Shown in pieces: positions 1 to 64,000 of a DNA stretch of 64,000 nucleotides; positions within the stretch are counted from its first letter, which is position 1; every line of letters begins with the position of its first letter. The stretch covers positions 32,770 through 96,769 of the forward strand of contig CAVQFO010000020.1 of the NCBI GenBank assembly GCA_963711725.1, given 5' to 3'. The notes under the pieces are model-generated. The model was not told the origin of the DNA and did not search any database. It was given only the letters and a program-made list of their open reading frames with translations. A program made the translations under genes and the position numbers. The DNA is from an uncultured Gammaproteobacteria bacterium (lineage in GTDB: Bacteria > Pseudomonadota > Gammaproteobacteria > Nitrococcales > Aquisalimonadaceae).

Positions 1-665
1 GTGGCGAGGCGTTCGTTCAGGGCGCGGCGGCCGGGCAGGCCGGTGAGTTCGTCGCGGTAGGCGAGTTGGTGGGCGTGCTGCAGCGTGGCGACGATCAGGG
101 GCAGCAGGCCGGCGGCGGCGAAAAGCGCGTTGGCGTGGGGACTGCCGCGGAGCATGAACAGCCATGCCGCAGCGGTGCCCAGCAGAGCGCCTTCCAACGG
201 GCCGGGGCGGGCGGCGGTGACGGCCGCGGTGAGGGCGGTTGCGGCAAGCACCAGGGTGGCGGCGCCTCGACCATGCCCGGCAAGCGCCGCGGCCCCGGGG
301 AGGCCGGGAACGCGATTCCATAGTGCCGATCCAACGCCGGGATGAACGGCCAGCCCCGCGAGGCCGAGGGCTTCGACAGCCAGAACGACCCAGAACCAGA
401 GGAAAGGCCGGCTGAACGGCGGCCGGACCGGGCTGATCGCCAGCAGCGCGATGTTCACGGCAACGGCGGCGGCCACGCCGGCGGTGAGATCGCCCGGAAG
501 GGTGCCCGTTTGGATCAGCCAGAACGCCGAGCCCAGGATCAGACCGGCGGCGCCGGGTTTGGAGCGGCCCGCCAGCAGGCCCACCACCACGGCGCCCGAC
601 GGCGGCGGCGTAAGGCAGGTACGTGAGGCATGCCAAAGGCCGCGGGACAATTCATCCCGCAGCAC
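1..665 (-). CDS. Membrane-anchored diguanylate cyclase, N-terminal part only (GGDEF domain continues past the left window edge)
   Basis: Absent from the ORF track because it runs off the edge. Manual minus-strand translation ending at nt 1 gives TM-rich sequence ending ...LLPLIVATLQHAHQLAYRDELTGLPGRRALNERLA, the conserved start of a GGDEF domain. There is no in-frame ATG; the only start candidate is GTG at 665. In-frame stop upstream at 837-839. Confidence 0.5.
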   Translation of the reverse strand, partial: MLRDELSRGLWHASRTCLTPPPSGAVVVGLLAGRSKPGAAGLILGSAFWLIQTGTLPGDLTAGVAAAVAVNIALLAISPVRPPFSRPFLWFWVVLAVEALGLAGLAVHPGVGSALWNRVPGLPGAAALAGHGRGAATLVLAATALTAAVTAARPGPLEGALLGTAAAWLFMLRGSPHANALFAAAGLLPLIVATLQHAHQLAYRDELTGLPGRRALNERLA

Positions 666-839
666 GGTCGCCAGGAGCAGGGCGATGGCAAGGGCCGCAG
701 CCGGAAAGGCCAGCGGCGGCGCCCAATCGTGTGAAGTAGGATCGCAAGTCGCTATGCTGTTGTTGTTGTGATGATCCCTGCTAACTTGCGCGGTTCCGAT
801 TCGGCGCGCAACCCCGAAAACGGCGGAAGGTGCGGTTCA

Positions 840-1491
840 ATGGCTGATTCCATCGAATGGCTTCGCGGTCAGATCCGCGAGTATCCGAAACTTCCCCGTG
901 GACGGCGTGGTATATGGCGACATCACGCCGCTGGTTCGCAATCCGAAAGCGTTGCGGGCGACGGTGCATGAAATGGTGCATCCCTTCGTCGGCGACCAGC
1001 TCACCGCCGTGGTGGGCATGGAGGCGCGGGGCTCCCTTCGGGCGGTTTTCCAGGCGGCCGTCTGCCGTGTTGCGCTTGCTTGACCTAGCCCGGCTAGGCC
1101 TGCGCAACCGCGCCTAGCAGCTAACCGTCTGGAAAACCGCTATAAGGGTCAAATAATGCGACGTACTACCCTAGCGGCCTGGGAGCTTGGGCTGGGTTTT
1201 GTGCCGCTACGAAAGCCCGGGAAACTGCCTTACGATGTGCACAGCATTTCCTACGACCCGGAATACGGTTCCGCGGGACTGGAACTGCACATCGATGCCT
1301 TGACCAGCGATGACCGTGTGCTGGTCGTGGATGACGTACTGGCCACGGGCGGAACGGCCGCCGCCAGCTGCGAGCTGATCGAAAAGGCCGGTGCCGTGGT
1401 CGCCGCCTGTTCGTTCGTGTTGGAATTGGACGCCTTGGGCGGTCGCAAGCGCCTTGATTCGTACCACGTGCATTCGCTGTTGCACTACTGA
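840..1491 (+). pseudogene. apt: Adenine phosphoribosyltransferase, disrupted by one frameshift and a roughly 140-nt insertion carrying an in-frame stop
   Basis: MADSIEWLRGQIREYP(K), then a +1 shift at the AAA run 888-890, then FPVDGVVYGDITPLVRNPKALRATVHEMVHPFVGDQLTAVVGMEARG. Foreign sequence follows, with TGA at 1081-1083. The gene resumes as AAWELGLGFVPLRKPGKLPY...VLVVDDVLATGGT (PRPP motif)...HSLLHY. The parts are collinear with E. coli Apt (..[31 protein letters not shown]..). Confidence 0.8.
1031..1170. repeat. Structured repeat (partial MITE-like element) inserted in apt
   Basis: Nested stems: gcggttttccag (1042-1053) pairs with ctggaaaaccgc (1129-1140); gttgcgc (1069-1075) with gcgcaac (1102-1108); cctagc (1084-1089) with gctagg (1093-1098). 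It contains four CTAG sites. It is collinear with the right half of the element at 47890-48155: identical 15-mer ggctcccttcgggcg, tctgcNgtgttgcgc (14/15), and aagggNca..aaTGCGACG..TAC terminus, with different but still complementary stem sequences. Confidence 0.55.
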
Positions 1492-1500
1492 GAAGAGAGC

Positions 1501-2382
1501 ATGTCCGAGGATTCCGAGGCCGTCGCGGCCTTTCCGCCGGTTCCCCTGCTGCCGTCCTGGCTGCAGCCGGCCCGTTTTGTGGAGGCCTGGCGGGCGATCG
1601 ATCGCGAAGCGGCCGAGGAACGGGCGACCCATCCCGGCGTGGATCGCCGCCCCATCGTGACGCTGCTGGTGGCCGCCGTCTGCCTGCTGGCCATCAACTA
1701 CCTGCGGCTGCAATCGAGCTTCCACGCCGCGTTGGATGATCTGTCGCGCTGGTTCGGGTGGGGGCACGGCGGGCTCTATGGCGAGCTCATGCGCGGGGGC
1801 TACGGCCCCTTGGCCAGTTACATCTGGTGGGGGATTTGGCACGTGGTGTTCTACGTGCTTGTGCCGGTGGCGGTGATCAAGCTGGTGTTTCGCGACCGGG
1901 TCGTGAACTACGGACTGCGGCTCGGGGATCTGCGGCAACACTATTTCGGCTACATCCTGCTGGCCACGCCCATCCTGTTCTTCGTGGTCCTGGCAAGTTT
2001 CCGTCAGGACTTTCTGAACGAGTATCCCTTCTACCGCCTGGCCTACCGGAGCTGGGCGGATCTCCTGGCCTGGGAGGCCATCTATCTGCTGCAGTTCGCT
2101 TGCCTGGAGTTCTTCTTCCGCGGGTTCCTGCTGTTTCCGCTGAAGCGGGCCTTCGGCGCCAATGCGGTGCTGGTCATGTGCCTACCGTATCTGATGATCC
2201 ACTTCCCCAAGCCCTGGCTGGAGGCGACCGGTGCCATCCTCTTCGGCCTGTTTCTGGGCGTGCTGGCGCTGCGCAACCGGTCCATCTGGGGCGGCGTGGC
2301 GGTGCACGTCAGCGTGGCCGCGAGCATGGATATCGCGGCGCTGATACAAGGCCCCGGCCTGCCGCATCACTGGCTGCCCTGA
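1501..2382 (+). CDS. CPBP family intramembrane glutamic endopeptidase (CAAX protease/Abi-like)
   Basis: 293-aa polytopic membrane ORF with an EExxxR-type motif (CLEFFFRGFLLFP) and downstream conserved His motifs (LMIHFPKP, GVAVHVS). Confidence 0.75.
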   Translation: MSEDSEAVAAFPPVPLLPSWLQPARFVEAWRAIDREAAEERATHPGVDRRPIVTLLVAAVCLLAINYLRLQSSFHAALDDLSRWFGWGHGGLYGELMRGGYGPLASYIWWGIWHVVFYVLVPVAVIKLVFRDRVVNYGLRLGDLRQHYFGYILLATPILFFVVLASFRQDFLNEYPFYRLAYRSWADLLAWEAIYLLQFACLEFFFRGFLLFPLKRAFGANAVLVMCLPYLMIHFPKPWLEATGAILFGLFLGVLALRNRSIWGGVAVHVSVAASMDIAALIQGPGLPHHWLP

Positions 2383-2385
2383 ACC

Positions 2386-2943
2386 ATGCCCGACCATCAG
2401 ACCAATGTGACCCTGATCGGCATGCCCGGTGCGGGCAAGACCACCGTGGGCCAAGCGTTGGCCGGGTTGCTGGGTTGGCATTTCCTGGACACCGACCATC
2501 TGATGGAGTCGGAGCAGAATCGGCCGCTGCGCGACATCATGGAGTCCGAAGGCCTGGAAGGGTTTCGCCGGCTGGAAAACGATCTTGTGGCCGGCCTCCG
2601 GTGTACCCATACCGTGATCGCCACCGGCGGATCGGTGGTCTACGGCGAGCAAGCCATGTCGCGGCTGCGAGAGCTGGGCCCGGTGTTCTACCTGGAAGCG
2701 CCGCTGGCGGTGCTGGCCGAGCGGGTGACGGACATTCCCGGGCGGGGCATGGTCATCCGCCCGGATCAGAGCTTCGCCCATTTGTTCGAGGAGCGCTGCC
2801 CGCTGTATCGGCGGTTCGCGAACCGCGTGGTCGAAATCGCCGGTAAAACACCGCGCCAGATCGCCGGGGAGATCGAGCGCATGCTTCAGGAAGAGTGGCT
2901 TCGAGCCGAGCCCCGGGGAGGTCGCCGGGATGGGAGTGATTAA
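2386..2943 (+). CDS. aroK: Shikimate kinase
   Basis: 185 aa. Walker A IGMPGAGKTTVG, followed by FLDTD and ATGGG/S-type motifs typical of shikimate kinase. Confidence 0.8.
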   Translation: MPDHQTNVTLIGMPGAGKTTVGQALAGLLGWHFLDTDHLMESEQNRPLRDIMESEGLEGFRRLENDLVAGLRCTHTVIATGGSVVYGEQAMSRLRELGPVFYLEAPLAVLAERVTDIPGRGMVIRPDQSFAHLFEERCPLYRRFANRVVEIAGKTPRQIAGEIERMLQEEWLRAEPRGGRRDGSD

Positions 2944-3787
2944 GCCGGTCCTGCTGGTGCACGGCGGCGCGGGCCAGATTGCCGGAGAGCGCATCGACGC
3001 CTGTCAGGCGGGCTGCCGTGAGGCCGCCCGTATCGGGTGGAAAATGCTGTGCGACGGAGCCAGCGCCCTGGATGCCGTGGCCGCGTCCGTGGAAGCCCTG
3101 GAGAACAATCCGGAATTCAACGCCGGCTACGGCGCCGTGCTCAACCGCCTGGGCGAGGCCCAACTGGACGCTTCCCTGATGGACGGCGAGACACTGGCCG
3201 CCGGCGCCGTGGCCAATGTGCGCCGAGTCCGCAATCCCATTTTGCTGGCCCGCCGTGTGTTGGAGGAAAGCCGGCACGTGATGCTGGTGGGCGAGGGTGC
3301 GGAAAGCTTCGCCGAGTTGGCGGGCATGCCGATGTGCAGCCCCGCCGATCTGATTGCGGAACGCCAGTCCCGGCGCTGGAACGCCGCCCACGGCACGGTT
3401 GGCTGCGTGGCCCTGGATAGCCACGGCCATCTCGCAGCGGGCACCTCGACCGGCGGCCAGTTCGATGCCTTCCCGGGGCGCGTGGGGGATTCCGCCCTGA
3501 TCGGCAGCGGCACGTACGCCAACGCCAGCGCGGCCGTGTCATGCACCGGCCTGGGCGAGTCCATCATCCGCTGCGCGTTGGCCCACGAGGCTTGTTCACT
3601 CGCCACGCGAGGCGACGAACCGGAGAAGGTGGCGAAACGATGCGTGGCGGGCCTGGAGGCGCGCATCGGCGGTGACGCGGGATTGATCATGGTGGACCGG
3701 TTCGGCCGCTACGGCGTGGCCCGGAATACGGCCCATATGCCGGTGTGTGCCGTGGACGGTTTCGGCAAGGAAACCATGTTCGTTTGA
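2930..3787 (+). CDS. iaaA: Isoaspartyl peptidase / L-asparaginase (Ntn hydrolase)
   Basis: 285 aa. HGGAG, NPEFNAGYG, the autoprocessing site HGTVGCVA and GTSTGG motifs. Confidence 0.85.
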   Translation: MGVIKPVLLVHGGAGQIAGERIDACQAGCREAARIGWKMLCDGASALDAVAASVEALENNPEFNAGYGAVLNRLGEAQLDASLMDGETLAAGAVANVRRVRNPILLARRVLEESRHVMLVGEGAESFAELAGMPMCSPADLIAERQSRRWNAAHGTVGCVALDSHGHLAAGTSTGGQFDAFPGRVGDSALIGSGTYANASAAVSCTGLGESIIRCALAHEACSLATRGDEPEKVAKRCVAGLEARIGGDAGLIMVDRFGRYGVARNTAHMPVCAVDGFGKETMFV

Positions 3788-3847
3788 CCGGAGGCGAGGG
3801 CGGGTCGTTGCTGCCCGCCAATAAAGGGGCGGCACCGATGGCCCGCC

Positions 3848-5281
3848 TTAATGACTCCCGGCATGGGCCGGTCGTTCAGAGCGCGTTGAAAGATCAGCAC
3901 CCGGCTGTTGCGTTCATCGGTAACGAACAATTGGGTGCCTTTTGCGTAGACGCCTGTTGGACTGTAAAGGGTTCTCGCGGTCGGGTCGGAATCCACGATG
4001 CCGTCCTGGTTGTCGTCGTTCTTGGTATTGTGGACAAAGTCGCCTTGGCCGATTACGACGTCGGCCGGCGCGCCGTTGCCGGTCGGGAGCTGGTTGTAGA
4101 TCAGCACCCGGTTGTCGAGTAGTCGGCAACAAACAGTTGGCCGTTCAGAACAAATGCGGAAATGGGATAGTTTAGGCTGGAGGCCGTCGGGGAAGCGGCC
4201 GCAGAGTTGCTGGCAAAATCGCTTTGGCCGAGAACGATGTCTGCCGGCTGGAAATTGCCGGTGGGCATGCTGTTCCAGATCAACACTCTGTTGTTGCCGG
4301 AGTCCGCAACGATCAGCCTCGTGCCATCGCTCCACACCCCCCTGGGGTGGTTCAGTGTCCGAGCCGTCGGTGCGCCGTCGTCGGTCCCATTCTGGTCATC
4401 GTCGTTTCGAGTGGCGTGGTTGAAATCATTTTGGCCCAACACAATGCTGGCCGGCGGATTGTCCGCGGCGGGGGTGCCGTTGTAGATCAGCACGCGGTTA
4501 TTGTCCGCATCCACCACGATAATCTGGCTGCTGGTAATGGCGGCGCTGCTCGGATGATTTAATCCCGTTCTTGATGTGGCACAGGTGTTGGTGGTGGCAT
4601 CCGTTTGGCCGATAACCAGTTGGGTCGACGTTGCCGTGTCGCTATAGACAACGCGGCAGTTGCCGTAGTCGACCCCCAGGATTCTCTCCTCCATCAATCG
4701 CCAGATCTACGGGCGCGGACGCGCTTCCCATAGTGATGCCACCGGTATTGACCGTGGTGGTTGTGAAGTCCGGTTGGCCGAAGGCCGTGTTGCGGCCGGA
4801 TTGTTGGTATCGGGGATGCCGTTGAACACCAAGATCCGATTGTTGTTGGTGTCGGCAATGTAGAGGAGTCCATCCGGCGTCACGATAGCCCGGCCAAATG
4901 GATAGGAAAGCGTGTTCGCGTCGGCGCCGCCGCCTTGGTTCGACAGGCCGCTGGTGAAATAGGATTGGCCGATGACCACGTTGGCCGACTGGAAGTTGTT
5001 GAACTGCAGGTAGCTGACCGATCCCGAGCCGCCGCTGCTGGTCGAGCTGCTGCTCGTGGAGCTACTGCTGGTGCTACTACTGCTGGTGGAACGCTGCTGG
5101 TGGAGCTGCTGCTGGAACTGCTACTGCTACTGCCGGTGGACCCGCCACCGCTGCTACTGCTGGAAGTGCTGCCGTCGGTGGAGCCGCTGCTGCTGGAGCC
5201 GCCGCCCCCTCCGCCGCCGCAGCCCGATAGTCCCACGGCCAAGGAGAGCGTAACGGCTAAAAACATCGTGCTGCGAATCAT
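3848..5281 (-). pseudogene. NHL-repeat lipoprotein with a Gly/Ser-rich linker, broken by about 5 single-nt frameshifts (possibly assembly errors)
   Basis: Starts at ATG 5281: MIRSTMFLAVTLSLAVGLSGC (lipobox), then a poly-G/S/T linker. Repeated NHL units follow (..ADxxNNRVLIYNG.., VIGQxDF) across four track ORFs (4880-5422, 4707-4979, 4101-4697, 3709-4335). Frame changes lie near 5092, 4790, 4690, 4120 and 3880. TAA at 3848-3850 followed by a hairpin and T-tract is the likely true end; as written, the last frame runs to 3709, into iaaA. Confidence 0.65.
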
Positions 5282-5508
5282 GAGAGATCTTCCGTGTTGA
5301 GGATTGGTGTGCGAAGCGGAAAGCCGCGGACCCTGCCGAGGTCCGAGTTCGTTTCGGCTAGTCGCGGCATTGTCGTGGGGAGCTCGGAAGTAAACATCCC
5401 CAGGTCTTGGGACTGAGCGCATCTCCCCAGCTTCTTGCTATATTTTCAGTTTCCGACTGCGGTTACGCGCGCCGTGGCGACAACAAGAATCCACAAGGAG
5501 GCGGGGCG

Positions 5509-6611
5509 GTGGGGTATATCACCCGCGGGATAAAGAAGGCCGAGGCCGGGATTCAGCAACTATGCTGCCTGGGGCTGGATAGCGAGACGCTGATTCCCGC
5601 CGTTTTGGCGGAGTTGCATCACTACGTCCCTTCGTATGCCAACATCTTCTTCTGGTGCAACGACGATGCCGAGTTCGTCAATATGTATGACGAGCGTCCC
5701 GACGCCTCCGAGTTGCTGCCGCTCTATTTCAGCGAGTTCTACAACCGGGACGAGTTGAATGTCGTCGTGGGCTGGAAGCAGTTTGTCCGCAAGAGCATCC
5801 AGGCGATGGATTTCGATGCCCTCTTGACGGTACGCCGGCGGAATTTTCTGGGGCACGCGTTCTACAACGAGTTCCTGCGCAAGCTGAAGTTCTTCTGGGG
5901 CCTGCATATGGTGGTGTGCGAAGGCGACCGGCGGCCGGGTGCCTTGGTGATGCACCGGGGTCAGGACGACAAGCCGTTTTCCCAGGACGAAGTCCGGCGC
6001 CTGAACCGGATATCGTCATTCCTCGCGCACGCGGCGCAGGCCTCCGGGGAGAAGCGCTATTCCTGGGTGGATAGTGAAGATCGGGGCATGATCATCGCGA
6101 CGGTGGACGGGAAGGTGGAGTGGCTTTCCCAGCGAGCCCGGCAGTTGCTGTTCCTGGCACGCAACAAGCGGTGGCCGGAGATAGCCTGAGATCGTGGGAC
6201 GGTTCGCTGTTGCCGGGGCCGGTGCGGCGGATTTGCGAACGTTTGGGGCGTATCGACGCTGATGAAGGCGCCGATCAGCCGCCAGTGTGGTACACACGCA
6301 ATCCGTGGGGGCGGTTCTGTTTTCGGGCGCACTGGCTGGAGCCGGGCCTGCAGGGGGACGGGCGGGTCAGCATCACGATCGATCATCAGGAGCCACTCCC
6401 CCTTCGACTATTCAGGAAGATCAGGAATCTGCCGCTGACAGGCCGGGAGGTTCAAGTCGGGATGATGATGTCGCAGGGCGCGTCATATGGGGAAATCGCA
6501 AGCGCGCTGGGCATTTCCGAGCATACTGCCATAACCCACAGTCGGAAAATCTATCAAAAGGCCGACGTGCACAATCGCACGGAACTGGTATCCAAATTGC
6601 TGTGGCAATAG
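5509..6611 (+). pseudogene. LuxR/GerE-family transcriptional regulator with a large unknown N-terminal domain; one frameshift near 6165-6180
   Basis: GTG 5509 lies 7 nt after AAGGAGG (5495-5501). The C-terminus LTGREVQVGMMMSQGASYGEIASALGISEHTAITHSRKIYQKADVHNRTELV is a GerE-type HTH. Track ORFs 5407-6189 and 6120-6611 join into one protein with a 1-nt shift. Confidence 0.7.
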
Positions 6612-6617
6612 GAAGCG

Positions 6618-7337
6618 CTATCGCGGCCCCGCCGCGGAAGCAAAGACCCAGCGTTCACCATAGGAAGGCACCGTGACGATCCGGTCCTCGACCCCCTCGA
6701 AGTGGTGCCCCAGCCGCCGCCTGATCTCCGCCCGCAGTTCAGGCTGGTGTTCGCTGCAGCACTGCATGCTGAACACGCCGTCGTTGCGCAGATGTCGAGC
6801 CACCTTGCCGAAGATCTCCTCCATGAATTCGCTTCGGGATTGATCCTCGCGCACCGGGTCCATGGTCAGATCGTAGATGATGGCGTCGTAGCGCCGGGGG
6901 TTGTCCAGGTAGGCGAAAGCGTCGCCGATAATCAGGTCCGCTTCATCGCGTTCGAACACATCGGCGCACAGGGCCGGCAGGTATTCCCGGGACAGCTCGA
7001 CCACCTTTTCGTCGATGTCCACCATGGTGGCGTGGGCGGCGCCTTCCTCCACCACGGTTTTCAGCACGCCGCCATCGCCCCCGCCCAGGATCAACACCTC
7101 ACCCAGGCTATCGGCCTCCACCAGGGGGCGCACCATGGCCTCGTTGTAGCTGTGGTCGCTCTCGGCGATCTGCAGGTCTTCGTCCAGGTACAGGATGCGC
7201 CCGTAGTCCGGGTCTTCGGCGATGACGATGTGCTGGTATTCCGAGTAGGTGTCTTTCAGCACCTCTTGGCCCTTGGCCTCGTATTCGGGCAGGGCTGTGG
7301 TGGCTTCTGCCGACACGGCGTGTCCCCCCTGATTCAA
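6618..7337 (-). CDS. Spermidine synthase-like polyamine aminopropyltransferase / SAM-dependent methyltransferase fold
   Basis: 239 aa. ..VLILGGGDGGVLKTV..MVDIDEKVVELSREYLP..GDAFAYL.. matches the spermidine synthase family signature. Confidence 0.7.
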   Translation of the reverse strand: MNQGGHAVSAEATTALPEYEAKGQEVLKDTYSEYQHIVIAEDPDYGRILYLDEDLQIAESDHSYNEAMVRPLVEADSLGEVLILGGGDGGVLKTVVEEGAAHATMVDIDEKVVELSREYLPALCADVFERDEADLIIGDAFAYLDNPRRYDAIIYDLTMDPVREDQSRSEFMEEIFGKVARHLRNDGVFSMQCCSEHQPELRAEIRRRLGHHFEGVEDRIVTVPSYGERWVFASAAGPR

Positions 7338-7404
7338 GATCGAAGGCCCACACTAGGTGTGCGGAAAACGGGCATGTTAACAAATCGTTGTTGGGGTCGA
7401 TTGG

Positions 7405-7509
7405 CCCCCCTCTCCCTGGCCCTCTCCCGCCAAGGGGAGAGGGGACTCTTCGGCCAGACTTTGGCAAAAGTAGCCTTCTTGCCCCCCTCGCCCCTGGCGG
7501 GAGAGGGGG
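7405..7509. repeat. REP-like hairpin repeats, family E (CCCTCTCCC...GGGAGAGGG)
   Basis: cctctcccgccaaggggagagg hairpin (7421-7443) and cccccctcgcccctggcgggagaggggg (7482-7509). The same motif family recurs at 21877-21987 and directly after the IS element (8738-8753). Confidence 0.7.
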
Positions 7510-7513
7510 TGGA

Positions 7514-8737
7514 TGGGTTACACAAATGACGGTATGGGCAAGGAGGATATGCCCATGACTAGGAAAGAGATTTGAAAATTGGATCTGAAGATGCAGTTGA
7601 TTGAGGAGTGGCTGAGGGGAGAGAGAGGTGTGAGAGAGCTGTCTAGAGGTTATGGGCTCTCTCGCAAGAGAGTCTACAAGTGGATTGGTCGGTATCAGGA
7701 GGAAGGCGATGGCGGGCTGCAGGAGAGACTCCGAGACTCGCACCATTGCGAGCATGCGGTGGCCACGGAGGTGGTAGAGCAGATTGTGGCGACGAAGAGG
7801 GCTCATCTCAGCTTCGGTCCCAAGAAGGTGATGGACTACTGCGCACGAGGCAGCCGCAGGTGAGCTGGCAGGCAGACATCACGGTCTGGGAGATACTCAA
7901 GGCAGTGGGTCTGGTCGAGAAGAGGCGACACAAGAGGCCTTACGAGCCAGACGAGCAACGCTTTGAGCTGGGAGATCGCAACAATGAAATGTGGAGTGTG
8001 GACTACAAGGGGCAGTACGAGGGAAAAGGCTGGTGCTGGTGTTATCGGCTGACGCTGACGGACAACGACAGTCGTTACCTGCTGGGCTGTCATGGGGTGA
8101 GTGAGACAGACTATGAGCAGGAGAAGAGAGTTTAGGAATGGGTGTTTCGTGAGCAAGGTCTGACGCAGGGGATTTAGTCGGATAACGGCTAGAGGTTTGA
8201 CAGAGGTAAGGAAGGGGGGCTGACGAGGTAGTAGAAATGGTGGATAGAGATGGGTATAAGGGTACACGGCACAAAACGGGCTATGAGTACGGAGAACGAC
8301 AGACATGAGAGGATGCACGGCTCACTGAATCGCGTCATTGGTCGGCGGATGCGCGGGGGGAGCTTGGTGCAGCAACAGCTCGGCTTACAAGCGTTCCGTG
8401 AGGAGAACAACGCACAGCGCAGTCAAGAAGCACAGAGAAGGCGAACAAAGGCAAGCGTCTATCAGCCCTCACAGCGTGCGAACTCGCCGGTGTTGCGGCC
8501 GATTGAATACCAGGTGGATCAGTCGGTGCGCAACGTACGCGACAACGGCGAGATCAAGTGGAGAGGACAACTGATCTACCTCAGTGAGCTGTTAGAGAAG
8601 CACGGCGTGGGCTTGCGCGAAGTTGAGCATGACCGTGTGGAATCCGATACAGCTTGCATCTGCTAGGTCACATCAACGTTAAAACCGCACGACTGGAGCA
8701 CGCATGCCACTGGCATGCGGTGGAGAGGTGTAACCCA
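7514..8737 (+). mobile_element. Decayed IS481-family insertion sequence
   Basis: 10-bp terminal inverted repeats tgggttacac (7514-7523) and gtgtaaccca (8728-8737). The interior is visibly lower in GC than the flanks and carries a fragmented DDE transposase. Both flanks are family-E REP sequence (gagaggggg). Confidence 0.7.
7579..8666 (+). pseudogene. IS481-family transposase (integrase core), with multiple frameshifts and stops
   Basis: The pieces are collinear with IS481-type transposases. HTH part: MDLKMQLIEEWLRGERGVRELSRGYGLSRKRVYKWIGRYQEEGDGGLQERLRDSHH. Core: MWSVDYKGQYEGKGWCWCYRLTLTDNDSRYLLGC. C-terminal part: NDRHERMHGSL..FREENNAQRS..IEYQVDQSVRNVRDNGEIKWRGQLIYLSELL. They lie in three frames. 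Confidence 0.75.
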
Positions 8738-8901
8738 GGAGAGGGGGATAAACAAAAATAAAAATTGGCAACGTCCGCACATTCCCCGTGCGCAACACCC
8801 CTCTAATCCGCTACAATCCCGCACGTTCTTTCGGGTATTTTCGCTGCCGTCTTGGCGGCCCGCCGGTGCCAGCGCGCGCCGGCCTTTCTTGGGGGAAGTC
8901 C

Positions 8902-10913
8902 TTGGCCCTGGCCCAATTCGCCGTTGTCCTGGCTTTGTGTTCCGCCGCCTTCGGGCTGCTGGCGGACACCTGGCCCCGGACGGCGAAATATCTGGGTTTC
9001 CTCCTGCTGGGCCTGAGCGGCGCCGCCTCCGTGGCCGCCGGTGTTCAGGCGGTGCTGGCCGGCTCCGTCCAGCTCGACATCCTTCCCCTGGGGTTGCCCT
9101 GGCTGACTGGCATCTGCGGCTGGATTCCCTGGCCGGGTTCTTTCTCGGTGTCGTGGGCCTGGGCTGCGTGGCGGTTGCGTTCTACGGGCCGGGCTACGTG
9201 CGCGAGTTCGCGCACGGCCGCCAGCCCATGGCCGTGCTGGGGGTGTTCACGGGCCTGTTCGTGGCCGGGATGCAGCTCGTTGTGTTGGCCGACGATGCCT
9301 TCGCCTTCATGGTGGCCTGGGAGTTGATGTCCCTGGCCAGCTATTTCCTGGTGACCTTCCAGCACCGTCAGGCCGCCAACCGGCGCGCGGGCTTCATCTA
9401 CCTGTTGATGGCCGAGATCGGGGCGCTGGCGATCCTGCTGGCCTTCGGCGTGCTGGCCGGCACCCACGGCAATTTCACCTTCGACGCCATGCGTCATGCG
9501 CATCCCGCGCTGCTATGGGGCAGCATTGCCTTCGCCCTGGCGCTGGTGGGTTTCGGGATGAAGGCCGGGCTGGTTCCGCTGCACGTCTGGCTGCCGGAAG
9601 CCCATCCCGTGGCGCCGTCGCATATATCCGCGTTGATGAGCGGCGTGATGCTCAAGGTGGCGATCTACGGCCTGATCCGTTTTGTGTTCGACCTGCTCGG
9701 CGCCGTGTATTGGGGCTGGGGCGTTGCCCTGCTCCTGGTGGGTGCGGTCAGCGCCCTCTACGGAATCCTTTTCGCCCTGGTTCAGACCGATCTCAAGCGG
9801 ATGCTGGCCTACAGCTCGGTGGAGAACGTGGGCATCATCGCCATGGCACTGGGCCTGGCGCTGGTGTTCCAAGGGGTGGGCCGTCCGGTGCTGGCGTCGT
9901 TGGCGTTGATCGCCGCCCTGTATCACGCTCTGAATCATTCGGTGTTCAAATCGCTGCTGTTCCTGGGCGCGGGCGCTGTGCTCCAGCGCAGCCACGAGCG
10001 TGATCTGGACCGGATGGGCGGGCTGATCCGCCGCATGCCGCAGACGGCGGCCCTGTTCCTGGTGGGTGCGGTCAGCATCTCCGCGCTGCCGCCGTTCAAC
10101 GGCTTCGTGTCGGAGTGGCTGCTGTTCCAGGCCTCGCTGCAGGCGCCGGTGCTGCATAGCGGCGTGCTGCGCTCCGTGATTCCCGTCATCGCGGCGATGC
10201 TGGCGCTCACCGGCGCGTTGGCGGTGGCCTGTTTCGTCAATGCTTACGGCATCGGTTTCCTCGGCCAGCCGCGGACGCGACATGTGGCCCACGCCCGGGA
10301 GGTGGACTGGGGCATGCGAATCGCCATGGGACTGCTGGCGGTGCTGTGTCTGACTCTGGGCGTGGCGCCGACCTATGTCATTGCGGCGCTGGGTCGGGTG
10401 ACCTCCCTGCTGGTGGGCGCGGACCTGAATGGGCTGGGCGGTTCCTGGCTGCATCTGGTGCCCGTATCCAGTCAGACGGCCTCCTACTCGGCACCTCTGG
10501 TGGTGATCGGCCTGCTGCTGGCCTGGGGCCTGATCTGGCTGCTGCTGCACCCGCGCGGGCGCCGGGCGGTACGCCGGGACGCGCCCTGGGATTGCGGTTT
10601 CGGCCCGCTGTCCGCCCGCATGCAATACACCTCCCAGGCCTTTTCCCAGCCGCCGCGCCGGGTGTTCGGCCTGGTCTATGACGTGCAGGAGCAGGTGGAG
10701 GAAACACGCGACCCGGCCGCGGAACTGCGGGTCCAGTCCATCAAGCATCAGCTCAACATCCGCGACCGGGTCTGGAACTGGGGCTATCTACCGGTGGCCC
10801 GCTGGCTGCAGACGGCGGCGCGGCTGGTGGGGCGCAGCCAGACCGGCCACATTCGCGCCTACCTGAGTTATTCCTTTGTCACGTTGCTGTTCCTGTTGTG
10901 GTGGATTACATGA
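8902..10913 (+). pseudogene. HyfB/HycC-like (NuoL/ND5-type) membrane subunit of a hydrogenase-4-like (Ehr-type) complex; single frameshift near 9103-9107, possibly an assembly error
   Basis: Candidate TTG start at 8902 after GGGGGAAG. The N-terminus ALAQFAVVLALCSAAFGLL...LPLGLPWL (frame of track ORF 8788) joins WHLRLDSLAGFFLGVVG...WELMSLASYFLV... (frame of track ORF 8715). About 670 aa in total, as for HyfB. The stop overlaps the next start (ATGA at 10910-10913). Confidence 0.75.
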
Positions 10914-11857
10914 ACGGCTGGGCGCTGGCGGCGGCGGAAACTATCCTGTTCCTGGCGCTGGGTCCGCTGCTGGCGGGCTGGGTGAAGGCGCTGAAGTGCC
11001 TGCTGCAGAACCGTCGGCCGCCGTCGCTGCTCCAGCCCTACCGCAATCTGGCCAAGCTGTTCCGCAAACAGGTGGTGGTGGCCGAGCAGGCCTCCTGGAT
11101 CTTCCGGGCCACGCCTTACATCGTGTTCGCCGCCATGGCGGTGGCCGCGGCGGTGGTGCCGCTGATCGCCGTGCGCCTGCCCACCGCCGGGATGGCGGAC
11201 GTCATCGTGCTGGTGGGATTGTTCGCCCTGGCCCGGTTTTTCCTGGCCCTGGCCGGTCTGGATATCGGCACCACCTTCGGCGGCATGGGCTCCTCGCGGG
11301 AGGTGATGATCGCCTCCCTGGCCGAGCCGGCCATGCTCATGGCGGTATTCACGCTGACCATGACCGCCGCCAGCACCAACCTGTCGGTGGCCATGCAGCA
11401 CATCCTGGACGCCGGGCTGGTGCTGAGGCCGTCGTTCATCTTCGCGCTGCTGGCGCTGCTTCTGGTGGCGGTGGCGGAGAATGCGCGTATCCCGGTGGAC
11501 AATCCGGCCACCCACCTGGAGCTGACCATGGTCCACGAGGCCATGATCCTGGAATACAGCGGCCGGCATCTGGCGCTGCTGGAATGGGCTTCCCAGCTCA
11601 AGCTGGTGATCTACGCCGCGCTGATCGCCAATGTGTTTTTCCCCTGGGGGCTGGCCTTGAACATGTCGCCCGAAGCGCTGGCCTACGGTCTGGGCAGCAC
11701 GCTGCTGAAGCTGGCCGTGCTGGGTGCGGTGCTGGCCTTGGCGGAGACGCTGCTGGCGAAGATGCGCCTGTTCCGGGTGCCGCAGTTTCTGAATCTGGCC
11801 TTTCTGCTGGCGCTGATCGGCATGCTCAGCCACGTGATTCTGGAGGTGGGCTCGTGA
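10910..11857 (+). CDS. HyfC/HycD-like (NuoH-type) membrane subunit
   Basis: 315 aa. ..LLQPYRNLAKLFRKQ..GLDIGTTFGGMGSSRE..AENARIPVDNPATHLELTMVHEAMILEYSG.. are typical formate hydrogenlyase subunit 4 motifs. Confidence 0.85.
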   Translation: MNGWALAAAETILFLALGPLLAGWVKALKCLLQNRRPPSLLQPYRNLAKLFRKQVVVAEQASWIFRATPYIVFAAMAVAAAVVPLIAVRLPTAGMADVIVLVGLFALARFFLALAGLDIGTTFGGMGSSREVMIASLAEPAMLMAVFTLTMTAASTNLSVAMQHILDAGLVLRPSFIFALLALLLVAVAENARIPVDNPATHLELTMVHEAMILEYSGRHLALLEWASQLKLVIYAALIANVFFPWGLALNMSPEALAYGLGSTLLKLAVLGAVLALAETLLAKMRLFRVPQFLNLAFLLALIGMLSHVILEVGS

Positions 11858-11876
11858 TGGAGCAGATGCTCTGACC

Positions 11877-12551
11877 ATGCAATTCGCAAACCTCAGCCTG
11901 TTCGAGCAGGCCGTCATGGTGATGGCGGCGATGATCCTGTTCACCTCGTTTCTGCTGCTGGCCAGCCAGCGGCTGGTGGTGCTGATCCGTATCTTCGCCT
12001 GGCAGGGTGTGCTGCTGGCGCTGGTCACGGCGCTGGTGGCCTATGTATCCAACCGACATCATCTCTACATCTCGGCACTGCTTACTCTGGGGCTGAAGGC
12101 GCTGCTGATTCCGTGGATGCTGCACCGGCTCGTGCACCGTTTCGGTATCCAGAACTTCGCCGAATCCATGGTGCAGCCGGCGCTACTGCTGCTGGGCGGC
12201 GCCGGGCTGGTGGTGTTCAGCTACTACGTGGCTCTCCCCATCGAGACCTTGTCCACCGCGGTGACCCGCAACACCATCGCCGTGAGTCTGGCCGTTGTCC
12301 TGCTGTCGCTGTTGCTGATCATCACCCGGCGCAAGGCCGTGAGCCAGGTGATCGGTTTCATGTCGCTGGAGAACGGCCTGTTCTTCGCCGCCGTGGCTTC
12401 GACCTTCGGCATGCCCATGGTGGTGGAGCTGGGCGTGGCCTTCGACGTGCTGGTGGCCGCCATCCTGTTCGGCGTGTTCTTCTTCCAGATCCGCGCCAGT
12501 TTCGATTCCCTGGATACCGACCGGCTGACCCGCCTGCGGGAGGTGGATTAG
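11877..12551 (+). CDS. HyfE-like (NuoK-related) membrane subunit
   Basis: 224 aa, polytopic. ..VIGFMSLENGLFFAAV.. and C-terminus FDSLDTDRLTRLRE, as in hydrogenase-4 component E. Confidence 0.75.
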   Translation: MQFANLSLFEQAVMVMAAMILFTSFLLLASQRLVVLIRIFAWQGVLLALVTALVAYVSNRHHLYISALLTLGLKALLIPWMLHRLVHRFGIQNFAESMVQPALLLLGGAGLVVFSYYVALPIETLSTAVTRNTIAVSLAVVLLSLLLIITRRKAVSQVIGFMSLENGLFFAAVASTFGMPMVVELGVAFDVLVAAILFGVFFFQIRASFDSLDTDRLTRLREVD

Positions 12552-14038
12552 TGGTCTCGCTCTGGCTGACGCTGGCCGTTCCGCTGCTGGCCGTGCTGCT
12601 GCTGGCGGCCTTTGGTGATCGCGCTTGGGCTGGGCGGTTCAACAGCCTCTGCGCATCGGCCACTTTTGTGGCCGCCCTGGCCATGGCCGGCGACGTGCTG
12701 CGGACGGGCTCGTTCACCACGGCGCATCAGCTCTTTTACGTCGATACCTTCAACGTCTACCTGATTCTGCTCACGGCCTTCGTGGGCATGACCACCGCCT
12801 GGTTCTCCCGGCCCTACATGGATCACGAAGTGGACAGCGGCCGGGTTACGGCCGTGCGCATGCGCTTCTACCACGCCATGTATCAGGCCTTCATCCTGTC
12901 CATGCTGGTGGCGCTGTCGACCAATAACCTGGGCTTGCTGTGGGTGGCCATGGAGGCGGCGACTCTGGCCACGGTGCTGCTGGTCAGTCTGTACCGCACA
13001 CCCGAGGCGGTGGAGGCGGCCTGGAAGTATTTCGTGCTCTGCGGCGTGGGCATCGCCCAGGCGCTGTTCGGCACGGTGCTGCTCAATTTTGCCGCCGAGC
13101 CGGTGGTGCAGGACAAATCCCAGGCCCTGCTGTGGAGTACGCTGCACGGCGTGGCCACCCATTTGGACCCCACCGTGATGGGCCTGGCCTTCGTGTTCAT
13201 GATGGTGGGCTATGGCACCAAGGTGGGCCTGGTGCCGCTGCACAACTGGCTGCCGGACGCCCACTCCGAGGGCCCCACGCCGGTCTCGGCGGTGCTGTCC
13301 GGGCTGCTGCTGAACGTGGCCTTGTACGCCCTGGTGCGCCTGAAGATGCTGGTGGACCTGTCGCTGTCCGGCGGTGGCGGCGCCGCCGGGCCGCACTTGG
13401 CCGGCCAGTTGATGATGGGCTTCGGCCTGCTCAGTTTCGTGTCGGCGGGGCTGTTCCTGCACCGCCAGCGTGACATCAAGCGCTTGTTCAGTTATTCCTC
13501 CATCGAGCACATGGGGCTGATGACCTTCGGCTTCGGCCTGGGCGGGCCGCTGGCCACCTTCGCCGCGCTGTTGCACATGACGGTTCACTCGCTGACGAAG
13601 TCCGCCATCTTCGTCACCGTGGGCCATGCCTCCCATATCGCCGGCACCCAGGTCATGGACAAGATCCGCGGCTTGATCGCCACCCAGCCGCTGGTGGGCT
13701 GGGGGCTGCTGCTGGGTACGGCGGCCATCGCCGGTTTCCCGCCCTTCGGCGTATTCGCCAGTGAGTTCCTGCTGCTCAGCGCCACCATGAAGAGCATCCC
13801 CTGGCTCACCGTGCCGCTGCTGGTCGGGCTGGCGGTCGCCTTCGCCGGGCTGTTCCGGCATGTCCAGCCCATGGTCTTCGGCGAGGTGCCCGAGGGGCAG
13901 AGCGCCGTGCGCGCCAGCATGTTGCCGGTGGTGCTGCACCTCATCCTGGTGCTGTGGCTGGGTCTGGCCATCCCGGGCCCGCTTGCCCACTGGTTTGACG
14001 CCGCGACCCGGCTGATCGCGGGGCAGGGGGCGCTATGA
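12551..14038 (+). CDS. HyfF-like (NuoM/N-type antiporter-like) membrane subunit
   Basis: GTG 12551 overlaps the hyfE-like stop (TAGTG). ..GLLWVAMEAATLATVLLV..YFVLCGVGIA..GYGTKVGLVPLHNWLPDAHSEGPTPVSA..SSIEHMG.. The track ORF (12113-14038) is over-extended at the N-terminus. Confidence 0.85.
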   Translation: MVSLWLTLAVPLLAVLLLAAFGDRAWAGRFNSLCASATFVAALAMAGDVLRTGSFTTAHQLFYVDTFNVYLILLTAFVGMTTAWFSRPYMDHEVDSGRVTAVRMRFYHAMYQAFILSMLVALSTNNLGLLWVAMEAATLATVLLVSLYRTPEAVEAAWKYFVLCGVGIAQALFGTVLLNFAAEPVVQDKSQALLWSTLHGVATHLDPTVMGLAFVFMMVGYGTKVGLVPLHNWLPDAHSEGPTPVSAVLSGLLLNVALYALVRLKMLVDLSLSGGGGAAGPHLAGQLMMGFGLLSFVSAGLFLHRQRDIKRLFSYSSIEHMGLMTFGFGLGGPLATFAALLHMTVHSLTKSAIFVTVGHASHIAGTQVMDKIRGLIATQPLVGWGLLLGTAAIAGFPPFGVFASEFLLLSATMKSIPWLTVPLLVGLAVAFAGLFRHVQPMVFGEVPEGQSAVRASMLPVVLHLILVLWLGLAIPGPLAHWFDAATRLIAGQGAL

Positions 14039-15627
14039 CCGGCCAGCGGCAACCCTTCGACTGGTGGAGCGGCTTCCTGCAGCGCTTGCAGGCTCAGGAT
14101 GTCCGTGCCGAAGAGGCAGGACCCGTACCGCCGGCGCGCGTGGTTCAGGTCTATCCGCGGGATTGGGCGGAGCTGATGCGCCTGGCCCGGGAGTGGGGCA
14201 TGCGCTGGTGCGCCAAATGGGCGGATCCGGCGGACGACGGTTTCCAGGTCGCCGCCTGCCTGGAGCACGGCGGCGATTACATGCTCGTCCGCGCCCTGGT
14301 GCCCCTGGATGAACCCATCCTGCCCTCCGATGCCGGGATCTATCCCGCCGCCGACCGGATGGAGCGCCACATCCACGATCTCACAGGAGTGGATTTTGCC
14401 GCTCAGCCCGACGGGCGCCGCTGGACCCGCCATCAGGCCTGGCCGGCGGATCGGTTCCCGCTGCGCCGGGATTATCCCCCGGCCGGCGAAAGCACCGATC
14501 CCGTGCCGCCAGATGCGGACTATCCGTTCCTGCGTGCCCAGGGCAGCGGCGTCTGCGAGATCCCCGTGGGGCCGATCCACGCCGGCATCATCGAGCCCGG
14601 CCATTTCCGCTTCCAGGCCGTGGGCGAGACGGTGCTGAACCTGGAAGAGCGCCTGGGCTACACCCACAAGGGCACCGAAAAGGTGGCCGAGGGCCGGGAT
14701 GCCGCCGGTCTGGCCCGGCTGGCCGGGCGGGTCTCCGGCGACACCACCGTGGCCCACACCTGGGCCGCCTGCATGGCCATGGAGCGCGCCGCCGGTATCG
14801 AAGTCCCGCCGCGGGCGCTGTGGCTGCGGGCGCTGATGGCCGAGCGCGAGCGGGTCGCCAATCATCTGGGCGACATCGGCGCCATCTGCAACGACGTCGG
14901 CTTCGCCTTCGCTCAATACCAGTTCAGCCGCCTGCGCGAACAATGGCAGCGGGTCAGCGCCGCCGCCTTCGGTCATCGGCTGATGATGGATCGTATCGTG
15001 CCCGGCGGCGTGGCCGTGGACCTCACCCCCGAAGAAGGCGACCGGCAAGCTGCCCAGGTGGCGGAAATCCGTACCGAAGTTGAATACCTCATGACCGTGC
15101 TGCGCGACCAGGAATCCCTGCAGGATCGCTTGGTCACCACCGGCATCCTGCCTCCGGACATCGCCCGCAGCCTGGGTTGCCTGGGCTACGTGGGCCGGGC
15201 CAGCGGCCACGCCTTCGACCTGCGAAGGCACGCAGCCTACCCTCCCTATGACGGTTTCGAAGTGCCCGTGCCGGTCTACACCGAAGGGGACGTGGCCGCG
15301 CGGTTACAGGTGCGCGTGGACGAACTGCTGACCAGTTTGGGCCTGATCGAGCGAATCTTGTTGGGATTGCCGACCGGCGATATTGCGGCGCCTTGGACGC
15401 CTCCGTCCACCGCCGTCGCCGGCCTTGGTTTGGTGGAAGGCTGGCGCGGCGAAATCCTGGCCTACGTCCGCTTTGGCACGGACGGCGCCATCGCCCGCTA
15501 CTTCCCCCGCGACCCCAGTTGGATGAACTGGCCCGCGCTGGAGCACCTGCTCCGCGGCAACATCGTCCCGGACTTTCCGGTGTGCAACAAATCGGTCAAC
15601 GGCAGCTACTCCGGCGTGGATTTGTGA
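14035..15627 (+). CDS. HyfG/HycE-like large subunit (NuoC-NuoD fusion) lacking all four NiFe-ligand cysteines
   Basis: 530 aa; ATGA overlap with the previous gene. Conserved GPIHAGIIEPGHFRF and ERLGYTHKGTEK. It has RVSGDTTVAH where HycE has RVCGICGFAH (RxCGxCxxxH), and ends ..GNIVPDFPVCNKSVNGSYSGVDL where hydrogenases have DPCxxCxxR. Confidence 0.85.
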   Translation: MTGQRQPFDWWSGFLQRLQAQDVRAEEAGPVPPARVVQVYPRDWAELMRLAREWGMRWCAKWADPADDGFQVAACLEHGGDYMLVRALVPLDEPILPSDAGIYPAADRMERHIHDLTGVDFAAQPDGRRWTRHQAWPADRFPLRRDYPPAGESTDPVPPDADYPFLRAQGSGVCEIPVGPIHAGIIEPGHFRFQAVGETVLNLEERLGYTHKGTEKVAEGRDAAGLARLAGRVSGDTTVAHTWAACMAMERAAGIEVPPRALWLRALMAERERVANHLGDIGAICNDVGFAFAQYQFSRLREQWQRVSAAAFGHRLMMDRIVPGGVAVDLTPEEGDRQAAQVAEIRTEVEYLMTVLRDQESLQDRLVTTGILPPDIARSLGCLGYVGRASGHAFDLRRHAAYPPYDGFEVPVPVYTEGDVAARLQVRVDELLTSLGLIERILLGLPTGDIAAPWTPPSTAVAGLGLVEGWRGEILAYVRFGTDGAIARYFPRDPSWMNWPALEHLLRGNIVPDFPVCNKSVNGSYSGVDL

Positions 15628-15641
15628 CGAGGAGATAAACC

Positions 15642-16151
15642 GTGCTGCGAATGCTCAACAAGATCCGAACCGTGGGCGTCATCACCGAGCCGCTGCCCGA
15701 GCAGATGGAATCGGCCTTGAGTGAGACCGGCGAGCGCCTGCGCAAGGAAATCGGCCGCCGCTTCGCCGGCAGCCTCGCCATTCGCGCCGTGGACGCCGGT
15801 TCGTGCAACGGCTGCGAACTGGAGATCCACGCCCTCAACAACGCCTACTACGACATCGAACGCTTCGGCGTGCACTTCGTCGCCTCCCCCCGCCATGCCG
15901 ACATGCTGCTGGTCACCGGCCCCGTCTCCAAACACATGGAAGCCGCCCTGCGGCGCGTCTACGACGCCACGCCCGATCCCAAACTGGTGGTGGCCGTGGG
16001 CGAATGCGGCGCCACCGGCGGCGAGTTCGCCGGCTGCTACGCCACCTGCGGAGGCGTGAGCAACGTGCTGCCGGTGGATGCCGTCATCCCTGGTTGCCCG
16101 CCCACGCCCTTGCAGTTGATGTGTGGGTTGTTGGAAGTGATTCGCGGCTAA
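15642..16151 (+). CDS. HyfI/HycG-like small subunit (NuoB-type, [4Fe-4S])
   Basis: GTG 15642 lies 7 nt after AGGAG. DAGSCNGCELE, SPRHADMLLVTG, AVGECGATGGEF and PGCPPTP retain all four cluster cysteines. Confidence 0.85.
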   Translation: MLRMLNKIRTVGVITEPLPEQMESALSETGERLRKEIGRRFAGSLAIRAVDAGSCNGCELEIHALNNAYYDIERFGVHFVASPRHADMLLVTGPVSKHMEAALRRVYDATPDPKLVVAVGECGATGGEFAGCYATCGGVSNVLPVDAVIPGCPPTPLQLMCGLLEVIRG

Positions 16152-16168
16152 GGGTTAGCGGCGATATC

Positions 16169-16252
16169 CCGTAGCCCGGATGAGGCGAAGCGCAATCCGG
16201 GGTCTTCGGCCTGGACGTTCCCGGATTCCGCTTCGCTACATCCGGGCTACGG
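16169..16252. repeat. 84-nt imperfect palindrome, REP family C (GTAGCCCGGATG..AAGCG..ATCCGGG)
   Basis: ccgtagcccggatg (16169-16182) pairs with catccgggctacgg (16239-16252), with further inner pairing. A family-B half site gtagggtgggcgcagcccac follows at 16280-16301. Confidence 0.7.
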
Positions 16253-16333
16253 TGCCGAAGGTTTAGCCACCGTCGCATCGTAGGGTGGGCGCAGCCCACG
16301 CGGACTCTTCGTTCTCCGGCGGTCAGCCGGGGG

Positions 16334-16957
16334 TTAGCGGGCCGCCAGGGCCTTCAGGTCATGGGCCATGGCCCCGACTTTGTCTTTGTACGTCATGACC
16401 AGTTGCACGTGGCCTTTGGGGTCGAAGGCAAAAATCGCGGCGCTGTGATACACGGGATAATTGCCGTCGCTGTCCTTCTTGCCATAGCGGTAGACCACCC
16501 GGTAGCGCTTGGTGAGGGCCGTGAGTTCGCTTTTTGTGCCGGTCAGGCCGACGATGTGGGGGCCGAAGGCGTGGACGTAGGTGCCGAGTGTCTTCGGCGA
16601 ATCCCTGGCCGGGTCGACGCTGACGAAGAGCATGCGCACCCGATCCGCCAGCGGGCCCATCTTGTGGAAGGCCTCTTCGACTTTGGCCAGTGTGGTCGGG
16701 CAGACGTCGGGGCAGTGGGTATAGCCGAAGTACAGCAGATTGATCTTGCCGAAGTAGCGTTTGGCGTGGACGGTATCGCCATCGGTGTCGGTCAGAGTGA
16801 AGTGGAGATCCGGCATCACGCCGGCGATGTGTTTGGTCTGCCAATGGACGTGTCCATGGCCGCTGCATCCGCCCACCAGCAGGGCCGCGCCGAGCACCAA
16901 CGCGGCGCGGGCCCCGAGGCCGAATCTTCGATTCCCTGTAGGCGCCTCAATGGGCAC
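16334..16957 (-). CDS. senC: SCO1/SenC family copper chaperone
   Basis: FGYTHCPDVCPTTL (CxxxC) plus a conserved His. N-terminal lipoprotein-like signal ..ALVLGAALLVGGCSG. The likely start is GTG 16957, overlapping the upstream stop; the track start at 17059 is over-extended. Confidence 0.8.
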   Translation of the reverse strand: MPIEAPTGNRRFGLGARAALVLGAALLVGGCSGHGHVHWQTKHIAGVMPDLHFTLTDTDGDTVHAKRYFGKINLLYFGYTHCPDVCPTTLAKVEEAFHKMGPLADRVRMLFVSVDPARDSPKTLGTYVHAFGPHIVGLTGTKSELTALTKRYRVVYRYGKKDSDGNYPVYHSAAIFAFDPKGHVQLVMTYKDKVGAMAHDLKALAAR

Positions 16958-17381
16958 CGGTGGCTCCCGCGCCCTTGACGGCGAACGGTTCCGTGACGGT
17001 GCTGCCGTCGGCGAACTTGAGGGTGATCTTGACGGTATCGCCGACCTTGAGCGGATCATGGGGCGGCATCAGCATGATGTGGTAGCCGCCGGGCGCGAAG
17101 TGGGCGGCCTGGCCGGCAGGGATGGCGACGCGCATGACGTGGACCATCTTCTCCTGGCCATTTTCGCTTTTGCTCTGATGCAGCATGGCCTTCTTGAAGC
17201 CCACCGCGGACGCGCCGGTGAGTGCGACTTCGTGGCCGGATCGGTTGGAAATGGTGCAGTAGGCGGCGGCCGGAAGTTTGCCCGGCAGAAGCCGGATCCA
17301 ACCATCGGATACGGTAACGCCGCCGGCCCATGCGCTGGAGGACGCCAGCAGCGCCACGGCGATTGTCATTTTCTTCAGCAT
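16947..17381 (-). CDS. Periplasmic copper chaperone PCu(A)C (DUF461)
   Basis: MLKKMTIAVALLASSSAWA signal peptide, then ..GGYHIMLM.. (H-x-M-x-M copper motif). ATG at 17381. Confidence 0.75.
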   Translation of the reverse strand: MLKKMTIAVALLASSSAWAGGVTVSDGWIRLLPGKLPAAAYCTISNRSGHEVALTGASAVGFKKAMLHQSKSENGQEKMVHVMRVAIPAGQAAHFAPGGYHIMLMPPHDPLKVGDTVKITLKFADGSTVTEPFAVKGAGATGAH

Positions 17382-17448
17382 GCCCGGTTCCCCTGGGAGT
17401 GGTCTAAAATCCAGGCCGTAAGAAAACAGATGGCCGCTTGTGCGGCAA

Positions 17449-17465
17449 TGCGACAAATTGTCGCA
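17449..17465. promoter_or_regulatory. Candidate RegA/PrrA-type binding site (perfect 7-3-7 palindrome TGCGACA-AAT-TGTCGCA)
   Basis: Lies in the divergent PCuAC-senC / regBA intergenic region. The core GCGAC-N5-GTCGC matches the GCGNC-N5-GNCGC type reported for RegA/PrrA/RegR, recalled from memory. Confidence 0.45.
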
Positions 17466-17690
17466 GGGGCGGTACCGAGCCATCTGCTAGCCGGTATATT
17501 TCATGAATTCGCGTGAACGTCGCGTATGGGTTGGAGTTCACAAGTGTTTTTCCGATTGAGCGCCGTATCCGGGTATACGGTCGATTGAGGAAAAGCGCTT
17601 GTGGGCTCAAAGACATAGCGAGGGCGCGTGAACTCATGGAATATCCGGGCTAGCATAACGGCCGGGCAGACATCTTCCGGAAAATCCACC

Positions 17691-19490
17691 ATGTTTCAGC
17701 AGATCGATCCCGATTCCGAGTATCTGGCCGTCAACGTCCGTCGGCTCGTGCTTCTGCGCTTTCTTGCCGTCGGCGGTCAGATCGCGACCATCGTGGTGAC
17801 GGAGCGGGCGCTGGGCATGCACCTGCCGTGGCTGCCGCTGGCGTGCATTCTCGGTCTGTTGCTCGGCTTCAATCTGCTTACGGCGCGACGACTTCGCCGA
17901 GGTGGGAACGTGTCCATCGCGACCCAGCTCTGGGTGGATTGCATCGCCCTGACGCTGGTGCTGGGCCTGACCGGCGGCGGAACCAATCCTTTCGCATGGT
18001 TGCTTCTGCTGCCGCTGGTGTTTGCGGCCATGACGCTTTCCCGACGGGCGGTGTGGTGGTTCGGCGGCTTCACGGCCGCGTGCTATACGGCCGTGGCCTG
18101 GACTCATGTTCCGCTTCCCGGTATGCACTCCCTGGGCGAGCCGGGCTTCCGCCTGCATGTGTTCGGCATGTGGGTGGGATTCATCGTGTGCTCGGCCACC
18201 ATCGCCTACTTCGTCACCGACATTGCCCAGACTTTGCGCCGCCGGGAACGGGAGCTGGCCGCGGCGCGGGAGCGTGAACTGCGCGACGACCATCTGCTGG
18301 GCGTGGGGATCGTCGCCGCGGGCGCCGCCCATGAGCTCGGCACGCCGCTTTCCACCATGGCCGTTCTGATCCGTGAAATGAGCGAGCGGGCCTGCCTGAA
18401 GGAAGACCCGGATGCCCGTGACGACCTGGCCTTGCTGCGCGGGCAGATCGACCGCTGCAAGCGGGTGTTGTCGGTGCTTTCAGGCGCCGCCTATGAGGAG
18501 GAACAGGAAACGGGGACATCCATGGCGCTGCCCGAGTATCTCAAACGGGTGGTTTGCCAGTGGAAGCGGGGAATGCCCGAGCGCGACGTGCTCGTGGAAT
18601 GCGAGATCGAAGATGCGGAACCGTGCATTCCCGCGAGCCTGGCCTTGACCCAGACCCTGGCCAACCTGCTTCAGAACGCCGCCGAAGCCAGCCGGCAACC
18701 GATTGGCCTGCGAGCGTTTGCTTCCAACGGCCAGGTCGTTCTGGAAGTCCGCGACCGGGGCGCGGGCCCGGCAGCCATTGGCGATCCGCACCGGCCGGTA
18801 CGCAGTGCAAAGGGGCCTGGGCGCGGTCTCGGCCTGTATTTGTCCAACGCCTTGATCGAGCGTCTGGGCGGTCGCCTTGAGTTCGACTCCGCCGTCGGCG
18901 GCGGGACCGTTGCCCGCATCACGTTGCCGCTGCGGTCGCGGGGGCGGTTTCCAGTCATGCCGCCTGAGAACGTGCTGATTGTCGACGACGACCCGGTGTT
19001 CTGCCGGGTGCTGGCGCGGGCGCTGGATCGCCGTGGGTATCGCGTCGCCCAGGCCCAAAACCTGGCCGATGCCCGGGCAGCACTCAAGACGACAATGCCG
19101 GGCTATATGGTCCTGGATCTGAGGCTGGACGAAGAATCGGGTCTGGAGATAATCGACGAGGCGTTGAATGCCGTCCCCGAGATGGAGATCGTCGTGCTCA
19201 CCGGGTTCGCCAGCATCGCCACCGCCGTGGAAGCGATCAAGCGGGGCGCGCGCGACTATCTTGCCAAGCCGGCCGATGCCGACGAAATCCTGGCGGCCCT
19301 GACCGCCGCGCCTCGGGAATCAAAGGCGTCCATCCCCGAGCACCCGCCGTCGGTCCGAAAACTCGAGTGGGAACACATTCAGCGCGTGCTCCAGCAGCAC
19401 GGCGGCAACATCTCGGCCACCGCCCGCGCCCTGAACATGCATCGCCGTACCTTGCAGCGGAAACTGGGCAAGAAGCCGGTGCGGGACTGA
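17691..19490 (+). CDS. RegB/PrrB-type redox sensor kinase fused in frame to a RegA/PrrA-type response regulator, as the sequence stands
   Basis: RegB hallmarks: quinone-site heptapeptide GGGTNPF, H-box AAGAAHELGTPLS, ATPase G-boxes. From M at 18957: receiver LIVDDDPVF..VLDLRLDEESG..KP, and the near-invariant RegA HTH ISATARALNMHRRTLQRKL. There is no stop between the two parts. The track start 17628 is possible; ATG 17691 (MFQQIDPD) is preferred. Confidence 0.7.
   Translation: MFQQIDPDSEYLAVNVRRLVLLRFLAVGGQIATIVVTERALGMHLPWLPLACILGLLLGFNLLTARRLRRGGNVSIATQLWVDCIALTLVLGLTGGGTNPFAWLLLLPLVFAAMTLSRRAVWWFGGFTAACYTAVAWTHVPLPGMHSLGEPGFRLHVFGMWVGFIVCSATIAYFVTDIAQTLRRRERELAAARERELRDDHLLGVGIVAAGAAHELGTPLSTMAVLIREMSERACLKEDPDARDDLALLRGQIDRCKRVLSVLSGAAYEEEQETGTSMALPEYLKRVVCQWKRGMPERDVLVECEIEDAEPCIPASLALTQTLANLLQNAAEASRQPIGLRAFASNGQVVLEVRDRGAGPAAIGDPHRPVRSAKGPGRGLGLYLSNALIERLGGRLEFDSAVGGGTVARITLPLRSRGRFPVMPPENVLIVDDDPVFCRVLARALDRRGYRVAQAQNLADARAALKTTMPGYMVLDLRLDEESGLEIIDEALNAVPEMEIVVLTGFASIATAVEAIKRGARDYLAKPADADEILAALTAAPRESKASIPEHPPSVRKLEWEHIQRVLQQHGGNISATARALNMHRRTLQRKLGKKPVRD
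18957..19490 (+). CDS. regA: RegA/PrrA/ActR-type response regulator (alternative model as a separate gene)
   Basis: ATG 18957 gives a 177-aa protein of normal RegA size. A +/-1 change in the G5 run at 18940-18944 would terminate regB at TGA 18965-18967 or 18976-18978, giving the usual overlapping two-gene arrangement. Confidence 0.45.
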   Translation: MPPENVLIVDDDPVFCRVLARALDRRGYRVAQAQNLADARAALKTTMPGYMVLDLRLDEESGLEIIDEALNAVPEMEIVVLTGFASIATAVEAIKRGARDYLAKPADADEILAALTAAPRESKASIPEHPPSVRKLEWEHIQRVLQQHGGNISATARALNMHRRTLQRKLGKKPVRD

Positions 19491-19886
19491 CCTTCTTGGG
19501 CAATGGAGCCTGCATTTGCGGGGGGCTTTGCGCCCTTGCAGGGAGACGGGCCGGGGGCAAAAGGGGCAAGCAGATGCCAGATGAAGATCCGCGTCCCGTT
19601 AATACCGCGCGCCCGTGCGCCCTAGTTTCCATGCTTTCCCATTCTCGCCCGGGGTCCGCATTTCGATGTTCAGCGCGCAGTTTGGGCTGACGAAGGAAGC
19701 CCAGTGCCCGCTTTCGTTCAGGTGCCACATTTCCGGAATTGCTGCCAAACGCCTCCTCACCACACGGTGCCCCTGGCAAGACGCAAACGCAACGCATGGC
19801 GCTTCTTCTTCCCTGGCGGGCATTGTCCAAAAATGTTGGGCTTCCCGCGTCAGCGCAACCTACGCAGGCTTAGCCGCTCTGGGTAC

Positions 19887-19949
19887 GTAGGGTGGGCGCA
19901 GCCGCTACGCTGTACATCGCGAAATCCGCGTGGGCTTCGCCCACCCTAC
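19887..19949. repeat. REP family B hairpin (GTAGGGTGGGCG ... CGCCCACCCTAC)
   Basis: 12-bp arms at 19887-19898 and 19938-19949. Related copies at 16280-16301 and 29238-29268. Confidence 0.7.
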
Positions 19950-19960
19950 ACATTCTGTTT

Positions 19961-21298
19961 TCAGTACAACCCCCCAAGCTTCCCCATCCGCCGCGGACTC
20001 TCCGTCAGCCCCAACAACGTCCGTACCGCCGTACTGTCTTCCGCGGTACATACCGCATCCGCCAGCGCGTGGGCGGTATCCATGTTGACGCGCTCCAGTG
20101 CCTGCGCGAGATAGGGAATCAGGTGAGGTTCCACCGAGAAGGCCCGGAATCCCATTCCCAGCAATACCGGAAGCATGCCCGGCACTTTCGGGAGGAAGCC
20201 GCATAGCTGAATGTCGCCGACCTGGTCGCCGGCCTGGTCGGCGACGGTATGGAGGAACCGATGCAATACCGGGGCGTAGGGGTCCAGGTAATGGGCCACC
20301 GCTTCGTTGTCGCGGTCGGCGCCGAAGAGGCACTGCATGAGATCGTTGCAGCCGATGGAGACGAAGTCGGCTTCCGCCAGCCAGTCGCGGATGGACAGGG
20401 CGGCGGCCGGTGTTTCGGCCATGGCGCCGATGGGCAGGGGGTTCGGCGAGGCGCGTTCGATTTCGTAGCGCCAGCGATGGAATTCCTCCGGGAAGACCAC
20501 GTAGGGGACGAGGGCGGAGACATCGTAATCCTGGGCGAGGCGGCCTAGGACGCGAACCTGGGCGCGGAAGGCCGACCGTACCGGCTCGGTGTCGTAGAGA
20601 CGCGAGCCTTGCAGCCCGAGCAGGCCGTCCATGCCTTCAATTTGCGGTACCCAGTCCGGATGTTTGTCACTGGAGAGGTCCAGCAGCCGGAAACGGACAG
20701 GCAGAGGATGGGCGGCCTCGCAGATCTTGCGGAATGCGTCTTCGTAGTAAGCCTCGTCGGGCACGGACCCGTCTTCCGGAGCGATGTATTCGGAGCGCAC
20801 GATGCCGATGGCGCTGGCCCCGTGGCTGAGGGCTTCCCGGGCCTCGGCGGGTTGATCGATGCTGGCGCGGAGTTGGACCGGCTCGCGGTCGACGGTGTAG
20901 TAGGACTCACCGTAGCGGCTGGGCGTGGTGGGCTCCGGGCTTTCCTCGTACTGAGCCTGATCCGGCGAATAAACCAGTCCGTGGGCTCCGTCCAGGATGA
21001 CCTCTTCGCCGGGTTTCAGGTCGGCGGCCTGGTCCGGGGTAATGACCACCATGGGGATGCCCAGGGCGAGGAGGTGCAGCATGGGGTGCGAGAGGGGCGC
21101 GCCTCCGACCAGGATCAGCCCTTCCGGGCGGAAATCAAGAGGCTTGAGTTCGCGCTGATACAGCACCAGCACTTCCCCTTCGCGGGCGTCTCCCAGGCCC
21201 ACACAAAGCGGGCCCCGAGCGCGGCCCGGCCCGAAGGGCATACCATGGATTCGGATCATGATCGGCCGGCTCCACCCATCCAGCGTCACCTCCATCAT
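19961..21298 (-). CDS. PEP-utilising enzyme family protein (mobile His domain plus PEP-binding TIM barrel, no HPr-binding/ATP-grasp N-domain)
   Basis: Start ATGATG at 21298. ..LILVGGAPLSHPMLHLLALGIPMVV.. is the swivel His domain; ..IGAMAETPAA..DFVSIGCNDLMQCL.. is the PEP-utilizer C-terminal signature. The track ORF to 21853 overlaps the MAPEG gene and is over-extended. Confidence 0.7.
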   Translation of the reverse strand: MMEVTLDGWSRPIMIRIHGMPFGPGRARGPLCVGLGDAREGEVLVLYQRELKPLDFRPEGLILVGGAPLSHPMLHLLALGIPMVVITPDQAADLKPGEEVILDGAHGLVYSPDQAQYEESPEPTTPSRYGESYYTVDREPVQLRASIDQPAEAREALSHGASAIGIVRSEYIAPEDGSVPDEAYYEDAFRKICEAAHPLPVRFRLLDLSSDKHPDWVPQIEGMDGLLGLQGSRLYDTEPVRSAFRAQVRVLGRLAQDYDVSALVPYVVFPEEFHRWRYEIERASPNPLPIGAMAETPAAALSIRDWLAEADFVSIGCNDLMQCLFGADRDNEAVAHYLDPYAPVLHRFLHTVADQAGDQVGDIQLCGFLPKVPGMLPVLLGMGFRAFSVEPHLIPYLAQALERVNMDTAHALADAVCTAEDSTAVRTLLGLTESPRRMGKLGGLY

Positions 21299-21415
21299 GA
21301 GAATCCCGGAGCCCGGCTGCAAGGGTTGTTGTGTCGCTGTAGGCGCGTTTTGGTCCGCACCGGCATTGTGGACTAGGCTTACAGCTTGATTAACCAATAA
21401 AAAAAGGAGTAGCGA

Positions 21416-21808
21416 ATGAATACGGATCTGACCTATCTCGCCCTGGTGACTGCTCTGACCGGCCTGATCTGGATTCCCTACGTTCTCGAGCGAATGGCGT
21501 CCCGCGGAATCACGGATACCGTCGGCTATCCGGAAGATCCCAAGCCGCAGGCGCCCTGGGCGGTGCGGATGCAGGCGGCTCATCGTAACGCCGTTGAGAA
21601 TCTGGTGGTGTTCGCCGCGTTGGTGCTCGTGGCCCACATGGCGGGGATCAGCAACGAAGCCACTGCCAGCGCCGCGATGATCTATTTCTGGGCCCGGGTG
21701 GTGCATGTGCTGGCGCACACGTTCAAAGTGCCGTGGATTCGGACGCTGGCATTTGTCGTGGGATTTGCGTGCCAGTTTGTTGTGGGTTGGCAGATTCTGA
21801 TTGGGTGA
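21416..21808 (+). CDS. MAPEG family membrane protein
   Basis: 130 aa with 3-4 TM segments. ..RMQAAHRNAVENLVVFAALVLVA.. is a typical MAPEG motif. Strong RBS AAGGAG lies 6 nt upstream. Confidence 0.7.
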   Translation: MNTDLTYLALVTALTGLIWIPYVLERMASRGITDTVGYPEDPKPQAPWAVRMQAAHRNAVENLVVFAALVLVAHMAGISNEATASAAMIYFWARVVHVLAHTFKVPWIRTLAFVVGFACQFVVGWQILIG

Positions 21809-21876
21809 GGGAATACTTAAACCACCAAGAGCGCGAAGGCTAAGAAGAAGCAAGCAGGCTCTTTGGGTTGATTTTT

Positions 21877-21987
21877 CTCCCCCTCGCCCCCCGGCCCCTT
21901 TCCCGCCAGGGGCGAGGGGAGGCTGTCACCGAGCCCTGGTTGGGGAATCCCCTCTCCCCTCCGTGGGAGAGGGCCAGGGAGAGGGGG
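21877..21987. repeat. REP family E repeats
   Basis: ctccccctcgcccc..ggggcgaggggagg and cccctctcccctccgtgggagagggccagggagaggggg; same family as 7405-7509. Confidence 0.7.
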
Positions 21988-22014
21988 ATAGAGTGCGGCG
22001 GAGCCGCGTGCATT

Positions 22015-22040
22015 GTCGGATTACGCTTCGCTAATCCGAC
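22015..22040. repeat. REP family A hairpin (GTCGGATTACGC..GCTAATCCGAC)
   Basis: 9-bp stem gtcggatta/taatccgac. Near-identical copy at 28621-28646 and a degenerate copy at 50744-50770. Confidence 0.75.
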
Positions 22041-22065
22041 CTACATCATCCCTGCAGTCTTAATG

Positions 22066-22129
22066 CTCTTCGTGTCCTTCGTGGTTTAGCGCTGCGCCAT
22101 TCGTTCGCGGCGGCGAGCGCCGCTCCTAC
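22066..22129. repeat. Family D repeat, half copy (CTTCGTG..CTTCGTGG plus TTCGCGGCGnnGAGCGCCGCTCCTAC)
   Basis: ctcttcgtgtccttcgtgg and cattcgttcgcggcggcgagcgccgctcctac; the same modules occur at 32830-33020, 43035-43262, 50701-50896 and 52709-52882. Confidence 0.7.
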
Positions 22130-22132
22130 CTG

Positions 22133-25771
<3,639 letters not shown>

Positions 25772-25792
25772 GGCGGACTATTATACGGGCAC

Positions 25793-25818
25793 AAAAAAGG
25801 GCCGGCTTGCGCCAGCCC
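25793..25818 (-). terminator. Rho-independent terminator downstream of hsp20
   Basis: Minus-strand RNA GGGCUGGC-GCAA-GCCGGCCC (8-bp stem with one G-U pair, GNRA loop), followed by UUUUUU. Confidence 0.7.
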
Positions 25819-25822
25819 AGCT

Positions 25823-25874
25823 AGGGAGACGGTGATCCATTCACACGGCCGTGTGAATGGATCACCGTCTCCCT
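25823..25874. repeat. Perfect 52-nt palindrome (26-bp arms, no loop)
   Basis: agggagacggtgatccattcacacgg is immediately followed by its exact reverse complement. It lies between the hsp20 stop (25894) and the terminator. No second copy was seen in the window. Confidence 0.85.
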
Positions 25875-25893
25875 TAGGGGGGGTTGAGAAAGA

Positions 25894-26334
25894 TCAGCCT
25901 TCCACGGTGATTCGTCTGGGTTTGGCCGCCGCGCCCTTGGGAATACTGACCTCCAGTACCCCATTCTTGGATGCGGCGCTAACTTTCTCCGCGTCCGCCG
26001 TGTCGGGCAGGCTGAAGCGGCGCATGAAGGTGCCGCGCACCCGTTCAACACGGCGGTATTTCTCCGATTCTTCCTTGGACTCCTGGCGGCGTTCGCCGCG
26101 GATGGTCAAAACGCCGTTCTCCAGGGTGACTTCGATGTCCTTGGGGTCGACACCGGGGATGTCGGCGGTGACCACGTAGCGGTCATCTTCTTCGCGAATA
26201 TCTGCGGCCGGTGCCCAGTCGCGGATCAGGGTGCTGCCGTTCTCGTCCTGGGCGGGGCCCACGTCGAACAGCCGATTGATCTCCCGCTGAAGCTGACCCA
26301 GCGTGCCCATGGGTTCACGGGGAATCAATGCCAT
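25894..26334 (-). CDS. ibpA: Small heat-shock protein, Hsp20/alpha-crystallin family
   Basis: ..WAPAADIREEDDRYVVTADIPGVDPKDIEVTLENGVLTIRGER..FMRRFSLPD..ASKNGVLEVSIPK. ATG 26334 lies 8 nt after GGAGG; the track start 26343 overlaps the SD. Confidence 0.85.
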   Translation of the reverse strand: MALIPREPMGTLGQLQREINRLFDVGPAQDENGSTLIRDWAPAADIREEDDRYVVTADIPGVDPKDIEVTLENGVLTIRGERRQESKEESEKYRRVERVRGTFMRRFSLPDTADAEKVSAASKNGVLEVSIPKGAAAKPRRITVEG

Positions 26335-26376
26335 TTCCATCACCTCCGTAACAGAAGTTGTTTAAGGGTTATTTCC

Positions 26377-26406
26377 TAAATTGGATACGCCGGGAGCGAT
26401 TTCAAG
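26377..26406 (-). promoter_or_regulatory. Candidate sigma-32 (RpoH) heat-shock promoter of hsp20
   Basis: Minus strand CTTGAAA-N14-TCCAATTT compared with consensus CTTGAAA-N13-15-CCCCATNT. It sits about 40 nt upstream of the start codon. Confidence 0.5.
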
Positions 26407-26608
26407 ATCCCTCTGTGCACCACCTCTGTGAAATTCCAAATCAGTGTTCCTAGGCGGAAAAACAGGTGGTGGACCACATTTCGGAGGATTCGGGGTTGAC
26501 CGCGTTGAACGCCGCCAGTATGAGTAGAAGCTCGGGCTTTTTCCGCTGCCGCAGGGCGGTGTGCCGATGCCTGGAACGCTTTAAAACCTAGAATAATAAG
26601 GAATCTCC

Positions 26609-27490
26609 GTGACCGAGACGGATAAAGACGCCGACAAACCGCGCGTGCTGGTGGTCGACGACTCCAGGCTCATGCGTTTTTCCGCCAAGAAGATTCTCAC
26701 TGAGGGCTTCGATGTTGTCCTCGCCGAGGATGGTGAGCAGGCCTGGGACTGCATTCGAGGCGACGATACCCTGCAGGTGGTCTTTCTGGATTTGTCCATG
26801 CCGGTGTTGGACGGTTTCGGGTTGCTTGAGCGAATTCGCACCTCCGACGAGGATCGGATCAACAGTCTTCCGGTAATCATCGTGACCGGCAACGAGGGCG
26901 AGGACGCCCGCGAACAGGTGCTGGAACGGGGTGCGACGGATTTCATCACCAAGCCCTTCGATTCGGTACAACTGCGGGCACGAGCGACGGCCCACGCCAC
27001 CTCCCGGATCACCACGACCAAGCTGCAGGCCCGGAGTCACATCGACTCCGTTACCGATCTCCACAGCCCCAACTACTTCTCGGAGAAGCTGGAGAAGGAT
27101 CGTGCATTTGCGGCGCGCCACGGCCATGCGTTGACCGTGGTGATCGTGGAATTGGAGGGTTTCAGAGACCTGTTCCTGGAGCACGGCAAAAACGTGGCCA
27201 ACGCGGTCCTGAAGCGGGTTGCCGATCTGATCCGCCAGTCCGTGCGTCAGGAGGATACCGCTGCGCGCATCGGCCTGGCGCGGTTCGCCGTGTCACTGCC
27301 CATGGCGGGAGAGGCCGGCGGCCAGCGCCTGGTGGAACGCTTGATCGGTCAGCTGGAGCGCACCCGCTTTACGGTGCGCAAGAAGCCGTTGCCCGTGCGT
27401 GTCCGGACGGCGTTCGCGGTGCCGCCGGCGGATGCGACGCTATCTGCCAAAGAGATTCTGCAAGCGGCGGAACGAGAGCTGGAAGGCTAG
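26609..27490 (+). CDS. Response regulator: receiver domain plus degenerate GGDEF domain (GGDEF replaced by GLARF, RxxD I-site retained)
   Basis: GTG start. VLVVDDS..FLDLSMPVLDG..TKP receiver. DSVTDLHSPNYF...RQEDTAARIGLARFAVSLP aligns to D-x-LTGL-x-NR...RxxD-x4-R-x-GGDEF-xx-LP. Confidence 0.8.
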   Translation: MTETDKDADKPRVLVVDDSRLMRFSAKKILTEGFDVVLAEDGEQAWDCIRGDDTLQVVFLDLSMPVLDGFGLLERIRTSDEDRINSLPVIIVTGNEGEDAREQVLERGATDFITKPFDSVQLRARATAHATSRITTTKLQARSHIDSVTDLHSPNYFSEKLEKDRAFAARHGHALTVVIVELEGFRDLFLEHGKNVANAVLKRVADLIRQSVRQEDTAARIGLARFAVSLPMAGEAGGQRLVERLIGQLERTRFTVRKKPLPVRVRTAFAVPPADATLSAKEILQAAERELEG

Positions 27491-27596
27491 CGGGAATCAC
27501 CGGGCCCAAGATCATCGACGGCTGACGGCAAAGGAGCGGCGAGTCGGGGTCACCGGCGCCCCGGCTCCCATCTCCAGGTCCGGCGGGGGAGCGGAT

Positions 27597-27803
27597 TCAG
27601 GCGGTGGTATTGATGTGAAGGCCGATGCGCGGATTGCCGGATTGCGTCGCCGCCGGCTGAGCCGCGGGCAGGGAATTCAGCAGCTGACTGGCGGTGGAGG
27701 CCTGTTGATCCAGAGCCTTTCGCAGCACGCTGATCGTTACCGCATCGCCGTTCACCTGGCTGGTATTGGCGATGCTGGTCATCAGGTTGTTGTTGATCAT
27801 CAT
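27597..27803 (-). CDS. YjfB-family putative motility protein
   Basis: MMINNNLMTSIANTSQVNGDAVTISVLRKALDQQASTASQLLNSL.. matches the YjfB pattern (..VS..VLKKALD.Q...A..LL). ATG 27803 lies 8 nt after GGAGG. Confidence 0.6.
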   Translation of the reverse strand: MMINNNLMTSIANTSQVNGDAVTISVLRKALDQQASTASQLLNSLPAAQPAATQSGNPRIGLHINTTA

Positions 27804-27921
27804 GACCCGCACCTCCGCGAGAATATGTTCAACGTCCCATATTACTCAATACACGTTATCGCGGTTGGCGGAGCGGCGGTGTGAACCGCTTTGCGTTTTG
27901 CCGATCCCGGCGAGGGCGCTC

Positions 27922-28599
27922 ATGACGGACCTGATCTTGTACGAACTGGCGGGGGCGGGTGACATCCGCTTCAGTCCCTACTGTTGGCGATCGCGGTTCG
28001 CCCTGGCCCACAAGGGGCTGGAGGCGGAGTTTGTACCGTGCCGATATACCGAGAAGGAGCGCATCGCCTTCAGCGGGCAGGAAAAGCTCCCGGTTTTGGT
28101 GGACGGCGAGACGGTGGTGAGCGATTCCTGGGAGATCGCCTGCTACTTGGAAGACACCTACCCCGACCGCCCGCTGCTTTTCCCCGAATCCATGGACCGG
28201 GAACGCACCCGGGCTCTCAACGAGTGGGCCGATAAACGGCTCAACGCCACGCTGATCCGCCTGGTGATCGGCGACGTATTCGCCCATGTCGACCCCGCAG
28301 ACCGGGATTATTTTCGCCGCACCCGTGAAGAGCGCTTCGGAGCCGCGATTGAAGAGATGGAAGTGGAGCGTGACAAGTATCTCCCGGTCCTGAACGCCGT
28401 GCTTGACCCGCTGCGCAGCAGTCTGCGCGAACACCCGTTCCTCAGCGGTGAGGCACCGGCCTATGCGGATTTCATCGTGGCCGGGTCGTTGCAGTGGGTC
28501 CGCCAGCTGGGGGCGCGCGCGTTGATCGCCGATGACGATCCCATCGCCGAGTGGCGGGAACGCATGTGGGAGTTGTTCGGGCGCATGGGGCGGGAGTGA
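27922..28599 (+). CDS. Glutathione S-transferase family protein
   Basis: MTDLILYELAG..RFSPYCWRSRFALAHKGLE..LPVLVDGETVVSDSWEIACYLED is a thioredoxin-like GST N-domain, followed by a helical C-domain. The track start 27766 is over-extended. Confidence 0.75.
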   Translation: MTDLILYELAGAGDIRFSPYCWRSRFALAHKGLEAEFVPCRYTEKERIAFSGQEKLPVLVDGETVVSDSWEIACYLEDTYPDRPLLFPESMDRERTRALNEWADKRLNATLIRLVIGDVFAHVDPADRDYFRRTREERFGAAIEEMEVERDKYLPVLNAVLDPLRSSLREHPFLSGEAPAYADFIVAGSLQWVRQLGARALIADDDPIAEWRERMWELFGRMGRE

Positions 28600-28620
28600 G
28601 GGTTGCGGCTTCGCCGGATT

Positions 28621-28646
28621 GTCGGATTACGCTGCGCTAATCCGAC
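28621..28646. repeat. REP family A hairpin
   Basis: gtcggattacgctgcgctaatccgac; it differs from the copy at 22015-22040 by one loop base. Confidence 0.75.
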
Positions 28647-28742
28647 CGACATTGCATGGGATAGCTTTGTGCCGCTTTGCGGCGATGAATTGGTCGGGGC
28701 TTTCGCGCCCCTGCGACGAGTTCATTTTGTTTACTCGCCCCA

Positions 28743-29015
28743 GGGGAGCTCGAAGCCCTTGTACGCAGCCGCGCTCAGGTCTGTTTTGGGCATCTGGGTA
28801 GGCGCGACGGCGGTCGCGTAGCAGGGGCTACGGGGCCGGTGCCGCAACACCGCCAGGGGCCAAAACAGGGCTGAGCCCTGCGGGTTACGGCCTGAGAAGC
28901 CAGCCTGGGGTGTTGCACCGCTTGGCCGTAGAGTGTGCTACGGCGCTGCGCGGCGCGCCTACCATGCTGGCTTCTCAGGCCGTAACGCGGCTGCGTACAA
29001 GGGCTTCGGGCTCCC
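28743..29015. repeat. 273-bp nested inverted-repeat (MITE-like) element
   Basis: Outer arms ggggagctcgaagcccttgtacgcagccgcg (28743-28773) and cgcggctgcgtacaagggcttcgggctcccc (28986-29015), with one mismatch. Inner arms gttacggcctgagaagccagc (28884-28904) and gctggcttctcaggccgtaac (28966-28986). Confidence 0.7.
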
Positions 29016-29075
29016 CACAAAACGAACCAAAAGAAACCGCGCCCGTCCACGTCGCCCTTCGGGTTCCCTGCGCGC

Positions 29076-29181
29076 GGGCACGAATGAAGGCGGTGGGCCT
29101 ACAGCACGTCCGTGTGCTGGAGGCCCACGCGGGCGATCCCTCGCCCGCCCCCTCTGGGGCTTGGACCTTCATTCGTCCCCG
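29076..29181. repeat. Nested hairpin repeat
   Basis: gggcacgaatgaagg pairs with ccttcattcgtcccc; inner pair gtgggcctacagcac with gtgctggaggcccac. Confidence 0.6.
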
Positions 29182-29237
29182 TGCTCGGCGCCGTCACGGG
29201 GTTTGTGGTGCCAAATCCACCCTAGGTGCTATCCAAT

Positions 29238-29268
29238 GTAGGGTGGGTAGAGCGCAGCGAAACCCACC
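29238..29268. repeat. REP family B hairpin
   Basis: gtagggtgggtagagcgcagcgaaacccacc. Confidence 0.65.
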
Positions 29269-29295
29269 AATCCGGCCAAGCCGCAACACTGTCCC

Positions 29296-30714
29296 TTAAT
29301 CCTCGAAGGGAACCACCTTTCCCGGATTCAGAATTCCCTCCGGGTCCAGCGCCCCCTTGAGCCGCCGCATCAAATCCACTTCGACGTCCGATTTGTAGCG
29401 CAACACATCCTTGGGTTTGAGCTGCCCCACGCCGTGTTCGGCGGCGAAGGACCCGTGCATATCGGCGACGAGGTCGTGGACAATCTCGTTGAACTCGTTC
29501 CAGCGGGCGAGAAACGCGGCGGTGTCGGCGCCTTCCGGTTGGGACAGATTAAAGTGAATGTTGCCGTCGCCGATGTGGCCGAAGGCGCAGACGCGGATGC
29601 CGGGCAGGCGTTGTTCCACCCGTGCGGTGGCTTCGCGGAGGAAGGCGGGGATCTGGGAGACGGGCACCGATATATCGTGTTTGATGCTGCCGCCTTCCTG
29701 CTTCTGGGCCGGTGGGATGCCCTTGCGGATGGCCCAGAGGGCTTCGCGGGCGTCCGGCGTATCGGCAATTCGGGCTTCGCCTACGATGCCGTCGGCCCGG
29801 GCGTGGGCGATGGTGGCCGACAGCGTGCGATGGAGATGGCCGTCGGGCGTGGCACCGCTGAGGTCGATGAGCAGATACCAGGCGTGGGGTTCGGCGAACG
29901 GTTCCCGGCAGTCGTCGCGGTGGCGGACGGCAAATGCCACGGGTGTGCGCGCCATGATCTCGCAGGCGGTGACGGCATCGCCGCTGGCCTCGCGTAAGCG
30001 GTTGAGCAGTTCCAGGGCCTGGTCGGGGTTGTCCAGGCCGGCCAGGGCGGTCTGGACGTCGTGGGGTGCGGGAAAGAGCTTGAGTGTGGCCGCGGTGATG
30101 ATCCCCAAGGTGCCTTCGGCGCCGATGAACAGATCCCGAAGGTCATAGCTGCTGTTGTCCTTGCGCAGCCGGGTCAGTCCGTCCCATATACGGCCGTCGG
30201 CGAGAACCACCTCCAGGCCGAGCGCCAGGTCGCGCGTGTTGCCGTAGTGGAGAACGTTCATTCCGCCGGCGTTGGTGGAAAGGTTGCCGCCGATGGTGCA
30301 GCGGTCCTCGGCAGCGTAGCTCAGCGGGAAAAAGCGGTCGGCCTCTTGGGCGGCAGCCTGGATGTCGGCGAGGATGCAGCCGGCCTCCACGGTCATGGTG
30401 TAATTGGCGGCGTCCACGCCCCGCACCCGGTTCATGCGCCGCAGGCTGAGGATGATCTGCCGGCCGGATTCGTCGGGGACGCCGCCACCGCACAGCCCGG
30501 TGTTGCCCCCCTGGGGGACCACTGCAATCCCGGCCTCGGCGCACAAGCGCACCAGAGCGGAGACTTCTTCGGTGTTTCGCGGCAAGGCGACGCCGGCAGA
30601 GGTGCCATGGAACAGGCCGCGCTGCTCCGACAGGTAGGGCGCCATCGGGCCGGGATCGGCGATCCAGCCGTCCGGGCCGAGCAGGGTGGCGATGTTGCTT
30701 AAGGCCTTTTTCAT
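29296..30714 (-). CDS. FAD-linked oxidase (GlcD / D-lactate / D-2-hydroxyglutarate dehydrogenase family)
   Basis: Start MKKALSNIA at 30714. ..VVPQGGNTGLCGG.. FAD-binding PCMH domain; ..RKDNSSYDLRDLFIGAEGTLGIIT..; C-terminus ..HGSFAAEHGVGQLK... Confidence 0.8.
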   Translation of the reverse strand: MKKALSNIATLLGPDGWIADPGPMAPYLSEQRGLFHGTSAGVALPRNTEEVSALVRLCAEAGIAVVPQGGNTGLCGGGVPDESGRQIILSLRRMNRVRGVDAANYTMTVEAGCILADIQAAAQEADRFFPLSYAAEDRCTIGGNLSTNAGGMNVLHYGNTRDLALGLEVVLADGRIWDGLTRLRKDNSSYDLRDLFIGAEGTLGIITAATLKLFPAPHDVQTALAGLDNPDQALELLNRLREASGDAVTACEIMARTPVAFAVRHRDDCREPFAEPHAWYLLIDLSGATPDGHLHRTLSATIAHARADGIVGEARIADTPDAREALWAIRKGIPPAQKQEGGSIKHDISVPVSQIPAFLREATARVEQRLPGIRVCAFGHIGDGNIHFNLSQPEGADTAAFLARWNEFNEIVHDLVADMHGSFAAEHGVGQLKPKDVLRYKSDVEVDLMRRLKGALDPEGILNPGKVVPFED

Positions 30715-30842
30715 GGGCGGCGGGCCGGTCAAAGCGGGATGGCTTACCAAGCTTCAGCAAGTATTCCCAGGCCTCAAAGCGATCAGGCGCTCCCTTTGGG
30801 CGGCCGCCGAGGCATGGGGATACGGGTCGAAAGGCTAGTATA

Positions 30843-31952
30843 ATGCCAGACGCTGCCATGAGCGACGAGCCCGACACTACCGCTTCCCGCAAGATCATCC
30901 ATGTGGATATGGACGCGTTCTACGCGTCCGTGGAGCAGCGGGACGACCCCGCGCTGCGTGGACAGCCGGTAATCGTGGGCGGTTCGCCCGATCGGCGGGG
31001 CGTGGTGGCGGCGGCCAGCTACGAGGCGCGGCGCTTCGGCATCCATTCGGCCATGCCCTCGGCCCGGGCCGTCCGGCTCTGTCCCCACGCCGTTTTCATC
31101 CGGCCTCGTTTCGAGGTGTATCGCTCGGTTTCGCGGCAAATCCGGGCCATCTTTCATTCCTATACGCCCTTCGTGGAGCCGCTTTCCCTGGATGAGGCCT
31201 ATCTGGACGTCACCGAAACCCGGGGTTACAAGGGCTCGGCGACGTTGATCGCGCGCGAGATCAAGCGTCGGATCAAAGCCCAGACGGATCTGACCGCCTC
31301 CGCCGGGGTCTCCTACAACAAGTTTCTGGCTAAGCTGGCCTCGGACATGGACAAGCCGGACGGCCTTTATGTAATCAAGCCGGAGGAGGGCGAGGGGTTT
31401 GTCGCGAGCCTGCCGGTGGGCCGGTTTCATGGTGTGGGGGCTGCCACAGAGGCGCGTATGAAAGCGCTGGGCATTCACACCGGCGCCGACCTGCGAAAGT
31501 GGTCGCTGGAGGCGTTGCAGGCCCGCTTCGGGAAGCGGGCGGGCTTCTATTTTCACATCGCACGAGGCGAGGATTTCCGGCCGGTGGAGCCCCGCCGGGA
31601 ACGCAAGTCGCTGGGCTCCGAGGCCACGTTCGCCGAAGACCTGGTGGACCCGGCGGAAATGCTGGCCCGTATCGAACCTCTGGCGGCCGACGTCGCCCGG
31701 CAACTGGGCTTGAAGAACCTGCAAGGCTATACGCTGACCCTGAAGGTGAAATACGCGGACTTTCAGCAGATCACCCGCTCCCAGACTCGTGCCGAGCCCT
31801 ATCGCGATGCCGCCGATATGATGTCCATGGTGCCAAGGCTTCTCGCGCGGACTGACGTCGCCGAGCGGCCCGTCAGGCTGCTCGGGGTGACAGTATCGAC
31901 GCTGGAGCAGCGGAAGGGTGAGGTTGACGTCCCACAATTGGGGCTTTTTTGA
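30843..31952 (+). CDS. dinB: DNA polymerase IV (Y-family)
   Basis: IIHVDMDAFYASVEQRDDPALRGQPVIVGG, SYEARRFGIHSAMP and SLDEAYLDVT. The start could instead be ATG 30858. Confidence 0.9.
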   Translation: MPDAAMSDEPDTTASRKIIHVDMDAFYASVEQRDDPALRGQPVIVGGSPDRRGVVAAASYEARRFGIHSAMPSARAVRLCPHAVFIRPRFEVYRSVSRQIRAIFHSYTPFVEPLSLDEAYLDVTETRGYKGSATLIAREIKRRIKAQTDLTASAGVSYNKFLAKLASDMDKPDGLYVIKPEEGEGFVASLPVGRFHGVGAATEARMKALGIHTGADLRKWSLEALQARFGKRAGFYFHIARGEDFRPVEPRRERKSLGSEATFAEDLVDPAEMLARIEPLAADVARQLGLKNLQGYTLTLKVKYADFQQITRSQTRAEPYRDAADMMSMVPRLLARTDVAERPVRLLGVTVSTLEQRKGEVDVPQLGLF

Positions 31953-32224
31953 ATAATCGTTCTGTTGCTTTGTAGTTTAGACCTGGTTTTGTGTATTGGT
32001 GGGATATAGTGCATTAAATTTGTTTATTTGTTAGGTGCAGGTGGGAGGGAAATAATGGTTTGTATCGAAAAGTCGTGTGTTGTGGGTGGATGGTCGTCAT
32101 TTCTCCCGCGGCTGTTATAAAGGGGTTCGTCGTTTCCCGCCTCGGGGTTTGGGGGATCCGTATGGCCGGAATCACCACTTCGCGGCATACTCCGCCCTCA
32201 TTGTTTTAAACGAACGGGCAGTCA

Positions 32225-32818
32225 GTGATCGAACAAGAGCGCTATGTTTCGCGCCGTGGTTGGGGGCAGCGATTGGCAAGAGGTGTGCTGGCGGCCGCCG
32301 GCTGGTCGGTGGAAATGAGTCAGCCTCGGTGCCGCAAGTATGTGCTGGTGGGGGCGTGGCATACGTCCAATTGGGACTTCATTCTCGGCTTGCTGGCCAT
32401 GTTCGCCATCGGCTTCCGTTTTCGCTGGATGGGCAAGGACACCTTGTTCCGCCCGCCCTTTGGCGGGGTGATGCGCGCGTTGGGCGGTATCTCCATTGAT
32501 CGCAGCACCCGCCACAACACGATCGAGCAGATGGCCGCGGAGTTCCGCGACCGGGACGAACTGGTATTGCTCATCACCCCGGAAGGTACCCGCAGCTACC
32601 GCGATTGCTGGAAGTCAGGGTTTTACTACATCGCCCGGGAGGCCGGCGTGCCTATCTATCTGGGCTACGTGGACTACGCCAATAGCCGCCTCGGCATCGG
32701 GCCGGGTTTTGTTCCGGGCGACGATGTGGAAGAGGATCTGCAGCGCATCCGGGATTTCTACGCCGACAAGCGGGGAAAGTTTCCCGAGAAGCACGGAGCG
32801 ATTCGGTTCAAGGGGTGA
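32225..32818 (+). CDS. Lysophospholipid (1-acyl-sn-glycerol-3-phosphate) acyltransferase family protein
   Basis: GTG start. AWHTSNWDF (HxxxxD motif) and ITPEGTRS (PEGTR motif). Confidence 0.7.
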   Translation: MIEQERYVSRRGWGQRLARGVLAAAGWSVEMSQPRCRKYVLVGAWHTSNWDFILGLLAMFAIGFRFRWMGKDTLFRPPFGGVMRALGGISIDRSTRHNTIEQMAAEFRDRDELVLLITPEGTRSYRDCWKSGFYYIAREAGVPIYLGYVDYANSRLGIGPGFVPGDDVEEDLQRIRDFYADKRGKFPEKHGAIRFKG

Positions 32819-32829
32819 GCGCCGGCGGA

Positions 32830-33020
32830 GGTTCGCGGCGATGAGCGCAGTTCCTGCGGGTTCGGAAGCGGATATTCATTATGCTTCAGGACAGGAAGAG
32901 CACGGAGCCCTTTGAGCAACGGCGTGTGCAATTGTCTGAAAGATGACCTTCGTGATTCTTCGTGTACCCTTCGTGGCCCGAAACGTTCGATCATTCGCGG
33001 TCGACACGACCGCTCCTTGT
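32830..33020. repeat. Family D composite repeat
   Basis: ggttcgcggcgatgagcgcagttcctgc, caggacaggaagagcacggag, ccttcgtgattcttcgtgtacccttcgtgg and cattcgcggtcgacacgaccgctcc. Confidence 0.65.
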
Positions 33021-33106
33021 ATCTTGGCACTTGCGTTGTTAAGGAGAACAACGTGCCGGCCCCTTTCCGTAGGGGCGGCGTTCATTAGCGCGGACGGTTT
33101 ACCCGC

Positions 33107-34585
33107 CTAGTCCGCCATCACCGTCCGCCCCTCGGCCCACGCCCGCAGTGCGTTCAGCTTTTCGGACATGACGGTGCTCAGCGGGCGGGTCTGGCGGATT
33201 TCGGCCAGGACGTGCCCGGTGTTCAGGTCGAGGCGCTGTTCCCGGGCCAGGTACAGCCCGGAGACCACGGCCTGTTCGATTTCAGCGCCTGAGAAGCCGT
33301 CCGATGCCGCTGCGAGCTTTTCCAGATCGAATTCCACCGGGTCCATTCCGCGTTTGCGCAGATGGATCTCGAAGATCTGCCGGCGCACGTCGGGTGAGGG
33401 CAGGTCCACGAAGAAGATCTCGTCGAGCCGGCCCTTGCGCACCAGTTCCGGCGGCAGCCGGTCGATGGCGTTGGCGGTGGCGACGATGAACACGGGTTTG
33501 CGGTTTTCCGCCATCCAGGTGAGCAGCGTGCCCAGGATGCGCTGGGAAACGCCGCCGTCGTTGTCCCCCTGGGCTACCGCCTTTTCGATTTCGTCGATCC
33601 ATAGCACGCAGGGCGACATGACCTCGGCGGTCTTGATGGCCTCGCGCAGGTTGCGCTCGGTTTCGCCGAAGAACTTGTTATAGAGCGAGCCTACGTCCAG
33701 GCGCAGCAGGGGAAGGCCCCACAGGCCCGCGACGGCCTTGGCGGCCAGGCTCTTGCCGCCGCCTTGAACGCCTACCAGCAGAATGCCCTTGGGCGGATCC
33801 AACACCGGGTCGGGTTCCACGAAGGCGCTTTGGCGCCGTTGCAGCCAGGCCTTGAGCTGGTTCAGGCCGCCCACGTCTGAAAATCGGGCGGTGTCGTACT
33901 CGAAGGACAGGGCGCCGCCGCGATCCAGCAACCGGTACTTGGCTTCCATGACGGTGGGCAGGTCGCTTTCGGTGATGGCGCCGTCGTCGCGGATCGCGCC
34001 GCGCGCCAGGCGGCGGGCGTCCCGTGCCGTGAGCCCGGTCAGGTTCTGGACCAGCCGGTCCAGGGTGGAGCGGTCGGTCTGGACCTTGCGCCCGCCGTTG
34101 TCCTGGCACCATTTGTTGGCTTCTTCGCGGACGATTTCTTCCAGGTCGGCCTTTTCCGGCAGGGCCAGGTCGAAACGGGCGGTGAATACCCGCAGTTCCG
34201 GCGGTATTTCACAGCGGTGGCTGACCAGCACCAGGGTGTGCGGCACCTCGGAGTAGTTCAGCGCGATTTCCTTGAGCAGCCGGACGTTGACCGCGTCGTC
34301 CAGATAGGGGTGAAAGTCCGCCAGCAGGTAGACGCCGCCCTTGGTGCAGGCCCGGATGTGTTTCAGCGCTTCCACGGGGTCGGCGGTCGGGCGATTGGGT
34401 GGAGTCTCGAATTCGGCGCGTCGCACGCCGTCGGTCACGCTCCAGTGAAACAGCGGGCGGCCCACTCGCATGATCAACTGACGAAACATGTCGATGACCC
34501 GCCGCTCCTCCAAGGTCTCGGCGACGATCAGCGGGACGTGGGACTGAAGCAGCAGCTCCAGATCGTGGAGATTGTCGGTGCTCAC
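33107..34585 (-). CDS. AAA+ ATPase, Ycf46-like
   Basis: 492 aa. N-domain HDLELLLQSHVPLIVAETLEERRV, as in Ycf46. Walker A GVQGGGKS, Walker B VLWIDEIEK, second region of homology ..ATANAIDRLPPELVRKGRLDEIFFVDLP. Confidence 0.8.
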   Translation of the reverse strand: MSTDNLHDLELLLQSHVPLIVAETLEERRVIDMFRQLIMRVGRPLFHWSVTDGVRRAEFETPPNRPTADPVEALKHIRACTKGGVYLLADFHPYLDDAVNVRLLKEIALNYSEVPHTLVLVSHRCEIPPELRVFTARFDLALPEKADLEEIVREEANKWCQDNGGRKVQTDRSTLDRLVQNLTGLTARDARRLARGAIRDDGAITESDLPTVMEAKYRLLDRGGALSFEYDTARFSDVGGLNQLKAWLQRRQSAFVEPDPVLDPPKGILLVGVQGGGKSLAAKAVAGLWGLPLLRLDVGSLYNKFFGETERNLREAIKTAEVMSPCVLWIDEIEKAVAQGDNDGGVSQRILGTLLTWMAENRKPVFIVATANAIDRLPPELVRKGRLDEIFFVDLPSPDVRRQIFEIHLRKRGMDPVEFDLEKLAAASDGFSGAEIEQAVVSGLYLAREQRLDLNTGHVLAEIRQTRPLSTVMSEKLNALRAWAEGRTVMAD

Positions 34586-34687
34586 GTTTTTTCGTTCTTT
34601 GGCCGGGCTGGATTTGGATTGTGCCCATGGATTCTATCGATTCCCGGGGGCATCGGCGAGGAGGCGCGCACCCCGTCGCGTGGGAAT

Positions 34688-34927
34688 CTAAAGCGGCGTG
34701 AAACGATCTATCCGATCCAGCCGGATTTCGATGGCCTCGCGACCGGTGGGGCGATGGGCGATGAGGTATTCCTCGTGATTGCGCGTCTGCAGATCCACGG
34801 GAAGCAGGGGCTCCAGGTGGCGGGAGCCGTCCAGCTCGTGCCAGCCGACCCGCAGTCGCGTGCCATGGACGATGGCAACCTCCAGCTCGGCGTAGGTCTG
34901 GCAGGAAATGGGATGGTAGTCTGTCAT
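34688..34927 (-). CDS. rof: Rho-binding antiterminator Rof
   Basis: MTDYHPISCQTYAELEVAI...EEYLIA...EIRLDRIDRF is collinear with E. coli Rof (..YQPINCDDYDNLELAC...VEYLVV...ELRLDKITSF). Confidence 0.75.
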   Translation of the reverse strand: MTDYHPISCQTYAELEVAIVHGTRLRVGWHELDGSRHLEPLLPVDLQTRNHEEYLIAHRPTGREAIEIRLDRIDRFTPL

Positions 34928-34983
34928 CGCTCCACCGCACGGTTCGACTTGTTACCGTTAAGAATAACCGGGTCTGCGGGCCC

Positions 34984-35373
34984 ATGGGAGGTTTCTTGTA
35001 TCAGGCGCTGAAACATACCCACATGCTGATGGTTGCCCTGACCATCCTGCTGTTCGTGCTTCGCGGACTATGGATGATGCTGGATTCGCCGCGGCTCAAG
35101 GACAAGTGGGTCCGCATTCTTCCCCACGTGATTGATACATTGCTGTTGATCACCGGGTTGTGGATGGCGATCGGGTATTGGGACTGGCCCTCGGCCGGGC
35201 AGGGTTGGATCACGGCGAAGATCGTGGCGCTGATTGTCTACATCGGCCTGGGAACCGTGGCGATCAAGCGGGGCCGGACCAAGGCGGTGCGCACGGCGGC
35301 ATTTTGCGGCGCACTGCTGGTGGTGGCCTACATCGTGGCCGTGGCCTTTGCGAAGAACCCGATTCCCTGGTAG
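34984..35373 (+). CDS. SirB2 (YchQ)-family inner membrane protein
   Basis: 129 aa, 4 TM. ..LKHTHMLMVALTILLFVLRG..LPHVIDTLLLITG..KIVALIVYIGLG.. fits the SirB2 pattern. Confidence 0.6.
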   Translation: MGGFLYQALKHTHMLMVALTILLFVLRGLWMMLDSPRLKDKWVRILPHVIDTLLLITGLWMAIGYWDWPSAGQGWITAKIVALIVYIGLGTVAIKRGRTKAVRTAAFCGALLVVAYIVAVAFAKNPIPW

Positions 35374-35571
35374 TCAGTCGTCGCGGTCCACGGTGACGCC
35401 CAGCGGTTCGCCCCGGGCGTCCACCCGGGCGGCGAATTCGATGGGTCGGCAGCAGACCTCGCAGTCCTCCACATAGCTCTGGGAGCCGGCGGAATAGTCG
35501 ACCATGGTGGTGAAGGTCTCGCCGCAGTACGGGCATTCCACCGTTTCCTCGACCAGCATTTCCTCGTTCAT
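35374..35571 (-). CDS. CPXCG motif-containing cysteine-rich small protein
   Basis: 65 aa. VECPYCGETF...EDCEVCCRPI. Confidence 0.7.
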   Translation of the reverse strand: MNEEMLVEETVECPYCGETFTTMVDYSAGSQSYVEDCEVCCRPIEFAARVDARGEPLGVTVDRDD

Positions 35572-36725
35572 GGCGCCTCCGGAAGGAAGATCTCCAACAG
35601 GCTGTTGAGGTACCGCTGGCCGGTTTCCGTGGCGCGCAGGCGGCCTCCGTTCGTGGCCAGCCAGCCGCGCCGTTCGCCTTGCTCGATCATGGCGGCGAAG
35701 GCATCAGACGGCAGCCCCGTGCGCTCGGGGATCAGTTCCAGGGGCACCCCGTCGTTCAATCTCAGGGCGTTCATCATGAACTCAAGCACGATATCCGGCG
35801 CGTTGAGGGACCACCGCTCGGCCGTGGCCTCGGCGTCTCCCGCCTTGGCCATGTAACTGGCCGGCACGCGGACCTTGCGGTATCGCTCGATCCGGCCGGC
35901 TCGCGGGTCGGTCAACTTGCCGTGGGCGCCGGCGCCCAGGGCCAGGTAATCGCCGAAGGTCCAGTAGTTCAGGTTGTGCCTGCACTCACGGCCGGGTCGG
36001 GCATACGCGGATACTTCATATTGCCGATAGCCGGCGGCGGCAAGCTCCGCCTGGCAGTCGTCCTGCATGGCGTATGCGGTGTCGTCGTCCGGCAGGATCG
36101 GCGGCTTGGCGTGGAAGACCGTATTGGGCTCCAGCGTGAGTTGGTAGTGGGAGATATGGCTGGGCGCCAGTTCGATGGCCTGGCGAATATCAGCCAGCGC
36201 CTGCTCCTGGGATTGCCCGGGCAGGGCGAACATCAAGTCCAGGTTGAAGTTGTCGAATCCGGCGGCGCTTGCGGCTCGGGCGGCGGTCAGCGCCTCGTCG
36301 CGCCCGTGAATGCGGCCCAGCCGCGCCAGGTGTTCGTCGTTGAAGCTTTGAATGCCGATGGACAGCCGGTTCACGCCGGCCCGGCGATAACCCTCGAAAC
36401 GCGCCTGCTCCACGGTTCCGGGATTCGCCTCGAGTGTGATCTCCGCGGCCGGAGACAGCGTCAGGTGCCGGTTCGCCGCTTCCAGCAGCGCCGCCACCGA
36501 GGCGGGTGGGAACAGGCTCGGAGTGCCGCCGCCGATGAAGATGGTCTCCACCGTCCGGCCGCCGGCCGCCGGGGCCTCCCGTTCCAGGTCCCGTAGCAGC
36601 GCGGCGAGGTAATCGTCCGTGGGAAGTTCGCCGCGCACCTCATGGGAGTTGAAGTCGCAATAGGGGCATTTGCGCACGCACCAGGGCAGGTGAATGTAGA
36701 GGCCCAGAGGCGGGGCGGCGGTCAT
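35568..36725 (-). CDS. hemW: Radical SAM heme chaperone HemW (HemN-like)
   Basis: ATG 36725. LGLYIHLPWCVRKCPYCDFNS (CxxxCxxC) and IFIGGGTPSL. The track start 36929 is over-extended. Confidence 0.85.
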   Translation of the reverse strand: MTAAPPLGLYIHLPWCVRKCPYCDFNSHEVRGELPTDDYLAALLRDLEREAPAAGGRTVETIFIGGGTPSLFPPASVAALLEAANRHLTLSPAAEITLEANPGTVEQARFEGYRRAGVNRLSIGIQSFNDEHLARLGRIHGRDEALTAARAASAAGFDNFNLDLMFALPGQSQEQALADIRQAIELAPSHISHYQLTLEPNTVFHAKPPILPDDDTAYAMQDDCQAELAAAGYRQYEVSAYARPGRECRHNLNYWTFGDYLALGAGAHGKLTDPRAGRIERYRKVRVPASYMAKAGDAEATAERWSLNAPDIVLEFMMNALRLNDGVPLELIPERTGLPSDAFAAMIEQGERRGWLATNGGRLRATETGQRYLNSLLEIFLPEAP

Positions 36726-36748
36726 CGGGTTCACGAGGGTCGTGGGCC

Positions 36749-37345
36749 TTAGCGCCGGCGGCCCAGGGCCTCCACGAGTTTTCGCAGGGCCTGGCCCCGG
36801 TGGCTGAGGCGGTTCTTGGTGGCCGAATCCAGCTCGGCCGAGGTCTTGCCCAGCTCCGGTACGAAGAACAGCGGGTCGTAGCCGAATCCGTTGCCACCCC
36901 GGGGCGAGGTGAGAATGCGGCCTTCCCATGTGCCCTGGCAGATCACGGGCGTGGGGTCATGGGGGTGGCGTACGTAGACCATCAGGCACTGGAATCGCGC
37001 GGTGCGCTCGGCCTCCGGGAGGCCGGCCAGTTCGCCCAGCAGCAGACTGTTGTTGTCGGCGTCCGAGGCGTCTTCCCCGGCGAAGCGCGCGGAATGGATG
37101 CCCGGCTCGCCGTCCAGGGCGTCCACCTCCAGACCCGAGTCGTCGGCAATGGCCGGCAGCGAGGTGTGTTCCGAGGCGTGGCGCGCCTTGATCAGTGCGT
37201 TTTCCACGAAGGTCAGGCCGGTTTCCTCGGGTGACGGCACCAGGTATTCGGATTGCGGCACAACCTCCAGCCCGGAATCGGTGAGCAACTGCGCCACTTC
37301 CCGGACCTTGCCGGGATTGTTGCTGGCAAACACGACTCTGCTCAT
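36749..37345 (-). CDS. rdgB: Non-canonical purine NTP pyrophosphatase (RdgB/HAM1)
   Basis: VVFASNNPGKVREV, DDSGLEVDALDGEPGIHSARF, GFGYDPLF, KNRLSHRGQAL. Confidence 0.9.
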   Translation of the reverse strand: MSRVVFASNNPGKVREVAQLLTDSGLEVVPQSEYLVPSPEETGLTFVENALIKARHASEHTSLPAIADDSGLEVDALDGEPGIHSARFAGEDASDADNNSLLLGELAGLPEAERTARFQCLMVYVRHPHDPTPVICQGTWEGRILTSPRGGNGFGYDPLFFVPELGKTSAELDSATKNRLSHRGQALRKLVEALGRRR

Positions 37346-37360
37346 GACGCGTTCCTCCGC

Positions 37361-38077
37361 CTAGCCGGCGAGGGCTTCCTTCTGCTTTTCGATCAGCGTG
37401 CCTATCCCGCTTTCGGCCAGCGCCAGCATCTGCTGCAGCTCGTCCATGCGGAAGGCGTGGCCCTCGGCGGTGCCCTGGATTTCAACGAAGGCGCCCGCGT
37501 CGTTCATGATCACGTTCATGTCGGTTTCCGCCTCGCTGTCCTCGGCGTAGTCCAGGTCCAGCACCGGGGTTCCCTGGTAGATGCCCACCGAAACCGAGGC
37601 GATGAAGCCATGTAGAGGGTTCTTGCGAATCAGCCCCTTGTCGCGCAGACCGGCAATGGCGTCGCTCAGAGCCACAAAGCCGCCGGTAATGGATGCCGTA
37701 CGGGTGCCGCCGTCGGCCTGGATGACGTCGCAGTCGATAATCAGGCTGCGCTCGCCCAGGGCGTCCATGTCGATGGCGGCGCGAAGCGAGCGGCCGATCA
37801 GGCGTTGGATTTCCAGCGTGCGGCCGCCCTGCTTGCCGCGGGCGGCCTCCCGGTCCATGCGGCTGTGAGTGGAGCGCGGGAGCATGCTGTACTCGGCCGT
37901 TACCCAGCCGCGACCGCTATTGCGAAGGAAACCGGGTACGCGTTCCTGCACCGAGGCGTTGCACAGCACGCGGGTGTCGCCGAACTCCACCAGCACGGAA
38001 CCTTCGGCGTGCTTGGTGAATCCGCGGGTGATTCGAATGGGACGCAGTTCGTCGGGACGTCGACCGCTTGGACGCAT
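37361..38077 (-). CDS. rph: Ribonuclease PH
   Basis: ATG 38077. [86 protein letters not shown]. Confidence 0.9.
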
Positions 38078-38260
38078 GGGCTGACCTTCTCCTGAATTTG
38101 AAGGGCGAAAAGGGTAACACAGGGCGATGGCCGTCACAGATTCCCGCTTACCGATATTTCCTGAACGACCGCTGTCAACTATAGCGCCCGCGAACCGGCA
38201 GTTTTGCCGCGCCCCAAGAACCAGTAACATGACGGCTTCACCAACTGGAGGGAAGGTGCC

Positions 38261-39759
<1,499 letters not shown>

Positions 39760-39965
39760 CAGGTCCTGACTCGCTTCCCGGTCCGCACTGAGTCCGTCCA
39801 ATATCGACAGGCGGCGCACCGCTCCACGCGGGCGGTTGCCGGTGCTGACTGTATCCTCACCCACCGTTTTCGCGTTAGAATCTAATCAATATGCGGCATT
39901 GTCGGCGTATTTCCGAACGTCGTCCGGTGTCGGGAGTCTAAGTCACAGAGTTTTATGGAGTTTTC

Positions 39966-40232
39966 ATGGCGCGAGTAACGGTTGAAGATTGTCTGGGCAG
40001 TGTAAAGAATCGCTTTGAGCTGGTCTTGGTGGCGTCCAAACGAGCGCGACAGATCGCAAACGGTTCCGAACCCTACCTGGAATGGGACAACGACAAGCCC
40101 ACGGTAATGGCTCTGCGCGAGATCGCCGAGGGATACGTCACCCCGGAAATCCTCACGCGCAAGCCGGAGCCTGATTTTGCCCAGGAGCTGGCCCAGGAAG
40201 AGGCCGAAGGGGAGGGCGAGGCGCAAGCCTGA
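39966..40232 (+). CDS. rpoZ: DNA-directed RNA polymerase subunit omega
   Basis: [30 protein letters not shown]. Confidence 0.9.
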
Positions 40233-40247
40233 CCTCTTGGAGGGCCT

Positions 40248-42422
40248 GTGTCGCGAGCCACCGCCTTACCCACGGAAGAATACCCGGCTGCGGATCCCAG
40301 CCATAAGATCAGTGAGCTGTGCACGCTGCTTGAGAGCTATCTTGAGCCCAAGCACGTCAAGCTGGTCTACGATGCTTATGTGTTCGGCGCGCGCGCCCAT
40401 GAGGGCCAGCGCCGGCTCTCCGGCGAGCCCTATATCACCCATCCGTTGGCGGTGGCCAAGATCCTGGCGGAGATGCGGCTGGATTACCAGAGCGTCACGG
40501 CCGCCATTCTGCACGACGTCATAGAAGACACCCCCACCGCCAAGGAACAGATCTCCAAGCAGTTCGGCGAGGATGTGGCCGAGCTGGTGGACGGTGTCAG
40601 CAAGCTCACTCAGATCAAGTTCGAGAGCAAGGCCGAGGCCCAGGCGGCCAACTTCCGCAAGATGGTCCTGGCCATGGCCAAGGACATCCGCGTGATCCTG
40701 ATTAAGCTCGCGGATCGCCTGCATAACATGCGCACAATCTGGGTGATGCCTCCCCACAAGCGCCGCCGCATCGCCCGGGAAACTCTGGAAATCTACGCCC
40801 CCATCGCCAATCGGCTCGGCATCAACAATATCCGCGTCGAGCTGGAGGATCTGTCCTTCGCGGCCATTTACCCCATGCGTTGCCGGGTGCTGAAATCCCA
40901 GGTGCGCCGGGCCCGCGGCAATACCCGCGAGCTGGTCAGCAAGATCAGCGAATCCCTGCAGCAGCGCCTGGAAAGCGGCGGCATCCACGCCGTGGTCATG
41001 GGCCGGGAGAAGCATCTCTACAGCATCTACCGCAAGATGCTGACCCAGCAGAGCGAGCGCAAGGCCTTCTCCTCGGTAGTGGACGTCTATGGCTTTCGGG
41101 TGATCGTAGACACCGTGGACACCTGCTACCGGGTGCTGGGCCTGATGCACGGCCTCTACAAGCCGGTGCCCGGGCGCTTCAAGGACTACATCGCCATCCC
41201 CAAGAGCAACGGCTATCAATCCTTGCATACCACCTTGTGGGGGCCCCGAGGGATACAGATCGAGGTCCAGATCCGCACCGAGGAAATGCACCGGGTGGGT
41301 GAAATGGGTGTGGCCGCCCATTGGATGTACAAGAGCGGTGAGGACGCGGGCAACACCGCCCACGCCAAGGCGCGCGAGTGGGTCAAGGACCTGCTGGAGA
41401 TGCAGCGCAACGCCGGCAATCCCATGGAATTCATCGAAAACGTCAAGATCGATCTGTTCCCGGACGAGGTCTACGTTTTCACCCCCAGCGGCGAGATCAT
41501 GGAACTCCCACGCGGCGCCACCATCGTCGACTTCGCCTATGCCGTGCACTCGGACATCGGCGACGCCTGTCTGGCCGCCAAGGTTGACCGGCGGCTGATG
41601 CCCTTGAGCACGCCGTTGGCCACCGGGCAGACCGTGGATATCATCACCGCGCCCGGGGCACGCCCCAATCCCGCCTGGCTGGATTTCGTGGTTACCGCCA
41701 AGGCCCGCTCGGCGATCCGCCACTCGCTGAAAAACCTGAAACGGGGCGAAGCGGTGAGCCTGGGGCGCCGTCTGGTGTCCGAGTCATTGCAGGGCATGGG
41801 CCTGGTGTTCGAGGATCTGGAAAGCGAGCGTACCACGTTCGCCCTGGAGGCCCTGGGGCTCACCGACGTGGACACGTTGCTGGAAGAGGTCGGATTGGGC
41901 AAGCGCATGCCGTGGCTGGCGGCCCGGCAGCTGGCGGGCGTGGTGGAGGTCCCGAAGGAAGAGGACAAACAGCATCGCCAACGCTTGACCATCAAGGGCA
42001 CCGAGGGCGCCGTGGTCACTTTCGCCCGTTGCTGCCACCCCATCCCCGGCGATCAGATCGTCGGTTTTGCCAGTTCCGGGCGGGGCGTAGTGATTCACGT
42101 GCGCGATTGCAAGAATCTGGCGGAATACCGCAATAACCCCGATAAATGGATCGATGTTCAGTGGGAGGCCGAATTGGACCGGGACTTTCAGGTGCCGGTC
42201 CGGGTCGAGGTGGTCAACCAGCGCGGCGTGCTGGCCAGCGTGGCGGCCAATATCTCCGACATGGAGGCGAATATCGACAACGTCTCCGTGGAGGAGAAGG
42301 AAGGCATGATCGTGACCATTCAGTTCACTCTCGGCGTGCGCAGCCGCCTGCACCTGGCACGGGTGATGAAGCGCCTGCGCGTTCTCAACAGCGTGTTGCG
42401 TATCTCCCGCCTCAAGGGCTGA
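40248..42422 (+). CDS. spoT: Bifunctional (p)ppGpp synthetase/hydrolase
   Basis: 724 aa, GTG start. HD hydrolase domain (HPLAVA..LHDVIEDT), RelA/SpoT synthetase domain (..YRVIVD..SLHTT..VQIRTEEMH), TGS and ACT domains. It follows rpoZ as in Gammaproteobacteria. Confidence 0.9.
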   Translation: MSRATALPTEEYPAADPSHKISELCTLLESYLEPKHVKLVYDAYVFGARAHEGQRRLSGEPYITHPLAVAKILAEMRLDYQSVTAAILHDVIEDTPTAKEQISKQFGEDVAELVDGVSKLTQIKFESKAEAQAANFRKMVLAMAKDIRVILIKLADRLHNMRTIWVMPPHKRRRIARETLEIYAPIANRLGINNIRVELEDLSFAAIYPMRCRVLKSQVRRARGNTRELVSKISESLQQRLESGGIHAVVMGREKHLYSIYRKMLTQQSERKAFSSVVDVYGFRVIVDTVDTCYRVLGLMHGLYKPVPGRFKDYIAIPKSNGYQSLHTTLWGPRGIQIEVQIRTEEMHRVGEMGVAAHWMYKSGEDAGNTAHAKAREWVKDLLEMQRNAGNPMEFIENVKIDLFPDEVYVFTPSGEIMELPRGATIVDFAYAVHSDIGDACLAAKVDRRLMPLSTPLATGQTVDIITAPGARPNPAWLDFVVTAKARSAIRHSLKNLKRGEAVSLGRRLVSESLQGMGLVFEDLESERTTFALEALGLTDVDTLLEEVGLGKRMPWLAARQLAGVVEVPKEEDKQHRQRLTIKGTEGAVVTFARCCHPIPGDQIVGFASSGRGVVIHVRDCKNLAEYRNNPDKWIDVQWEAELDRDFQVPVRVEVVNQRGVLASVAANISDMEANIDNVSVEEKEGMIVTIQFTLGVRSRLHLARVMKRLRVLNSVLRISRLKG

Positions 42423-42499
42423 GGGCCGGCCGTTGGGTCGCAGCAATACGGCGGCCGGACGCATCCATTTACCATTCGTAGCTCCAAGGACCGTTCGCG

Positions 42500-43024
42500 A
42501 TGGCTCACGAGCAAACCAAGGAATTCATCCCGTTGCGCATCGCCGTACTTACGGTGTCCGATACGCGCACGGAGGCCGACGACAAGTCCGGCAACACCCT
42601 GGTGGGTCTGCTGACCGAAGCGGGGCACCAATCCGCGGCCAAGGCCATTGTCAAGGACGACCGTTATCAGATCCGCGCGCGGCTCTCGACGTGGATCGCC
42701 GATCCGGAGGTGGATGTGGTGATCGTGACCGGCGGTACGGGGTTTTCCGACCGGGACGTTACACCCGAGGCGGTGCGGCCGTTGTTCGATCGGGACGTGG
42801 ATGGTTTCGGGGAAGCGTTCCGTCAGTTCTCCCTGGAGGAGATTGGAACCTCAACGATTCAATCCCGCGCCCTGGCCGGCATCGCCAACCGCACGCTGAT
42901 CGCATGCCTGCCGGGTTCGACGGGCGCTTGCCGCACCGGCTGGAATCGTGTGCTTAGGGAGCAGTTGGACAGTCGCCATCGGCCCTGCAACTTCGTGGAG
43001 TTGCTCCGGCCGGTTCGCGGTTGA
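42500..43024 (+). CDS. moaB: Molybdenum cofactor biosynthesis protein B
   Basis: [41 protein letters not shown]. Confidence 0.75.
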
Positions 43025-43034
43025 GCAACGGAGA

Positions 43035-43262
43035 ATTCGCGGCGATGAGCGCCGCTCCTGCGAGTTGGTAAACGAATACCTCCTTACGTTTCAGGACACG
43101 AAGAGCACGAAGGGTCCACAAAGAGGCGCGAAGGTGATCAGTGTCTCCTTAAAAGGCATCGTGTGCTTCGTGACCCGAAACGCACCATTATTCGGGGTCG
43201 CCACGACCGCTCATACCAGCACCCGACTCTTCATTGTAGGAGCGGCGCTCCTCGCCGCGAAT
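43035..43262. repeat. Family D MITE-like element bounded by inverted copies of the GTAGGAGCGGCGCTC..CGCCGCGAAT module
   Basis: attcgcggcgatgagcgccgctcctgc (43035-43061) and gtaggagcggcgctcctcgccgcgaat (43236-43262). The interior carries caggacacgaagagcacgaaggg and gtgtgcttcgtgacccgaaacg modules. Confidence 0.7.
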
Positions 43263-43271
43263 GGCGTCTCC

Positions 43272-43514
43272 CTAGGAATCCTCGCCTTCCGATTCCGTCC
43301 CGAACTTCAGTTCCACCGTGCCCTTGGCCGTTTCGCAGGTCAGGCCGTCGGAGTGGATCTTGATCAGGTCTTGATAAAGCAGCCGGGTGCTCATCTCCAA
43401 AAGCATGGACAACACCTGGGTGACAGCCTCCTCCGGGGCGCCGTCACGCTTCATTTTTTCGATCAAGTGCTGAGTGGCTTCCAACTGCCAGACTTCATGG
43501 GTTTCAACGCTCAC
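43272..43514 (-). CDS. Hypothetical small protein (80 aa)
   Basis: GTG 43514 is preceded by GGAGAG. VSVETHEVWQLEATQHLIEKMKRDGAPEE...; I recognise no family. The track ORF to 43841 is over-extended into the DUF302 gene. Confidence 0.35.
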   Translation of the reverse strand: MSVETHEVWQLEATQHLIEKMKRDGAPEEAVTQVLSMLLEMSTRLLYQDLIKIHSDGLTCETAKGTVELKFGTESEGEDS

Positions 43515-43656
43515 GCTCTCTCCCCGGCTCGTGATTAAGTATTGCTCGATGATACATGTTCGGGCTGCATGCGGCGAACCTCGCCCGGCGCGGCCTTGTG
43601 GTGCGCGCCGGTTCGCCCCATAACGTCGGGGAGTCCCAAAAACCCGAGGTGTATGC

Positions 43657-44067
43657 ATGAGCGAACGGTTGTCTTTCGATGTAAGACTTGAAGAGCGAGA
43701 CCACGAAGCCGTAATCGACCGGGTTACGTCGGCACTGGCGGACGAGGGGTTCGGCGTGCTCAGCCGGATCGATGTGCACTCCGCTCTCAAGAAGAAACTA
43801 AGCGTGGACTTTCGCCCATACACCATCCTCGGAGCGTGCAATCCGCAGTTCGCTCATCAGGCCCTGCAGGTTAATCCGGAAGTCGGTGTGCTGTTGCCCT
43901 GCAACGTGGTGGTGGAGGCCGCGGAAGACGGCAAGGGGACTGTGGTGAGAGTTGGGGATCCGGCGGTGCTCTTGTCCACCGGTGGCATGGATGAGCAGCC
44001 CGGCCTGAAAGACCTGGCCGGGGAGGTTGGATCCCGCCTGCAGCGGGTTGCGATCGCGCTTCGCTAA
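43657..44067 (+). CDS. DUF302 domain-containing protein
   Basis: 136 aa. ..ALADEGFGVLSRIDVHSALKKKLSVDFRPYTILGACNPQFAHQAL..EVGVLLPCNVVV.. is the typical DUF302 pattern. Confidence 0.7.
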   Translation: MSERLSFDVRLEERDHEAVIDRVTSALADEGFGVLSRIDVHSALKKKLSVDFRPYTILGACNPQFAHQALQVNPEVGVLLPCNVVVEAAEDGKGTVVRVGDPAVLLSTGGMDEQPGLKDLAGEVGSRLQRVAIALR

Positions 44068-44112
44068 GAACGGGCGCGTCCCCGGGGTGAGACCCGGGGA
44101 CGCGGCGCGCGA

Positions 44113-44457
44113 TCAGGATGCCATCGGCGTATACGCCGTGCACCACCCCTTGGTGTTGACCACATGTCCCGGAAACACGGCGCAGGTTCCGTAATCGGCC
44201 TTGCGGTCGCCCGTGTACAACTGGCAGTTGTGGCAGAACTCGCCTTTCTTGTGTTTCGCGTTCTTGGAGCTGGTGGCGTCGTTGGTGTAGTCGAAGTTCT
44301 TCGCGGTCTGGCTGGACGGATCCAGTTTCGGAAGGCCTTCGGCCGCCGAGGCGAGCTTCTGGTGGAAGAGTGCGCCCGCGAACGGGACCGCGGCAATTCC
44401 CACAAGGCTCTTCCTCAGGAAATCGCGGCGACTGTGTTTGATGCTTTCATCAGACAT
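44113..44457 (-). CDS. High-potential iron-sulfur protein (HiPIP) with a Tat signal
   Basis: SRRDFLR twin-arginine signal. Four Cys in HiPIP spacing: FCHNCQLY...GTCAVFPG...GWCTAY. Confidence 0.85.
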   Translation of the reverse strand: MSDESIKHSRRDFLRKSLVGIAAVPFAGALFHQKLASAAEGLPKLDPSSQTAKNFDYTNDATSSKNAKHKKGEFCHNCQLYTGDRKADYGTCAVFPGHVVNTKGWCTAYTPMAS

Positions 44458-44987
44458 GGGGCTCTCCTTATCGTTCGAGGTTCAAGAACTGCGTATTTAT
44501 CGCCAAGGTGCCGTCGCGTCGACGGTTTTTCAACGCTTGGCACGGTGTGCGGGCGCCGGTCCGGCATTGGCGGTTCGTGGGGCCCTTCTTCGGCCGCTTG
44601 ATTGCGCTTCGCCCTGCCCAAGGCCGAATGCTGCGCGCGGGTGCGAAAAGCGTCCCCGTCTGTTCCCGACCGGCGAAAGCGGAGAAGGTTCCATGGTGGC
44701 GGCATGCTTCCGGGCCACCCTGCGGGCGGAAGCCACATATTATGCTCGAAGAAGCGGGCTTGGACGAACGTCTGCGCGACCTCGACCAGGAACGCACGCA
44801 AAATGGAGTTTGACCAGCCACCGCCGCAAGCGGCGGTGGTGCCGACGGTTGAAGCCGGTGCCCCTCCGCTGCACCGGCCTTAGTTGATAATATGACCGGT
44901 ACAGAATCCGCGGCTTCGGGATTCCGGTGCCGTGGGCGATTGGAGCCCCGGCGGCGAAGACCCGGGGCAAGACCAGGAGAAGGGGCC

Positions 44988-46775
44988 ATGACCGACTACA
45001 ACGCACCGACCAAGGACATGCTATTCGTGATCCGGGAACTCCTGGACTTCGATTCGGTAGCCGCCTTGCCGGGGTTTGAGGATGTCGATGCCGAAGTGGT
45101 GGAAGCCATCATCGAGGAGGCCGCGCGATTCGGCGGTGGGGTCCTCGCCCCGCTCAATCGAAGCGGCGATATCGAGGGAGCGCGTTGGAACGACCGCGAA
45201 GTGACCGCCCCGGCGGGATTCGGGGACGCGTATGGGCAATTCGTGGACGGCGGCTGGAATGGCGTGGCCGCACCGCCCGAAGCGGGCGGGATGGGGCTGC
45301 CCGAGCTTCTCGCCACTGCCACCCAGGAGATGTGGCAGTCCGCCAATATGTCCTTCGCGCTGTGCCCCATGCTCACTGCCAGCGCCATCCTGGTCCTGGA
45401 GCGCTACGGCACCGACGAGCAGAAGGCCCGCTATCTGGAACCCTTGGTGTCCGGTCGCTGGAACGGCACCATGGATCTTACCGAACCCCAGGCCGGTTCC
45501 GACCTGGCCGCCGTACGTACCCGCGCCGAGCAGCGGGGCGACCATTACCGCCTGTTCGGCCAGAAGATATTCATTACCTGGGGCGACCACGACATGGCCG
45601 AGAACGTGGTCCATTTCGTTCTGGCGCGCACGCCTGGTGCCGGCGAAGGCGTCAAGGGGCTGTCTCTGTTCATCGTGCCCAAGTATCTGGTTAACGAAGA
45701 CGGCACCCTGGGTCGGCGCAACGATATGCATTGCGCCTCCCTGGAACACAAGCTCGGCATTCACGCCAGCCCCACCTGCGCCATGATCTACGGCGACGAG
45801 GACGGCGCCGTGGGATACATCGTCGGCGAGGAAGGCCAGGGGCTGGCGTTGATGTTCACCATGATGAACGAGGCGCGGCACAAGGTCGGCGTTCAGGGGC
45901 TGTCCATCGCCGAGCGTGCCTACCAACAGGCTCGGGGCTACGCCCTGGAACGGGTCCAGGGTCGGCCCGTGGGTGGTGGCGCCGGCGACCGCTCGCCCAT
46001 CATCCAACACCCGGACGTCCGCCGCATGCTGATGACCATGAAGGCCGAGATTGAGGCCATGCGCGCTCTTTGCTACGCGGCGGCGGCGGGAATGGATCGT
46101 GCCGGTCGGGACCCCGACGAAGAAGCCCGGGCCGACAGTCAGGCGCGGGTGGATCTGCTTATCCCCATCGTCAAGGCGTGGTGCACCGAGTTGGGGGTGG
46201 AAGTGGCGTCCTTGGGCGTCCAGGTGCACGGCGGCATGGGCTTCATCGAGGAAACCGGCGCCGCCCAGCATCTCCGCGACGCCCGGATCGCGCCGATCTA
46301 CGAGGGTACCAACGGTATCCAGGCGGCGGATCTGGTCGGCCGCAAGGTGTTGCGCGACCAGGGCATCGCCATGGATCGCCTGATCGAGGAGATGCGAGAG
46401 GTGGCCGCGGCCCTGGCGGGCGATGACGAGGTGAAGAGTCTCCGGGGAGCGCTGGAGGAAGGCGTCGACGCGTTGGCGCGGGCGACCCGCTGGATACTGG
46501 ACAACGGCGCCGAGGATCCGGCCGCCGCCATGGCCAATTCCATGAACTATCTTCTGCTGGCCGGATACGTGTGCGGCGGGTGGTTGATGGCGCGGGCGGC
46601 ATTGCGGGCCTCCGCGGCTCTGACCGCCGGAGCCGGCGACCGGGCATTCTACGAGGCGAAGCTGGTGACGGCCGGTTTCTACATCGACCAGATCCTGCCG
46701 CGGGCGCTGGCCGCGGCGCGGGCCGTGACCTCCGGCGGGGATCGCATCATGGCGTTGAGCCCCGAGCAGTTTTAG
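44988..46775 (+). CDS. Acyl-CoA dehydrogenase, long form with a C-terminal helical extension
   Basis: ATG 44988 after GGAGAAGG. ..GGMGLP..CPMLT..GTMDLTEPQAGSDL..KIFITWGDHD..SLEHKLGIHASPTC... Confidence 0.8.
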   Translation: MTDYNAPTKDMLFVIRELLDFDSVAALPGFEDVDAEVVEAIIEEAARFGGGVLAPLNRSGDIEGARWNDREVTAPAGFGDAYGQFVDGGWNGVAAPPEAGGMGLPELLATATQEMWQSANMSFALCPMLTASAILVLERYGTDEQKARYLEPLVSGRWNGTMDLTEPQAGSDLAAVRTRAEQRGDHYRLFGQKIFITWGDHDMAENVVHFVLARTPGAGEGVKGLSLFIVPKYLVNEDGTLGRRNDMHCASLEHKLGIHASPTCAMIYGDEDGAVGYIVGEEGQGLALMFTMMNEARHKVGVQGLSIAERAYQQARGYALERVQGRPVGGGAGDRSPIIQHPDVRRMLMTMKAEIEAMRALCYAAAAGMDRAGRDPDEEARADSQARVDLLIPIVKAWCTELGVEVASLGVQVHGGMGFIEETGAAQHLRDARIAPIYEGTNGIQAADLVGRKVLRDQGIAMDRLIEEMREVAAALAGDDEVKSLRGALEEGVDALARATRWILDNGAEDPAAAMANSMNYLLLAGYVCGGWLMARAALRASAALTAGAGDRAFYEAKLVTAGFYIDQILPRALAAARAVTSGGDRIMALSPEQF

Positions 46776-46805
46776 GGAGACGCTGAACTAGTCACCCGCC
46801 CGCGA

Positions 46806-47792
46806 TCAGGTCTGTTTGGTCATCCGGGTAGGCGCGGCATCGCTGGCGGGAGGATCCGCTGCGACCGTGCCCGCATACGCTCGCCGGAGGCGTTGGGCCA
46901 GGTCCACCACCGTTTCCGGCCGGATACTGCCGATCGGCGCCAGACTGACGGCCAGGCGTTGGGTCGGGCCGACCCGGTTTCGCAGTTCTTCCCAAACCTG
47001 GGCGATCCGCGCCAGCGAGCGGGATTCGGTGTCCCGGGGGTCCGCGCACAGCCACTGCTCCAGATCCTCCGGCAGGCGCACACCCAACCAACGAAGAAAG
47101 CAGATGTTCCGCTCATTGCGCACCGGCGCGAACGAAACCAGGAGCGGGGGCAGCGCCTGCTTCGCCGATTCGCGTTCCGCCCGCTCCACCAGGGCGACGA
47201 TATCGTCCGCCTGGTAACACACCTGGGTCGTGAAGAAATCCGCGCCGGCTTCCCGCTTCCGCGCCAGCCGGCCGGGTTCCCCCGCCCGATGAGGGATGCA
47301 GATGTTGCCGATGAGCAGATCATGGTCGGGGATGACTTCCCGGAGCAGTTCATTGGCCCGCACCACCCCCGGCCCGGGATAGCGGCGGCGACTGTCGTCG
47401 CCGCCCACCAGCACGAAGCGGCTGACCCCGTAATCGCCGTGGGTGCGCCGAAACCATTCCGCCTGGACCGGCTCAGGTTCATGGACCACCACGCGATTGA
47501 CGATGCACTCCAGCCCGGCTCGTCGCCGGATTTCCAGTGCCAGTTCGCGAGGTTCGAAGCGCGGTTCGAACGGTGTGCGACGCCGGCCCCGGGGGTCGCG
47601 CCCCTGTTCTTCATGGATCTCCGGGATATTGACGGCGTCCAGCCCGACGGCTTCGTCAATGGCCGCCGCTTCCTCCGCCCGCGCCGCGAGCGCGGCCCGG
47701 CCGGCCCGAAGCGGCGGTGGCACCAGTTCCAATACCAACGGCGGCGGTCCGTCGCTTACCCGGACTGCACGGAAATGCTGCGGCGCTGTCAT
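46806..47792 (-). CDS. Methylenetetrahydrofolate reductase-like protein
   Basis: ATG 47792. ..DAVNIPE.., ..GADFFTTQVCYQADDIVALV.. resembles the MetF/MTHFR fold. The assignment is family level only. The track start 48155 lies inside a repeat. Confidence 0.5.
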   Translation of the reverse strand: MTAPQHFRAVRVSDGPPPLVLELVPPPLRAGRAALAARAEEAAAIDEAVGLDAVNIPEIHEEQGRDPRGRRRTPFEPRFEPRELALEIRRRAGLECIVNRVVVHEPEPVQAEWFRRTHGDYGVSRFVLVGGDDSRRRYPGPGVVRANELLREVIPDHDLLIGNICIPHRAGEPGRLARKREAGADFFTTQVCYQADDIVALVERAERESAKQALPPLLVSFAPVRNERNICFLRWLGVRLPEDLEQWLCADPRDTESRSLARIAQVWEELRNRVGPTQRLAVSLAPIGSIRPETVVDLAQRLRRAYAGTVAADPPASDAAPTRMTKQT

Positions 47793-47889
47793 GCCCGGCG
47801 GCTCCCTCGTGTCACTTGTCCTATTCCTACCTTGGGTCGACCCGGCGGCTCTCAAGCGGGTGCCCCGTCGCGCCTCAGCACGTACACTA

Positions 47890-48155
47890 GTGTACTGCGT
47901 CGCGATTCCTGGCCCTTTCAGAGCCTCCCACAAGCGTCGGATCAAGGCGCAGGGCGCAGGCAATGGCCGGCGCCCTTGGCAAGGCCGGCAACGCCGAGCT
48001 GGCGCTTGTGGGAGGCTCCCTTCGGGCGCGCCGCTATCGGGCAATCTGCGGTGTTGCGCGGACTTGAAAGGGAATGACCCTTCCGGCGTCCGCGCGCCTG
48101 GCACCTGACCCGATAACGGCGCGCTGAAAGGGCCAGGAATTGCGACGCAGTACAC
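47890..48155. repeat. 266-bp nested inverted-repeat (MITE-like) element; full-length relative of the apt insertion
   Basis: 32-nt terminal arms gtgtactgcgtcgcgattcctggccctttcag (47890-47921) and ctgaaagggccaggaattgcgacgcagtacac (48124-48155), with one mismatch. Inner pairs agcctcccacaagcg with cgcttgtgggaggct, and gccgctatcggg with cccgataacggc. Confidence 0.75.
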
Positions 48156-48194
48156 TTGTGGCTTCCTTAGGCTTCATCTCAAATGGAGATTTTG

Positions 48195-48581
48195 ATGAAA
48201 CGCGAGATCGTCCGGACCGAAAAGGCGCCCGCCGCCATCGGAACGTATTCCCAGGCCGTGAAAGTCGGCGACACGGTTTATCTCTCGGGCCAGATCCCGC
48301 TGGTTCCGGAGACCATGGAGTTGGTCGGGGGCGGCGTGGAAGCCCAGATCAGGCGGGTGTTTGATAATCTGGCCGCCGTCTGTGAGGCCGCCGGCGGATC
48401 GTTGGCCGACATCGTTAAGCTCAATATCTATCTCACGGATTTGGGCAACTTCGCCAAGGTCAACGAAATCATGGCTGAATACCTGAGCGAACCGTATCCG
48501 GCCCGGGCGGCCGTAGGTGTTGCCAGCCTGCCGAAGGGCGCGGGCGTGGAGATGGAAGCAGTCGTGGTGCTGGGAAGCTGA
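48195..48581 (+). CDS. ridA: RidA family reactive enamine/imine deaminase
   Basis: [35 protein letters not shown]...[25 protein letters not shown] 48195 lies 6 nt after GGAG. Confidence 0.85.
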
Positions 48582-48591
48582 GACTCGCGGC

Positions 48592-50676
48592 ATGACGCAG
48601 GGGGGAGCCCTCGCCGGACCCGTCTCCAACCTTGCGGGGGCGGGGCCGAGCATCGCCGCGCGGCTGGAGAAGATTGGTCTGAGCCGGGTGGCTGACCTCG
48701 TCTTCCATTTGCCACTGCGGTATGAGGATCGCACCCGGGTCGTGCCAATGGGCGGCCTGCGTCCCGGCGACCGTGTGCTGGTGCAGGGCACCGTGCAACT
48801 TGCCGAAGTTGCGGCGGGGCGTCGGCGGCGCCTGGTGGCTCGCATCAGTGATGGGACCGGCAGCCTCACTCTGCAGTTCTTCCACTTCTACCCCAATCAG
48901 GTGCGCAGCCTTCGAGCCGGCACGGTGATCCGGTGTTTCGGCGAGGCCCGCCGTGGCGCAGTGGGGCTGCAGATGGTCCATCCGGAGTACAGCGTGGTGG
49001 GCGCCGATGAACCGCCGGAAGAAGAGGGCACGCTGACCCCGATCTATCCGGCAACCGAGGGGGTGAACCAGCCGGTGCTGCGCCGCTTGGTGGAACAGGC
49101 CCTGGCCTTCGCCTCGGAGGAACTGGAGGATCTGCTGCCGGCGGAATGGGCCGCGCAATTGAAGTTGCCGGGGCTCTGGGAGTCGCTGTGCTTTGTTCAC
49201 AGCCCTCCGGCCGGCACCGCCCTGGAACTGCTGGAGAGCAGGGCACATCCCGCCTTCGAGAGACTGGCCTTCGAGGAACTGCTGGCCCATCACCTGAGCC
49301 TGCGCCGTGCCCGCCAACGAGTGCAGCAGGACCAGCGGGCGCCGATCCTGCGGGGCAACGGACGTCTGATTCAGGGGTTCCGCCAAGGGCTGCCCTTCTC
49401 GCTCACCGATGCCCAGGAGCGCGTGGATGTGGAGGTGGGCAGGGATATGGCGAGTCATCGTCCCATGTTGCGGCTGGTGCAGGGCGATGTGGGCTCGGGC
49501 AAGACCGTGGTGGCCGCGCTGGCGGTGTTGCGCGCCGTGGAAAGCGGAATGCAGGCCGCCGTGATGGCCCCTACGGAGCTGCTGGCGGAGCAGCACTACC
49601 GAAACTTCGCGGCGTGGCTGGAGCCGCTCGGGGTGCCGGTGGCATGGCTCAGCGGCCGGCGCGGCGCGGCGGCGCGCCGGGGTGCGCTGCAGGCGCTGGA
49701 AAGCGGAGAGGCCGCCGTGGCCGTGGGCACCCACGCGCTGTTTCAGGGCGAGGTGCAGTTTCATCGGTTGGGCCTGGTGATCGTGGACGAGCAGCACCGT
49801 TTCGGCGTCCATCAGCGCCTGGCGCTCAAGGAAAAGGGCCACCGGCAGGCGGCCCAGCCTCATCAGCTCATCATGACAGCCACCCCCATCCCCCGCACCC
49901 TGGCCATGACGGCCTATGCCGATCTGGATGTTTCGGTGATCGACGAACTGCCCCCCGGGCGGACGCCGGTGAAGACCGTGGCGGTTCCCGCCAGCCGTCG
50001 GGCGGAGGTGATCGAGGGCGTGGAGAAGGCCTGTCGCGAGGGCAGCCAGGCCTACTGGGTCTGCACGCTGATCGAGGAGTCGGATGCCCTGCAGGCCGAG
50101 GCCGCGGAGGACACGGCTCAGCGGTTGGAGCAGGCGCTGCCCGATGTGCGCGTGGGTCTGGTACATGGCCGGATGAAGGCCGCCGACAAGGAGGCGGTCA
50201 TGCAGGCTTTTTCCTCCGGCGAGCTGGACCTGCTGGTGGCCACCACCGTGATCGAGGTGGGCGTGGACGTGCCCAACGCCAGCCTGATGATCATCGAGAA
50301 TGCCGAGCGCCTGGGGCTTGCCCAGTTGCACCAGCTTCGCGGCCGTGTGGGGCGCGGCAGCACGGCCAGCAGTTGTGTGCTGCTATATCAGGCGCCGTTG
50401 TCCGATACCGCGCGCGCCCGCTTGGGCGTGCTGCGCGACAGTAGCGATGGCTTCGAAATCGCCCGCCGGGATCTGGAATTGCGCGGGCCGGGAGAGTTGC
50501 TGGGTACCCGCCAGACCGGGGCCATGCATTTGCGTATCGCCGATCTGACCCGTGACGGCGCCTTGATTCCCCGTGTCCAGAAGGCGGCCGAAAACCTGTT
50601 GGCTGAAGCGCCCGAGGCGGCAGATCGGTTGATCGACCGGTGGGTGGGGGAGGGAGAACGGTACAGCCAGGTGTGA
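48592..50676 (+). CDS. recG: ATP-dependent DNA helicase RecG
   Basis: ATG 48592. Wedge domain, then GDVGSGKT (motif I), DEQHRFG (motif II), and ..QLHQLRGRVGRG... Confidence 0.9.
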   Translation: MTQGGALAGPVSNLAGAGPSIAARLEKIGLSRVADLVFHLPLRYEDRTRVVPMGGLRPGDRVLVQGTVQLAEVAAGRRRRLVARISDGTGSLTLQFFHFYPNQVRSLRAGTVIRCFGEARRGAVGLQMVHPEYSVVGADEPPEEEGTLTPIYPATEGVNQPVLRRLVEQALAFASEELEDLLPAEWAAQLKLPGLWESLCFVHSPPAGTALELLESRAHPAFERLAFEELLAHHLSLRRARQRVQQDQRAPILRGNGRLIQGFRQGLPFSLTDAQERVDVEVGRDMASHRPMLRLVQGDVGSGKTVVAALAVLRAVESGMQAAVMAPTELLAEQHYRNFAAWLEPLGVPVAWLSGRRGAAARRGALQALESGEAAVAVGTHALFQGEVQFHRLGLVIVDEQHRFGVHQRLALKEKGHRQAAQPHQLIMTATPIPRTLAMTAYADLDVSVIDELPPGRTPVKTVAVPASRRAEVIEGVEKACREGSQAYWVCTLIEESDALQAEAAEDTAQRLEQALPDVRVGLVHGRMKAADKEAVMQAFSSGELDLLVATTVIEVGVDVPNASLMIIENAERLGLAQLHQLRGRVGRGSTASSCVLLYQAPLSDTARARLGVLRDSSDGFEIARRDLELRGPGELLGTRQTGAMHLRIADLTRDGALIPRVQKAAENLLAEAPEAADRLIDRWVGEGERYSQV

Positions 50677-50700
50677 ACCGGGACAGAGGGGAGAGGGTTT

Positions 50701-50896
50701 AACCACAGAGGCACACGAGGCACAGAGTAGATCTCAATCTGTTGTCGGATTGCGTCGGCATTGCTAATCCAGGCTGCAAGATATTTCTTGTCGTTCTTCT
50801 CTGTGTTCTCTGTGCCTCCGTGGTGGGCCCTTCTTGCGACCCGCCATCTGATGCCCCTGCCCAGGAACCGTTCGCGGCGATGAGCGCCGCTCCTAC
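50701..50896. repeat. Family D variant repeat plus a degenerate family A hairpin
   Basis: ccacagaggcacacgaggcacagag (50703-50727) pairs with ctctgtgttctctgtgcctccgtgg (50799-50823). ttcgcggcgatgagcgccgctcctac lies at 50871-50896. Confidence 0.65.
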
Positions 50897-50959
50897 TGAT
50901 ATGGTTTCTCCGACATGCGATAATGCGCCCCGTTTTCGATCCCACGGCGGGGAGGTGTC

Positions 50960-51520
50960 TTGAAGCGGCTTGCGACATGTCGATGGCGGATGCGGGGACA
51001 GCGGTTCGACCGACCGTTGCCTTCATGGCTCCGGTACTGGGTGGATCAAACCGCCTCCCTGACGGCCCGGATCAAGGGCCATTGCCGCGGCGGATTCAGC
51101 GTGCAGGTGGTGGGCGAGGGCTGGCAGCGGCCCACGCTGGATGAAGCCCGCCGGCTGAACATGGCGCCGGACCAGTACGGTTGGGTGCGCGAGGTGCTGC
51201 TGCTGTGCCGCGGGCGTCGCTGGGTCTTTGCCCGCACCGTCATGCCTCACACATCGCTGCATCGCGCCAACAGGGAACTGCTGATGCTGGGCAACCGGCC
51301 CTTGGGTAGTCTGCTGTTTTCCGGGCCGCGGGCGGATCGAGAGCCGGTGGAGGCGGCCAGCCTGCGGGATTGCGCCTGGCTGCGCCGGCGCGTGGAGGCG
51401 GCCACGGGCCTGGAGGGGACGGAAACGCTCTGGGCGCGCCGTGTGGTCCACTATGTCCGAGGCCGACCTATCCTGGTGGCCGAGGTCTTTCTGCCCGAGA
51501 TCGCCGATGTCGCTCAATAA
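50960..51520 (+). CDS. ubiC: Chorismate pyruvate-lyase
   Basis: TTG start after GGAGG. ..LTARIK..VREVLL..G.PWVFARTV.P..LG..LF.. It lies immediately upstream of, and overlaps, ubiA, as is usual. Confidence 0.7.
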
Positions 51521-52385
51521 GAAGATGATCCAGGATCGATTGGTTCAGTATGCCCGACTGGCCCGGCTGAACCGCCCCATCGGAAATTTCCTGCTGTTGT
51601 GGCCCATGCTCTGGGGGCTGTGGATTGCCGCCAAAGGTGTACCGGATCCGCTGGTGTTGGTGGTGTTCGTGTTGGGCGTACTGGTGATGCGCGCGGCCGG
51701 ATGCGTGATCAACGATTACGCCGATCGAAACATCGACGGCCACGTCAAACGGACCACCGGCAGACCCATGGCCCAGGGGCGGGTGAGCGAAAAGGAGGCG
51801 CTGCTGCTATTCGTGGGGCTGTGCCTGGTGGCCTTTGGGCTGGTGCTGCTCATGAACCCGCTGACCATCCGCATGTCGTTCGTGGGCGTGGCGCTGGCCG
51901 GCACCTATCCGTTCTCCAAACGTTTTCATCATCTGCCTCAAGTTCATCTGGGGGCTGCCTTCGGCTGGGCGGTGCCCATGGCTTTCACGGCGCAAATGGG
52001 TACGGTGCCGCCGGTGGGATGGCTGGTGTTCATCGCGGCGGTGGTGTGGGCGACGATCTATGACACCCAATACGCCATGGTGGATCGGGACGACGATCTG
52101 CGGATCGGCGTGAAATCCACGGCCATCCTCTTCGGCGAAGCCGATCGCTTGATCGTCGGTATTCTGCAGGTGTTGATGATCATCGCTCTGATCCTGATCG
52201 GGCAACGGGCCCACCTGGGGTGGATCTATTACGGATCGTTGGTGCCGGCGACAGCCCTGTTCGTCTACCAGCAATATCTGATGCGGAACAGGGGCCGGGA
52301 AGACTGTTTCAAGGCCTTTCTGAACAACAACTGGTTCGGCGGAGTGGTCTTTTTAGGGGTGGTGCTGCACTACGCCACGGCCTGA
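51507..52385 (+). CDS. ubiA: 4-hydroxybenzoate octaprenyltransferase
   Basis: [34 protein letters not shown] and [23 protein letters not shown] (both Asp-rich motifs). Confidence 0.9.
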
Positions 52386-52404
52386 TGCGGCGTCCGTCAC
52401 AAAC

Positions 52405-52445
52405 GAGAACGATTCGTTATTGACAATCAATCGCATTTGCATTTA
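52405..52445 (+). promoter_or_regulatory. Candidate Fur box overlapping a TTGACA -35 element upstream of bfd
   Basis: gagaacgattcgttattgacaatcaatcgcatttgc contains tandem GATAAT/ATTATC-like hexamers (11/16 to AATGATAATCATTATC by hand). A perfect TTGACA lies at 52420-52425; the -10 element is weak. Confidence 0.4.
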
Positions 52446-52478
52446 CGCTGCTTTCATTGATTCATGAGGGCGGTGTCG

Positions 52479-52694
52479 ATGTACGTTTGTGTCTGTAAGG
52501 CGGTGAATGAGCGCCGGATCAAGGAAGCCGTCGCGGAGGGTGCGCGTTCCATGCGTGAGTTGCGTGCCCAGCTTGGGGTGTGCAGCTGCTGCGGCAAATG
52601 CGGCCGCCATGCCCGGGAAGTCCTGGAGACCGCCTGCGAGGAAATCCGCGGCGCCCTGGAAGTCACCATCCTGCCCACCGGCCAGGCCGCCTGA
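52479..52694 (+). CDS. bfd: Bacterioferritin-associated ferredoxin
   Basis: MYVCVCKAVNERRIKEAV...LGVCSCCGKCGRHA has the four Cys of the Bfd [2Fe-2S] motif. Confidence 0.85.
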   Translation: MYVCVCKAVNERRIKEAVAEGARSMRELRAQLGVCSCCGKCGRHAREVLETACEEIRGALEVTILPTGQAA

Positions 52695-52708
52695 ATCCAG
52701 CATCTTGC

Positions 52709-52882
52709 GTAGGAGCGGTCGTGCCGACCGCGAATGATCCAGCGTTGTCAGAAGAGCACGAAGGACACGAAGGCCCACGAAGCTGTTCACTTGGCTAAAG
52801 CCATGACTGCCCGAAAAGCTTCGTGTTTCTCTTCGTGACCTGAAGCGTAATTGCGATTCGCGGTCGGCACGACCGCTCCTAC
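52709..52882. repeat. Family D MITE-like nested palindrome between bfd and bfr
   Basis: gtaggagcggtcgtgccgaccgcgaat (52709-52735) and attcgcggtcggcacgaccgctcctac (52856-52882). Inner pair gaagagcacgaaggacacgaagg with cttcgtgtttctcttcgtgacc. Confidence 0.75.
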
Positions 52883-52971
52883 GGTCGATTTTACTGCAGT
52901 GCCCCCTTTGGACTCCCGCGTTCCGGCATTAGACTGGTCCCATCTTCACGACAGGGACCAAGGAGACGGCA

Positions 52972-53470
52972 ATGAAGGGCGATACCAAGGTTATCGAGTA
53001 CCTAAACAAGGCGCTGTACAACGAGCTCACCGCGATCAATCAGTATTTCCTTCATGCACGGATGCTCAAGAACTGGGGCCTCACCCGGCTTGGCCGACAA
53101 GGAATACGAGGAATCCATCGACGAGATGAAGCATGCGGATAGGCTCATTGAGCGGATTCTGTTTCTGGAAGGGCTGCCCAATCTGCAGGACCTGGGCAAG
53201 CTGATGCTGGGTGAGCACGTGCAGGAAATCCTGCAATGCGACCTTCGCGCCGAGCAGGAGGCCTGTCCGCTGTTGCGCGAGGCCATCGAGTACTGCGAGC
53301 AGAACAAGGACTACGTGAGTCGCGACCTGCTGCAGGACATCCTGGAGGACGAGGAAGAACACATCGACTGGCTGGAGACCCAGCTGGACCTCATCGAGCG
53401 GGTGGGCGATCAGAACTATTCCGCAGTCGCAGATGTAAAGGGCAGGCCGTGGTCGGTGATCAGACGGTGA
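52972..53470 (+). pseudogene. bfr: Bacterioferritin with one clear frameshift (about 53092) and a probable second one near the C-terminus (possibly assembly errors)
   Basis: ATG 52972 after [46 protein letters not shown], then an extra G in ttggcc, then [36 protein letters not shown]...[23 protein letters not shown]. The alternative frame ends ..PQSQM-TAA at 53436-53438, as typical Bfr proteins do. Confidence 0.8.
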
Positions 53471-53932
53471 CGAAGCTCACTTTGCCGCCGTTTTCCCGGC
53501 GCTGGATGTAGTCGCGGACCATGGCTTCGCTCTCCCCCAGGAACTCCCGGAACTGCAGGCCGAGCCGAAAGGCCTGCTCCGGGCCCACGTAGTGGGTGAA
53601 GGCGACTCGGCAGCGGATGGTGGCCGTGGCCACCGTGTCCTGCCAGGGCAGGGGGAGGCGGACTGTTACCGTGGCGTCGGGCTTGAAGTGCTCGGCGCAC
53701 ACCAGTCCGAGGCCGCCCGAGGAGATGTTGGTGGCTTTGGCGTCCAGCACTCGGCCGTCGGCGGTGCATAGAAGTGCGTGCCGGTCCATGTAGAGATGAA
53801 AGCGCTCATGTCGGCGCCGTTCCGCCCCGCTGTCCACTGCTCCATAGTCCTCCCGACGAAGTGCCCGCGCCTCGCTGGCCTTTCGAGAACAAGATACTGC
53901 CGGAGACTTACGAAGGGCGGGACGCCGCTCAC
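53460..53932 (-). pseudogene. PilZ domain protein with a frameshift just after the start codon (possibly an assembly error)
   Basis: GGGAGG-N3-ATG at 53932 (MEQ..) is out of frame by 1 nt with ..AERRRHERF (RxxxR)...DAKATNISSGGLGL (D-x-S-x-x-G).... Confidence 0.65.
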
Positions 53933-53982
53933 AAAAAGGCCGCCCTGAAGGCGGCCTTTCTCGATCTGCGATATGGCGGCGC

Positions 53983-54588
<606 letters not shown>

Positions 54589-54827
54589 CGAAATCCTCCG
54601 TTGATCAAATGAATAAAACGATGCCGGCCGCCCCGGGTGGGGCGGGCCTGTTTGGAAGCATTCCAAATTATACGCGTGGAGGCGTGTGTCGAGAACCGGC
54701 CAAGTTAGTGGAATCACAGAGGCGCAGCGGGCATGGAAACCACTCAGGTCCTGTCCGATTGGCGGAAGTCCCGGTGCGCTACCCGACCTGGCGGCCCAAT
54801 ATCATTCAGCACAATGACTTTTGTGGT

Positions 54828-54910
54828 CTCGCCAAGGCGCCGAGAACGCCAAGAGATACCGAAGTGGATTTCATGGGTTCCTTGGCGTTGTCGGCCGGCG
54901 CCTTGGCGAG
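54828..54910. repeat. Nested hairpin repeat
   Basis: ctcgccaaggcgccg (54828-54842) pairs with cggcgccttggcgag (54896-54910); inner pair aacgccaag with cttggcgtt. Confidence 0.6.
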
Positions 54911-55019
54911 AGGCCTTCCGTTCCCCTCTCCGCTGCGGAGCCCTTGGAAAGCGGCGGGCGCATTGAACTCCATCAATCTAAGTCGGTGCACATGCCCCCG
55001 GCCATTCGGGGCGACTTAC

Positions 55020-55616
55020 TTACTCATCCACAGGGTCGAAGTCCAGCGCCAGCGCCGCGCGTACCCGTTCCGGCATGACCGCCATGTGGGCGTATTCTTG
55101 ATGGCCGATTCCCAACACCACCTCGGTGTCGGGATCGCGGAAGCGCCGGATCTGTTCCGGTTGGAAAGGGAAGTGGATGAATTGGACCGACGAGGCCTTG
55201 CCCTCGGCGGTGCTGCGGTCCATGTCAGCTTCAGGAACGCCGTGGATCTCCTCGCCGTCCAGACGTATGAACGAGGTCTCTTCCACGCCCCCCAGGGTGC
55301 CCAGGATGCGCTGCCGTCGATCCCGGTCCGGGATCTCGAACATCAGCGTAGCCACCAGTTCCCGGCCCTTGGGTATCAGGGGGTTGTAGGCCGCCAACTC
55401 GTCGTCGATCTGTTCCTGGCCGCCCCGCTCGACGAACAGCATTTCGTGAACCTGGCGCCACATGGTGTCGTAGTTCTCGAAATAGAAGGTGGCGTGAGGG
55501 CCTACCTCAAGCCGGCGGTTGCGCTTCAGCGTGGTGATTTCGGTGCGTTTTTCGGCGCGGATCCTGCCGTATTCGTCCATGGAGAGGATGTCGTCGGGGG
55601 TGATTTCGTGTTTCAT
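55020..55616 (-). CDS. DUF3501 family protein
   Basis: 198 aa. Its position directly after the HdrD-like Fe-S protein and rubrerythrin matches the conserved three-gene arrangement I recall. Family assignment is from memory of the sequence pattern (..ATFYFENYDTMWRQVHEML..). Confidence 0.55.
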   Translation of the reverse strand: MKHEITPDDILSMDEYGRIRAEKRTEITTLKRNRRLEVGPHATFYFENYDTMWRQVHEMLFVERGGQEQIDDELAAYNPLIPKGRELVATLMFEIPDRDRRQRILGTLGGVEETSFIRLDGEEIHGVPEADMDRSTAEGKASSVQFIHFPFQPEQIRRFRDPDTEVVLGIGHQEYAHMAVMPERVRAALALDFDPVDE

Positions 55617-55629
55617 GACGGAAATCCCT

Positions 55630-56967
55630 TCAGATCAGGCCGTAGGCCCGGGCCACAAGCTGGATCGGGTGTTCCGAGCGCGTCGGCGCGTCGGCGCCGT
55701 CCTGGCGCTCCAGACCCTGAACGATATGGCTGCCCGCCAGTGGGCATTCCGAAGCCAGATGCTGTTTGCCGGCGCCGACGACCTGCCGCGCCGCCGGGCG
55801 TCCCACTTTCAGAGCCGTTTCGAAATGCTCCTTCTTGATGCCCCAGGCGCCGCCGTGTCCCGAGCATCGCTCGATGACCGAGAGGTCCATGTCCGGAATC
55901 AATCGCAGCATTTCTGCCGCCTTGGCACCCATGTTCTGGGCGCGGGCGTGGCAGGCCAGATGCAGTGCGACTCCGCCGGGCAGAGGCTTCAGGCCCGGCG
56001 CCATGCCTTCCTTGGAGGCGATGCCGACGATGTATTCGCTGACGTCGGCGGTGTGTTCGGCCAGGCGCTGAACCTGTGCGTCGTTCGGGAGGATCAGCGG
56101 CCATTCGAATTTGATCATCAATGCGCAGGAGGGGACCAGGGCGATGATGTCGTAGCCCTCGTCAATCCAGCGCTGCAGTCGCCCCGCCACCTTGCGCGCG
56201 CTCTCAGCGACCCCCGGGAGATCCCCTTGTTCCAGCCGCGGCATGCCGCAGCAGCCTTCGTAGATCACCTCGGTTTCCACGCCGTTGAGGGCCAGCACAG
56301 CGCGGGTGGCCATGCCGATGTCCGGGTTGTTGTAGTTGCCGAAGCAGGTGGCATAGAGCACCGCTTTCCGGCCGTGGGCGGGCGCTTGCGTGTTGACCTG
56401 GGCTGGTATGTCCCTGGCCCGGCGGACCAGTGTCTTGCGGTGAAACACCGGCAGGGCGGCGTCGCGGTGGACGTCCAAGGTCTTTTCCAGCAGCGGCCTT
56501 GTGACATTGTTGCCGGTACGGTTGGCCCAATTGGCCAGCGGCGCCACGGCGCCGGCCAGGCGCCCGTTACGGTCCGTGCGCGTAAGCGCGTGATCGGCGA
56601 AACCATGCCGGCCCTGGTGTTCCTCCACCGCTCGATGGCGGAGCATCAGGTGGGGAAAGTCCACGTCGAACTCGTGGGGCGGCACATAGGGGCACTTCGT
56701 CATGAAGCACATGTCGCAAAGCGTGCAGGCGTCCGCCACGGCCTGGAAGCCGGAGGCGTCCACGCTGTCCAGTTCGCCGGTTTCGGACTCGTCGATCAAG
56801 TCGAACAGGCGCGGGAAACTGTCGCAAAGGTTGAAGCAGCGACGGCAGCCGTGGCAGATGTCGAACACCCGCCGTTCCTCGGCCTCCAGTTTTTCCGGAT
56901 CGTAGAAATCCGGGCTTTCCCAGGGAATGGGGTGACGCGTGGGGGCGCCCAGTCCGCCTTCGCTCAT
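55630..56967 (-). CDS. Heterodisulfide reductase-related (HdrD/GlpC-like) Fe-S oxidoreductase
   Basis: Two ferredoxin-like Cys clusters (CHGCRRCFNLCDSFP and CTLCDMCFMTKCPY) and CCG-domain motifs (..ATCFGNY..CCGMP.., ..PSCALM..). Confidence 0.8.
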   Translation of the reverse strand: MSEGGLGAPTRHPIPWESPDFYDPEKLEAEERRVFDICHGCRRCFNLCDSFPRLFDLIDESETGELDSVDASGFQAVADACTLCDMCFMTKCPYVPPHEFDVDFPHLMLRHRAVEEHQGRHGFADHALTRTDRNGRLAGAVAPLANWANRTGNNVTRPLLEKTLDVHRDAALPVFHRKTLVRRARDIPAQVNTQAPAHGRKAVLYATCFGNYNNPDIGMATRAVLALNGVETEVIYEGCCGMPRLEQGDLPGVAESARKVAGRLQRWIDEGYDIIALVPSCALMIKFEWPLILPNDAQVQRLAEHTADVSEYIVGIASKEGMAPGLKPLPGGVALHLACHARAQNMGAKAAEMLRLIPDMDLSVIERCSGHGGAWGIKKEHFETALKVGRPAARQVVGAGKQHLASECPLAGSHIVQGLERQDGADAPTRSEHPIQLVARAYGLI

Positions 56968-57043
56968 AAGCCGCTCCCGTGATCAACAGACGAGGCCGCA
57001 AGGGCCCGAGGGGCGGGGTCGGCGACCCGCGCCCCGGCTTGCG

Positions 57044-57475
57044 TCAGCCGTTCAGGCCGTCCAGGGCCTTCTTGAAACGGCCCGCGTGGGAGCGCTCGGC
57101 CTTGGCCAGTGTTTCGAACCAGTCGGCAATTTCGTCGAAGCCTTCATCGCGCGCGGTTCGGGCCATGCCCGGATACATGTCCGTGTATTCGTAGGTCTCT
57201 CCGGCGATGGCGGATTTGAGGTTGGCGTCGGTGGCGCCGAAGGGTTCGCCCGTCGCCGGGTCGCCCACCTCCTGCAGAAACTCCATATGCCCATGGGCGT
57301 GGCCGGTTTCGCCCTCGGCGGTGGAGCGGAACACCGCGGACACGTCGTTGTAACCCTCCACGTCCGCCTTTTGGGCGAAATACAGGTAGCGCCGGTTGGC
57401 CATGGATTCGCCGGCAAAGGCCTCTTTGAGATTCGCTTCCGTTTTGGATCCGCTCAAGCCAGGCATGGTGGTCAC
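57044..57475 (-). CDS. Rubrerythrin-family diiron protein (erythrin type, no rubredoxin domain)
   Basis: [58 protein letters not shown] (ExxH diiron motifs). Confidence 0.85.
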
Positions 57476-57535
57476 CTCCGTGGTGGTTTGCAGCCGGTGT
57501 CGTCGGGGGCGGCACCCGCCGCGCCCCTCCTATGT

Positions 57536-57563
57536 GTAATAGCACAGGGCGGCCGGCCGTCAA
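57536..57563 (-). promoter_or_regulatory. Candidate sigma-70 promoter of the rubrerythrin operon
   Basis: Minus strand TTGACG (57563-57558), 16-nt spacer, TATTAC (57541-57536). It lies about 60 nt upstream of ATG 57475, directly downstream of the ICE-like box. Confidence 0.45.
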
Positions 57564-57567
57564 CCAG

Positions 57568-57584
57568 ATTAGAAAAATTCTAAA
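57568..57584. promoter_or_regulatory. ICE-like (Irr-box) palindrome ATTAGAA-AAA-TTCTAAA
   Basis: 16 of 17 positions match the Bradyrhizobium iron control element TTTAGAA-N3-TTCTAAA, recalled from memory. It lies 11 nt after the irr-like stop and abuts the -35 of the rubrerythrin promoter. Confidence 0.55.
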
Positions 57585-57594
57585 GTATGGGAGG

Positions 57595-58005
57595 TCAGGT
57601 TCTGCTGACGCGCACGATGACGTCCACGCGCTGCACGCGGGTGCCGGCGGGCGCCGGGGGGACGTCGTGGACGGAGAGGCGATCGGTGGGGATGTCTTCC
57701 AGGCGGCCTTCCTCTTCGAAGAAGAAGTGGTGGTGGTCGCTGGTGTTGGTGTCGAAGTAGGAGCGCCGGGGGTCGATGGCGATCTCGCGGAGCAGGCCCG
57801 AGGCGGTGAATTGATGGAGGCTGTTGTACACGGTGGCCAGGGAGACCTTTACTCCGGCGGTGCGTGCCTCCTGGTGCAGTTGCTCTGCGGTGACATGGCG
57901 ATGGCCGTGGGCAAAGATGAGCCGGGCCAGAGCAAGCCGCTGGCCCGTGGCGCGCAGGCCGGCCGCGTGCAGTCGTTCCCGGAGTTCGTTCGGTTGGGCC
58001 CGCAT
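57595..58005 (-). CDS. irr: Fur-family regulator of the Irr (iron response regulator) type
   Basis: ATG 58005, 136 aa, no cysteines. LRATGQRLALARLIF..RHVTAEQLHQEA..VKVSLATVYNSLHQFTASGLLREI..SYFDTNTSDHHHFFFEEE is collinear with B. japonicum Irr (..LRPTRQRMALGWLLF..HLTAEML..SLATVYNTLNQLTDAGLLRQV..TYFDTNVTTHHHYYLE), including the HHH motif. Confidence 0.7.
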   Translation of the reverse strand: MRAQPNELRERLHAAGLRATGQRLALARLIFAHGHRHVTAEQLHQEARTAGVKVSLATVYNSLHQFTASGLLREIAIDPRRSYFDTNTSDHHHFFFEEEGRLEDIPTDRLSVHDVPPAPAGTRVQRVDVIVRVSRT

Positions 58006-58157
58006 ACTCGTTGCAATCCTCGCCGTGGCGGCGGTACGTACACCAAAGCTTAACTTTACCCGCGCCACTCTGCCAGCAGGACTCTTACGTCGGGAGGTCT
58101 TGACGCGTTTCGTGGGGCTTGCCGGAGTTTGCGGCGAGGGGCGGTTCGCGGCCGGGT

Positions 58158-58589
58158 CTAGAACGGTTTGATCACTACCAGGATCACGATGGCGACGAGA
58201 GCCAGGGCGGGGGCTTCGTTGAACCACCTGTACCAGACGTGGGAGTGGTGATTTCGGTCATCCCTGAAGGCGCGCAGCAGCCGACCGCAATAAAGGTGGT
58301 AGCCAATCAGGGCGACGACCAGCAGCAGTTTGATGTGCAGCCAACCCTGCTTGAGCCAGCCCGGAAAGATCCAAAGCATGGCCAGCCCGCATGCCACCGC
58401 CAGCCAGGCGCTGGGCGTCATGATGCCGCGGTAGAGTTTGCGCTCCATGATCTTGAACCGCTCGCGGCTGGGCTCGTCCTCGGCCATGGCGTGGTAGACG
58501 AAAAGTCGGGGCAGATAGAACAGGGCCGCGAACCACGTGATGACGAAAATGATATGGAACGCCTTGAACCAGAGATAGGCACCGGACAC
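58158..58589 (-). CDS. hemJ: Protoporphyrinogen IX oxidase HemJ
   Basis: GTG 58589. YLWFKAFHIIFVITWFAALFYLPRLFVYH..RFKIMERKLYRGIMTP..H.K.. is the HemJ/UPF0093 pattern. Confidence 0.8.
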   Translation of the reverse strand: MSGAYLWFKAFHIIFVITWFAALFYLPRLFVYHAMAEDEPSRERFKIMERKLYRGIMTPSAWLAVACGLAMLWIFPGWLKQGWLHIKLLLVVALIGYHLYCGRLLRAFRDDRNHHSHVWYRWFNEAPALALVAIVILVVIKPF

Positions 58590-58593
58590 CGCT

Positions 58594-59106
58594 TCAGCTC
58601 CGGGTGGTACCGGGCAACATGCCCTCAATCTGCTTGCGGGTGCGCTCCAGGTTGAGTTCCCCGATGGTGCGCTGAACGATATGGCCTTGTGGGTCTACGA
58701 GGAAGCTGGTGGGTGTGACCTGAATGTTTCCGAAGGCCTTGGCGTAGGTGCCGTCGGCGTCCAGGGCGATGGAGTAGGGCAGCCCTTTTTCCTTGCGCAT
58801 GGCGCGGACCTGGTCCGGGGGGTCGTAGGACATGGCCACGGCCACCATGTTGAAGCCCTTCTCGTGGAGGTCCTGGTAGAGCGCCTTGAGTTGCGGGATT
58901 TCCGCGACGCAGGTTACGCAGGACGTTGCCCAGAAGGTCACCAGAGTCGGGTGGCCGCTGTCGCGCAAGGCGATCTGCTGGCCGTCCAACGTCTTCAAGG
59001 TGATGTCCGGCGCATCGCCGCCCTGCCAGGGCCCGAACCAGATGATGGCGACGGCGATCAGTACCGCAGCCAGGCCGCCGTTCACTATCAGGCTTTTGGG
59101 TTTCAT
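58594..59106 (-). CDS. TlpA-family thiol:disulfide oxidoreductase (membrane-anchored thioredoxin-like)
   Basis: N-terminal TM segment. TLVTFWATSCVTCVAEIP (CxxC) and ..TPTSFLVDPQGHIV... Confidence 0.8.
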   Translation of the reverse strand: MKPKSLIVNGGLAAVLIAVAIIWFGPWQGGDAPDITLKTLDGQQIALRDSGHPTLVTFWATSCVTCVAEIPQLKALYQDLHEKGFNMVAVAMSYDPPDQVRAMRKEKGLPYSIALDADGTYAKAFGNIQVTPTSFLVDPQGHIVQRTIGELNLERTRKQIEGMLPGTTRS

Positions 59107-60566
59107 GCTGTTTTGCCCTCAGCGCTTTCAGCCTTGCTGCCACCCTCACCAGTGGCCGGAGCCTCTTCGGCAGGTGGCGTGGTATCCCGCCAGAACGCCT
59201 TGGCGAGCACCGCGTAGACGGGTTCCGGGCAGATCAGCCGCGAGGTGCCGTGCGCAATCAAGGTCGTCGCCATCAGCGGTACGATCAAACCGTTGTTGTC
59301 CGTCATCTCCATGACAATGACGAAGGTGGTGATCGGCGTTTGCACCACGCCCGCGAAATACGCGGCCATCCCCAACAGTATAACCGTGGCCCGGGGTGCG
59401 AAGGGCGCCAGGTGCGCCATGGCTCCACCCAGCTCGGCGCCAGCCGAGAGGCTGGGTGAGAACAGGCCGCCCGGAATGCCGCTGAGATAGGACACCAGAG
59501 TTGCCGCGATCTTCAGGAACGGCGAGAAGATGGTGCCGTGGTAGTCGGCCAGGGCACCCTGGCCGTTGCCGAGCAGGGCGCGGGCCTCGCCATAACCGGT
59601 GCCGTAGGTGTGGCCGTGGGCCAGCAGACCCACCACCACGATAAGCAGGCCGCAGCCCATGCCGAAGAGGATGGGCTTGGAGCGCCGGATAGGTCCCAGG
59701 CGCTGGGAGCCCTTGATGAGCAACTGGCTGAACAAGCCGCCGAACAGGCCACCGATCACGCCGCAGATGGGTATCACCACCCAGCTGGTGTCCATGGGCA
59801 GCGCCGTGGAAACCTCGCCGAAATACGAATAGTTGCCGGCCATGATCAGGGTGGTCAAACCAGCGAAGATTACCGACGTGAGCACGATGCCGCTGGTGTA
59901 CTCCTCATAGGTCCGGTTCAGTTCTTCGATGGCGAACACGATACCGGCCAGTGGTGTATTGAACGCCGCCGACAGCCCCGCCGCGCTGCCCCCGAGAATC
60001 AATCCCTTTTCCAGGTAGTGGGCCGGGAATCGGGCCAGTCGGGCCATGGAATACATGATGCAGGCGCCGACGTGAATGGTCGGGCCCTCGCGGCCGATGG
60101 AGGCACCGAACACCAGGCCCAACAGGCTGACGACCACCTTGGCGATGGCAACGGGAATGGAAAGCAGCGTCTTGCGCAGGGGGTGGACGGCCTTGACCTG
60201 CAGCGAGGCAATGGCTTGGGGGATGCCGCTGCCGCTGGAGCCGGGGAAGTACCGCTCGGTAAACCAGACCAGCAGGCCCATGCCCAGCGGCGTGATGGCA
60301 AGCGGCAGCCAGGGTGAGCGATGCCAGACCAGCATGAACAGTTCGCTTGCCTTGTCCGCGGAGAAAGCGAACCCCACGCCGATGGCACCCACCATGAGAG
60401 CGGAGATCCAGAATACCAATCGGACCCGCCAGGCCAGCGGCGAAAAAAGTTGATGTCGCGACTTGCGAAAATTGCTGAGCATCGCATCCAGCTTGTTGAT
60501 CGGTTGATGTCCAGCCCCGAGGGCCGCACCGCGTATTACCGGGTCCGTGCTGGCGCGCAACGCCAT
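59103..60566 (-). CDS. ClC-family voltage-gated chloride channel/antiporter (no CBS domains)
   Basis: GSGIPQ, GREGPTIH, GIVFAIEE, and the GLFSPSL-type selectivity region. The start is uncertain (ATG 60566 or 60482). Confidence 0.8.
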   Translation of the reverse strand: MALRASTDPVIRGAALGAGHQPINKLDAMLSNFRKSRHQLFSPLAWRVRLVFWISALMVGAIGVGFAFSADKASELFMLVWHRSPWLPLAITPLGMGLLVWFTERYFPGSSGSGIPQAIASLQVKAVHPLRKTLLSIPVAIAKVVVSLLGLVFGASIGREGPTIHVGACIMYSMARLARFPAHYLEKGLILGGSAAGLSAAFNTPLAGIVFAIEELNRTYEEYTSGIVLTSVIFAGLTTLIMAGNYSYFGEVSTALPMDTSWVVIPICGVIGGLFGGLFSQLLIKGSQRLGPIRRSKPILFGMGCGLLIVVVGLLAHGHTYGTGYGEARALLGNGQGALADYHGTIFSPFLKIAATLVSYLSGIPGGLFSPSLSAGAELGGAMAHLAPFAPRATVILLGMAAYFAGVVQTPITTFVIVMEMTDNNGLIVPLMATTLIAHGTSRLICPEPVYAVLAKAFWRDTTPPAEEAPATGEGGSKAESAEGKTA

Positions 60567-60951
60567 GGCAGATCGGTTTCACTGCGGTGTGGTCCTGTCC
60601 CCGAGGGTGGTCCGGCGCGCGGGATCGAATGCCCGCTCGCCACTGTCGGGATGTGGAAGCTCGGCCCGGAAGTCCGTTCGACTCCCGCGCCGTAACCCGT
60701 GCGTGTCCGTTTCGGTCTCGGCTTGAGCCGAACAGGCCCGCCGCAAAAGGTCCGCAGACGTCTGCCGAATTTCTTCGGACCAGCTCAGATTCCGAGGCCT
60801 GAAGTCCTGTCGGCCGCCCATGTGGCAGGGCGGAAGGTGGACTGTGCAGAAGGGTAACCGGCGCCGGCACGAATCGCCGGGCCAGAGAGCAGCCACGGCT
60901 GCGTATTGTCGGGAATTTCCATCGGGAACGCAAGGTTACCCGTCCGACGGG

Positions 60952-62712
60952 CTATTCCATCAATTCGGCACTCTCGCGGGCGGTGCGCACGATCTCCCGG
61001 GACGTGATTACGCCCACCAGGTCTTCGATATCGCGTGTGCGGCGGTGGCGTGTGACCAGTGCGAACTCCGTATCCTTGGCCTTCATGCCCCGCAGCAACA
61101 CCGCCCAGGGTGTGCTGCTGGTGACCAGGAAGAAGTTCGTGTTGATCAGGGATTCGGGGTTCTCGTCCCGCAGCAGGTATTGAACTTCCTCGCGGGCGAT
61201 GCCGTAGATTTCGCCGTCCTTGGAGAACACGGTGTAGCGCGAACCCTCACCGGGCTGATGGGTGGCCTGCCACTCGTGAATATCCTTGAGGTCCACCACC
61301 TGCAGGTCGTTGCTCATGATCGTGCGGGCGTTGCGCACCGACGAAATAGCCGCCTCAAGTCCTTGGGGGACACCCATGCCCCGCCGCAGGAGCTTCAATG
61401 TGTAGATGCTCTCGGACACCAGCTTGACGCGCAGCACGTAGGCCAGCGACACCGTCAGTATGATCGGCAGGATGGCGGCGTAGTCGCGGGTCTGCTCGAA
61501 GGTCATGGTGATGGCGGTGAGCACCGCCCCTGTGGCGCCGCCGACCATGCCGGCCATGGCGGCCACCGTGAACAAGGTGGGGTCCATGTGGTGACCGGGG
61601 AAAACCACAGCCATCAACTGGCCGAAACTGGCGCCCAGGGTTGCGCCCAGGAACAAGGCCGGCGAGAACACGCCGCCGGATGCGCCTGACCCCAGCGTGA
61701 AGCCCGTCGCCAGCAGTTTGCCGACGAAAAGCAGCAGCAGGAAGCCGGGGTTTGTAAGCGCCTCGCGCAGGATGTCCAGGATGGTGGCGTAGCCCACGCC
61801 GCCCACGTAGTACTCGCCGGTGTAGCGCATGAACAGGTAGAGCATGAGGCCCACCATGAACATGCCGGTGGCGTGGCGCAGGTAGCCGTTCTTGAAATAC
61901 TGGCCAAAACGGTCCTCGAACCAGTAAATGGAGCGGATGAACAAGGTGGAGGCCAAGCCCACCAGTACTCCCAGGGGGATGCAGGCAAGCAGGGCGTAGA
62001 GATCCACGGCGTGGGTGTTGAAAACCGCCAGGCGCGGAACGTCGAACGAGGGGCTCAGTCCGTAGTAGAGGCGGCCGATGTAGCTGGCGGTGACGGTGGA
62101 CACGGCCACCAGGGCCACGGTGCGGGCGCTGATGGAAACCAGCATCAGCTCCATGGCGAAGGCCAGGCCGCCGATGGGGGCATTGAACGTTGCGGCGATG
62201 GCCGCCGCCGCGCCGGCGCCAACCAGAACCACGCGCTGGCGTACGGGCATGCGGATGATCTGGCCCATGGTGGAGCCGAAGGCCGAGCCGATCTGGATGA
62301 TGGGGCCTTCCCGGCCCACGGACCCGCCGGTGCCGATGGATACCGCCGAGGCCAGGGCCTTGGCCGCCACGATAATCGGGCGAATGCGCCCCTGTTTGTA
62401 GTAAATGGCGTTCATCACCTCGGGAACACCGTGACCTCGGGCCTCGGGGGCCAGGGTGTTGGTGATCCAGGTGACCAGCAAGGCGCCTCCCACGGGGACC
62501 AGGATGATGGCCCAGGCCCAGGGCGACGGCAGGATATGGGCGTCCGGGTCGAAGACCAGTGAGAATTCGCCGTAGAAGAAGAGGTTGTGGAAGAAGGCGA
62601 TCATGACTCGGAACAGGATGGAGCCGAAACCGCCGAACACGCCGACGAGCAGCGCCAGACTGAACATCCACGCGGCTGGAAGCGGGCGTTCTTCTTCGTC
62701 GTTGCTCTGCAT
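60952..62712 (-). CDS. ClC-family chloride channel with a C-terminal CBS pair
   Basis: ATG 62712. GHGVPEV, GREGPIIQ, GGLAFAMEL, GGVFSPALF. The C-terminus ..VRNARTIMSNDLQVV...EDLVGVITSREIVR has two CBS motifs. Confidence 0.8.
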   Translation of the reverse strand: MQSNDEEERPLPAAWMFSLALLVGVFGGFGSILFRVMIAFFHNLFFYGEFSLVFDPDAHILPSPWAWAIILVPVGGALLVTWITNTLAPEARGHGVPEVMNAIYYKQGRIRPIIVAAKALASAVSIGTGGSVGREGPIIQIGSAFGSTMGQIIRMPVRQRVVLVGAGAAAAIAATFNAPIGGLAFAMELMLVSISARTVALVAVSTVTASYIGRLYYGLSPSFDVPRLAVFNTHAVDLYALLACIPLGVLVGLASTLFIRSIYWFEDRFGQYFKNGYLRHATGMFMVGLMLYLFMRYTGEYYVGGVGYATILDILREALTNPGFLLLLFVGKLLATGFTLGSGASGGVFSPALFLGATLGASFGQLMAVVFPGHHMDPTLFTVAAMAGMVGGATGAVLTAITMTFEQTRDYAAILPIILTVSLAYVLRVKLVSESIYTLKLLRRGMGVPQGLEAAISSVRNARTIMSNDLQVVDLKDIHEWQATHQPGEGSRYTVFSKDGEIYGIAREEVQYLLRDENPESLINTNFFLVTSSTPWAVLLRGMKAKDTEFALVTRHRRTRDIEDLVGVITSREIVRTARESAELME

Positions 62713-62896
62713 CGGTGCCCTTATGCCATTGGAGGCCGAGGCGGCGACTGGTTCGGATCCGCTCTGCCCCGTGGCGGATCGCGATCGCCGGGTTGTCCTT
62801 GGCGAATGAGCCGGTCGCGATGCGCGCCTTGCGCTCTCGACCATGACCCATTCCCCATCTTCGGCGATTTTCCGGGGGCGAGCAAGGTGGCTCCGG

Positions 62897-64000
62897 TCAA
62901 TCGCCTCCAGGTTCCAAGGTCATGGATTGCCGGGCGACGTCGGCTCGAGTCAGCAAGCCCCTCACATGGACCTCTCCCGGTTGCTCTTCCTGGATCACGC
63001 ACAGGGCCTCGGCGTCGGAGTCGCGAAACCGGGTGACGGCCTGCCGAAGAGTTTCACGCACGTCGATGGGCTCCGCCTCGATGTGTTTGGCAGGAATGGC
63101 AGCCAGCTCGATCGGGTCTTCCCGGCTTTCCTCCAGATAATGCAGAACGTCAGCGACCGGGAGGGCGAGGGCACGCGAGACCCGCGCATCCGAGGGCAGC
63201 AGTATCCAGCGCGGGTGATCCCGGAGAGCCTGTTCGACACGTGCCCGGGAGGGGCGTTGGGGGAGGACGGCGATTCTGCGCTCCATGATTCGGGCGAGCC
63301 CGAGGCGCCCGAGCGCGCGGCTGACCGGGTTGTTTCTCGGCCGGATTCCGCGGCTGCGCAGCTTCTGAAGGAAATAGGACTCCTTGGAGAACAGAATGCT
63401 GTTGCACAGCGTAGCGCCAGCGATGGCAAGCATGCCGGGAAGTATGATCTGAGGATCCGCGGTCAGCTCCAGCAGGGCAGTCAGGGCGGCCAAGGGAGCG
63501 CGCAGGGCCGCGCTCATCATCGCGCCCATCCCGATCATGGCATAGAAGCCGGGGCTGGCTGTGGTGGGAGGGGTGAGCTGGACCGCAACATGGCCGGCCG
63601 CGGCGCCGGCGGCGGCGCCAATGAAGACGACGGGGCCGATCACGCCGCCCGGCAGGCCGCACCCCAACGCCGCCATGCCGGCCAGAAGCTTTGCAGCGAC
63701 GATGACCAACAGGGCGCCGAAGGCGATCTGCCCCAGCAATACGGCGTTGACCGTGTCGTAGCCGACGCCCAGTGCGTGGGGCACCGCCACGCCGATAAGG
63801 CCGCAGGCCAGGCCGCCAAGGGTGGCTCGGAGGACGATGGGTTGGTTTGCCGTTAGGCCGCTGAATCTCAGTATTGCCCGGTTGAACAGTGCCGCCAGCC
63901 CGCCCATGACCACGCCGGTCACGAACACGCCCGGAAGATCGGGAAGTCCGCCCATGTTCAGAGGGGGAACCGCGAAAGCCGGCGTGTCGCCATAGACCAT
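62897..64000 (-). CDS. ClC-family chloride channel with a CBS pair, C-terminal part (5' end beyond the window)
   Basis: ..GLPGGVIGPVVFIGAA..GFYAMIGMGAMMSAALRAPLAAL..LELT.., then CBS-like ..LARIMERRIAVL...VRGLLTRADV... The M at 64000 is coincidental; TM helices continue to the window edge. Confidence 0.7.
   Translation of the reverse strand: MVYGDTPAFAVPPLNMGGLPDLPGVFVTGVVMGGLAALFNRAILRFSGLTANQPIVLRATLGGLACGLIGVAVPHALGVGYDTVNAVLLGQIAFGALLVIVAAKLLAGMAALGCGLPGGVIGPVVFIGAAAGAAAGHVAVQLTPPTTASPGFYAMIGMGAMMSAALRAPLAALTALLELTADPQIILPGMLAIAGATLCNSILFSKESYFLQKLRSRGIRPRNNPVSRALGRLGLARIMERRIAVLPQRPSRARVEQALRDHPRWILLPSDARVSRALALPVADVLHYLEESREDPIELAAIPAKHIEAEPIDVRETLRQAVTRFRDSDAEALCVIQEEQPGEVHVRGLLTRADVARQSMTLEPGGD

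Follow-up and report, generated by a model that had tools for sequence, protein, structure and literature searches.

Gene content and surroundings of the operon

The window, as we call the whole 64-kb stretch of DNA that was analyzed, carries six co-oriented, tightly coupled genes on the + strand (8902-16151) that resemble hyfB, hyfC, hyfE, hyfF, hyfG, and hyfI. The first one (hyfB/hyqB-like, 8902-10913) starts with a TTG codon preceded by a GGGGGA ribosome-binding site and encodes an antiporter-like membrane subunit of the HycC/NuoL type (NCBIfam hydrogenase 4 subunit B, 824 bits; Pfam Proton_antipo_M; top PDB match HycC, 7z0s_C, E = 4e-67). Its end overlaps, via an ATGA at 10910, the start of the hyfC/hyqC-like gene (10910-11857), which encodes a membrane anchor subunit of the HycD/NuoH type (Pfam NADHdh, 7e-33). 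The top PDB match of this anchor is HycD (7z0s_D, E = 3e-45), followed by MbhM, and no complex I NuoH chain was found in the PDB below 1e-5. The hyfE/hyqE-like gene (11877-12551) encodes a small polytopic membrane subunit that has no match in Pfam and PDB sequence searches and scores 87 bits, below the cut-off of 136, with NCBIfam PRK11492 (“hydrogenase 4 membrane subunit”); its position is conserved in related loci. Its stop codon overlaps the confirmed GTG start of the hyfF/hyqF-like gene (12551-14038; TAGTG at 12549-12553), which encodes a second antiporter-like subunit (NCBIfam hydrogenase 4 subunit F, 739 bits). Another ATGA, at 14035, couples this gene to the hyfG/hyqG-like gene (14035-15627), coding for a NuoC::NuoD-fused “large subunit” devoid of NiFe ligands (Pfam Complex1_30kDa, Complex1_49kDa, and NiFeSe_Hases). 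Finally, the hyfI/hyqI-like gene (15642-16151), with a GTG start at 15642 and a GAGGAG ribosome-binding site ahead of it, encodes a NuoB/HycG-type small subunit (Pfam Oxidored_q6). The tightly coupled six-gene hydrogenase-4-like operon of a preliminary description of this DNA is thereby confirmed.

From their sequences, the antiporter-like HyfB and HyfF, the HycD-like HyfC, and HyfE are predicted to form an ion-translocating membrane arm of the FHL type. Both the HyfB- and HyfF-like subunits have conserved TM5 Glu, TM7 Lys, and TM12 Lys residues; in the former, the motifs at TM7 Lys, TM8 Lys, and TM12 Lys are conserved family-wide. In the HyfF-like subunit, TM8 Lys is replaced by an invariant Asn, as in Rhizobium HyqF and in a Desulfosporosinus relative that has all four NiFe cysteines and the same membrane arm. 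These comparisons support the view that the complex still has the residues that ion translocation should require.

Upstream of the operon lie the remains of an IS481-family transposase, broken up among several reading frames (7579-8780, + strand; Pfam HTH_28, LZ_Tnp_IS481, and rve_3). Homology to an independent contig of a sister strain (L001, 98.7% nucleotide identity to the window) starts at 8781, some 120 bp before the hyfB-like gene begins. The remnant occupies the slot held in related loci by hyqR or a SulP gene: 13 gamma-proteobacterial loci have a HyqR orthologue ahead of the operon and 11 loci from two proteobacterial classes a SulP/STAS transporter just upstream of it, and no hyqR ortholog is present in the window. 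Downstream, the spacer between the convergent hyfI-like and SCO1/SenC genes contains REP-like palindromes (16171-16299, unstranded), which may be transcription stop or RNA-stabilizing hairpins. Repeat copies are located at 16171-16193, 16228-16250, and 16280-16299, with more at 19887-19949 (chance alone would give about 0.01 matches). The IS remnant, Cu chaperones, and RegB/RegA system initially reported as neighbors are present, but they are not conserved beside the operon in 80 related loci and are lineage-specific. No ferredoxin, flavodoxin, or sulfur-metabolism gene was found as a conserved operon neighbor. No sigma-54/NifA-type promoter was detected. Within the 64-kb window, no hyp, nif, fdh, nuo, or endopeptidase genes were found, in agreement with the reported lack of FeS relay subunit and maturation genes nearby.

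The hyfB-like gene of the window is frameshifted after about 68 codons by a 1-nt deletion at 9107 (CTGA-CTGG, vs. CTGAGCTGG in L001, where the gene is intact and encodes 670 aa). A further 1-nt deletion, in a G-run at 18940, fuses RegB to RegA. Since the window has this second deletion and L001 itself contains many indels, the deletion at 9107 is likely an assembly artefact. One could also imagine that this genome's copy of the operon is decaying into a set of pseudogenes, silenced by the frameshift and by insertion of the IS some 120 bp ahead of it, and the absence of hyqR would fit such decay. However, the lesion is the only one in 7.2 kb, an assembly error explains it more simply, and the window and L001 differ by 62 synonymous vs. 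3 non-synonymous codons, hence purifying selection until very recently. We therefore consider decay very unlikely.

The peripheral arm and the former NiFe site

The peripheral arm is predicted to be made up solely of the NuoB-like subunit, which holds a single proximal [4Fe-4S] cluster, and its NuoCD-like partner. When the latter is aligned with E. coli HycE (7z0s_E; phmmer, E = 9e-67), RVCGICGFAH of HycE pairs with RVSGDTTVAH and DPCYSCTD with NGSYSGVD. The four NiFe cysteine positions thus correspond to Ser234, Thr237, Ser524, and Gly527, so that all four ligands are lost, as first described. Local indel errors displacing the cysteines, evoked at that stage, do not account for this loss because L001 encodes a 100% identical large subunit and because RVSGD[ST]TVAH-type and KSVNGSYSGxDL-type motifs are present in 120/120 best homologues. 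These remodeled motifs are near-invariant over 124 sequences. Asp236 is found in 75 of 86 Cys-less representatives vs. none of 20 four-Cys ones, and is a derived marker of the Cys-less clade. Glu187 (in EPGHFR), the hydrogenase proton relay, is retained in the window and in 80/86 Cys-less representatives. The polypeptide ends 3 residues past the position of the fourth cysteine. An AF2 model (pTM 0.86) has HycE as its top fold match (TM-score 0.84), and MbsL (6u8y_L) is also detectable as a sequence and structural relative. The quinone ligands of complex I are absent in the alignment, His38 and Tyr87 of Nqo4 being replaced by Ile186 and Gly235. The NiFe pocket has been rebuilt as a polar pocket free of metal ligands, to which Ser234, Asp236, Thr237, Ser524, and the SYSGxDL at the C-terminus belong.

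In the small subunit, the full set of four [4Fe-4S] cysteine ligands is still in place (GSCNGCELE, GxCGxxGG, GCPP), as stated in the preliminary description, and these are invariant over about 73 related loci. The term “NuoB-like” used there holds for the type of the subunit, but this is not a plain NuoB. Indeed, alignment with Fer4-fused relatives shows that its first ~13 residues (MLRMLNKIRTVGV) are the vestige of a HycF-like N-terminus whose two-cluster ferredoxin core is deleted. In the nearest four-Cys hydrogenases, from Firmicutes, the six genes have the same order and the small subunit is fused to a HycF-like two-cluster domain. Other Cys-less relatives (L086 and L087) also retain a fused two-[4Fe-4S] domain; therefore, Cys-less members are still wired for electron transfer.

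The FeS domain lost in the Hyq-type branch is the one by which its relatives would take up electrons, and this loss could alternatively be a sign of a non-redox or sensory role. The complex would then perform no net redox catalysis and would serve as a cation/proton antiporter or conduct protons under redox control, with a cluster that is structural or senses the redox state of the cytoplasm or the quinone pool. Ancestral electron entry (the HycF-like domain) and exit (the NiFe site) are both lost whereas the Mrp-like membrane arm is fully conserved, and the nearby RegB/RegA and Cu chaperones, though not conserved neighbors, share a redox theme. Nevertheless, the pocket residues, Glu187, Asp236, and the four cluster ligands are extremely conserved across a deep clade, more than a scaffold should need. 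The two-cluster relay of related Cys-less complexes and the redox- and H2-related phenotypes of Azorhizobium also argue against such a role, which we find quite unlikely.

Family membership and proposed function

The locus is a real, conserved relative of membrane-bound hydrogenases without a nickel-iron site, and belongs to the already described Hyq/Ehr family. More precisely, sequence comparison places it in a branch, found in gamma- and beta-proteobacteria, of the hyq(R)BCEFGI “endo-hydrogenase” operon of Azorhizobium and Rhizobium. The large and small subunits are 51 and 60% identical to Rhizobium HyqG and HyqI, with the same signatures, and the gene order BCEFGI is kept in nearly all of 80 genome loci. 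The Ehr-type assignment made at the outset, to a Cys-less relative of group 4 hydrogenases, is supported, and the operon is not part of complex I or Mrp. Earlier accounts had described the same six-gene cluster for Cupriavidus, Acidithiobacillus ferrooxidans, and Nitrospira (PMC2864759, PMC7735108, 10.1101/144600); together with PMC3357923, they extend the host range to these three taxa and to aerobic diazotrophs.

The initial statement that complexes of this kind lack an assigned role does not stand, the operon being orthologous to one with mutant physiology (PMC2650096, PMC3357923). According to these papers, Azorhizobium hyq is tied genetically to H2 recycling during N2 fixation. The operon is NifA-dependent and its deletion slows diazotrophic growth (PMC2650096). 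Below 1 μM O2, H2 output is very high; about 80% of it depends on hyq, and it persists in a nifK hupSL double mutant (PMC3357923). Hyq was proposed to be a true reversible “endo-hydrogenase” (H2:quinone oxidoreductase); on this view, H2 would be made or oxidized in HyqG/HyqI at a non-canonical site devoid of Cys-ligated NiFe, with coupling to quinone and the proton-motive force. Conservation of Glu187 and of the hydrogenase-type fold is consistent with this proposal. However, all four NiFe ligands are missing clade-wide, hyp and endopeptidase genes were not found in the 64 kb, and the quinone ligands of complex I are absent. The Hyq authors themselves remarked on the missing CxxC motifs (PMC2650096 and PMC3357923) and call a NiFe site “uncertain, if not unlikely,” and 20% of the H2 production remains in a hyq hupSL double mutant (PMC3357923). 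Moreover, the A. ferrooxidans homologue is classified as a non-hydrogenase by HydDB, and its subunits went undetected when growth was on H2 (PMC7735108). We regard an endo-hydrogenase as unlikely here.

Another possibility is suggested by the hosts. The closest relatives are found in sulfur, iron, and methane oxidizers and in purple sulfur bacteria, with an overwhelming share of sulfur oxidizers (Acidiferrobacterales, Sulfurifustaceae, Thiogranum, Chromatiaceae, Thiotrichaceae, Halothiobacillus, Thiobacillaceae). The proximal cluster itself might reduce or oxidize a small hydrophilic molecule in the cavity that once housed the NiFe site, coupled to ion translocation, sulfane or polysulfide sulfur being the obvious candidate by analogy with MBS, the membrane-bound sulfane reductase of archaea. 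The relationship to MbsL, the polar conserved pocket with its proton relay, and the upstream SulP/STAS transporters would fit. However, SulP substrates are ambiguous (sulfate, bicarbonate, other anions) and no sulfur-metabolism gene is a conserved neighbor. MBS reportedly keeps a NuoI-type subunit, unlike the window complex. In addition, the family extends to rhizobia, Azospirillum, Cupriavidus, Burkholderia, methanotrophs, and Nitrospira, without an obvious common sulfur metabolism (PMC3357923). Sulfur chemistry in the pocket thus seems improbable to us.

The best reading, which we favor tentatively and at somewhat less than even confidence, is that of a redox module that translocates ions and has a single FeS cluster and a remodeled polar pocket, Hyq/Ehr having arisen by reduction from a group 4 [NiFe] hydrogenase with six genes. 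We infer both substrates and the direction of operation. The cluster would trade electrons with a soluble low-potential carrier (e.g., ferredoxin or flavodoxin) docking at the site of the lost HycF-like domain. Proton-coupled redox chemistry would take place on a substrate in the remodeled pocket, at the HyfC interface, reversibly coupled to H+ translocation. A membrane quinone would be the most economical candidate, in a site of a new kind because the complex I ligands are missing and the anchor resembles HycD rather than NuoH. Many family hosts probably rely on reverse electron transport or need low-potential reductant; a chemolithotroph or diazotroph would profit from the reaction running uphill, with the proton-motive force pushing electrons from quinol onto the low-potential carrier. 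Against this redox module stand the loss of the FeS domain, the lack of a ferredoxin or flavodoxin gene among the conserved neighbors, the missing complex I quinone ligands, the frameshift in hyfB, and the only in vivo data for the family, those from Azorhizobium, which point to H2 uptake and evolution; the module accounts only indirectly for the H2 output of the nifK hupSL mutant (PMC3357923). Because of this conflict, the initial conclusion of an ion-translocating redox module that is not a hydrogenase is reasonable from sequence but not settled. The locus adds a member to a known puzzle, the chemistry of Hyq/Ehr being still unsettled.

Comparison with known systems

Respiratory complex I shares with the window a homologous NuoC::D fusion, a NuoB with the N2-type cluster position, and antiporter-like pumps. 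The window differs by the quinone ligands (T. thermophilus Nqo4 numbering for His38 and Tyr87), by a CxxC instead of a CC cluster motif, by the lack of NuoA, E, F, G, I, J, and K, and by an anchor that scores as HycD. E. coli FHL-1 (HycBCDEFG, PDB 7Z0S) is the top solved-structure match for four subunits (HycC, HycD, HycE, HycG). FHL-1 and Hyf (FHL-2) have NiFe ligands, the HycB and HycF relay, FdhF, a HycI-cleaved C-terminal extension, and hyp-dependent maturation, whereas the window has none of these; its large subunit ends naturally at the position of the processed HycE C-terminus.

Four-Cys group 4 [NiFe] hydrogenases of Firmicutes (e.g., Desulfosporosinus orientis DSM 765, locus L089) have the B-C-E-F-G-I order of the window, large subunits ~38-41% identical with common HAGIIEPGHFRF and INKSF..Y motifs, no C-terminal extension, and the TM8 Asn of the F subunit. 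They keep RICGACSFSH and LCYSCLDR, with all four cysteines, and a HycF-HycG fusion carrying two extra [4Fe-4S] clusters, both missing in the window, and lack its Asp236. They probably correspond to HydDB group 4f, since PMC10284858 places Ehr next to 4f.

Ehr complexes (2013, cited in PMC4758237, PMC6349859, and PMC10284858), e.g., Geobacter sulfurreducens GSU0739-45 and Nitrospira Ehr, are presumed to translocate ions. As in the window, they combine homologues of group 4 large and small subunits with NuoH-like and antiporter-like subunits, and NiFe cysteines are absent. Ehr is a heterogeneous umbrella, with some members keeping a NuoI-like domain (L086, L087) or adjoining formate dehydrogenase genes, whereas the window is of the minimal six-gene Hyq type with a merely vestigial relay domain. 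What is new here is the reduction of the HycF-like domain to ~13 residues, the absence of the complex I quinone ligands, and Asp236 as a marker of Cys-less members.

Finally, Hyq of Azorhizobium caulinodans and Rhizobium leguminosarum/johnstonii (Ng 2009, PMC2650096; Ciccolella 2010, PMC2930871; Sprecher 2012, PMC3357923) has the same six structural genes in the same order. Neither Hyq nor the window has equivalents of HyfA, HyfD, HyfH, or HyfJ. The Hyq operon includes hyqR where the window has the IS remnant, at the Gly523 position of the window branch HyqG of alphaproteobacteria carries an additional conserved Cys (NCSYSG), and Hyq hosts are rhizobial diazotrophs whereas the window comes from an uncultured gammaproteobacterium whose nearest relatives are sulfur and iron oxidizers. 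Both share the signatures GRxSGD[ST]TVA, C-terminal CNKSxNxSYSGxDL, and GSCNGCELE.

A gammaproteobacterial Hyq operon

The six genes found between 8902 and 16151 are on the forward strand, and each carries a coding signature of high GC content at the third codon position. They encode a HyfB-like protein (Pfam Proton_antipo_M; NCBIfam PRK06521, hydrogenase-4 subunit B, 824 bits), a NuoH/HycD-like subunit, HyfC (Pfam NADHdh), a HyfE-like membrane protein (NCBIfam PRK11492, with 87 bits, under the cut-off of that model), a HyfF-like protein (NCBIfam hydrogenase-4 subunit F, 739 bits), the “large subunit” HyfG, which is a NuoC::NuoD fusion (Pfam Complex1_30kDa and Complex1_49kDa, the NiFeSe_Hases model being also touched), and the NuoB-like “small subunit” HyfI (Pfam Oxidored_q6). 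The tight coupling of the genes described at the outset is confirmed, with ATGA overlaps at 10910 and 14035 and a TAG/GTG overlap at 12549-12553. The GTG start codon of hyfI at 15642 is preceded by a GAGGAG ribosome-binding site.

Among PDB sequences, HyfB matches best HycC of Escherichia coli FHL-1 (E = 4e-67), HyfC is closest to HycD (E = 3e-45), NuoH chains giving no E-value under 1e-5, and the best phmmer match of HyfG is HycE (7z0s_E, E = 9e-67). Judged from these matches, all the subunits having a solved relative are closest to E. coli FHL-1 and not to complex I. The fold of HyfG is confirmed, as a prediction, by an AF2 monomer model (m99c9d111e63a, pTM 0.86), the best superposition of which is with HycE (TM-score 0.84). 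In this model, residues 149-199, 207-214, and 508-530 have the lowest confidence (pLDDT < 50) and overlap the most conserved stretches of the protein (~175-198, 207-216, and 509-530), as can be anticipated for segments of an interface or an active site that depend on partner subunits. Because of the low pLDDT of these segments, the model is uninformative on the HyfG pocket.

The operon almost certainly belongs to the Hyq/Ehr family. The term Ehr was reportedly coined by Marreiros et al. for cysteine-less relatives of group 4 hydrogenases, and the preliminary description correctly recognized this type. Homologues of the large and small subunits are grouped with NuoH-like and antiporter-like subunits outside a nuo operon, and the NiFe cysteines are absent. 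The order B-C-E-F-G-I, devoid of HyfA, D, H, and J equivalents, is also that of a Rhizobium johnstonii plasmid (L083), where HyqG is 51% identical to the window HyfG and is likewise a NuoC::NuoD fusion lacking both CxxC motifs. GRVSGDTTVAH in the window aligns with GRTSGDSTVAY, and CNKSVNGSYSGVDL with CNKSFNCSYSGHDL at the L083 C-terminus. The window small subunit, 60% identical to HyqI, has the CxxC and two further cysteines for one [4Fe-4S] cluster. Since the layout and signatures of the rhizobial locus match, and since HyqR orthologues stand 5' of 13 gammaproteobacterial operons, we read the window operon, from its sequence, as a gammaproteobacterial Hyq operon, a subtype of Ehr.

These HyqR orthologues are XRE-type HTH proteins of ~100 aa, encoded directly 5' of hyfB (L003, L007, L008, L009, L032, L044, L048, L054, L056, L067, L068, L077, and L079). 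They are 57-70% identical to Rhizobium HyqR, and the regulator is therefore conserved between alpha- and gammaproteobacteria. In the window, tblastn gave no match to hyqR, and an IS481-like remnant is present in the upstream region instead; hyqR is an accessory feature absent from this copy.

The family is large, with homologues numbering in the thousands; it was known before and has been partly studied by genetics. The arrangement hyqRBCEFGI is the same in Azorhizobium caulinodans and in other alphaproteobacterial diazotrophs (PMC2650096, PMC3357923). The six-gene cluster has also been remarked in Cupriavidus metallidurans and C. necator (PMC2864759) and noted in Nitrospira (10.1101/144600; PMC10284858). 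In Acidithiobacillus ferrooxidans, HydDB places the catalytic subunit of the cluster outside the hydrogenases, and none of the subunits was detected when cells grew on H2 (PMC7735108). On the function of Ehr, Hyq, or hyfBCEFGI, the literature search returned only genome descriptions, three papers from the Ludwig laboratory, and one Geobacter proteomics paper, in which Ehr was of higher abundance on formate (PMC7894505).

The six genes initially described are all present, but hyfB is not intact in the window. By comparison with the sister-strain metagenome contig L001, one G is absent at 9107 (CTGAGCTGG in L001, CTGA-CTGG in the window), at a site that is not a homopolymer. The reading frame is thereby lost after ~68 codons; hyfB of L001 is intact and encodes 670 aa. 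A second lesion of the window joins the RegB-like kinase and the RegA-like regulator in one 620-aa ORF (17628-19490), with one G missing in a G-run at 18940; RegB (425 aa) and RegA (177 aa) are separate genes in L001, and the fusion is probably an assembly indel. The hydantoinase/oxoprolinase gene, intact in the window (22133-25771, 1212 aa), is broken into at least four pieces in L001 (13440-16918) by single-base insertions. Since single-base lesions occur in each of them, both assemblies are indel-prone and the hyfB deletion is most simply an assembly error. Taken at face value, the deletion could mean that the window copy is a pseudogene, a question on this copy alone that is counted apart from the mechanistic readings. 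We consider this improbable; the operon shows 62 synonymous and 3 non-synonymous codon differences between the window and L001, and has therefore been under purifying selection.

Active site, iron-sulfur relay, and membrane arm

In the phmmer alignment, HycE RVCGICGFAH corresponds to HyfG RVSGDTTVAH and HycE DPCYSCTD to HyfG NGSYSGVD. As first noticed, all four NiFe cysteines are replaced, with Ser234, Thr237, Ser524, and Gly527 at the HycE ligand positions. The four cysteines of the group 4 hydrogenase motifs RxCGxCxxxH and DPCxxCxxH/R were found neither in HyfG, nor in L001, nor in the 120 best database homologues (59-92% identical, taken from at least 8000 candidates), which all carry RVSGD[ST]TVAH-like and KSVNGSYSGxDL-like motifs (120/120). 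Displacement of the cysteines by indels is rejected, because the HyfG protein of L001, an independent metagenome contig with 98.7% nucleotide identity, is 100% identical and because the motifs are kept in the 120 homologues. The loss of the cysteines is real and ancient, not an assembly artefact.

Among 124 sequences, the stretches around the former active site have the highest conservation of the whole protein, with the segments EIPVGPxHAGIIEPGHFRFQA, LGYxHKGxEK, RxSGD, ERERxxNH, and PRDPSW...NIVPDFPxCNKSxNxSYSGxDL. HyfG terminates three residues past the position of the fourth cysteine, the point that corresponds to the C-terminus of HycE once its precursor has been cleaved. An exhaustive phmmer search over 1.84 billion representatives gave 1006 matches below 1e-30, and residues were counted in those of the best 150 that are full-length, 115 sequences in all. 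None of the ligand cysteines is present in 86 of them, all four in 20, one in 7, and three in 2. Asp236 is found in 75 of the 86 cysteine-less sequences vs. 0 of the 20 four-cysteine ones. Glu187, which the window HyfG keeps within a hydrogenase-type EPGHFR motif, is retained in 80 of the 86.

The small subunit retains its [4Fe-4S] cysteines, in agreement with the preliminary description, within hydrogenase-type CxxC, GxCxxxGG, and GCPP motifs that are invariant in ~73 related loci. Also as described, the operon has no gene for a HycF/HyfH/NuoI-type two-cluster protein; HyfI alone bears an N-terminal HycF-like vestige. The nearest four-cysteine enzymes are found in Firmicutes (Desulfosporosinus, Desulfitobacteriaceae, Sporomusa, and Phosphitispora). 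In Desulfosporosinus orientis (L089), the small subunit (L089:11612-12322, 236 aa) consists of a HycF-like two-[4Fe-4S] domain fused to a HycG-like one, and its residues 4-96 match 7z0s_F. A metagenome scan with a four-cysteine query returned cysteine-less, Fer4-fused relatives, the small subunits of which (L086:9056-9946 and L087:2545-3423) still have the HycF-like two-[4Fe-4S] domain. Of this HycF-like N-terminus, the window HyfI (15642-15700) and rhizobial HyqI retain only the initial ~13 residues (MLRMLNKIRTVGV...), and the cluster-binding core is gone. Because four-cysteine, relay-bearing, and vestige-only forms are all found, these sequences appear to describe a stepwise reduction, from four cysteines with a fused relay to a cysteine-less enzyme with the relay, and then to Hyq with neither.

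The membrane arm is unchanged relative to the four-cysteine enzymes, HyfB and HyfF both keeping the TM5 Glu, TM7 Lys, and TM12 Lys. The central TM8 Lys of antiporter-like subunits is replaced in HyfF by an unusual Asn in 71 of 73 loci (window 13290-13330, LSGLLLNVALYA); HyfB retains its Lys. An arm of this kind could belong to a non-redox antiporter or to a redox-gated conduit. We hold this to be quite unlikely, since cysteine-less relatives carry the relay and the cluster and Glu187 is conserved, which argues for an ongoing redox role.

Genomic neighbourhood and distribution

Directly 5' of the operon lies an IS481-family transposase remnant (7579-8780), with an HTH/LZ_Tnp_IS481 domain at the N-terminal side and rve_3 at the C-terminal side, split among three or more reading frames; the splits, too, may be errors of the assembly. 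Homology with L001 begins at 8781, ~120 bp before the hyfB start, and the element or remnant is therefore specific to the window strain. It occupies the place of hyqR or SulP in related loci. On the 3' side, convergent SCO1/SenC and PCuAC genes are followed by the divergent RegB-like kinase and RegA-like regulator genes (16334-19490), the whole block being a self-contained redox-regulatory locus. Its arrangement resembles the Rhodobacter senC-regA/regB (prrBCA) neighbourhood. The IS, the copper chaperones, and RegB/RegA had been put forward as neighbours of the operon; this neighbourhood is not kept in other loci, and SpeE-like, SCO1/SenC, PCuAC, and RegB/RegA genes are beside the operon in the window and in L001 only. 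REP-like palindromes (GTAGCCCGGATGAGGCGAAGCGC and GTAGGGTGGGCGCAGCCCAC; ~0.01 matches expected by chance) are intergenic, filling the hyfI-SCO1 spacer (16171-16250 and 16280-16299) and recurring at 19887-19949.

Between 7300 and 17700, a scan for sigma-70 promoters and terminators remained at or under shuffle expectation. TGGCAC-N5-TTGC-like sigma-54/NifA sites 5' of hyfB/hyqR showed no enrichment in a search without a positive control, the upstream DNA of the window being the IS; sigma-54-like matches at +19 and +22 fall within coding sequence. The 64-kb window contains no hyp, fdh, or endopeptidase genes, as described initially, and no nif or nuo genes were found in it either. The remainder of the window carries a housekeeping and oxidative-stress/acid-type set (HiPIP, UbiA/UbiC, RelA/SpoT, peroxiredoxins, rubrerythrin, Dps, and CLC). 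Genes for Dps/ferritin, two peroxiredoxins, rubrerythrin, DUF3501 and CCG-domain proteins, three consecutive CLC chloride channels, and HiPIP are located at 53054-64000 and 44113-44457. The stress, CLC, and HiPIP genes suggest that the host may be an aerobic, possibly acid-tolerant lithotroph. The window locus and its neighbours give no functional clue.

One genome per GTDB species was scanned, yielding 302 relatives, the best 80 loci of which were analysed. Their hosts include Acidiferrobacterales, Sulfurifustaceae, Thiogranum, Muproteobacteria, Chromatiaceae, Thiotrichaceae, Halothiobacillus, Hydrogenophilales, Thiobacillaceae, Rhodoferax, Methylococcaceae, and others. The best genome relatives of the window operon are only 55-67% identical. 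Within these best 80 of 302, the order B-C-E-F-G-I is kept in nearly all sufficiently long loci. Clustering of all ORFs in their 10-kb flanks gave no recurrent neighbours except hyqR (13 loci) and SulP/STAS (11 loci). The latter is an anion transporter (Sulfate_transp and STAS) encoded ~0.4-3.5 kb 5' of the operon in gamma- and betaproteobacteria (L004, L011, L015, L020, L028, L035, L038, L051, L058, L066, and L078); its substrate could be sulfate, bicarbonate, or some other anion. Plasmids and secondary replicons carry Hyq-type operons too, namely plasmid 2 of Ca. Methylocalor cossyra (L084), where the copy is flanked by transposases and has an extra 103-aa ORF between hyfF and hyfG, and the megaplasmid of Burkholderia sp. 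JSH-S8 (L085). Such replicon sites and transposases suggest that the six-gene module is horizontally mobile. Spermidine synthase, encoded beside the Burkholderia copy, was rejected as a shared neighbour, having no recurrence elsewhere.

Possible function and comparison with known systems

The preliminary description regarded all such complexes as being without an assigned role; this is incomplete, as Hyq mutant physiology has been published for Azorhizobium. There, hyq deletion slows diazotrophic growth and the operon is NifA-dependent (PMC2650096). Sprecher et al. describe HyqG as lacking both CxxC motifs, call a NiFe site “uncertain, if not unlikely,” and infer a reversible H2:ubiquinone oxidoreductase from mutant physiology (PMC3357923). 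In the same study, ~80% of the very high H2 output below 1 uM O2 requires hyq; this output is still seen in a nifK hupSL mutant, and a hyq hupSL double mutant is still at 20% (PMC3357923). Hence, that the complex is not a hydrogenase, as first proposed, is reasonable from the sequence but contested by the sole in vivo data, those on Azorhizobium hyq. A genuine NiFe-free hydrogenase would agree with these data; given the missing ligands, we regard it as unlikely. In a still stranger variant of the “reverse complex I” reading below, the FeS cluster and the polar pocket may perform H2 chemistry without NiFe. By analogy with MBS, the FeS cluster could also catalyse chemistry on a small hydrophilic substrate, for example sulfane sulfur, which we think very unlikely.

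The sequence gives an FHL-type membrane arm with its key residues intact, one proximal [4Fe-4S] cluster with invariant ligands, and a predicted HyfG pocket that is polar, strongly constrained, metal-ligand-free, and equipped with a retained proton relay. HyfBCEFGI would most probably carry out proton-coupled electron transfer linked to ion translocation. Because the relay domain is gone, the proximal cluster would be open to a soluble carrier. The membrane-side partner would be a quinone, the sole obvious candidate in ubiquinone-containing respirers, bound in a manner unlike that of complex I. Proton-motive force would be spent to make low-potential reductant, and the hosts, chemolithotrophs with reverse electron transport and aerobic diazotrophs, would fit with such a reductant-making machine. 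When few electrons flow through nitrogenase, its H2:N2 ratio increases. The Azorhizobium phenotypes might then reflect such a raised ratio, and a further H2-evolving enzyme could draw on over-reduced carriers. Taken as a whole, this ion-translocating, reductant-making mechanism is a real possibility that we place a little below even. Its more specific form, in which Hyq would act as a minimal “reverse complex I,” is tentative and somewhat unlikely; here a pump with one cluster, driven by proton-motive force, would transfer electrons from quinol to ferredoxin or flavodoxin by means of a new Asp/Ser/Thr-lined, metal-free pocket derived from the NiFe site. If true, it would supply low-potential reductant to aerobic chemolithoautotrophs and diazotrophs, and would re-explain the Azorhizobium hyq phenotypes without a cysteine-less hydrogenase.

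The source of low-potential reductant in aerobic lithotrophs and diazotrophs and the role of the widespread cysteine-less relatives of energy-converting hydrogenases are long-standing questions. What is new here is that the hyfBCEFGI clusters of sulfur oxidisers are tied to the genetically studied rhizobial Hyq, that a vestigial relay and the stepwise loss of relay and NiFe ligands come to light, and that mutagenesis and structural studies can be directed at clade-specific residues (Asp236, S234/T237/S524, and SYSGxDL at the C-terminus) as well as at the presumably exposed proximal cluster. Were the complex shown to be a reverse pump from quinol to ferredoxin, or to catalyse H2 chemistry without NiFe, it would be important; at present, the window operon adds one more copy to an enigmatic family that was already known.

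Unlike complex I, the operon and at least 58 stand-alone loci are devoid of the NADH-oxidising N module and of NuoI, NuoA, NuoJ, and NuoK. That the genes could be part of a complex I or Mrp cluster continued elsewhere is rejected, since the six genes stand alone in these loci. In the ungapped phmmer alignment with Thermus thermophilus Nqo4 (2fug_4), His38 and Tyr87, the quinone head-group ligands of complex I, correspond to Ile186 and Gly235 of the window HyfG, and the published claim of a “conserved” complex I quinone site in Hyq is therefore unsupported at the residue level. With the four-cysteine hydrogenase of D. orientis, the window operon shares the same six-gene order, and the TM8 Asn of HyfF is common to the window, to Rhizobium HyqF, and to D. 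orientis.

Follow-up and report, generated by a model that had tools for sequence, protein, structure and literature searches.

An Irr-type regulator with candidate ICE-like operators at a rubrerythrin operon and an adjacent peroxiredoxin gene in a gammaproteobacterium

Results

Gene content and host of the locus

The analyzed window, 64,000 nucleotides from an uncultured Gammaproteobacteria bacterium (GCA_963711725.1, CAVQFO010000020.1:32770-96769), carries a four-gene cassette of irr, an ICE-type box, rbr, RFO and DUF3501, all on the minus strand. The first gene, irr (57595-58005), encodes a 136-residue Fur-family regulator that was assigned to the Irr type by the NCBIfam IrrA and Irr models, Pfam FUR and residue conservation. 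It is followed by rbr (57044-57466), which encodes a 140-residue rubrerythrin (Pfam Rubrerythrin) of the aerobic or sulerythrin type that has no rubredoxin domain. The PDB matches of this protein are rubrerythrins of 140-169 residues, with 9onm and 4di0 at 2e-71, plus sulerythrin (1j30, 1.5e-52). The HdrD-like gene (55630-56967), here called RFO after PMC5114695, encodes a 445-residue HdrD/GlpC-like Fe-S oxidoreductase (Pfam CCG) that matches the GlpC model below its cut-off and has its closest named homologues in Arhodomonas (77%). The DUF3501 gene (55020-55616) encodes 198 residues (Pfam DUF3501, 2e-58), and its profile matches PDB entry 3fjv, an "uncharacterized novel protein". Pfam Rubrerythrin, CCG and DUF3501 thus fall on three consecutive genes, and a rubredoxin-less rubrerythrin with a CCG-domain Fe-S oxidoreductase and DUF3501 is the definition of the aerobic-type rubrerythrin cluster, for which a role in peroxide scavenging has been proposed (PMC5114695). 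An earlier note on this DNA had described the three-gene operon as one of no established function, a description that the published account of this cluster supersedes.

The cassette lies between hemJ (58158-58589, minus strand; TIGR00701 HemJ), a flanking gene of the host outside the module, and prx (53983-54588, minus strand), which encodes a 201-residue 2-Cys peroxiredoxin of the AhpC/PrxC type (NCBIfam peroxiredoxin C, 327 bits, cut-off 301). A long nested inverted repeat (54827-54911) between DUF3501 and prx may form a hairpin that marks the end of the operon. The same gene order is present in three contigs (L001, L002 and L174) of the ENA metagenome assemblies ERZ25039483 and ERZ25039549; the hairpin is not in the L174 spacer. 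Rfam and tRNA scans of the whole window gave no matches, and none of the RNA runs that were searched for the locus sequence contain it.

The host is a soil gammaproteobacterium near Ectothiorhodospiraceae, as judged from RecG, which shares 68-69% identity with its counterparts in Aquisalimonadaceae, Ectothiorhodospiraceae and Alkalilimnicola, and from the ridA-recG-ubiC-ubiA gene order common to the host and these relatives. Both observations bear out the host class that had been suggested from the sequence. Genes of gammaproteobacterial type flank the cassette on both sides, and the GC content is flat across the window, without a step. An empty site was sought in Irr-less relatives by way of the RecG neighbors, and none was recovered from Aquisalimonas, Aquisalimonadaceae MAGs or Alkalilimnicola because synteny stops after ubiA in each of these.

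The position of irr next to hemJ had been read as a sign of heme-coupled sensing. This functional link was rejected because the gene context is not conserved among Irr loci: irr follows pnp/fabAB in alphaproteobacteria and lies between fliQ and fliR in Arhodomonas, and the hemJ-rbr linkage recurs in a Nitrococcus MAG that has no irr there.

Assignment of the regulator

The 136-residue protein scores 203.4 bits against the IrrA model (NF045678, cut-off 150) and 185.9 bits against the Irr model (NF045677, cut-off 170). In contrast, the best PerR model gives 70.7 bits (cut-off 250 for that model; 180-250 among PerR models), and the best Fur model gives 41.3 bits. The translation contains no Cys residue, and D90-H91-H92-H93 carries the HHH motif, both as the earlier note had stated. 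H92 is retained in 80 of the 82 alphaproteobacterial Irr copies, and Arhodomonas and the gammaproteobacterial MAG L177 read HYH. The recognition-helix segment VSLATVYNSLHQF is near-identical to that of alphaproteobacterial Irr. The Cys-Pro heme regulatory motif, which is found only in the Bradyrhizobium subtype, is absent from this cysteine-free protein; the motif marks one Irr subtype and not the family, and Rhizobium leguminosarum Irr is also without it (PMC7762939). By its model scores and residues, the protein is a true member of the Irr family and neither Fur nor PerR, in line with the identity first put forward for it.

The next-best matches after Irr are PerR models and PerR structures, the nearest solved relative being PerR 2fe3 (2.5e-12), and all five positions that provide PerR-type metal ligands are retained (H37, D85, H91, H93 and D104). 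These similarities could be taken to mean that the protein is a PerR-like sensor of peroxide through metal-catalyzed chemistry, that the palindromes described below are Per-type boxes and that the likeness to Irr reflects shared ancestry only. Such a reading is considered very improbable, since both Irr equivalog models are passed and every PerR model is far below its cut-off. Moreover, the same five positions are invariant across the 82 alphaproteobacterial and all of the gammaproteobacterial Irr copies, and the positions of PerR residues C96 and C99 are occupied by F and E, the Cys4 structural zinc site being absent.

Candidate operators and promoters

The predicted ICE-type operator before rbr, TTTAGAA-TTT-TTCTAAT (57584..57568, minus strand), was located by consensus match, weight matrix and conservation. 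It differs at one position from TTTAGAA-N3-TTCTAAA, begins at the 11th nucleotide past the irr TGA stop codon (10 nt between) and is separated by 4 nt from the −35 element of the predicted rbr promoter (57536-57563, minus strand). This promoter consists of TTGACG (57563-57558), a 16-nt spacer and TATTAC (57541-57536), and a TG at 57544-57543 creates an extended −10 element, TG-C-TATTAC (57544-57536); the rbr transcript is predicted to begin near 57529. The position of the box, its single mismatch and the abutting promoter therefore agree with the original description. A strict sigma-70 consensus scan of 54400-58300 lists no promoter; the rbr promoter escapes it because its −10 element ends in C, and the promoter calls accordingly rest on conservation. 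Six divergent gammaproteobacterial spacers all keep TTGACG and TGCTA unchanged, and among 117 distinct cassettes, 95 have TTGAC 2-6 nt past the box.

With a weight matrix derived from 102 distinct boxes at other loci (alphaproteobacterial irr-rbr spacers), the rbr box scores 28.8 bits. None of 5000 shuffles of the irr-rbr spacer reached the observed score, and no score in 300 simulated 64-kb sequences reached even the 21.5 bits of the second box described below. Box-like matches with at most three mismatches are expected 0.21 times per window versus two found. Of 123 distinct irr-rbr spacers, 111 contain a box at this position, as compared with 0.6% of shuffled spacers, and the box is also retained in L001, L002 and L174. 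A look-alike palindrome of 18 bits was found in a control locus of the relative L085, which has no irr within the stretch examined; single AT-rich palindromes can therefore arise without Irr. Taken with its conservation, the box before rbr is a candidate ICE-type operator.

A second ICE-like box, TTTGGAA-TGC-TTCCAAA (54651-54667, minus strand), was identified by consensus search, weight matrix and conservation before prx. This box starts at the last base of TATAAT (54672-54667); it thus overlaps the prx −10 element, and the likely transcription start, predicted near 54660, would fall within it. With 21.5 bits, it is the only other site of at least 12 bits in the 64 kb, and none of 5000 shuffles of the prx spacer matched its score. 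The box is conserved in three relatives and lies within a 27-nt conserved island (window, L002 and L174) whose flanks diverge. On this evidence, prx is a probable second target of Irr. A prx gene beside the cassette was not seen in any alphaproteobacterial locus, in Arhodomonas or in Nitrococcus, and the presence of an ICE-like box at this adjacent peroxiredoxin gene is the new observation of this work.

No ICE-type box was found at bfd-bfr, 3 kb away, and a Fur-box search there gave only weak matches with at least six mismatches. With just two sites in the 64 kb of genome that the scan covered and none at bfd-bfr, the Irr regulon looks local rather than global. Thiol peroxiredoxins are iron-free, so a logic of iron sparing does not account for the second box. 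Both putative targets are peroxidases, which would also suit a PerR-like sensor, but the two boxes fit the ICE pattern TTAGAA-N3-TTCTAA and obtain their 28.8 and 21.5 bits from a matrix of alphaproteobacterial irr-rbr spacers.

Distribution and origin of the cassette

The cassette with the same box-promoter layout is present at more than 100 alphaproteobacterial loci, mostly Rhodospirillales-like. The other gammaproteobacterial carriers are Arhodomonas (isolate genomes) and MAGs, and the chromosomal site differs in each; Irr, box and operon occur together in Arhodomonas (L173), in L177 and in L179, which has no taxon label, each time in a different context. In the Nitrococcus MAG, the rbr operon lies directly beside hemJ, and both irr and the box are absent. 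By sequence identity, the Irr homologues closest to the window protein come from alphaproteobacteria (up to 73%), and GTDB and metagenome scans with Irr returned more than 73% identity only in L001, L002 and L174. Arhodomonas Irr (58% identity) was not listed by these scans and surfaced only through the RFO search. The Arhodomonas cassette sits inside a flagellar export operon.

In neighbor-joining trees, window Rbr, RFO and DUF3501 group with Arhodomonas, Nitrococcus, L177 and L179 and not with the alphaproteobacterial copies; bootstrap values for this split are 95, 99 and 74, respectively, and 100 for the concatenation. The Irr tree (124 columns) is poorly resolved, with a bootstrap of 5 for the window and the other gammaproteobacteria. 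A single gammaproteobacterial clade of Irr is favored by quartets (73%), by the faster rate of the other gammaproteobacterial group and by a shared Pro19-to-Ala state. It may also be that irr was replaced by an alphaproteobacterial copy.

The alphaproteobacterial character of the closest Irr homologues, together with several MAGs of unrelated phyla that carry alphaproteobacterial-like and probably mis-binned cassettes, raises the question of whether assembly or binning fused a piece of alphaproteobacterial DNA to a gammaproteobacterial contig. This explanation is extremely improbable: the hemJ-irr and DUF3501-prx junctions recur on independent contigs from different strains in two assemblies (L001, L002 and L174), gammaproteobacterial genes lie on either side of the cassette with no GC step, and the three operon proteins cluster away from their alphaproteobacterial counterparts.

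A recent transfer from an alphaproteobacterium was likewise rejected, as the operon trees place the gammaproteobacterial copies in a clade of their own and the GC profile is flat. The horizontal transfer suggested earlier is retained, but not as a recent alphaproteobacterial import. Regulator, operator and target travel together as a unit, for which lateral spread is the best reading. Based on sequence comparison, the cassette belongs to a gammaproteobacterial branch of an otherwise alphaproteobacterial-typical unit, and this branch has moved between chromosomal sites.

Discussion

A probable local regulator of peroxide defense

We consider it likely that the locus is a self-contained cassette in which Irr acts as a local, heme-released repressor of peroxide defense. 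In published systems, apo-Irr binds the ICE, heme acts at the HxH motif and box position determines whether the outcome is repression or activation (PMC7762939). Control of the Rhizobium leguminosarum type is proposed here because the Cys-Pro motif of Bradyrhizobium Irr is absent. An apo-Irr dimer would bind the box that abuts the −35 element of the rbr promoter, and would probably also occupy the second box over the −10 element and start site of prx, such that both rbr and prx would be kept off at low heme or iron. Binding of heme to the HHH (HxH) motif, perhaps with the help of oxidants, would then weaken the affinity for DNA and release both peroxidase systems. The coupling of Irr to its box is supported by the Nitrococcus operon beside hemJ, which misses irr and the box together. 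Within this scheme, Irr seems to serve peroxide defense locally and not to regulate iron globally.

The center of the rbr box, at about −47, lies upstream of the −35 element, a position that could also serve activation. Apo-Irr bound there would recruit RNA polymerase at low iron or heme, the box over the start site would repress prx and the two peroxidases would alternate. The 4-nt gap between box and −35 element is shared by the window and most cassettes, and direct activation by Irr is reportedly common and dependent on box position (PMC7762939). In addition, Pelagibacter rbr transcripts are 1.57-fold higher under iron limitation (PMC2864753), the reverse of what simple repression under low iron would give. 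This effect, however, is small and not tied to Irr. A Fur-family dimer with its center near −47 would presumably overlap the −35 hexamer in part, and turning on an iron-rich di-iron rubrerythrin and an Fe-S oxidoreductase at low iron contradicts the usual logic of Irr. Activation of rbr is therefore regarded as unlikely, and heme-released repression of both targets is the preferred reading.

In a bolder account, a mobile, self-regulated peroxide-defense cassette would have crossed from alpha- to gammaproteobacteria once, moved between sites and gained a new box at prx, with Irr as a local heme- and oxidant-gated peroxidase switch and not a regulator of iron homeostasis. We offer this account tentatively, as a possibility that is somewhat doubtful.

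Of the initial reading of this locus, the Irr assignment, the ICE box, the gammaproteobacterial host and lateral spread stand, and the hemJ link and the view of the target operon as one of no established function do not. What emerges is a wider host range for a known Irr system and no new kind of system. This locus, the Arhodomonas isolate genomes and several MAGs indicate that regulator, operator and target can enter another class as one intact unit. The aerobic-type rubrerythrin cluster, so far without a regulator, gains a testable regulator and cue, and the box at prx would be a small and clear-cut example of a regulator that acquires a host target after its transfer.

Comparison with known systems

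The locus resembles the Irr-ICE circuit of Bradyrhizobium japonicum and Rhizobium leguminosarum in that its regulator passes the Irr and IrrA models, carries an HxH/HHH motif and has no structural zinc site, and in its 17-bp palindromic operator, which lies at a promoter with one mismatch to TTTAGAA-N3-TTCTAAA. Unlike that circuit, the host is a gammaproteobacterium, and two sites in 64 kb with none at bfd-bfr suggest a local regulon in place of a global one. The Bradyrhizobium degradation route is unlikely here, given the missing Cys-Pro motif. The targets differ as well. Rubrerythrin-like genes had been counted among the classic ICE targets, but the gene behind that label, blr7895, is a homologue of MbfA and not of this rubrerythrin (PMC3413700). 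An Irr-rubrerythrin "minimal regulon" was nevertheless previously predicted for Rhodospirillum rubrum, Magnetospirillum and Pelagibacter (PMC1698941). That regulon shares with the present locus its one or two ICE sites and its rubrerythrin target; a gammaproteobacterial host, a gammaproteobacteria-specific clade and the extra peroxiredoxin box distinguish the cassette described here. Published work regards Irr and the ICE as peculiar to alphaproteobacteria, which describes their distribution and is no functional criterion. Rodionov et al. (2006) saw neither of them beyond this class (PMC1698941), and our literature search found no later report to the contrary.

Bacillus subtilis PerR has the five metal-ligand positions in common with this Irr and also targets peroxidases, but differs in its Cys4 zinc site, in model scores that the window protein falls far short of and in its operator, which here is of the ICE type. 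Finally, the three target genes are those of the cluster described by Cardenas et al. (2016), in the same order: a rubredoxin-less rubrerythrin, a CCG oxidoreductase and DUF3501 (PMC5114695). The word "Irr" does not occur in that study, which accordingly assigns no regulator of this type to the cluster. In contrast, irr and an ICE box precede it here, in many alphaproteobacterial genomes and in some gammaproteobacterial ones.

Locus architecture and host

From hemJ to prx, the features of the locus (53983-58628) all lie on the minus strand. The hemJ gene (58158-58589) comes first and is followed, after a 152-nt spacer, by irr (57595-58005), which encodes a Fur-family regulator of 136 aa. A 128-nt spacer separates irr from rbr (57044-57466; rubrerythrin, 140 aa), which precedes RFO (55630-56967; CCG-domain Fe–S oxidoreductase, 445 aa) and the DUF3501 gene (55020-55616), and prx (53983-54588; 2-Cys peroxiredoxin, 201 aa) comes last, beyond a 431-nt spacer. 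This last spacer holds a long nested inverted repeat (54827-54911; 16 nt with 100% and 15 nt with 93% complementarity), which is single-copy in the window and not present in the related contig L174; it could represent a terminator or REP-like insertion. Upstream of tlpA-like and hemJ genes, three consecutive voltage-gated chloride channel (CLC) family genes span 59103-64000, a run also seen in the related contigs L001, L002 and L174.

The sample source is a soil metagenome, and the gammaproteobacterial host proposed in the earlier note is borne out by RecG identity and synteny. RecG (48592-50673) is 68-69% identical to that of Aquisalimonadaceae, Ectothiorhodospiraceae, Aquisalimonas and Alkalilimnicola, and the order ridA-recG-ubiC-ubiA is common to the window, Aquisalimonas lutea, Aquisalimonadaceae MAGs and Alkalilimnicola ehrlichii. 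The same arrangement is found on three further contigs of related strains: L001, which is near-identical to the window, L002 (Irr 91% identical) and L174 (Irr 93% identical, from a second assembly). An assembly accident at the cassette junctions is therefore ruled out.

The Fur-family regulator is an Irr

By its model scores, the regulator is an Irr: it reaches 203.4 bits on the NCBIfam IrrA model (cut-off 150) and 185.9 bits on Irr (cut-off 170), and the best PerR and Fur models give 70.7 (cut-off 250) and 41.3 bits. The earlier description of a cysteine-free, HHH-carrying Irr-type protein holds. Because it contains no cysteine, the protein lacks both the Cys4 zinc site of Fur/PerR and the Cys-Pro heme regulatory motif of Bradyrhizobium Irr. 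H91-H92-H93 are kept, as are H37, D85 and D104; the PerR regulatory-metal ligand positions (H37, D85, H91, H93, D104) are invariant in 82 of 82 alphaproteobacterial Irr proteins compared and in all gammaproteobacterial copies. The recognition-helix segment, VSLATVYNSLHQF, is near-identical to that of alphaproteobacterial Irr.

An ICE-like box precedes the rbr promoter

The rbr box, TTTAGAA-TTT-TTCTAAT (57584..57568, minus strand), lies 10 nt past the irr TGA and is followed by CTGG, a TTGACG (57563-57558), 16 nt and TATTAC (57541-57536), with the TG of an extended −10 at 57544-57543; on re-reading, the sequence and coordinates first reported for box and promoter are correct. The box is beyond chance occurrence. 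The ICE consensus with up to three mismatches is observed twice, versus 0.21 expected per window. In a weight matrix derived from 102 distinct boxes in irr-rbr spacers of other loci, the rbr box scores 28.8 bits, and the top score in 300 simulated 64-kb sequences is 20.4. None of 5000 shuffles of each spacer, for the rbr and the prx box, reached the observed values.

The predicted rbr 5' untranslated region contains a GC-rich hairpin, GGGGCGCGGCGGGTGCCGCCCC (57506-57527, minus strand), which is conserved in L002 and L174 and not in the other gammaproteobacterial cassettes. In L174, the irr stop and the ICE box are separated by an inserted MITE-like element of ~266 nt (L174:7092-7357), whose terminal inverted repeats are 53 nt long and imperfect; box and promoter are intact.

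A second box at prx

The prx box, TTTGGAA-TGC-TTCCAAA (54667..54651), shares its first base with the end of a perfect TATAAT (54672-54667) some 65 nt before the prx start codon, where it would cover the transcription start. At 21.5 bits (matrix site 54650-54668), it is the only other site of at least 12 bits in the 64 kb. A 27-nt island at this box, CGCGTATAATTTGGAA(T/C)GCTTCCAAA, is kept in the window, L002 and L174, with both flanks diverged, and the rbr box has the same TTGGAA-N3-TTCCAA form in Arhodomonas and several alphaproteobacterial cassettes. Since prx is unlinked to the cassette in the other loci checked (alphaproteobacterial loci, Arhodomonas and Nitrococcus), it looks like a second Irr target acquired in this lineage. 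As a caution, an 18-bit ICE look-alike, TTTTGGAAGCTTTCAAATC, was seen in a relative's control locus whose examined stretch contains no irr (L085:17351, L086:16886). In this Aquisalimonadaceae MAG, it precedes an NMT1-type ABC substrate-binding gene by 38 nt and may be a chance match or the site of another regulator.

The cassette lies 3 kb from bfd-bfr (52464-53435), which in Bradyrhizobium are classic ICE targets. The weight-matrix scan found no ICE-like site there, and the region upstream of bfd offers only a weak Fur-box-like stretch with 6 mismatches.

The cassette is conserved in alphaproteobacteria

Irr scans of GTDB release 232 (one genome per species) and of JGI metagenomes yielded 160 loci whose Irr shares 59-72% identity with the window's Irr, the named ones being nearly all Rhodospirillales-like alphaproteobacteria. 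In most, rbr, the Fe–S oxidoreductase gene and DUF3501 come after irr in the same orientation; irr-rbr-RFO-DUF3501 is a conserved four-gene cassette. Of 123 distinct irr-rbr spacers, 111 contain an ICE-like box (up to three mismatches), versus 0.6% of shuffled spacers. The gap from box to TTGAC is 2-6 nt in 95 of 117 distinct spacers. Some alphaproteobacterial loci have another strong ICE-like box 60-220 nt ahead of irr (e.g., L053:5870, L109:5871, L018:1437, L029:5890), which suggests autoregulation; none lies upstream of irr in the window or its relatives. In the two alphaproteobacterial contexts examined, the cassette follows infB-rbfA-truB-rpsO-pnp, with fabA-fabB in one. Alpha-like Irr also occurs in MAGs labelled Acidimicrobiia, Verrucomicrobiia, Akkermansiaceae, Binatia, Bacteroidota, Patescibacteria and Sulfotelmatobacter (L009, L011-L014, L054, L064, L065), most with part or all of the cassette. 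These are likely mis-binned contigs, because L054, L064 and L065, which carry irr alone, fall inside the Magnetospirillum and Telmatospirillum groups of the Irr tree.

A rubrerythrin-like gene was predicted as the minimal Irr regulon of Rhodospirillum, Magnetospirillum and Pelagibacter, and Irr and ICE were stated not to have been found outside alphaproteobacteria (Rodionov et al. 2006, PMC1698941). The target operon, first taken to have no established function, corresponds to a described gene cluster, "aerobic-type rubrerythrin, RFO, DUF3501". It was found in 185 genomes, alpha-, beta- and gammaproteobacterial ones among them, and its proposed role is peroxide scavenging with RFO as electron-transfer partner; the term Irr appears nowhere in that paper (Cardenas et al. 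2016, PMC5114695). Nor is its rubrerythrin the classic "rubrerythrin-like" ICE target with which it had been equated: that protein, blr7895, is an MbfA homologue (PMC3413700).

Gammaproteobacterial copies and origin

The nearest named RFO homologues are gammaproteobacterial: two Arhodomonas isolates and a Gammaproteobacteria MAG (77%), and Nitrococcus (69%). In Arhodomonas sp. AD133 (L173:6488-10975), irr-like, rbr, RFO and DUF3501 genes interrupt the flagellar export gene cluster at the fliQ-fliR junction. The 138-aa irr-like protein scores 181.5 (IrrA) and 175.2 bits (Irr), and the box reads TTCTTGGAATCATTCCAAGAA, AC, TTGACG. All four genes recur in a different context in a gammaproteobacterial MAG (L177/L178) and in yet another in L179/L180 (taxon unknown), both with box, TTGACG, N16 and TGCTA. 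A Nitrococcus MAG (L175) has hemJ-rbr-RFO-DUF3501-bfd without irr and no ICE-like site of at least 10 bits, and is thus a natural control in which regulator and operator are missing together. Its hemJ-rbr spacer (L175:371-487) contains an inverted repeat with 11-nt arms, TGTTGACATCC-N18-GGATGTCAACA, which may be a different regulator's operator or a hairpin. The adjacency of hemJ, earlier read as fitting heme-coupled sensing, loses its force as an argument: neither hemJ nor prx adjoins any alphaproteobacterial cassette, the Arhodomonas copy is at fliQ/fliR, and Nitrococcus retains hemJ-rbr without irr.

In trees of the three operon proteins, the gammaproteobacterial copies (window clade, Arhodomonas/L177/L179 and Nitrococcus) split from 46 alphaproteobacterial copies, with neighbour-joining bootstraps of 95 (Rbr), 99 (RFO), 74 (DUF3501) and 100 (concatenation). 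The short alignment leaves the Irr tree poorly resolved, and window Irr is 62-73% identical to alphaproteobacterial copies versus 53-58% to the Arhodomonas group. Against separate origins of the gammaproteobacterial irr groups count the distance quartets, 73% of which pair the two groups with each other, the faster evolution of Arhodomonas-group Irr (distance to PerR of 1.72 versus 1.41-1.44) and position 19, which is Ala in all gammaproteobacterial copies and Pro in 82 of 82 alphaproteobacterial ones. As the simplest history, we infer a single entry of the cassette, irr included, into a gammaproteobacterial lineage. The most likely donors are alphaproteobacteria, a class in which Irr is general and has a stable context. 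Relocation or exchange among gammaproteobacteria would have followed, and then loss of irr and box in Nitrococcus. An old event agrees with the GC content, which runs through the cassette without a step. The core of the earlier proposal, a real, laterally spread Irr-ICE-target module in a gammaproteobacterium, is supported.

Proposed regulation

Apo-Irr is the ICE-binding form, heme at HxH abolishes DNA binding in Irr types without the heme regulatory motif, and box position decides whether Irr represses or activates (PMC7762939). In the window, apo-Irr on both boxes would keep the rbr operon and prx off; under iron sufficiency, heme would be made and bind at HHH, and Irr would leave the DNA. 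Repression is the most likely mode at both promoters, because the prx box sits over the prx start, the 4-nt gap from box to rbr −35 would be bridged by a Fur-type footprint, and Rbr and RFO cost iron. Three facts make the sign of regulation less certain: the rbr box precedes the −35, this is a placement from which Irr is known to activate, and Pelagibacter rbr rises slightly under iron limitation. Peroxide defence describes the physiological output better than iron sparing, since both putative targets are peroxidases and one is iron-free. An oxidant contribution to Irr inactivation is reported for Bradyrhizobium and is plausible here by analogy.

Literature searches found no paper reporting Irr or ICE outside alphaproteobacteria, and the Arhodomonas copy is already recognised by NCBI's Irr models. 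The window system extends the known Irr-ICE-rubrerythrin module to a gammaproteobacterium.
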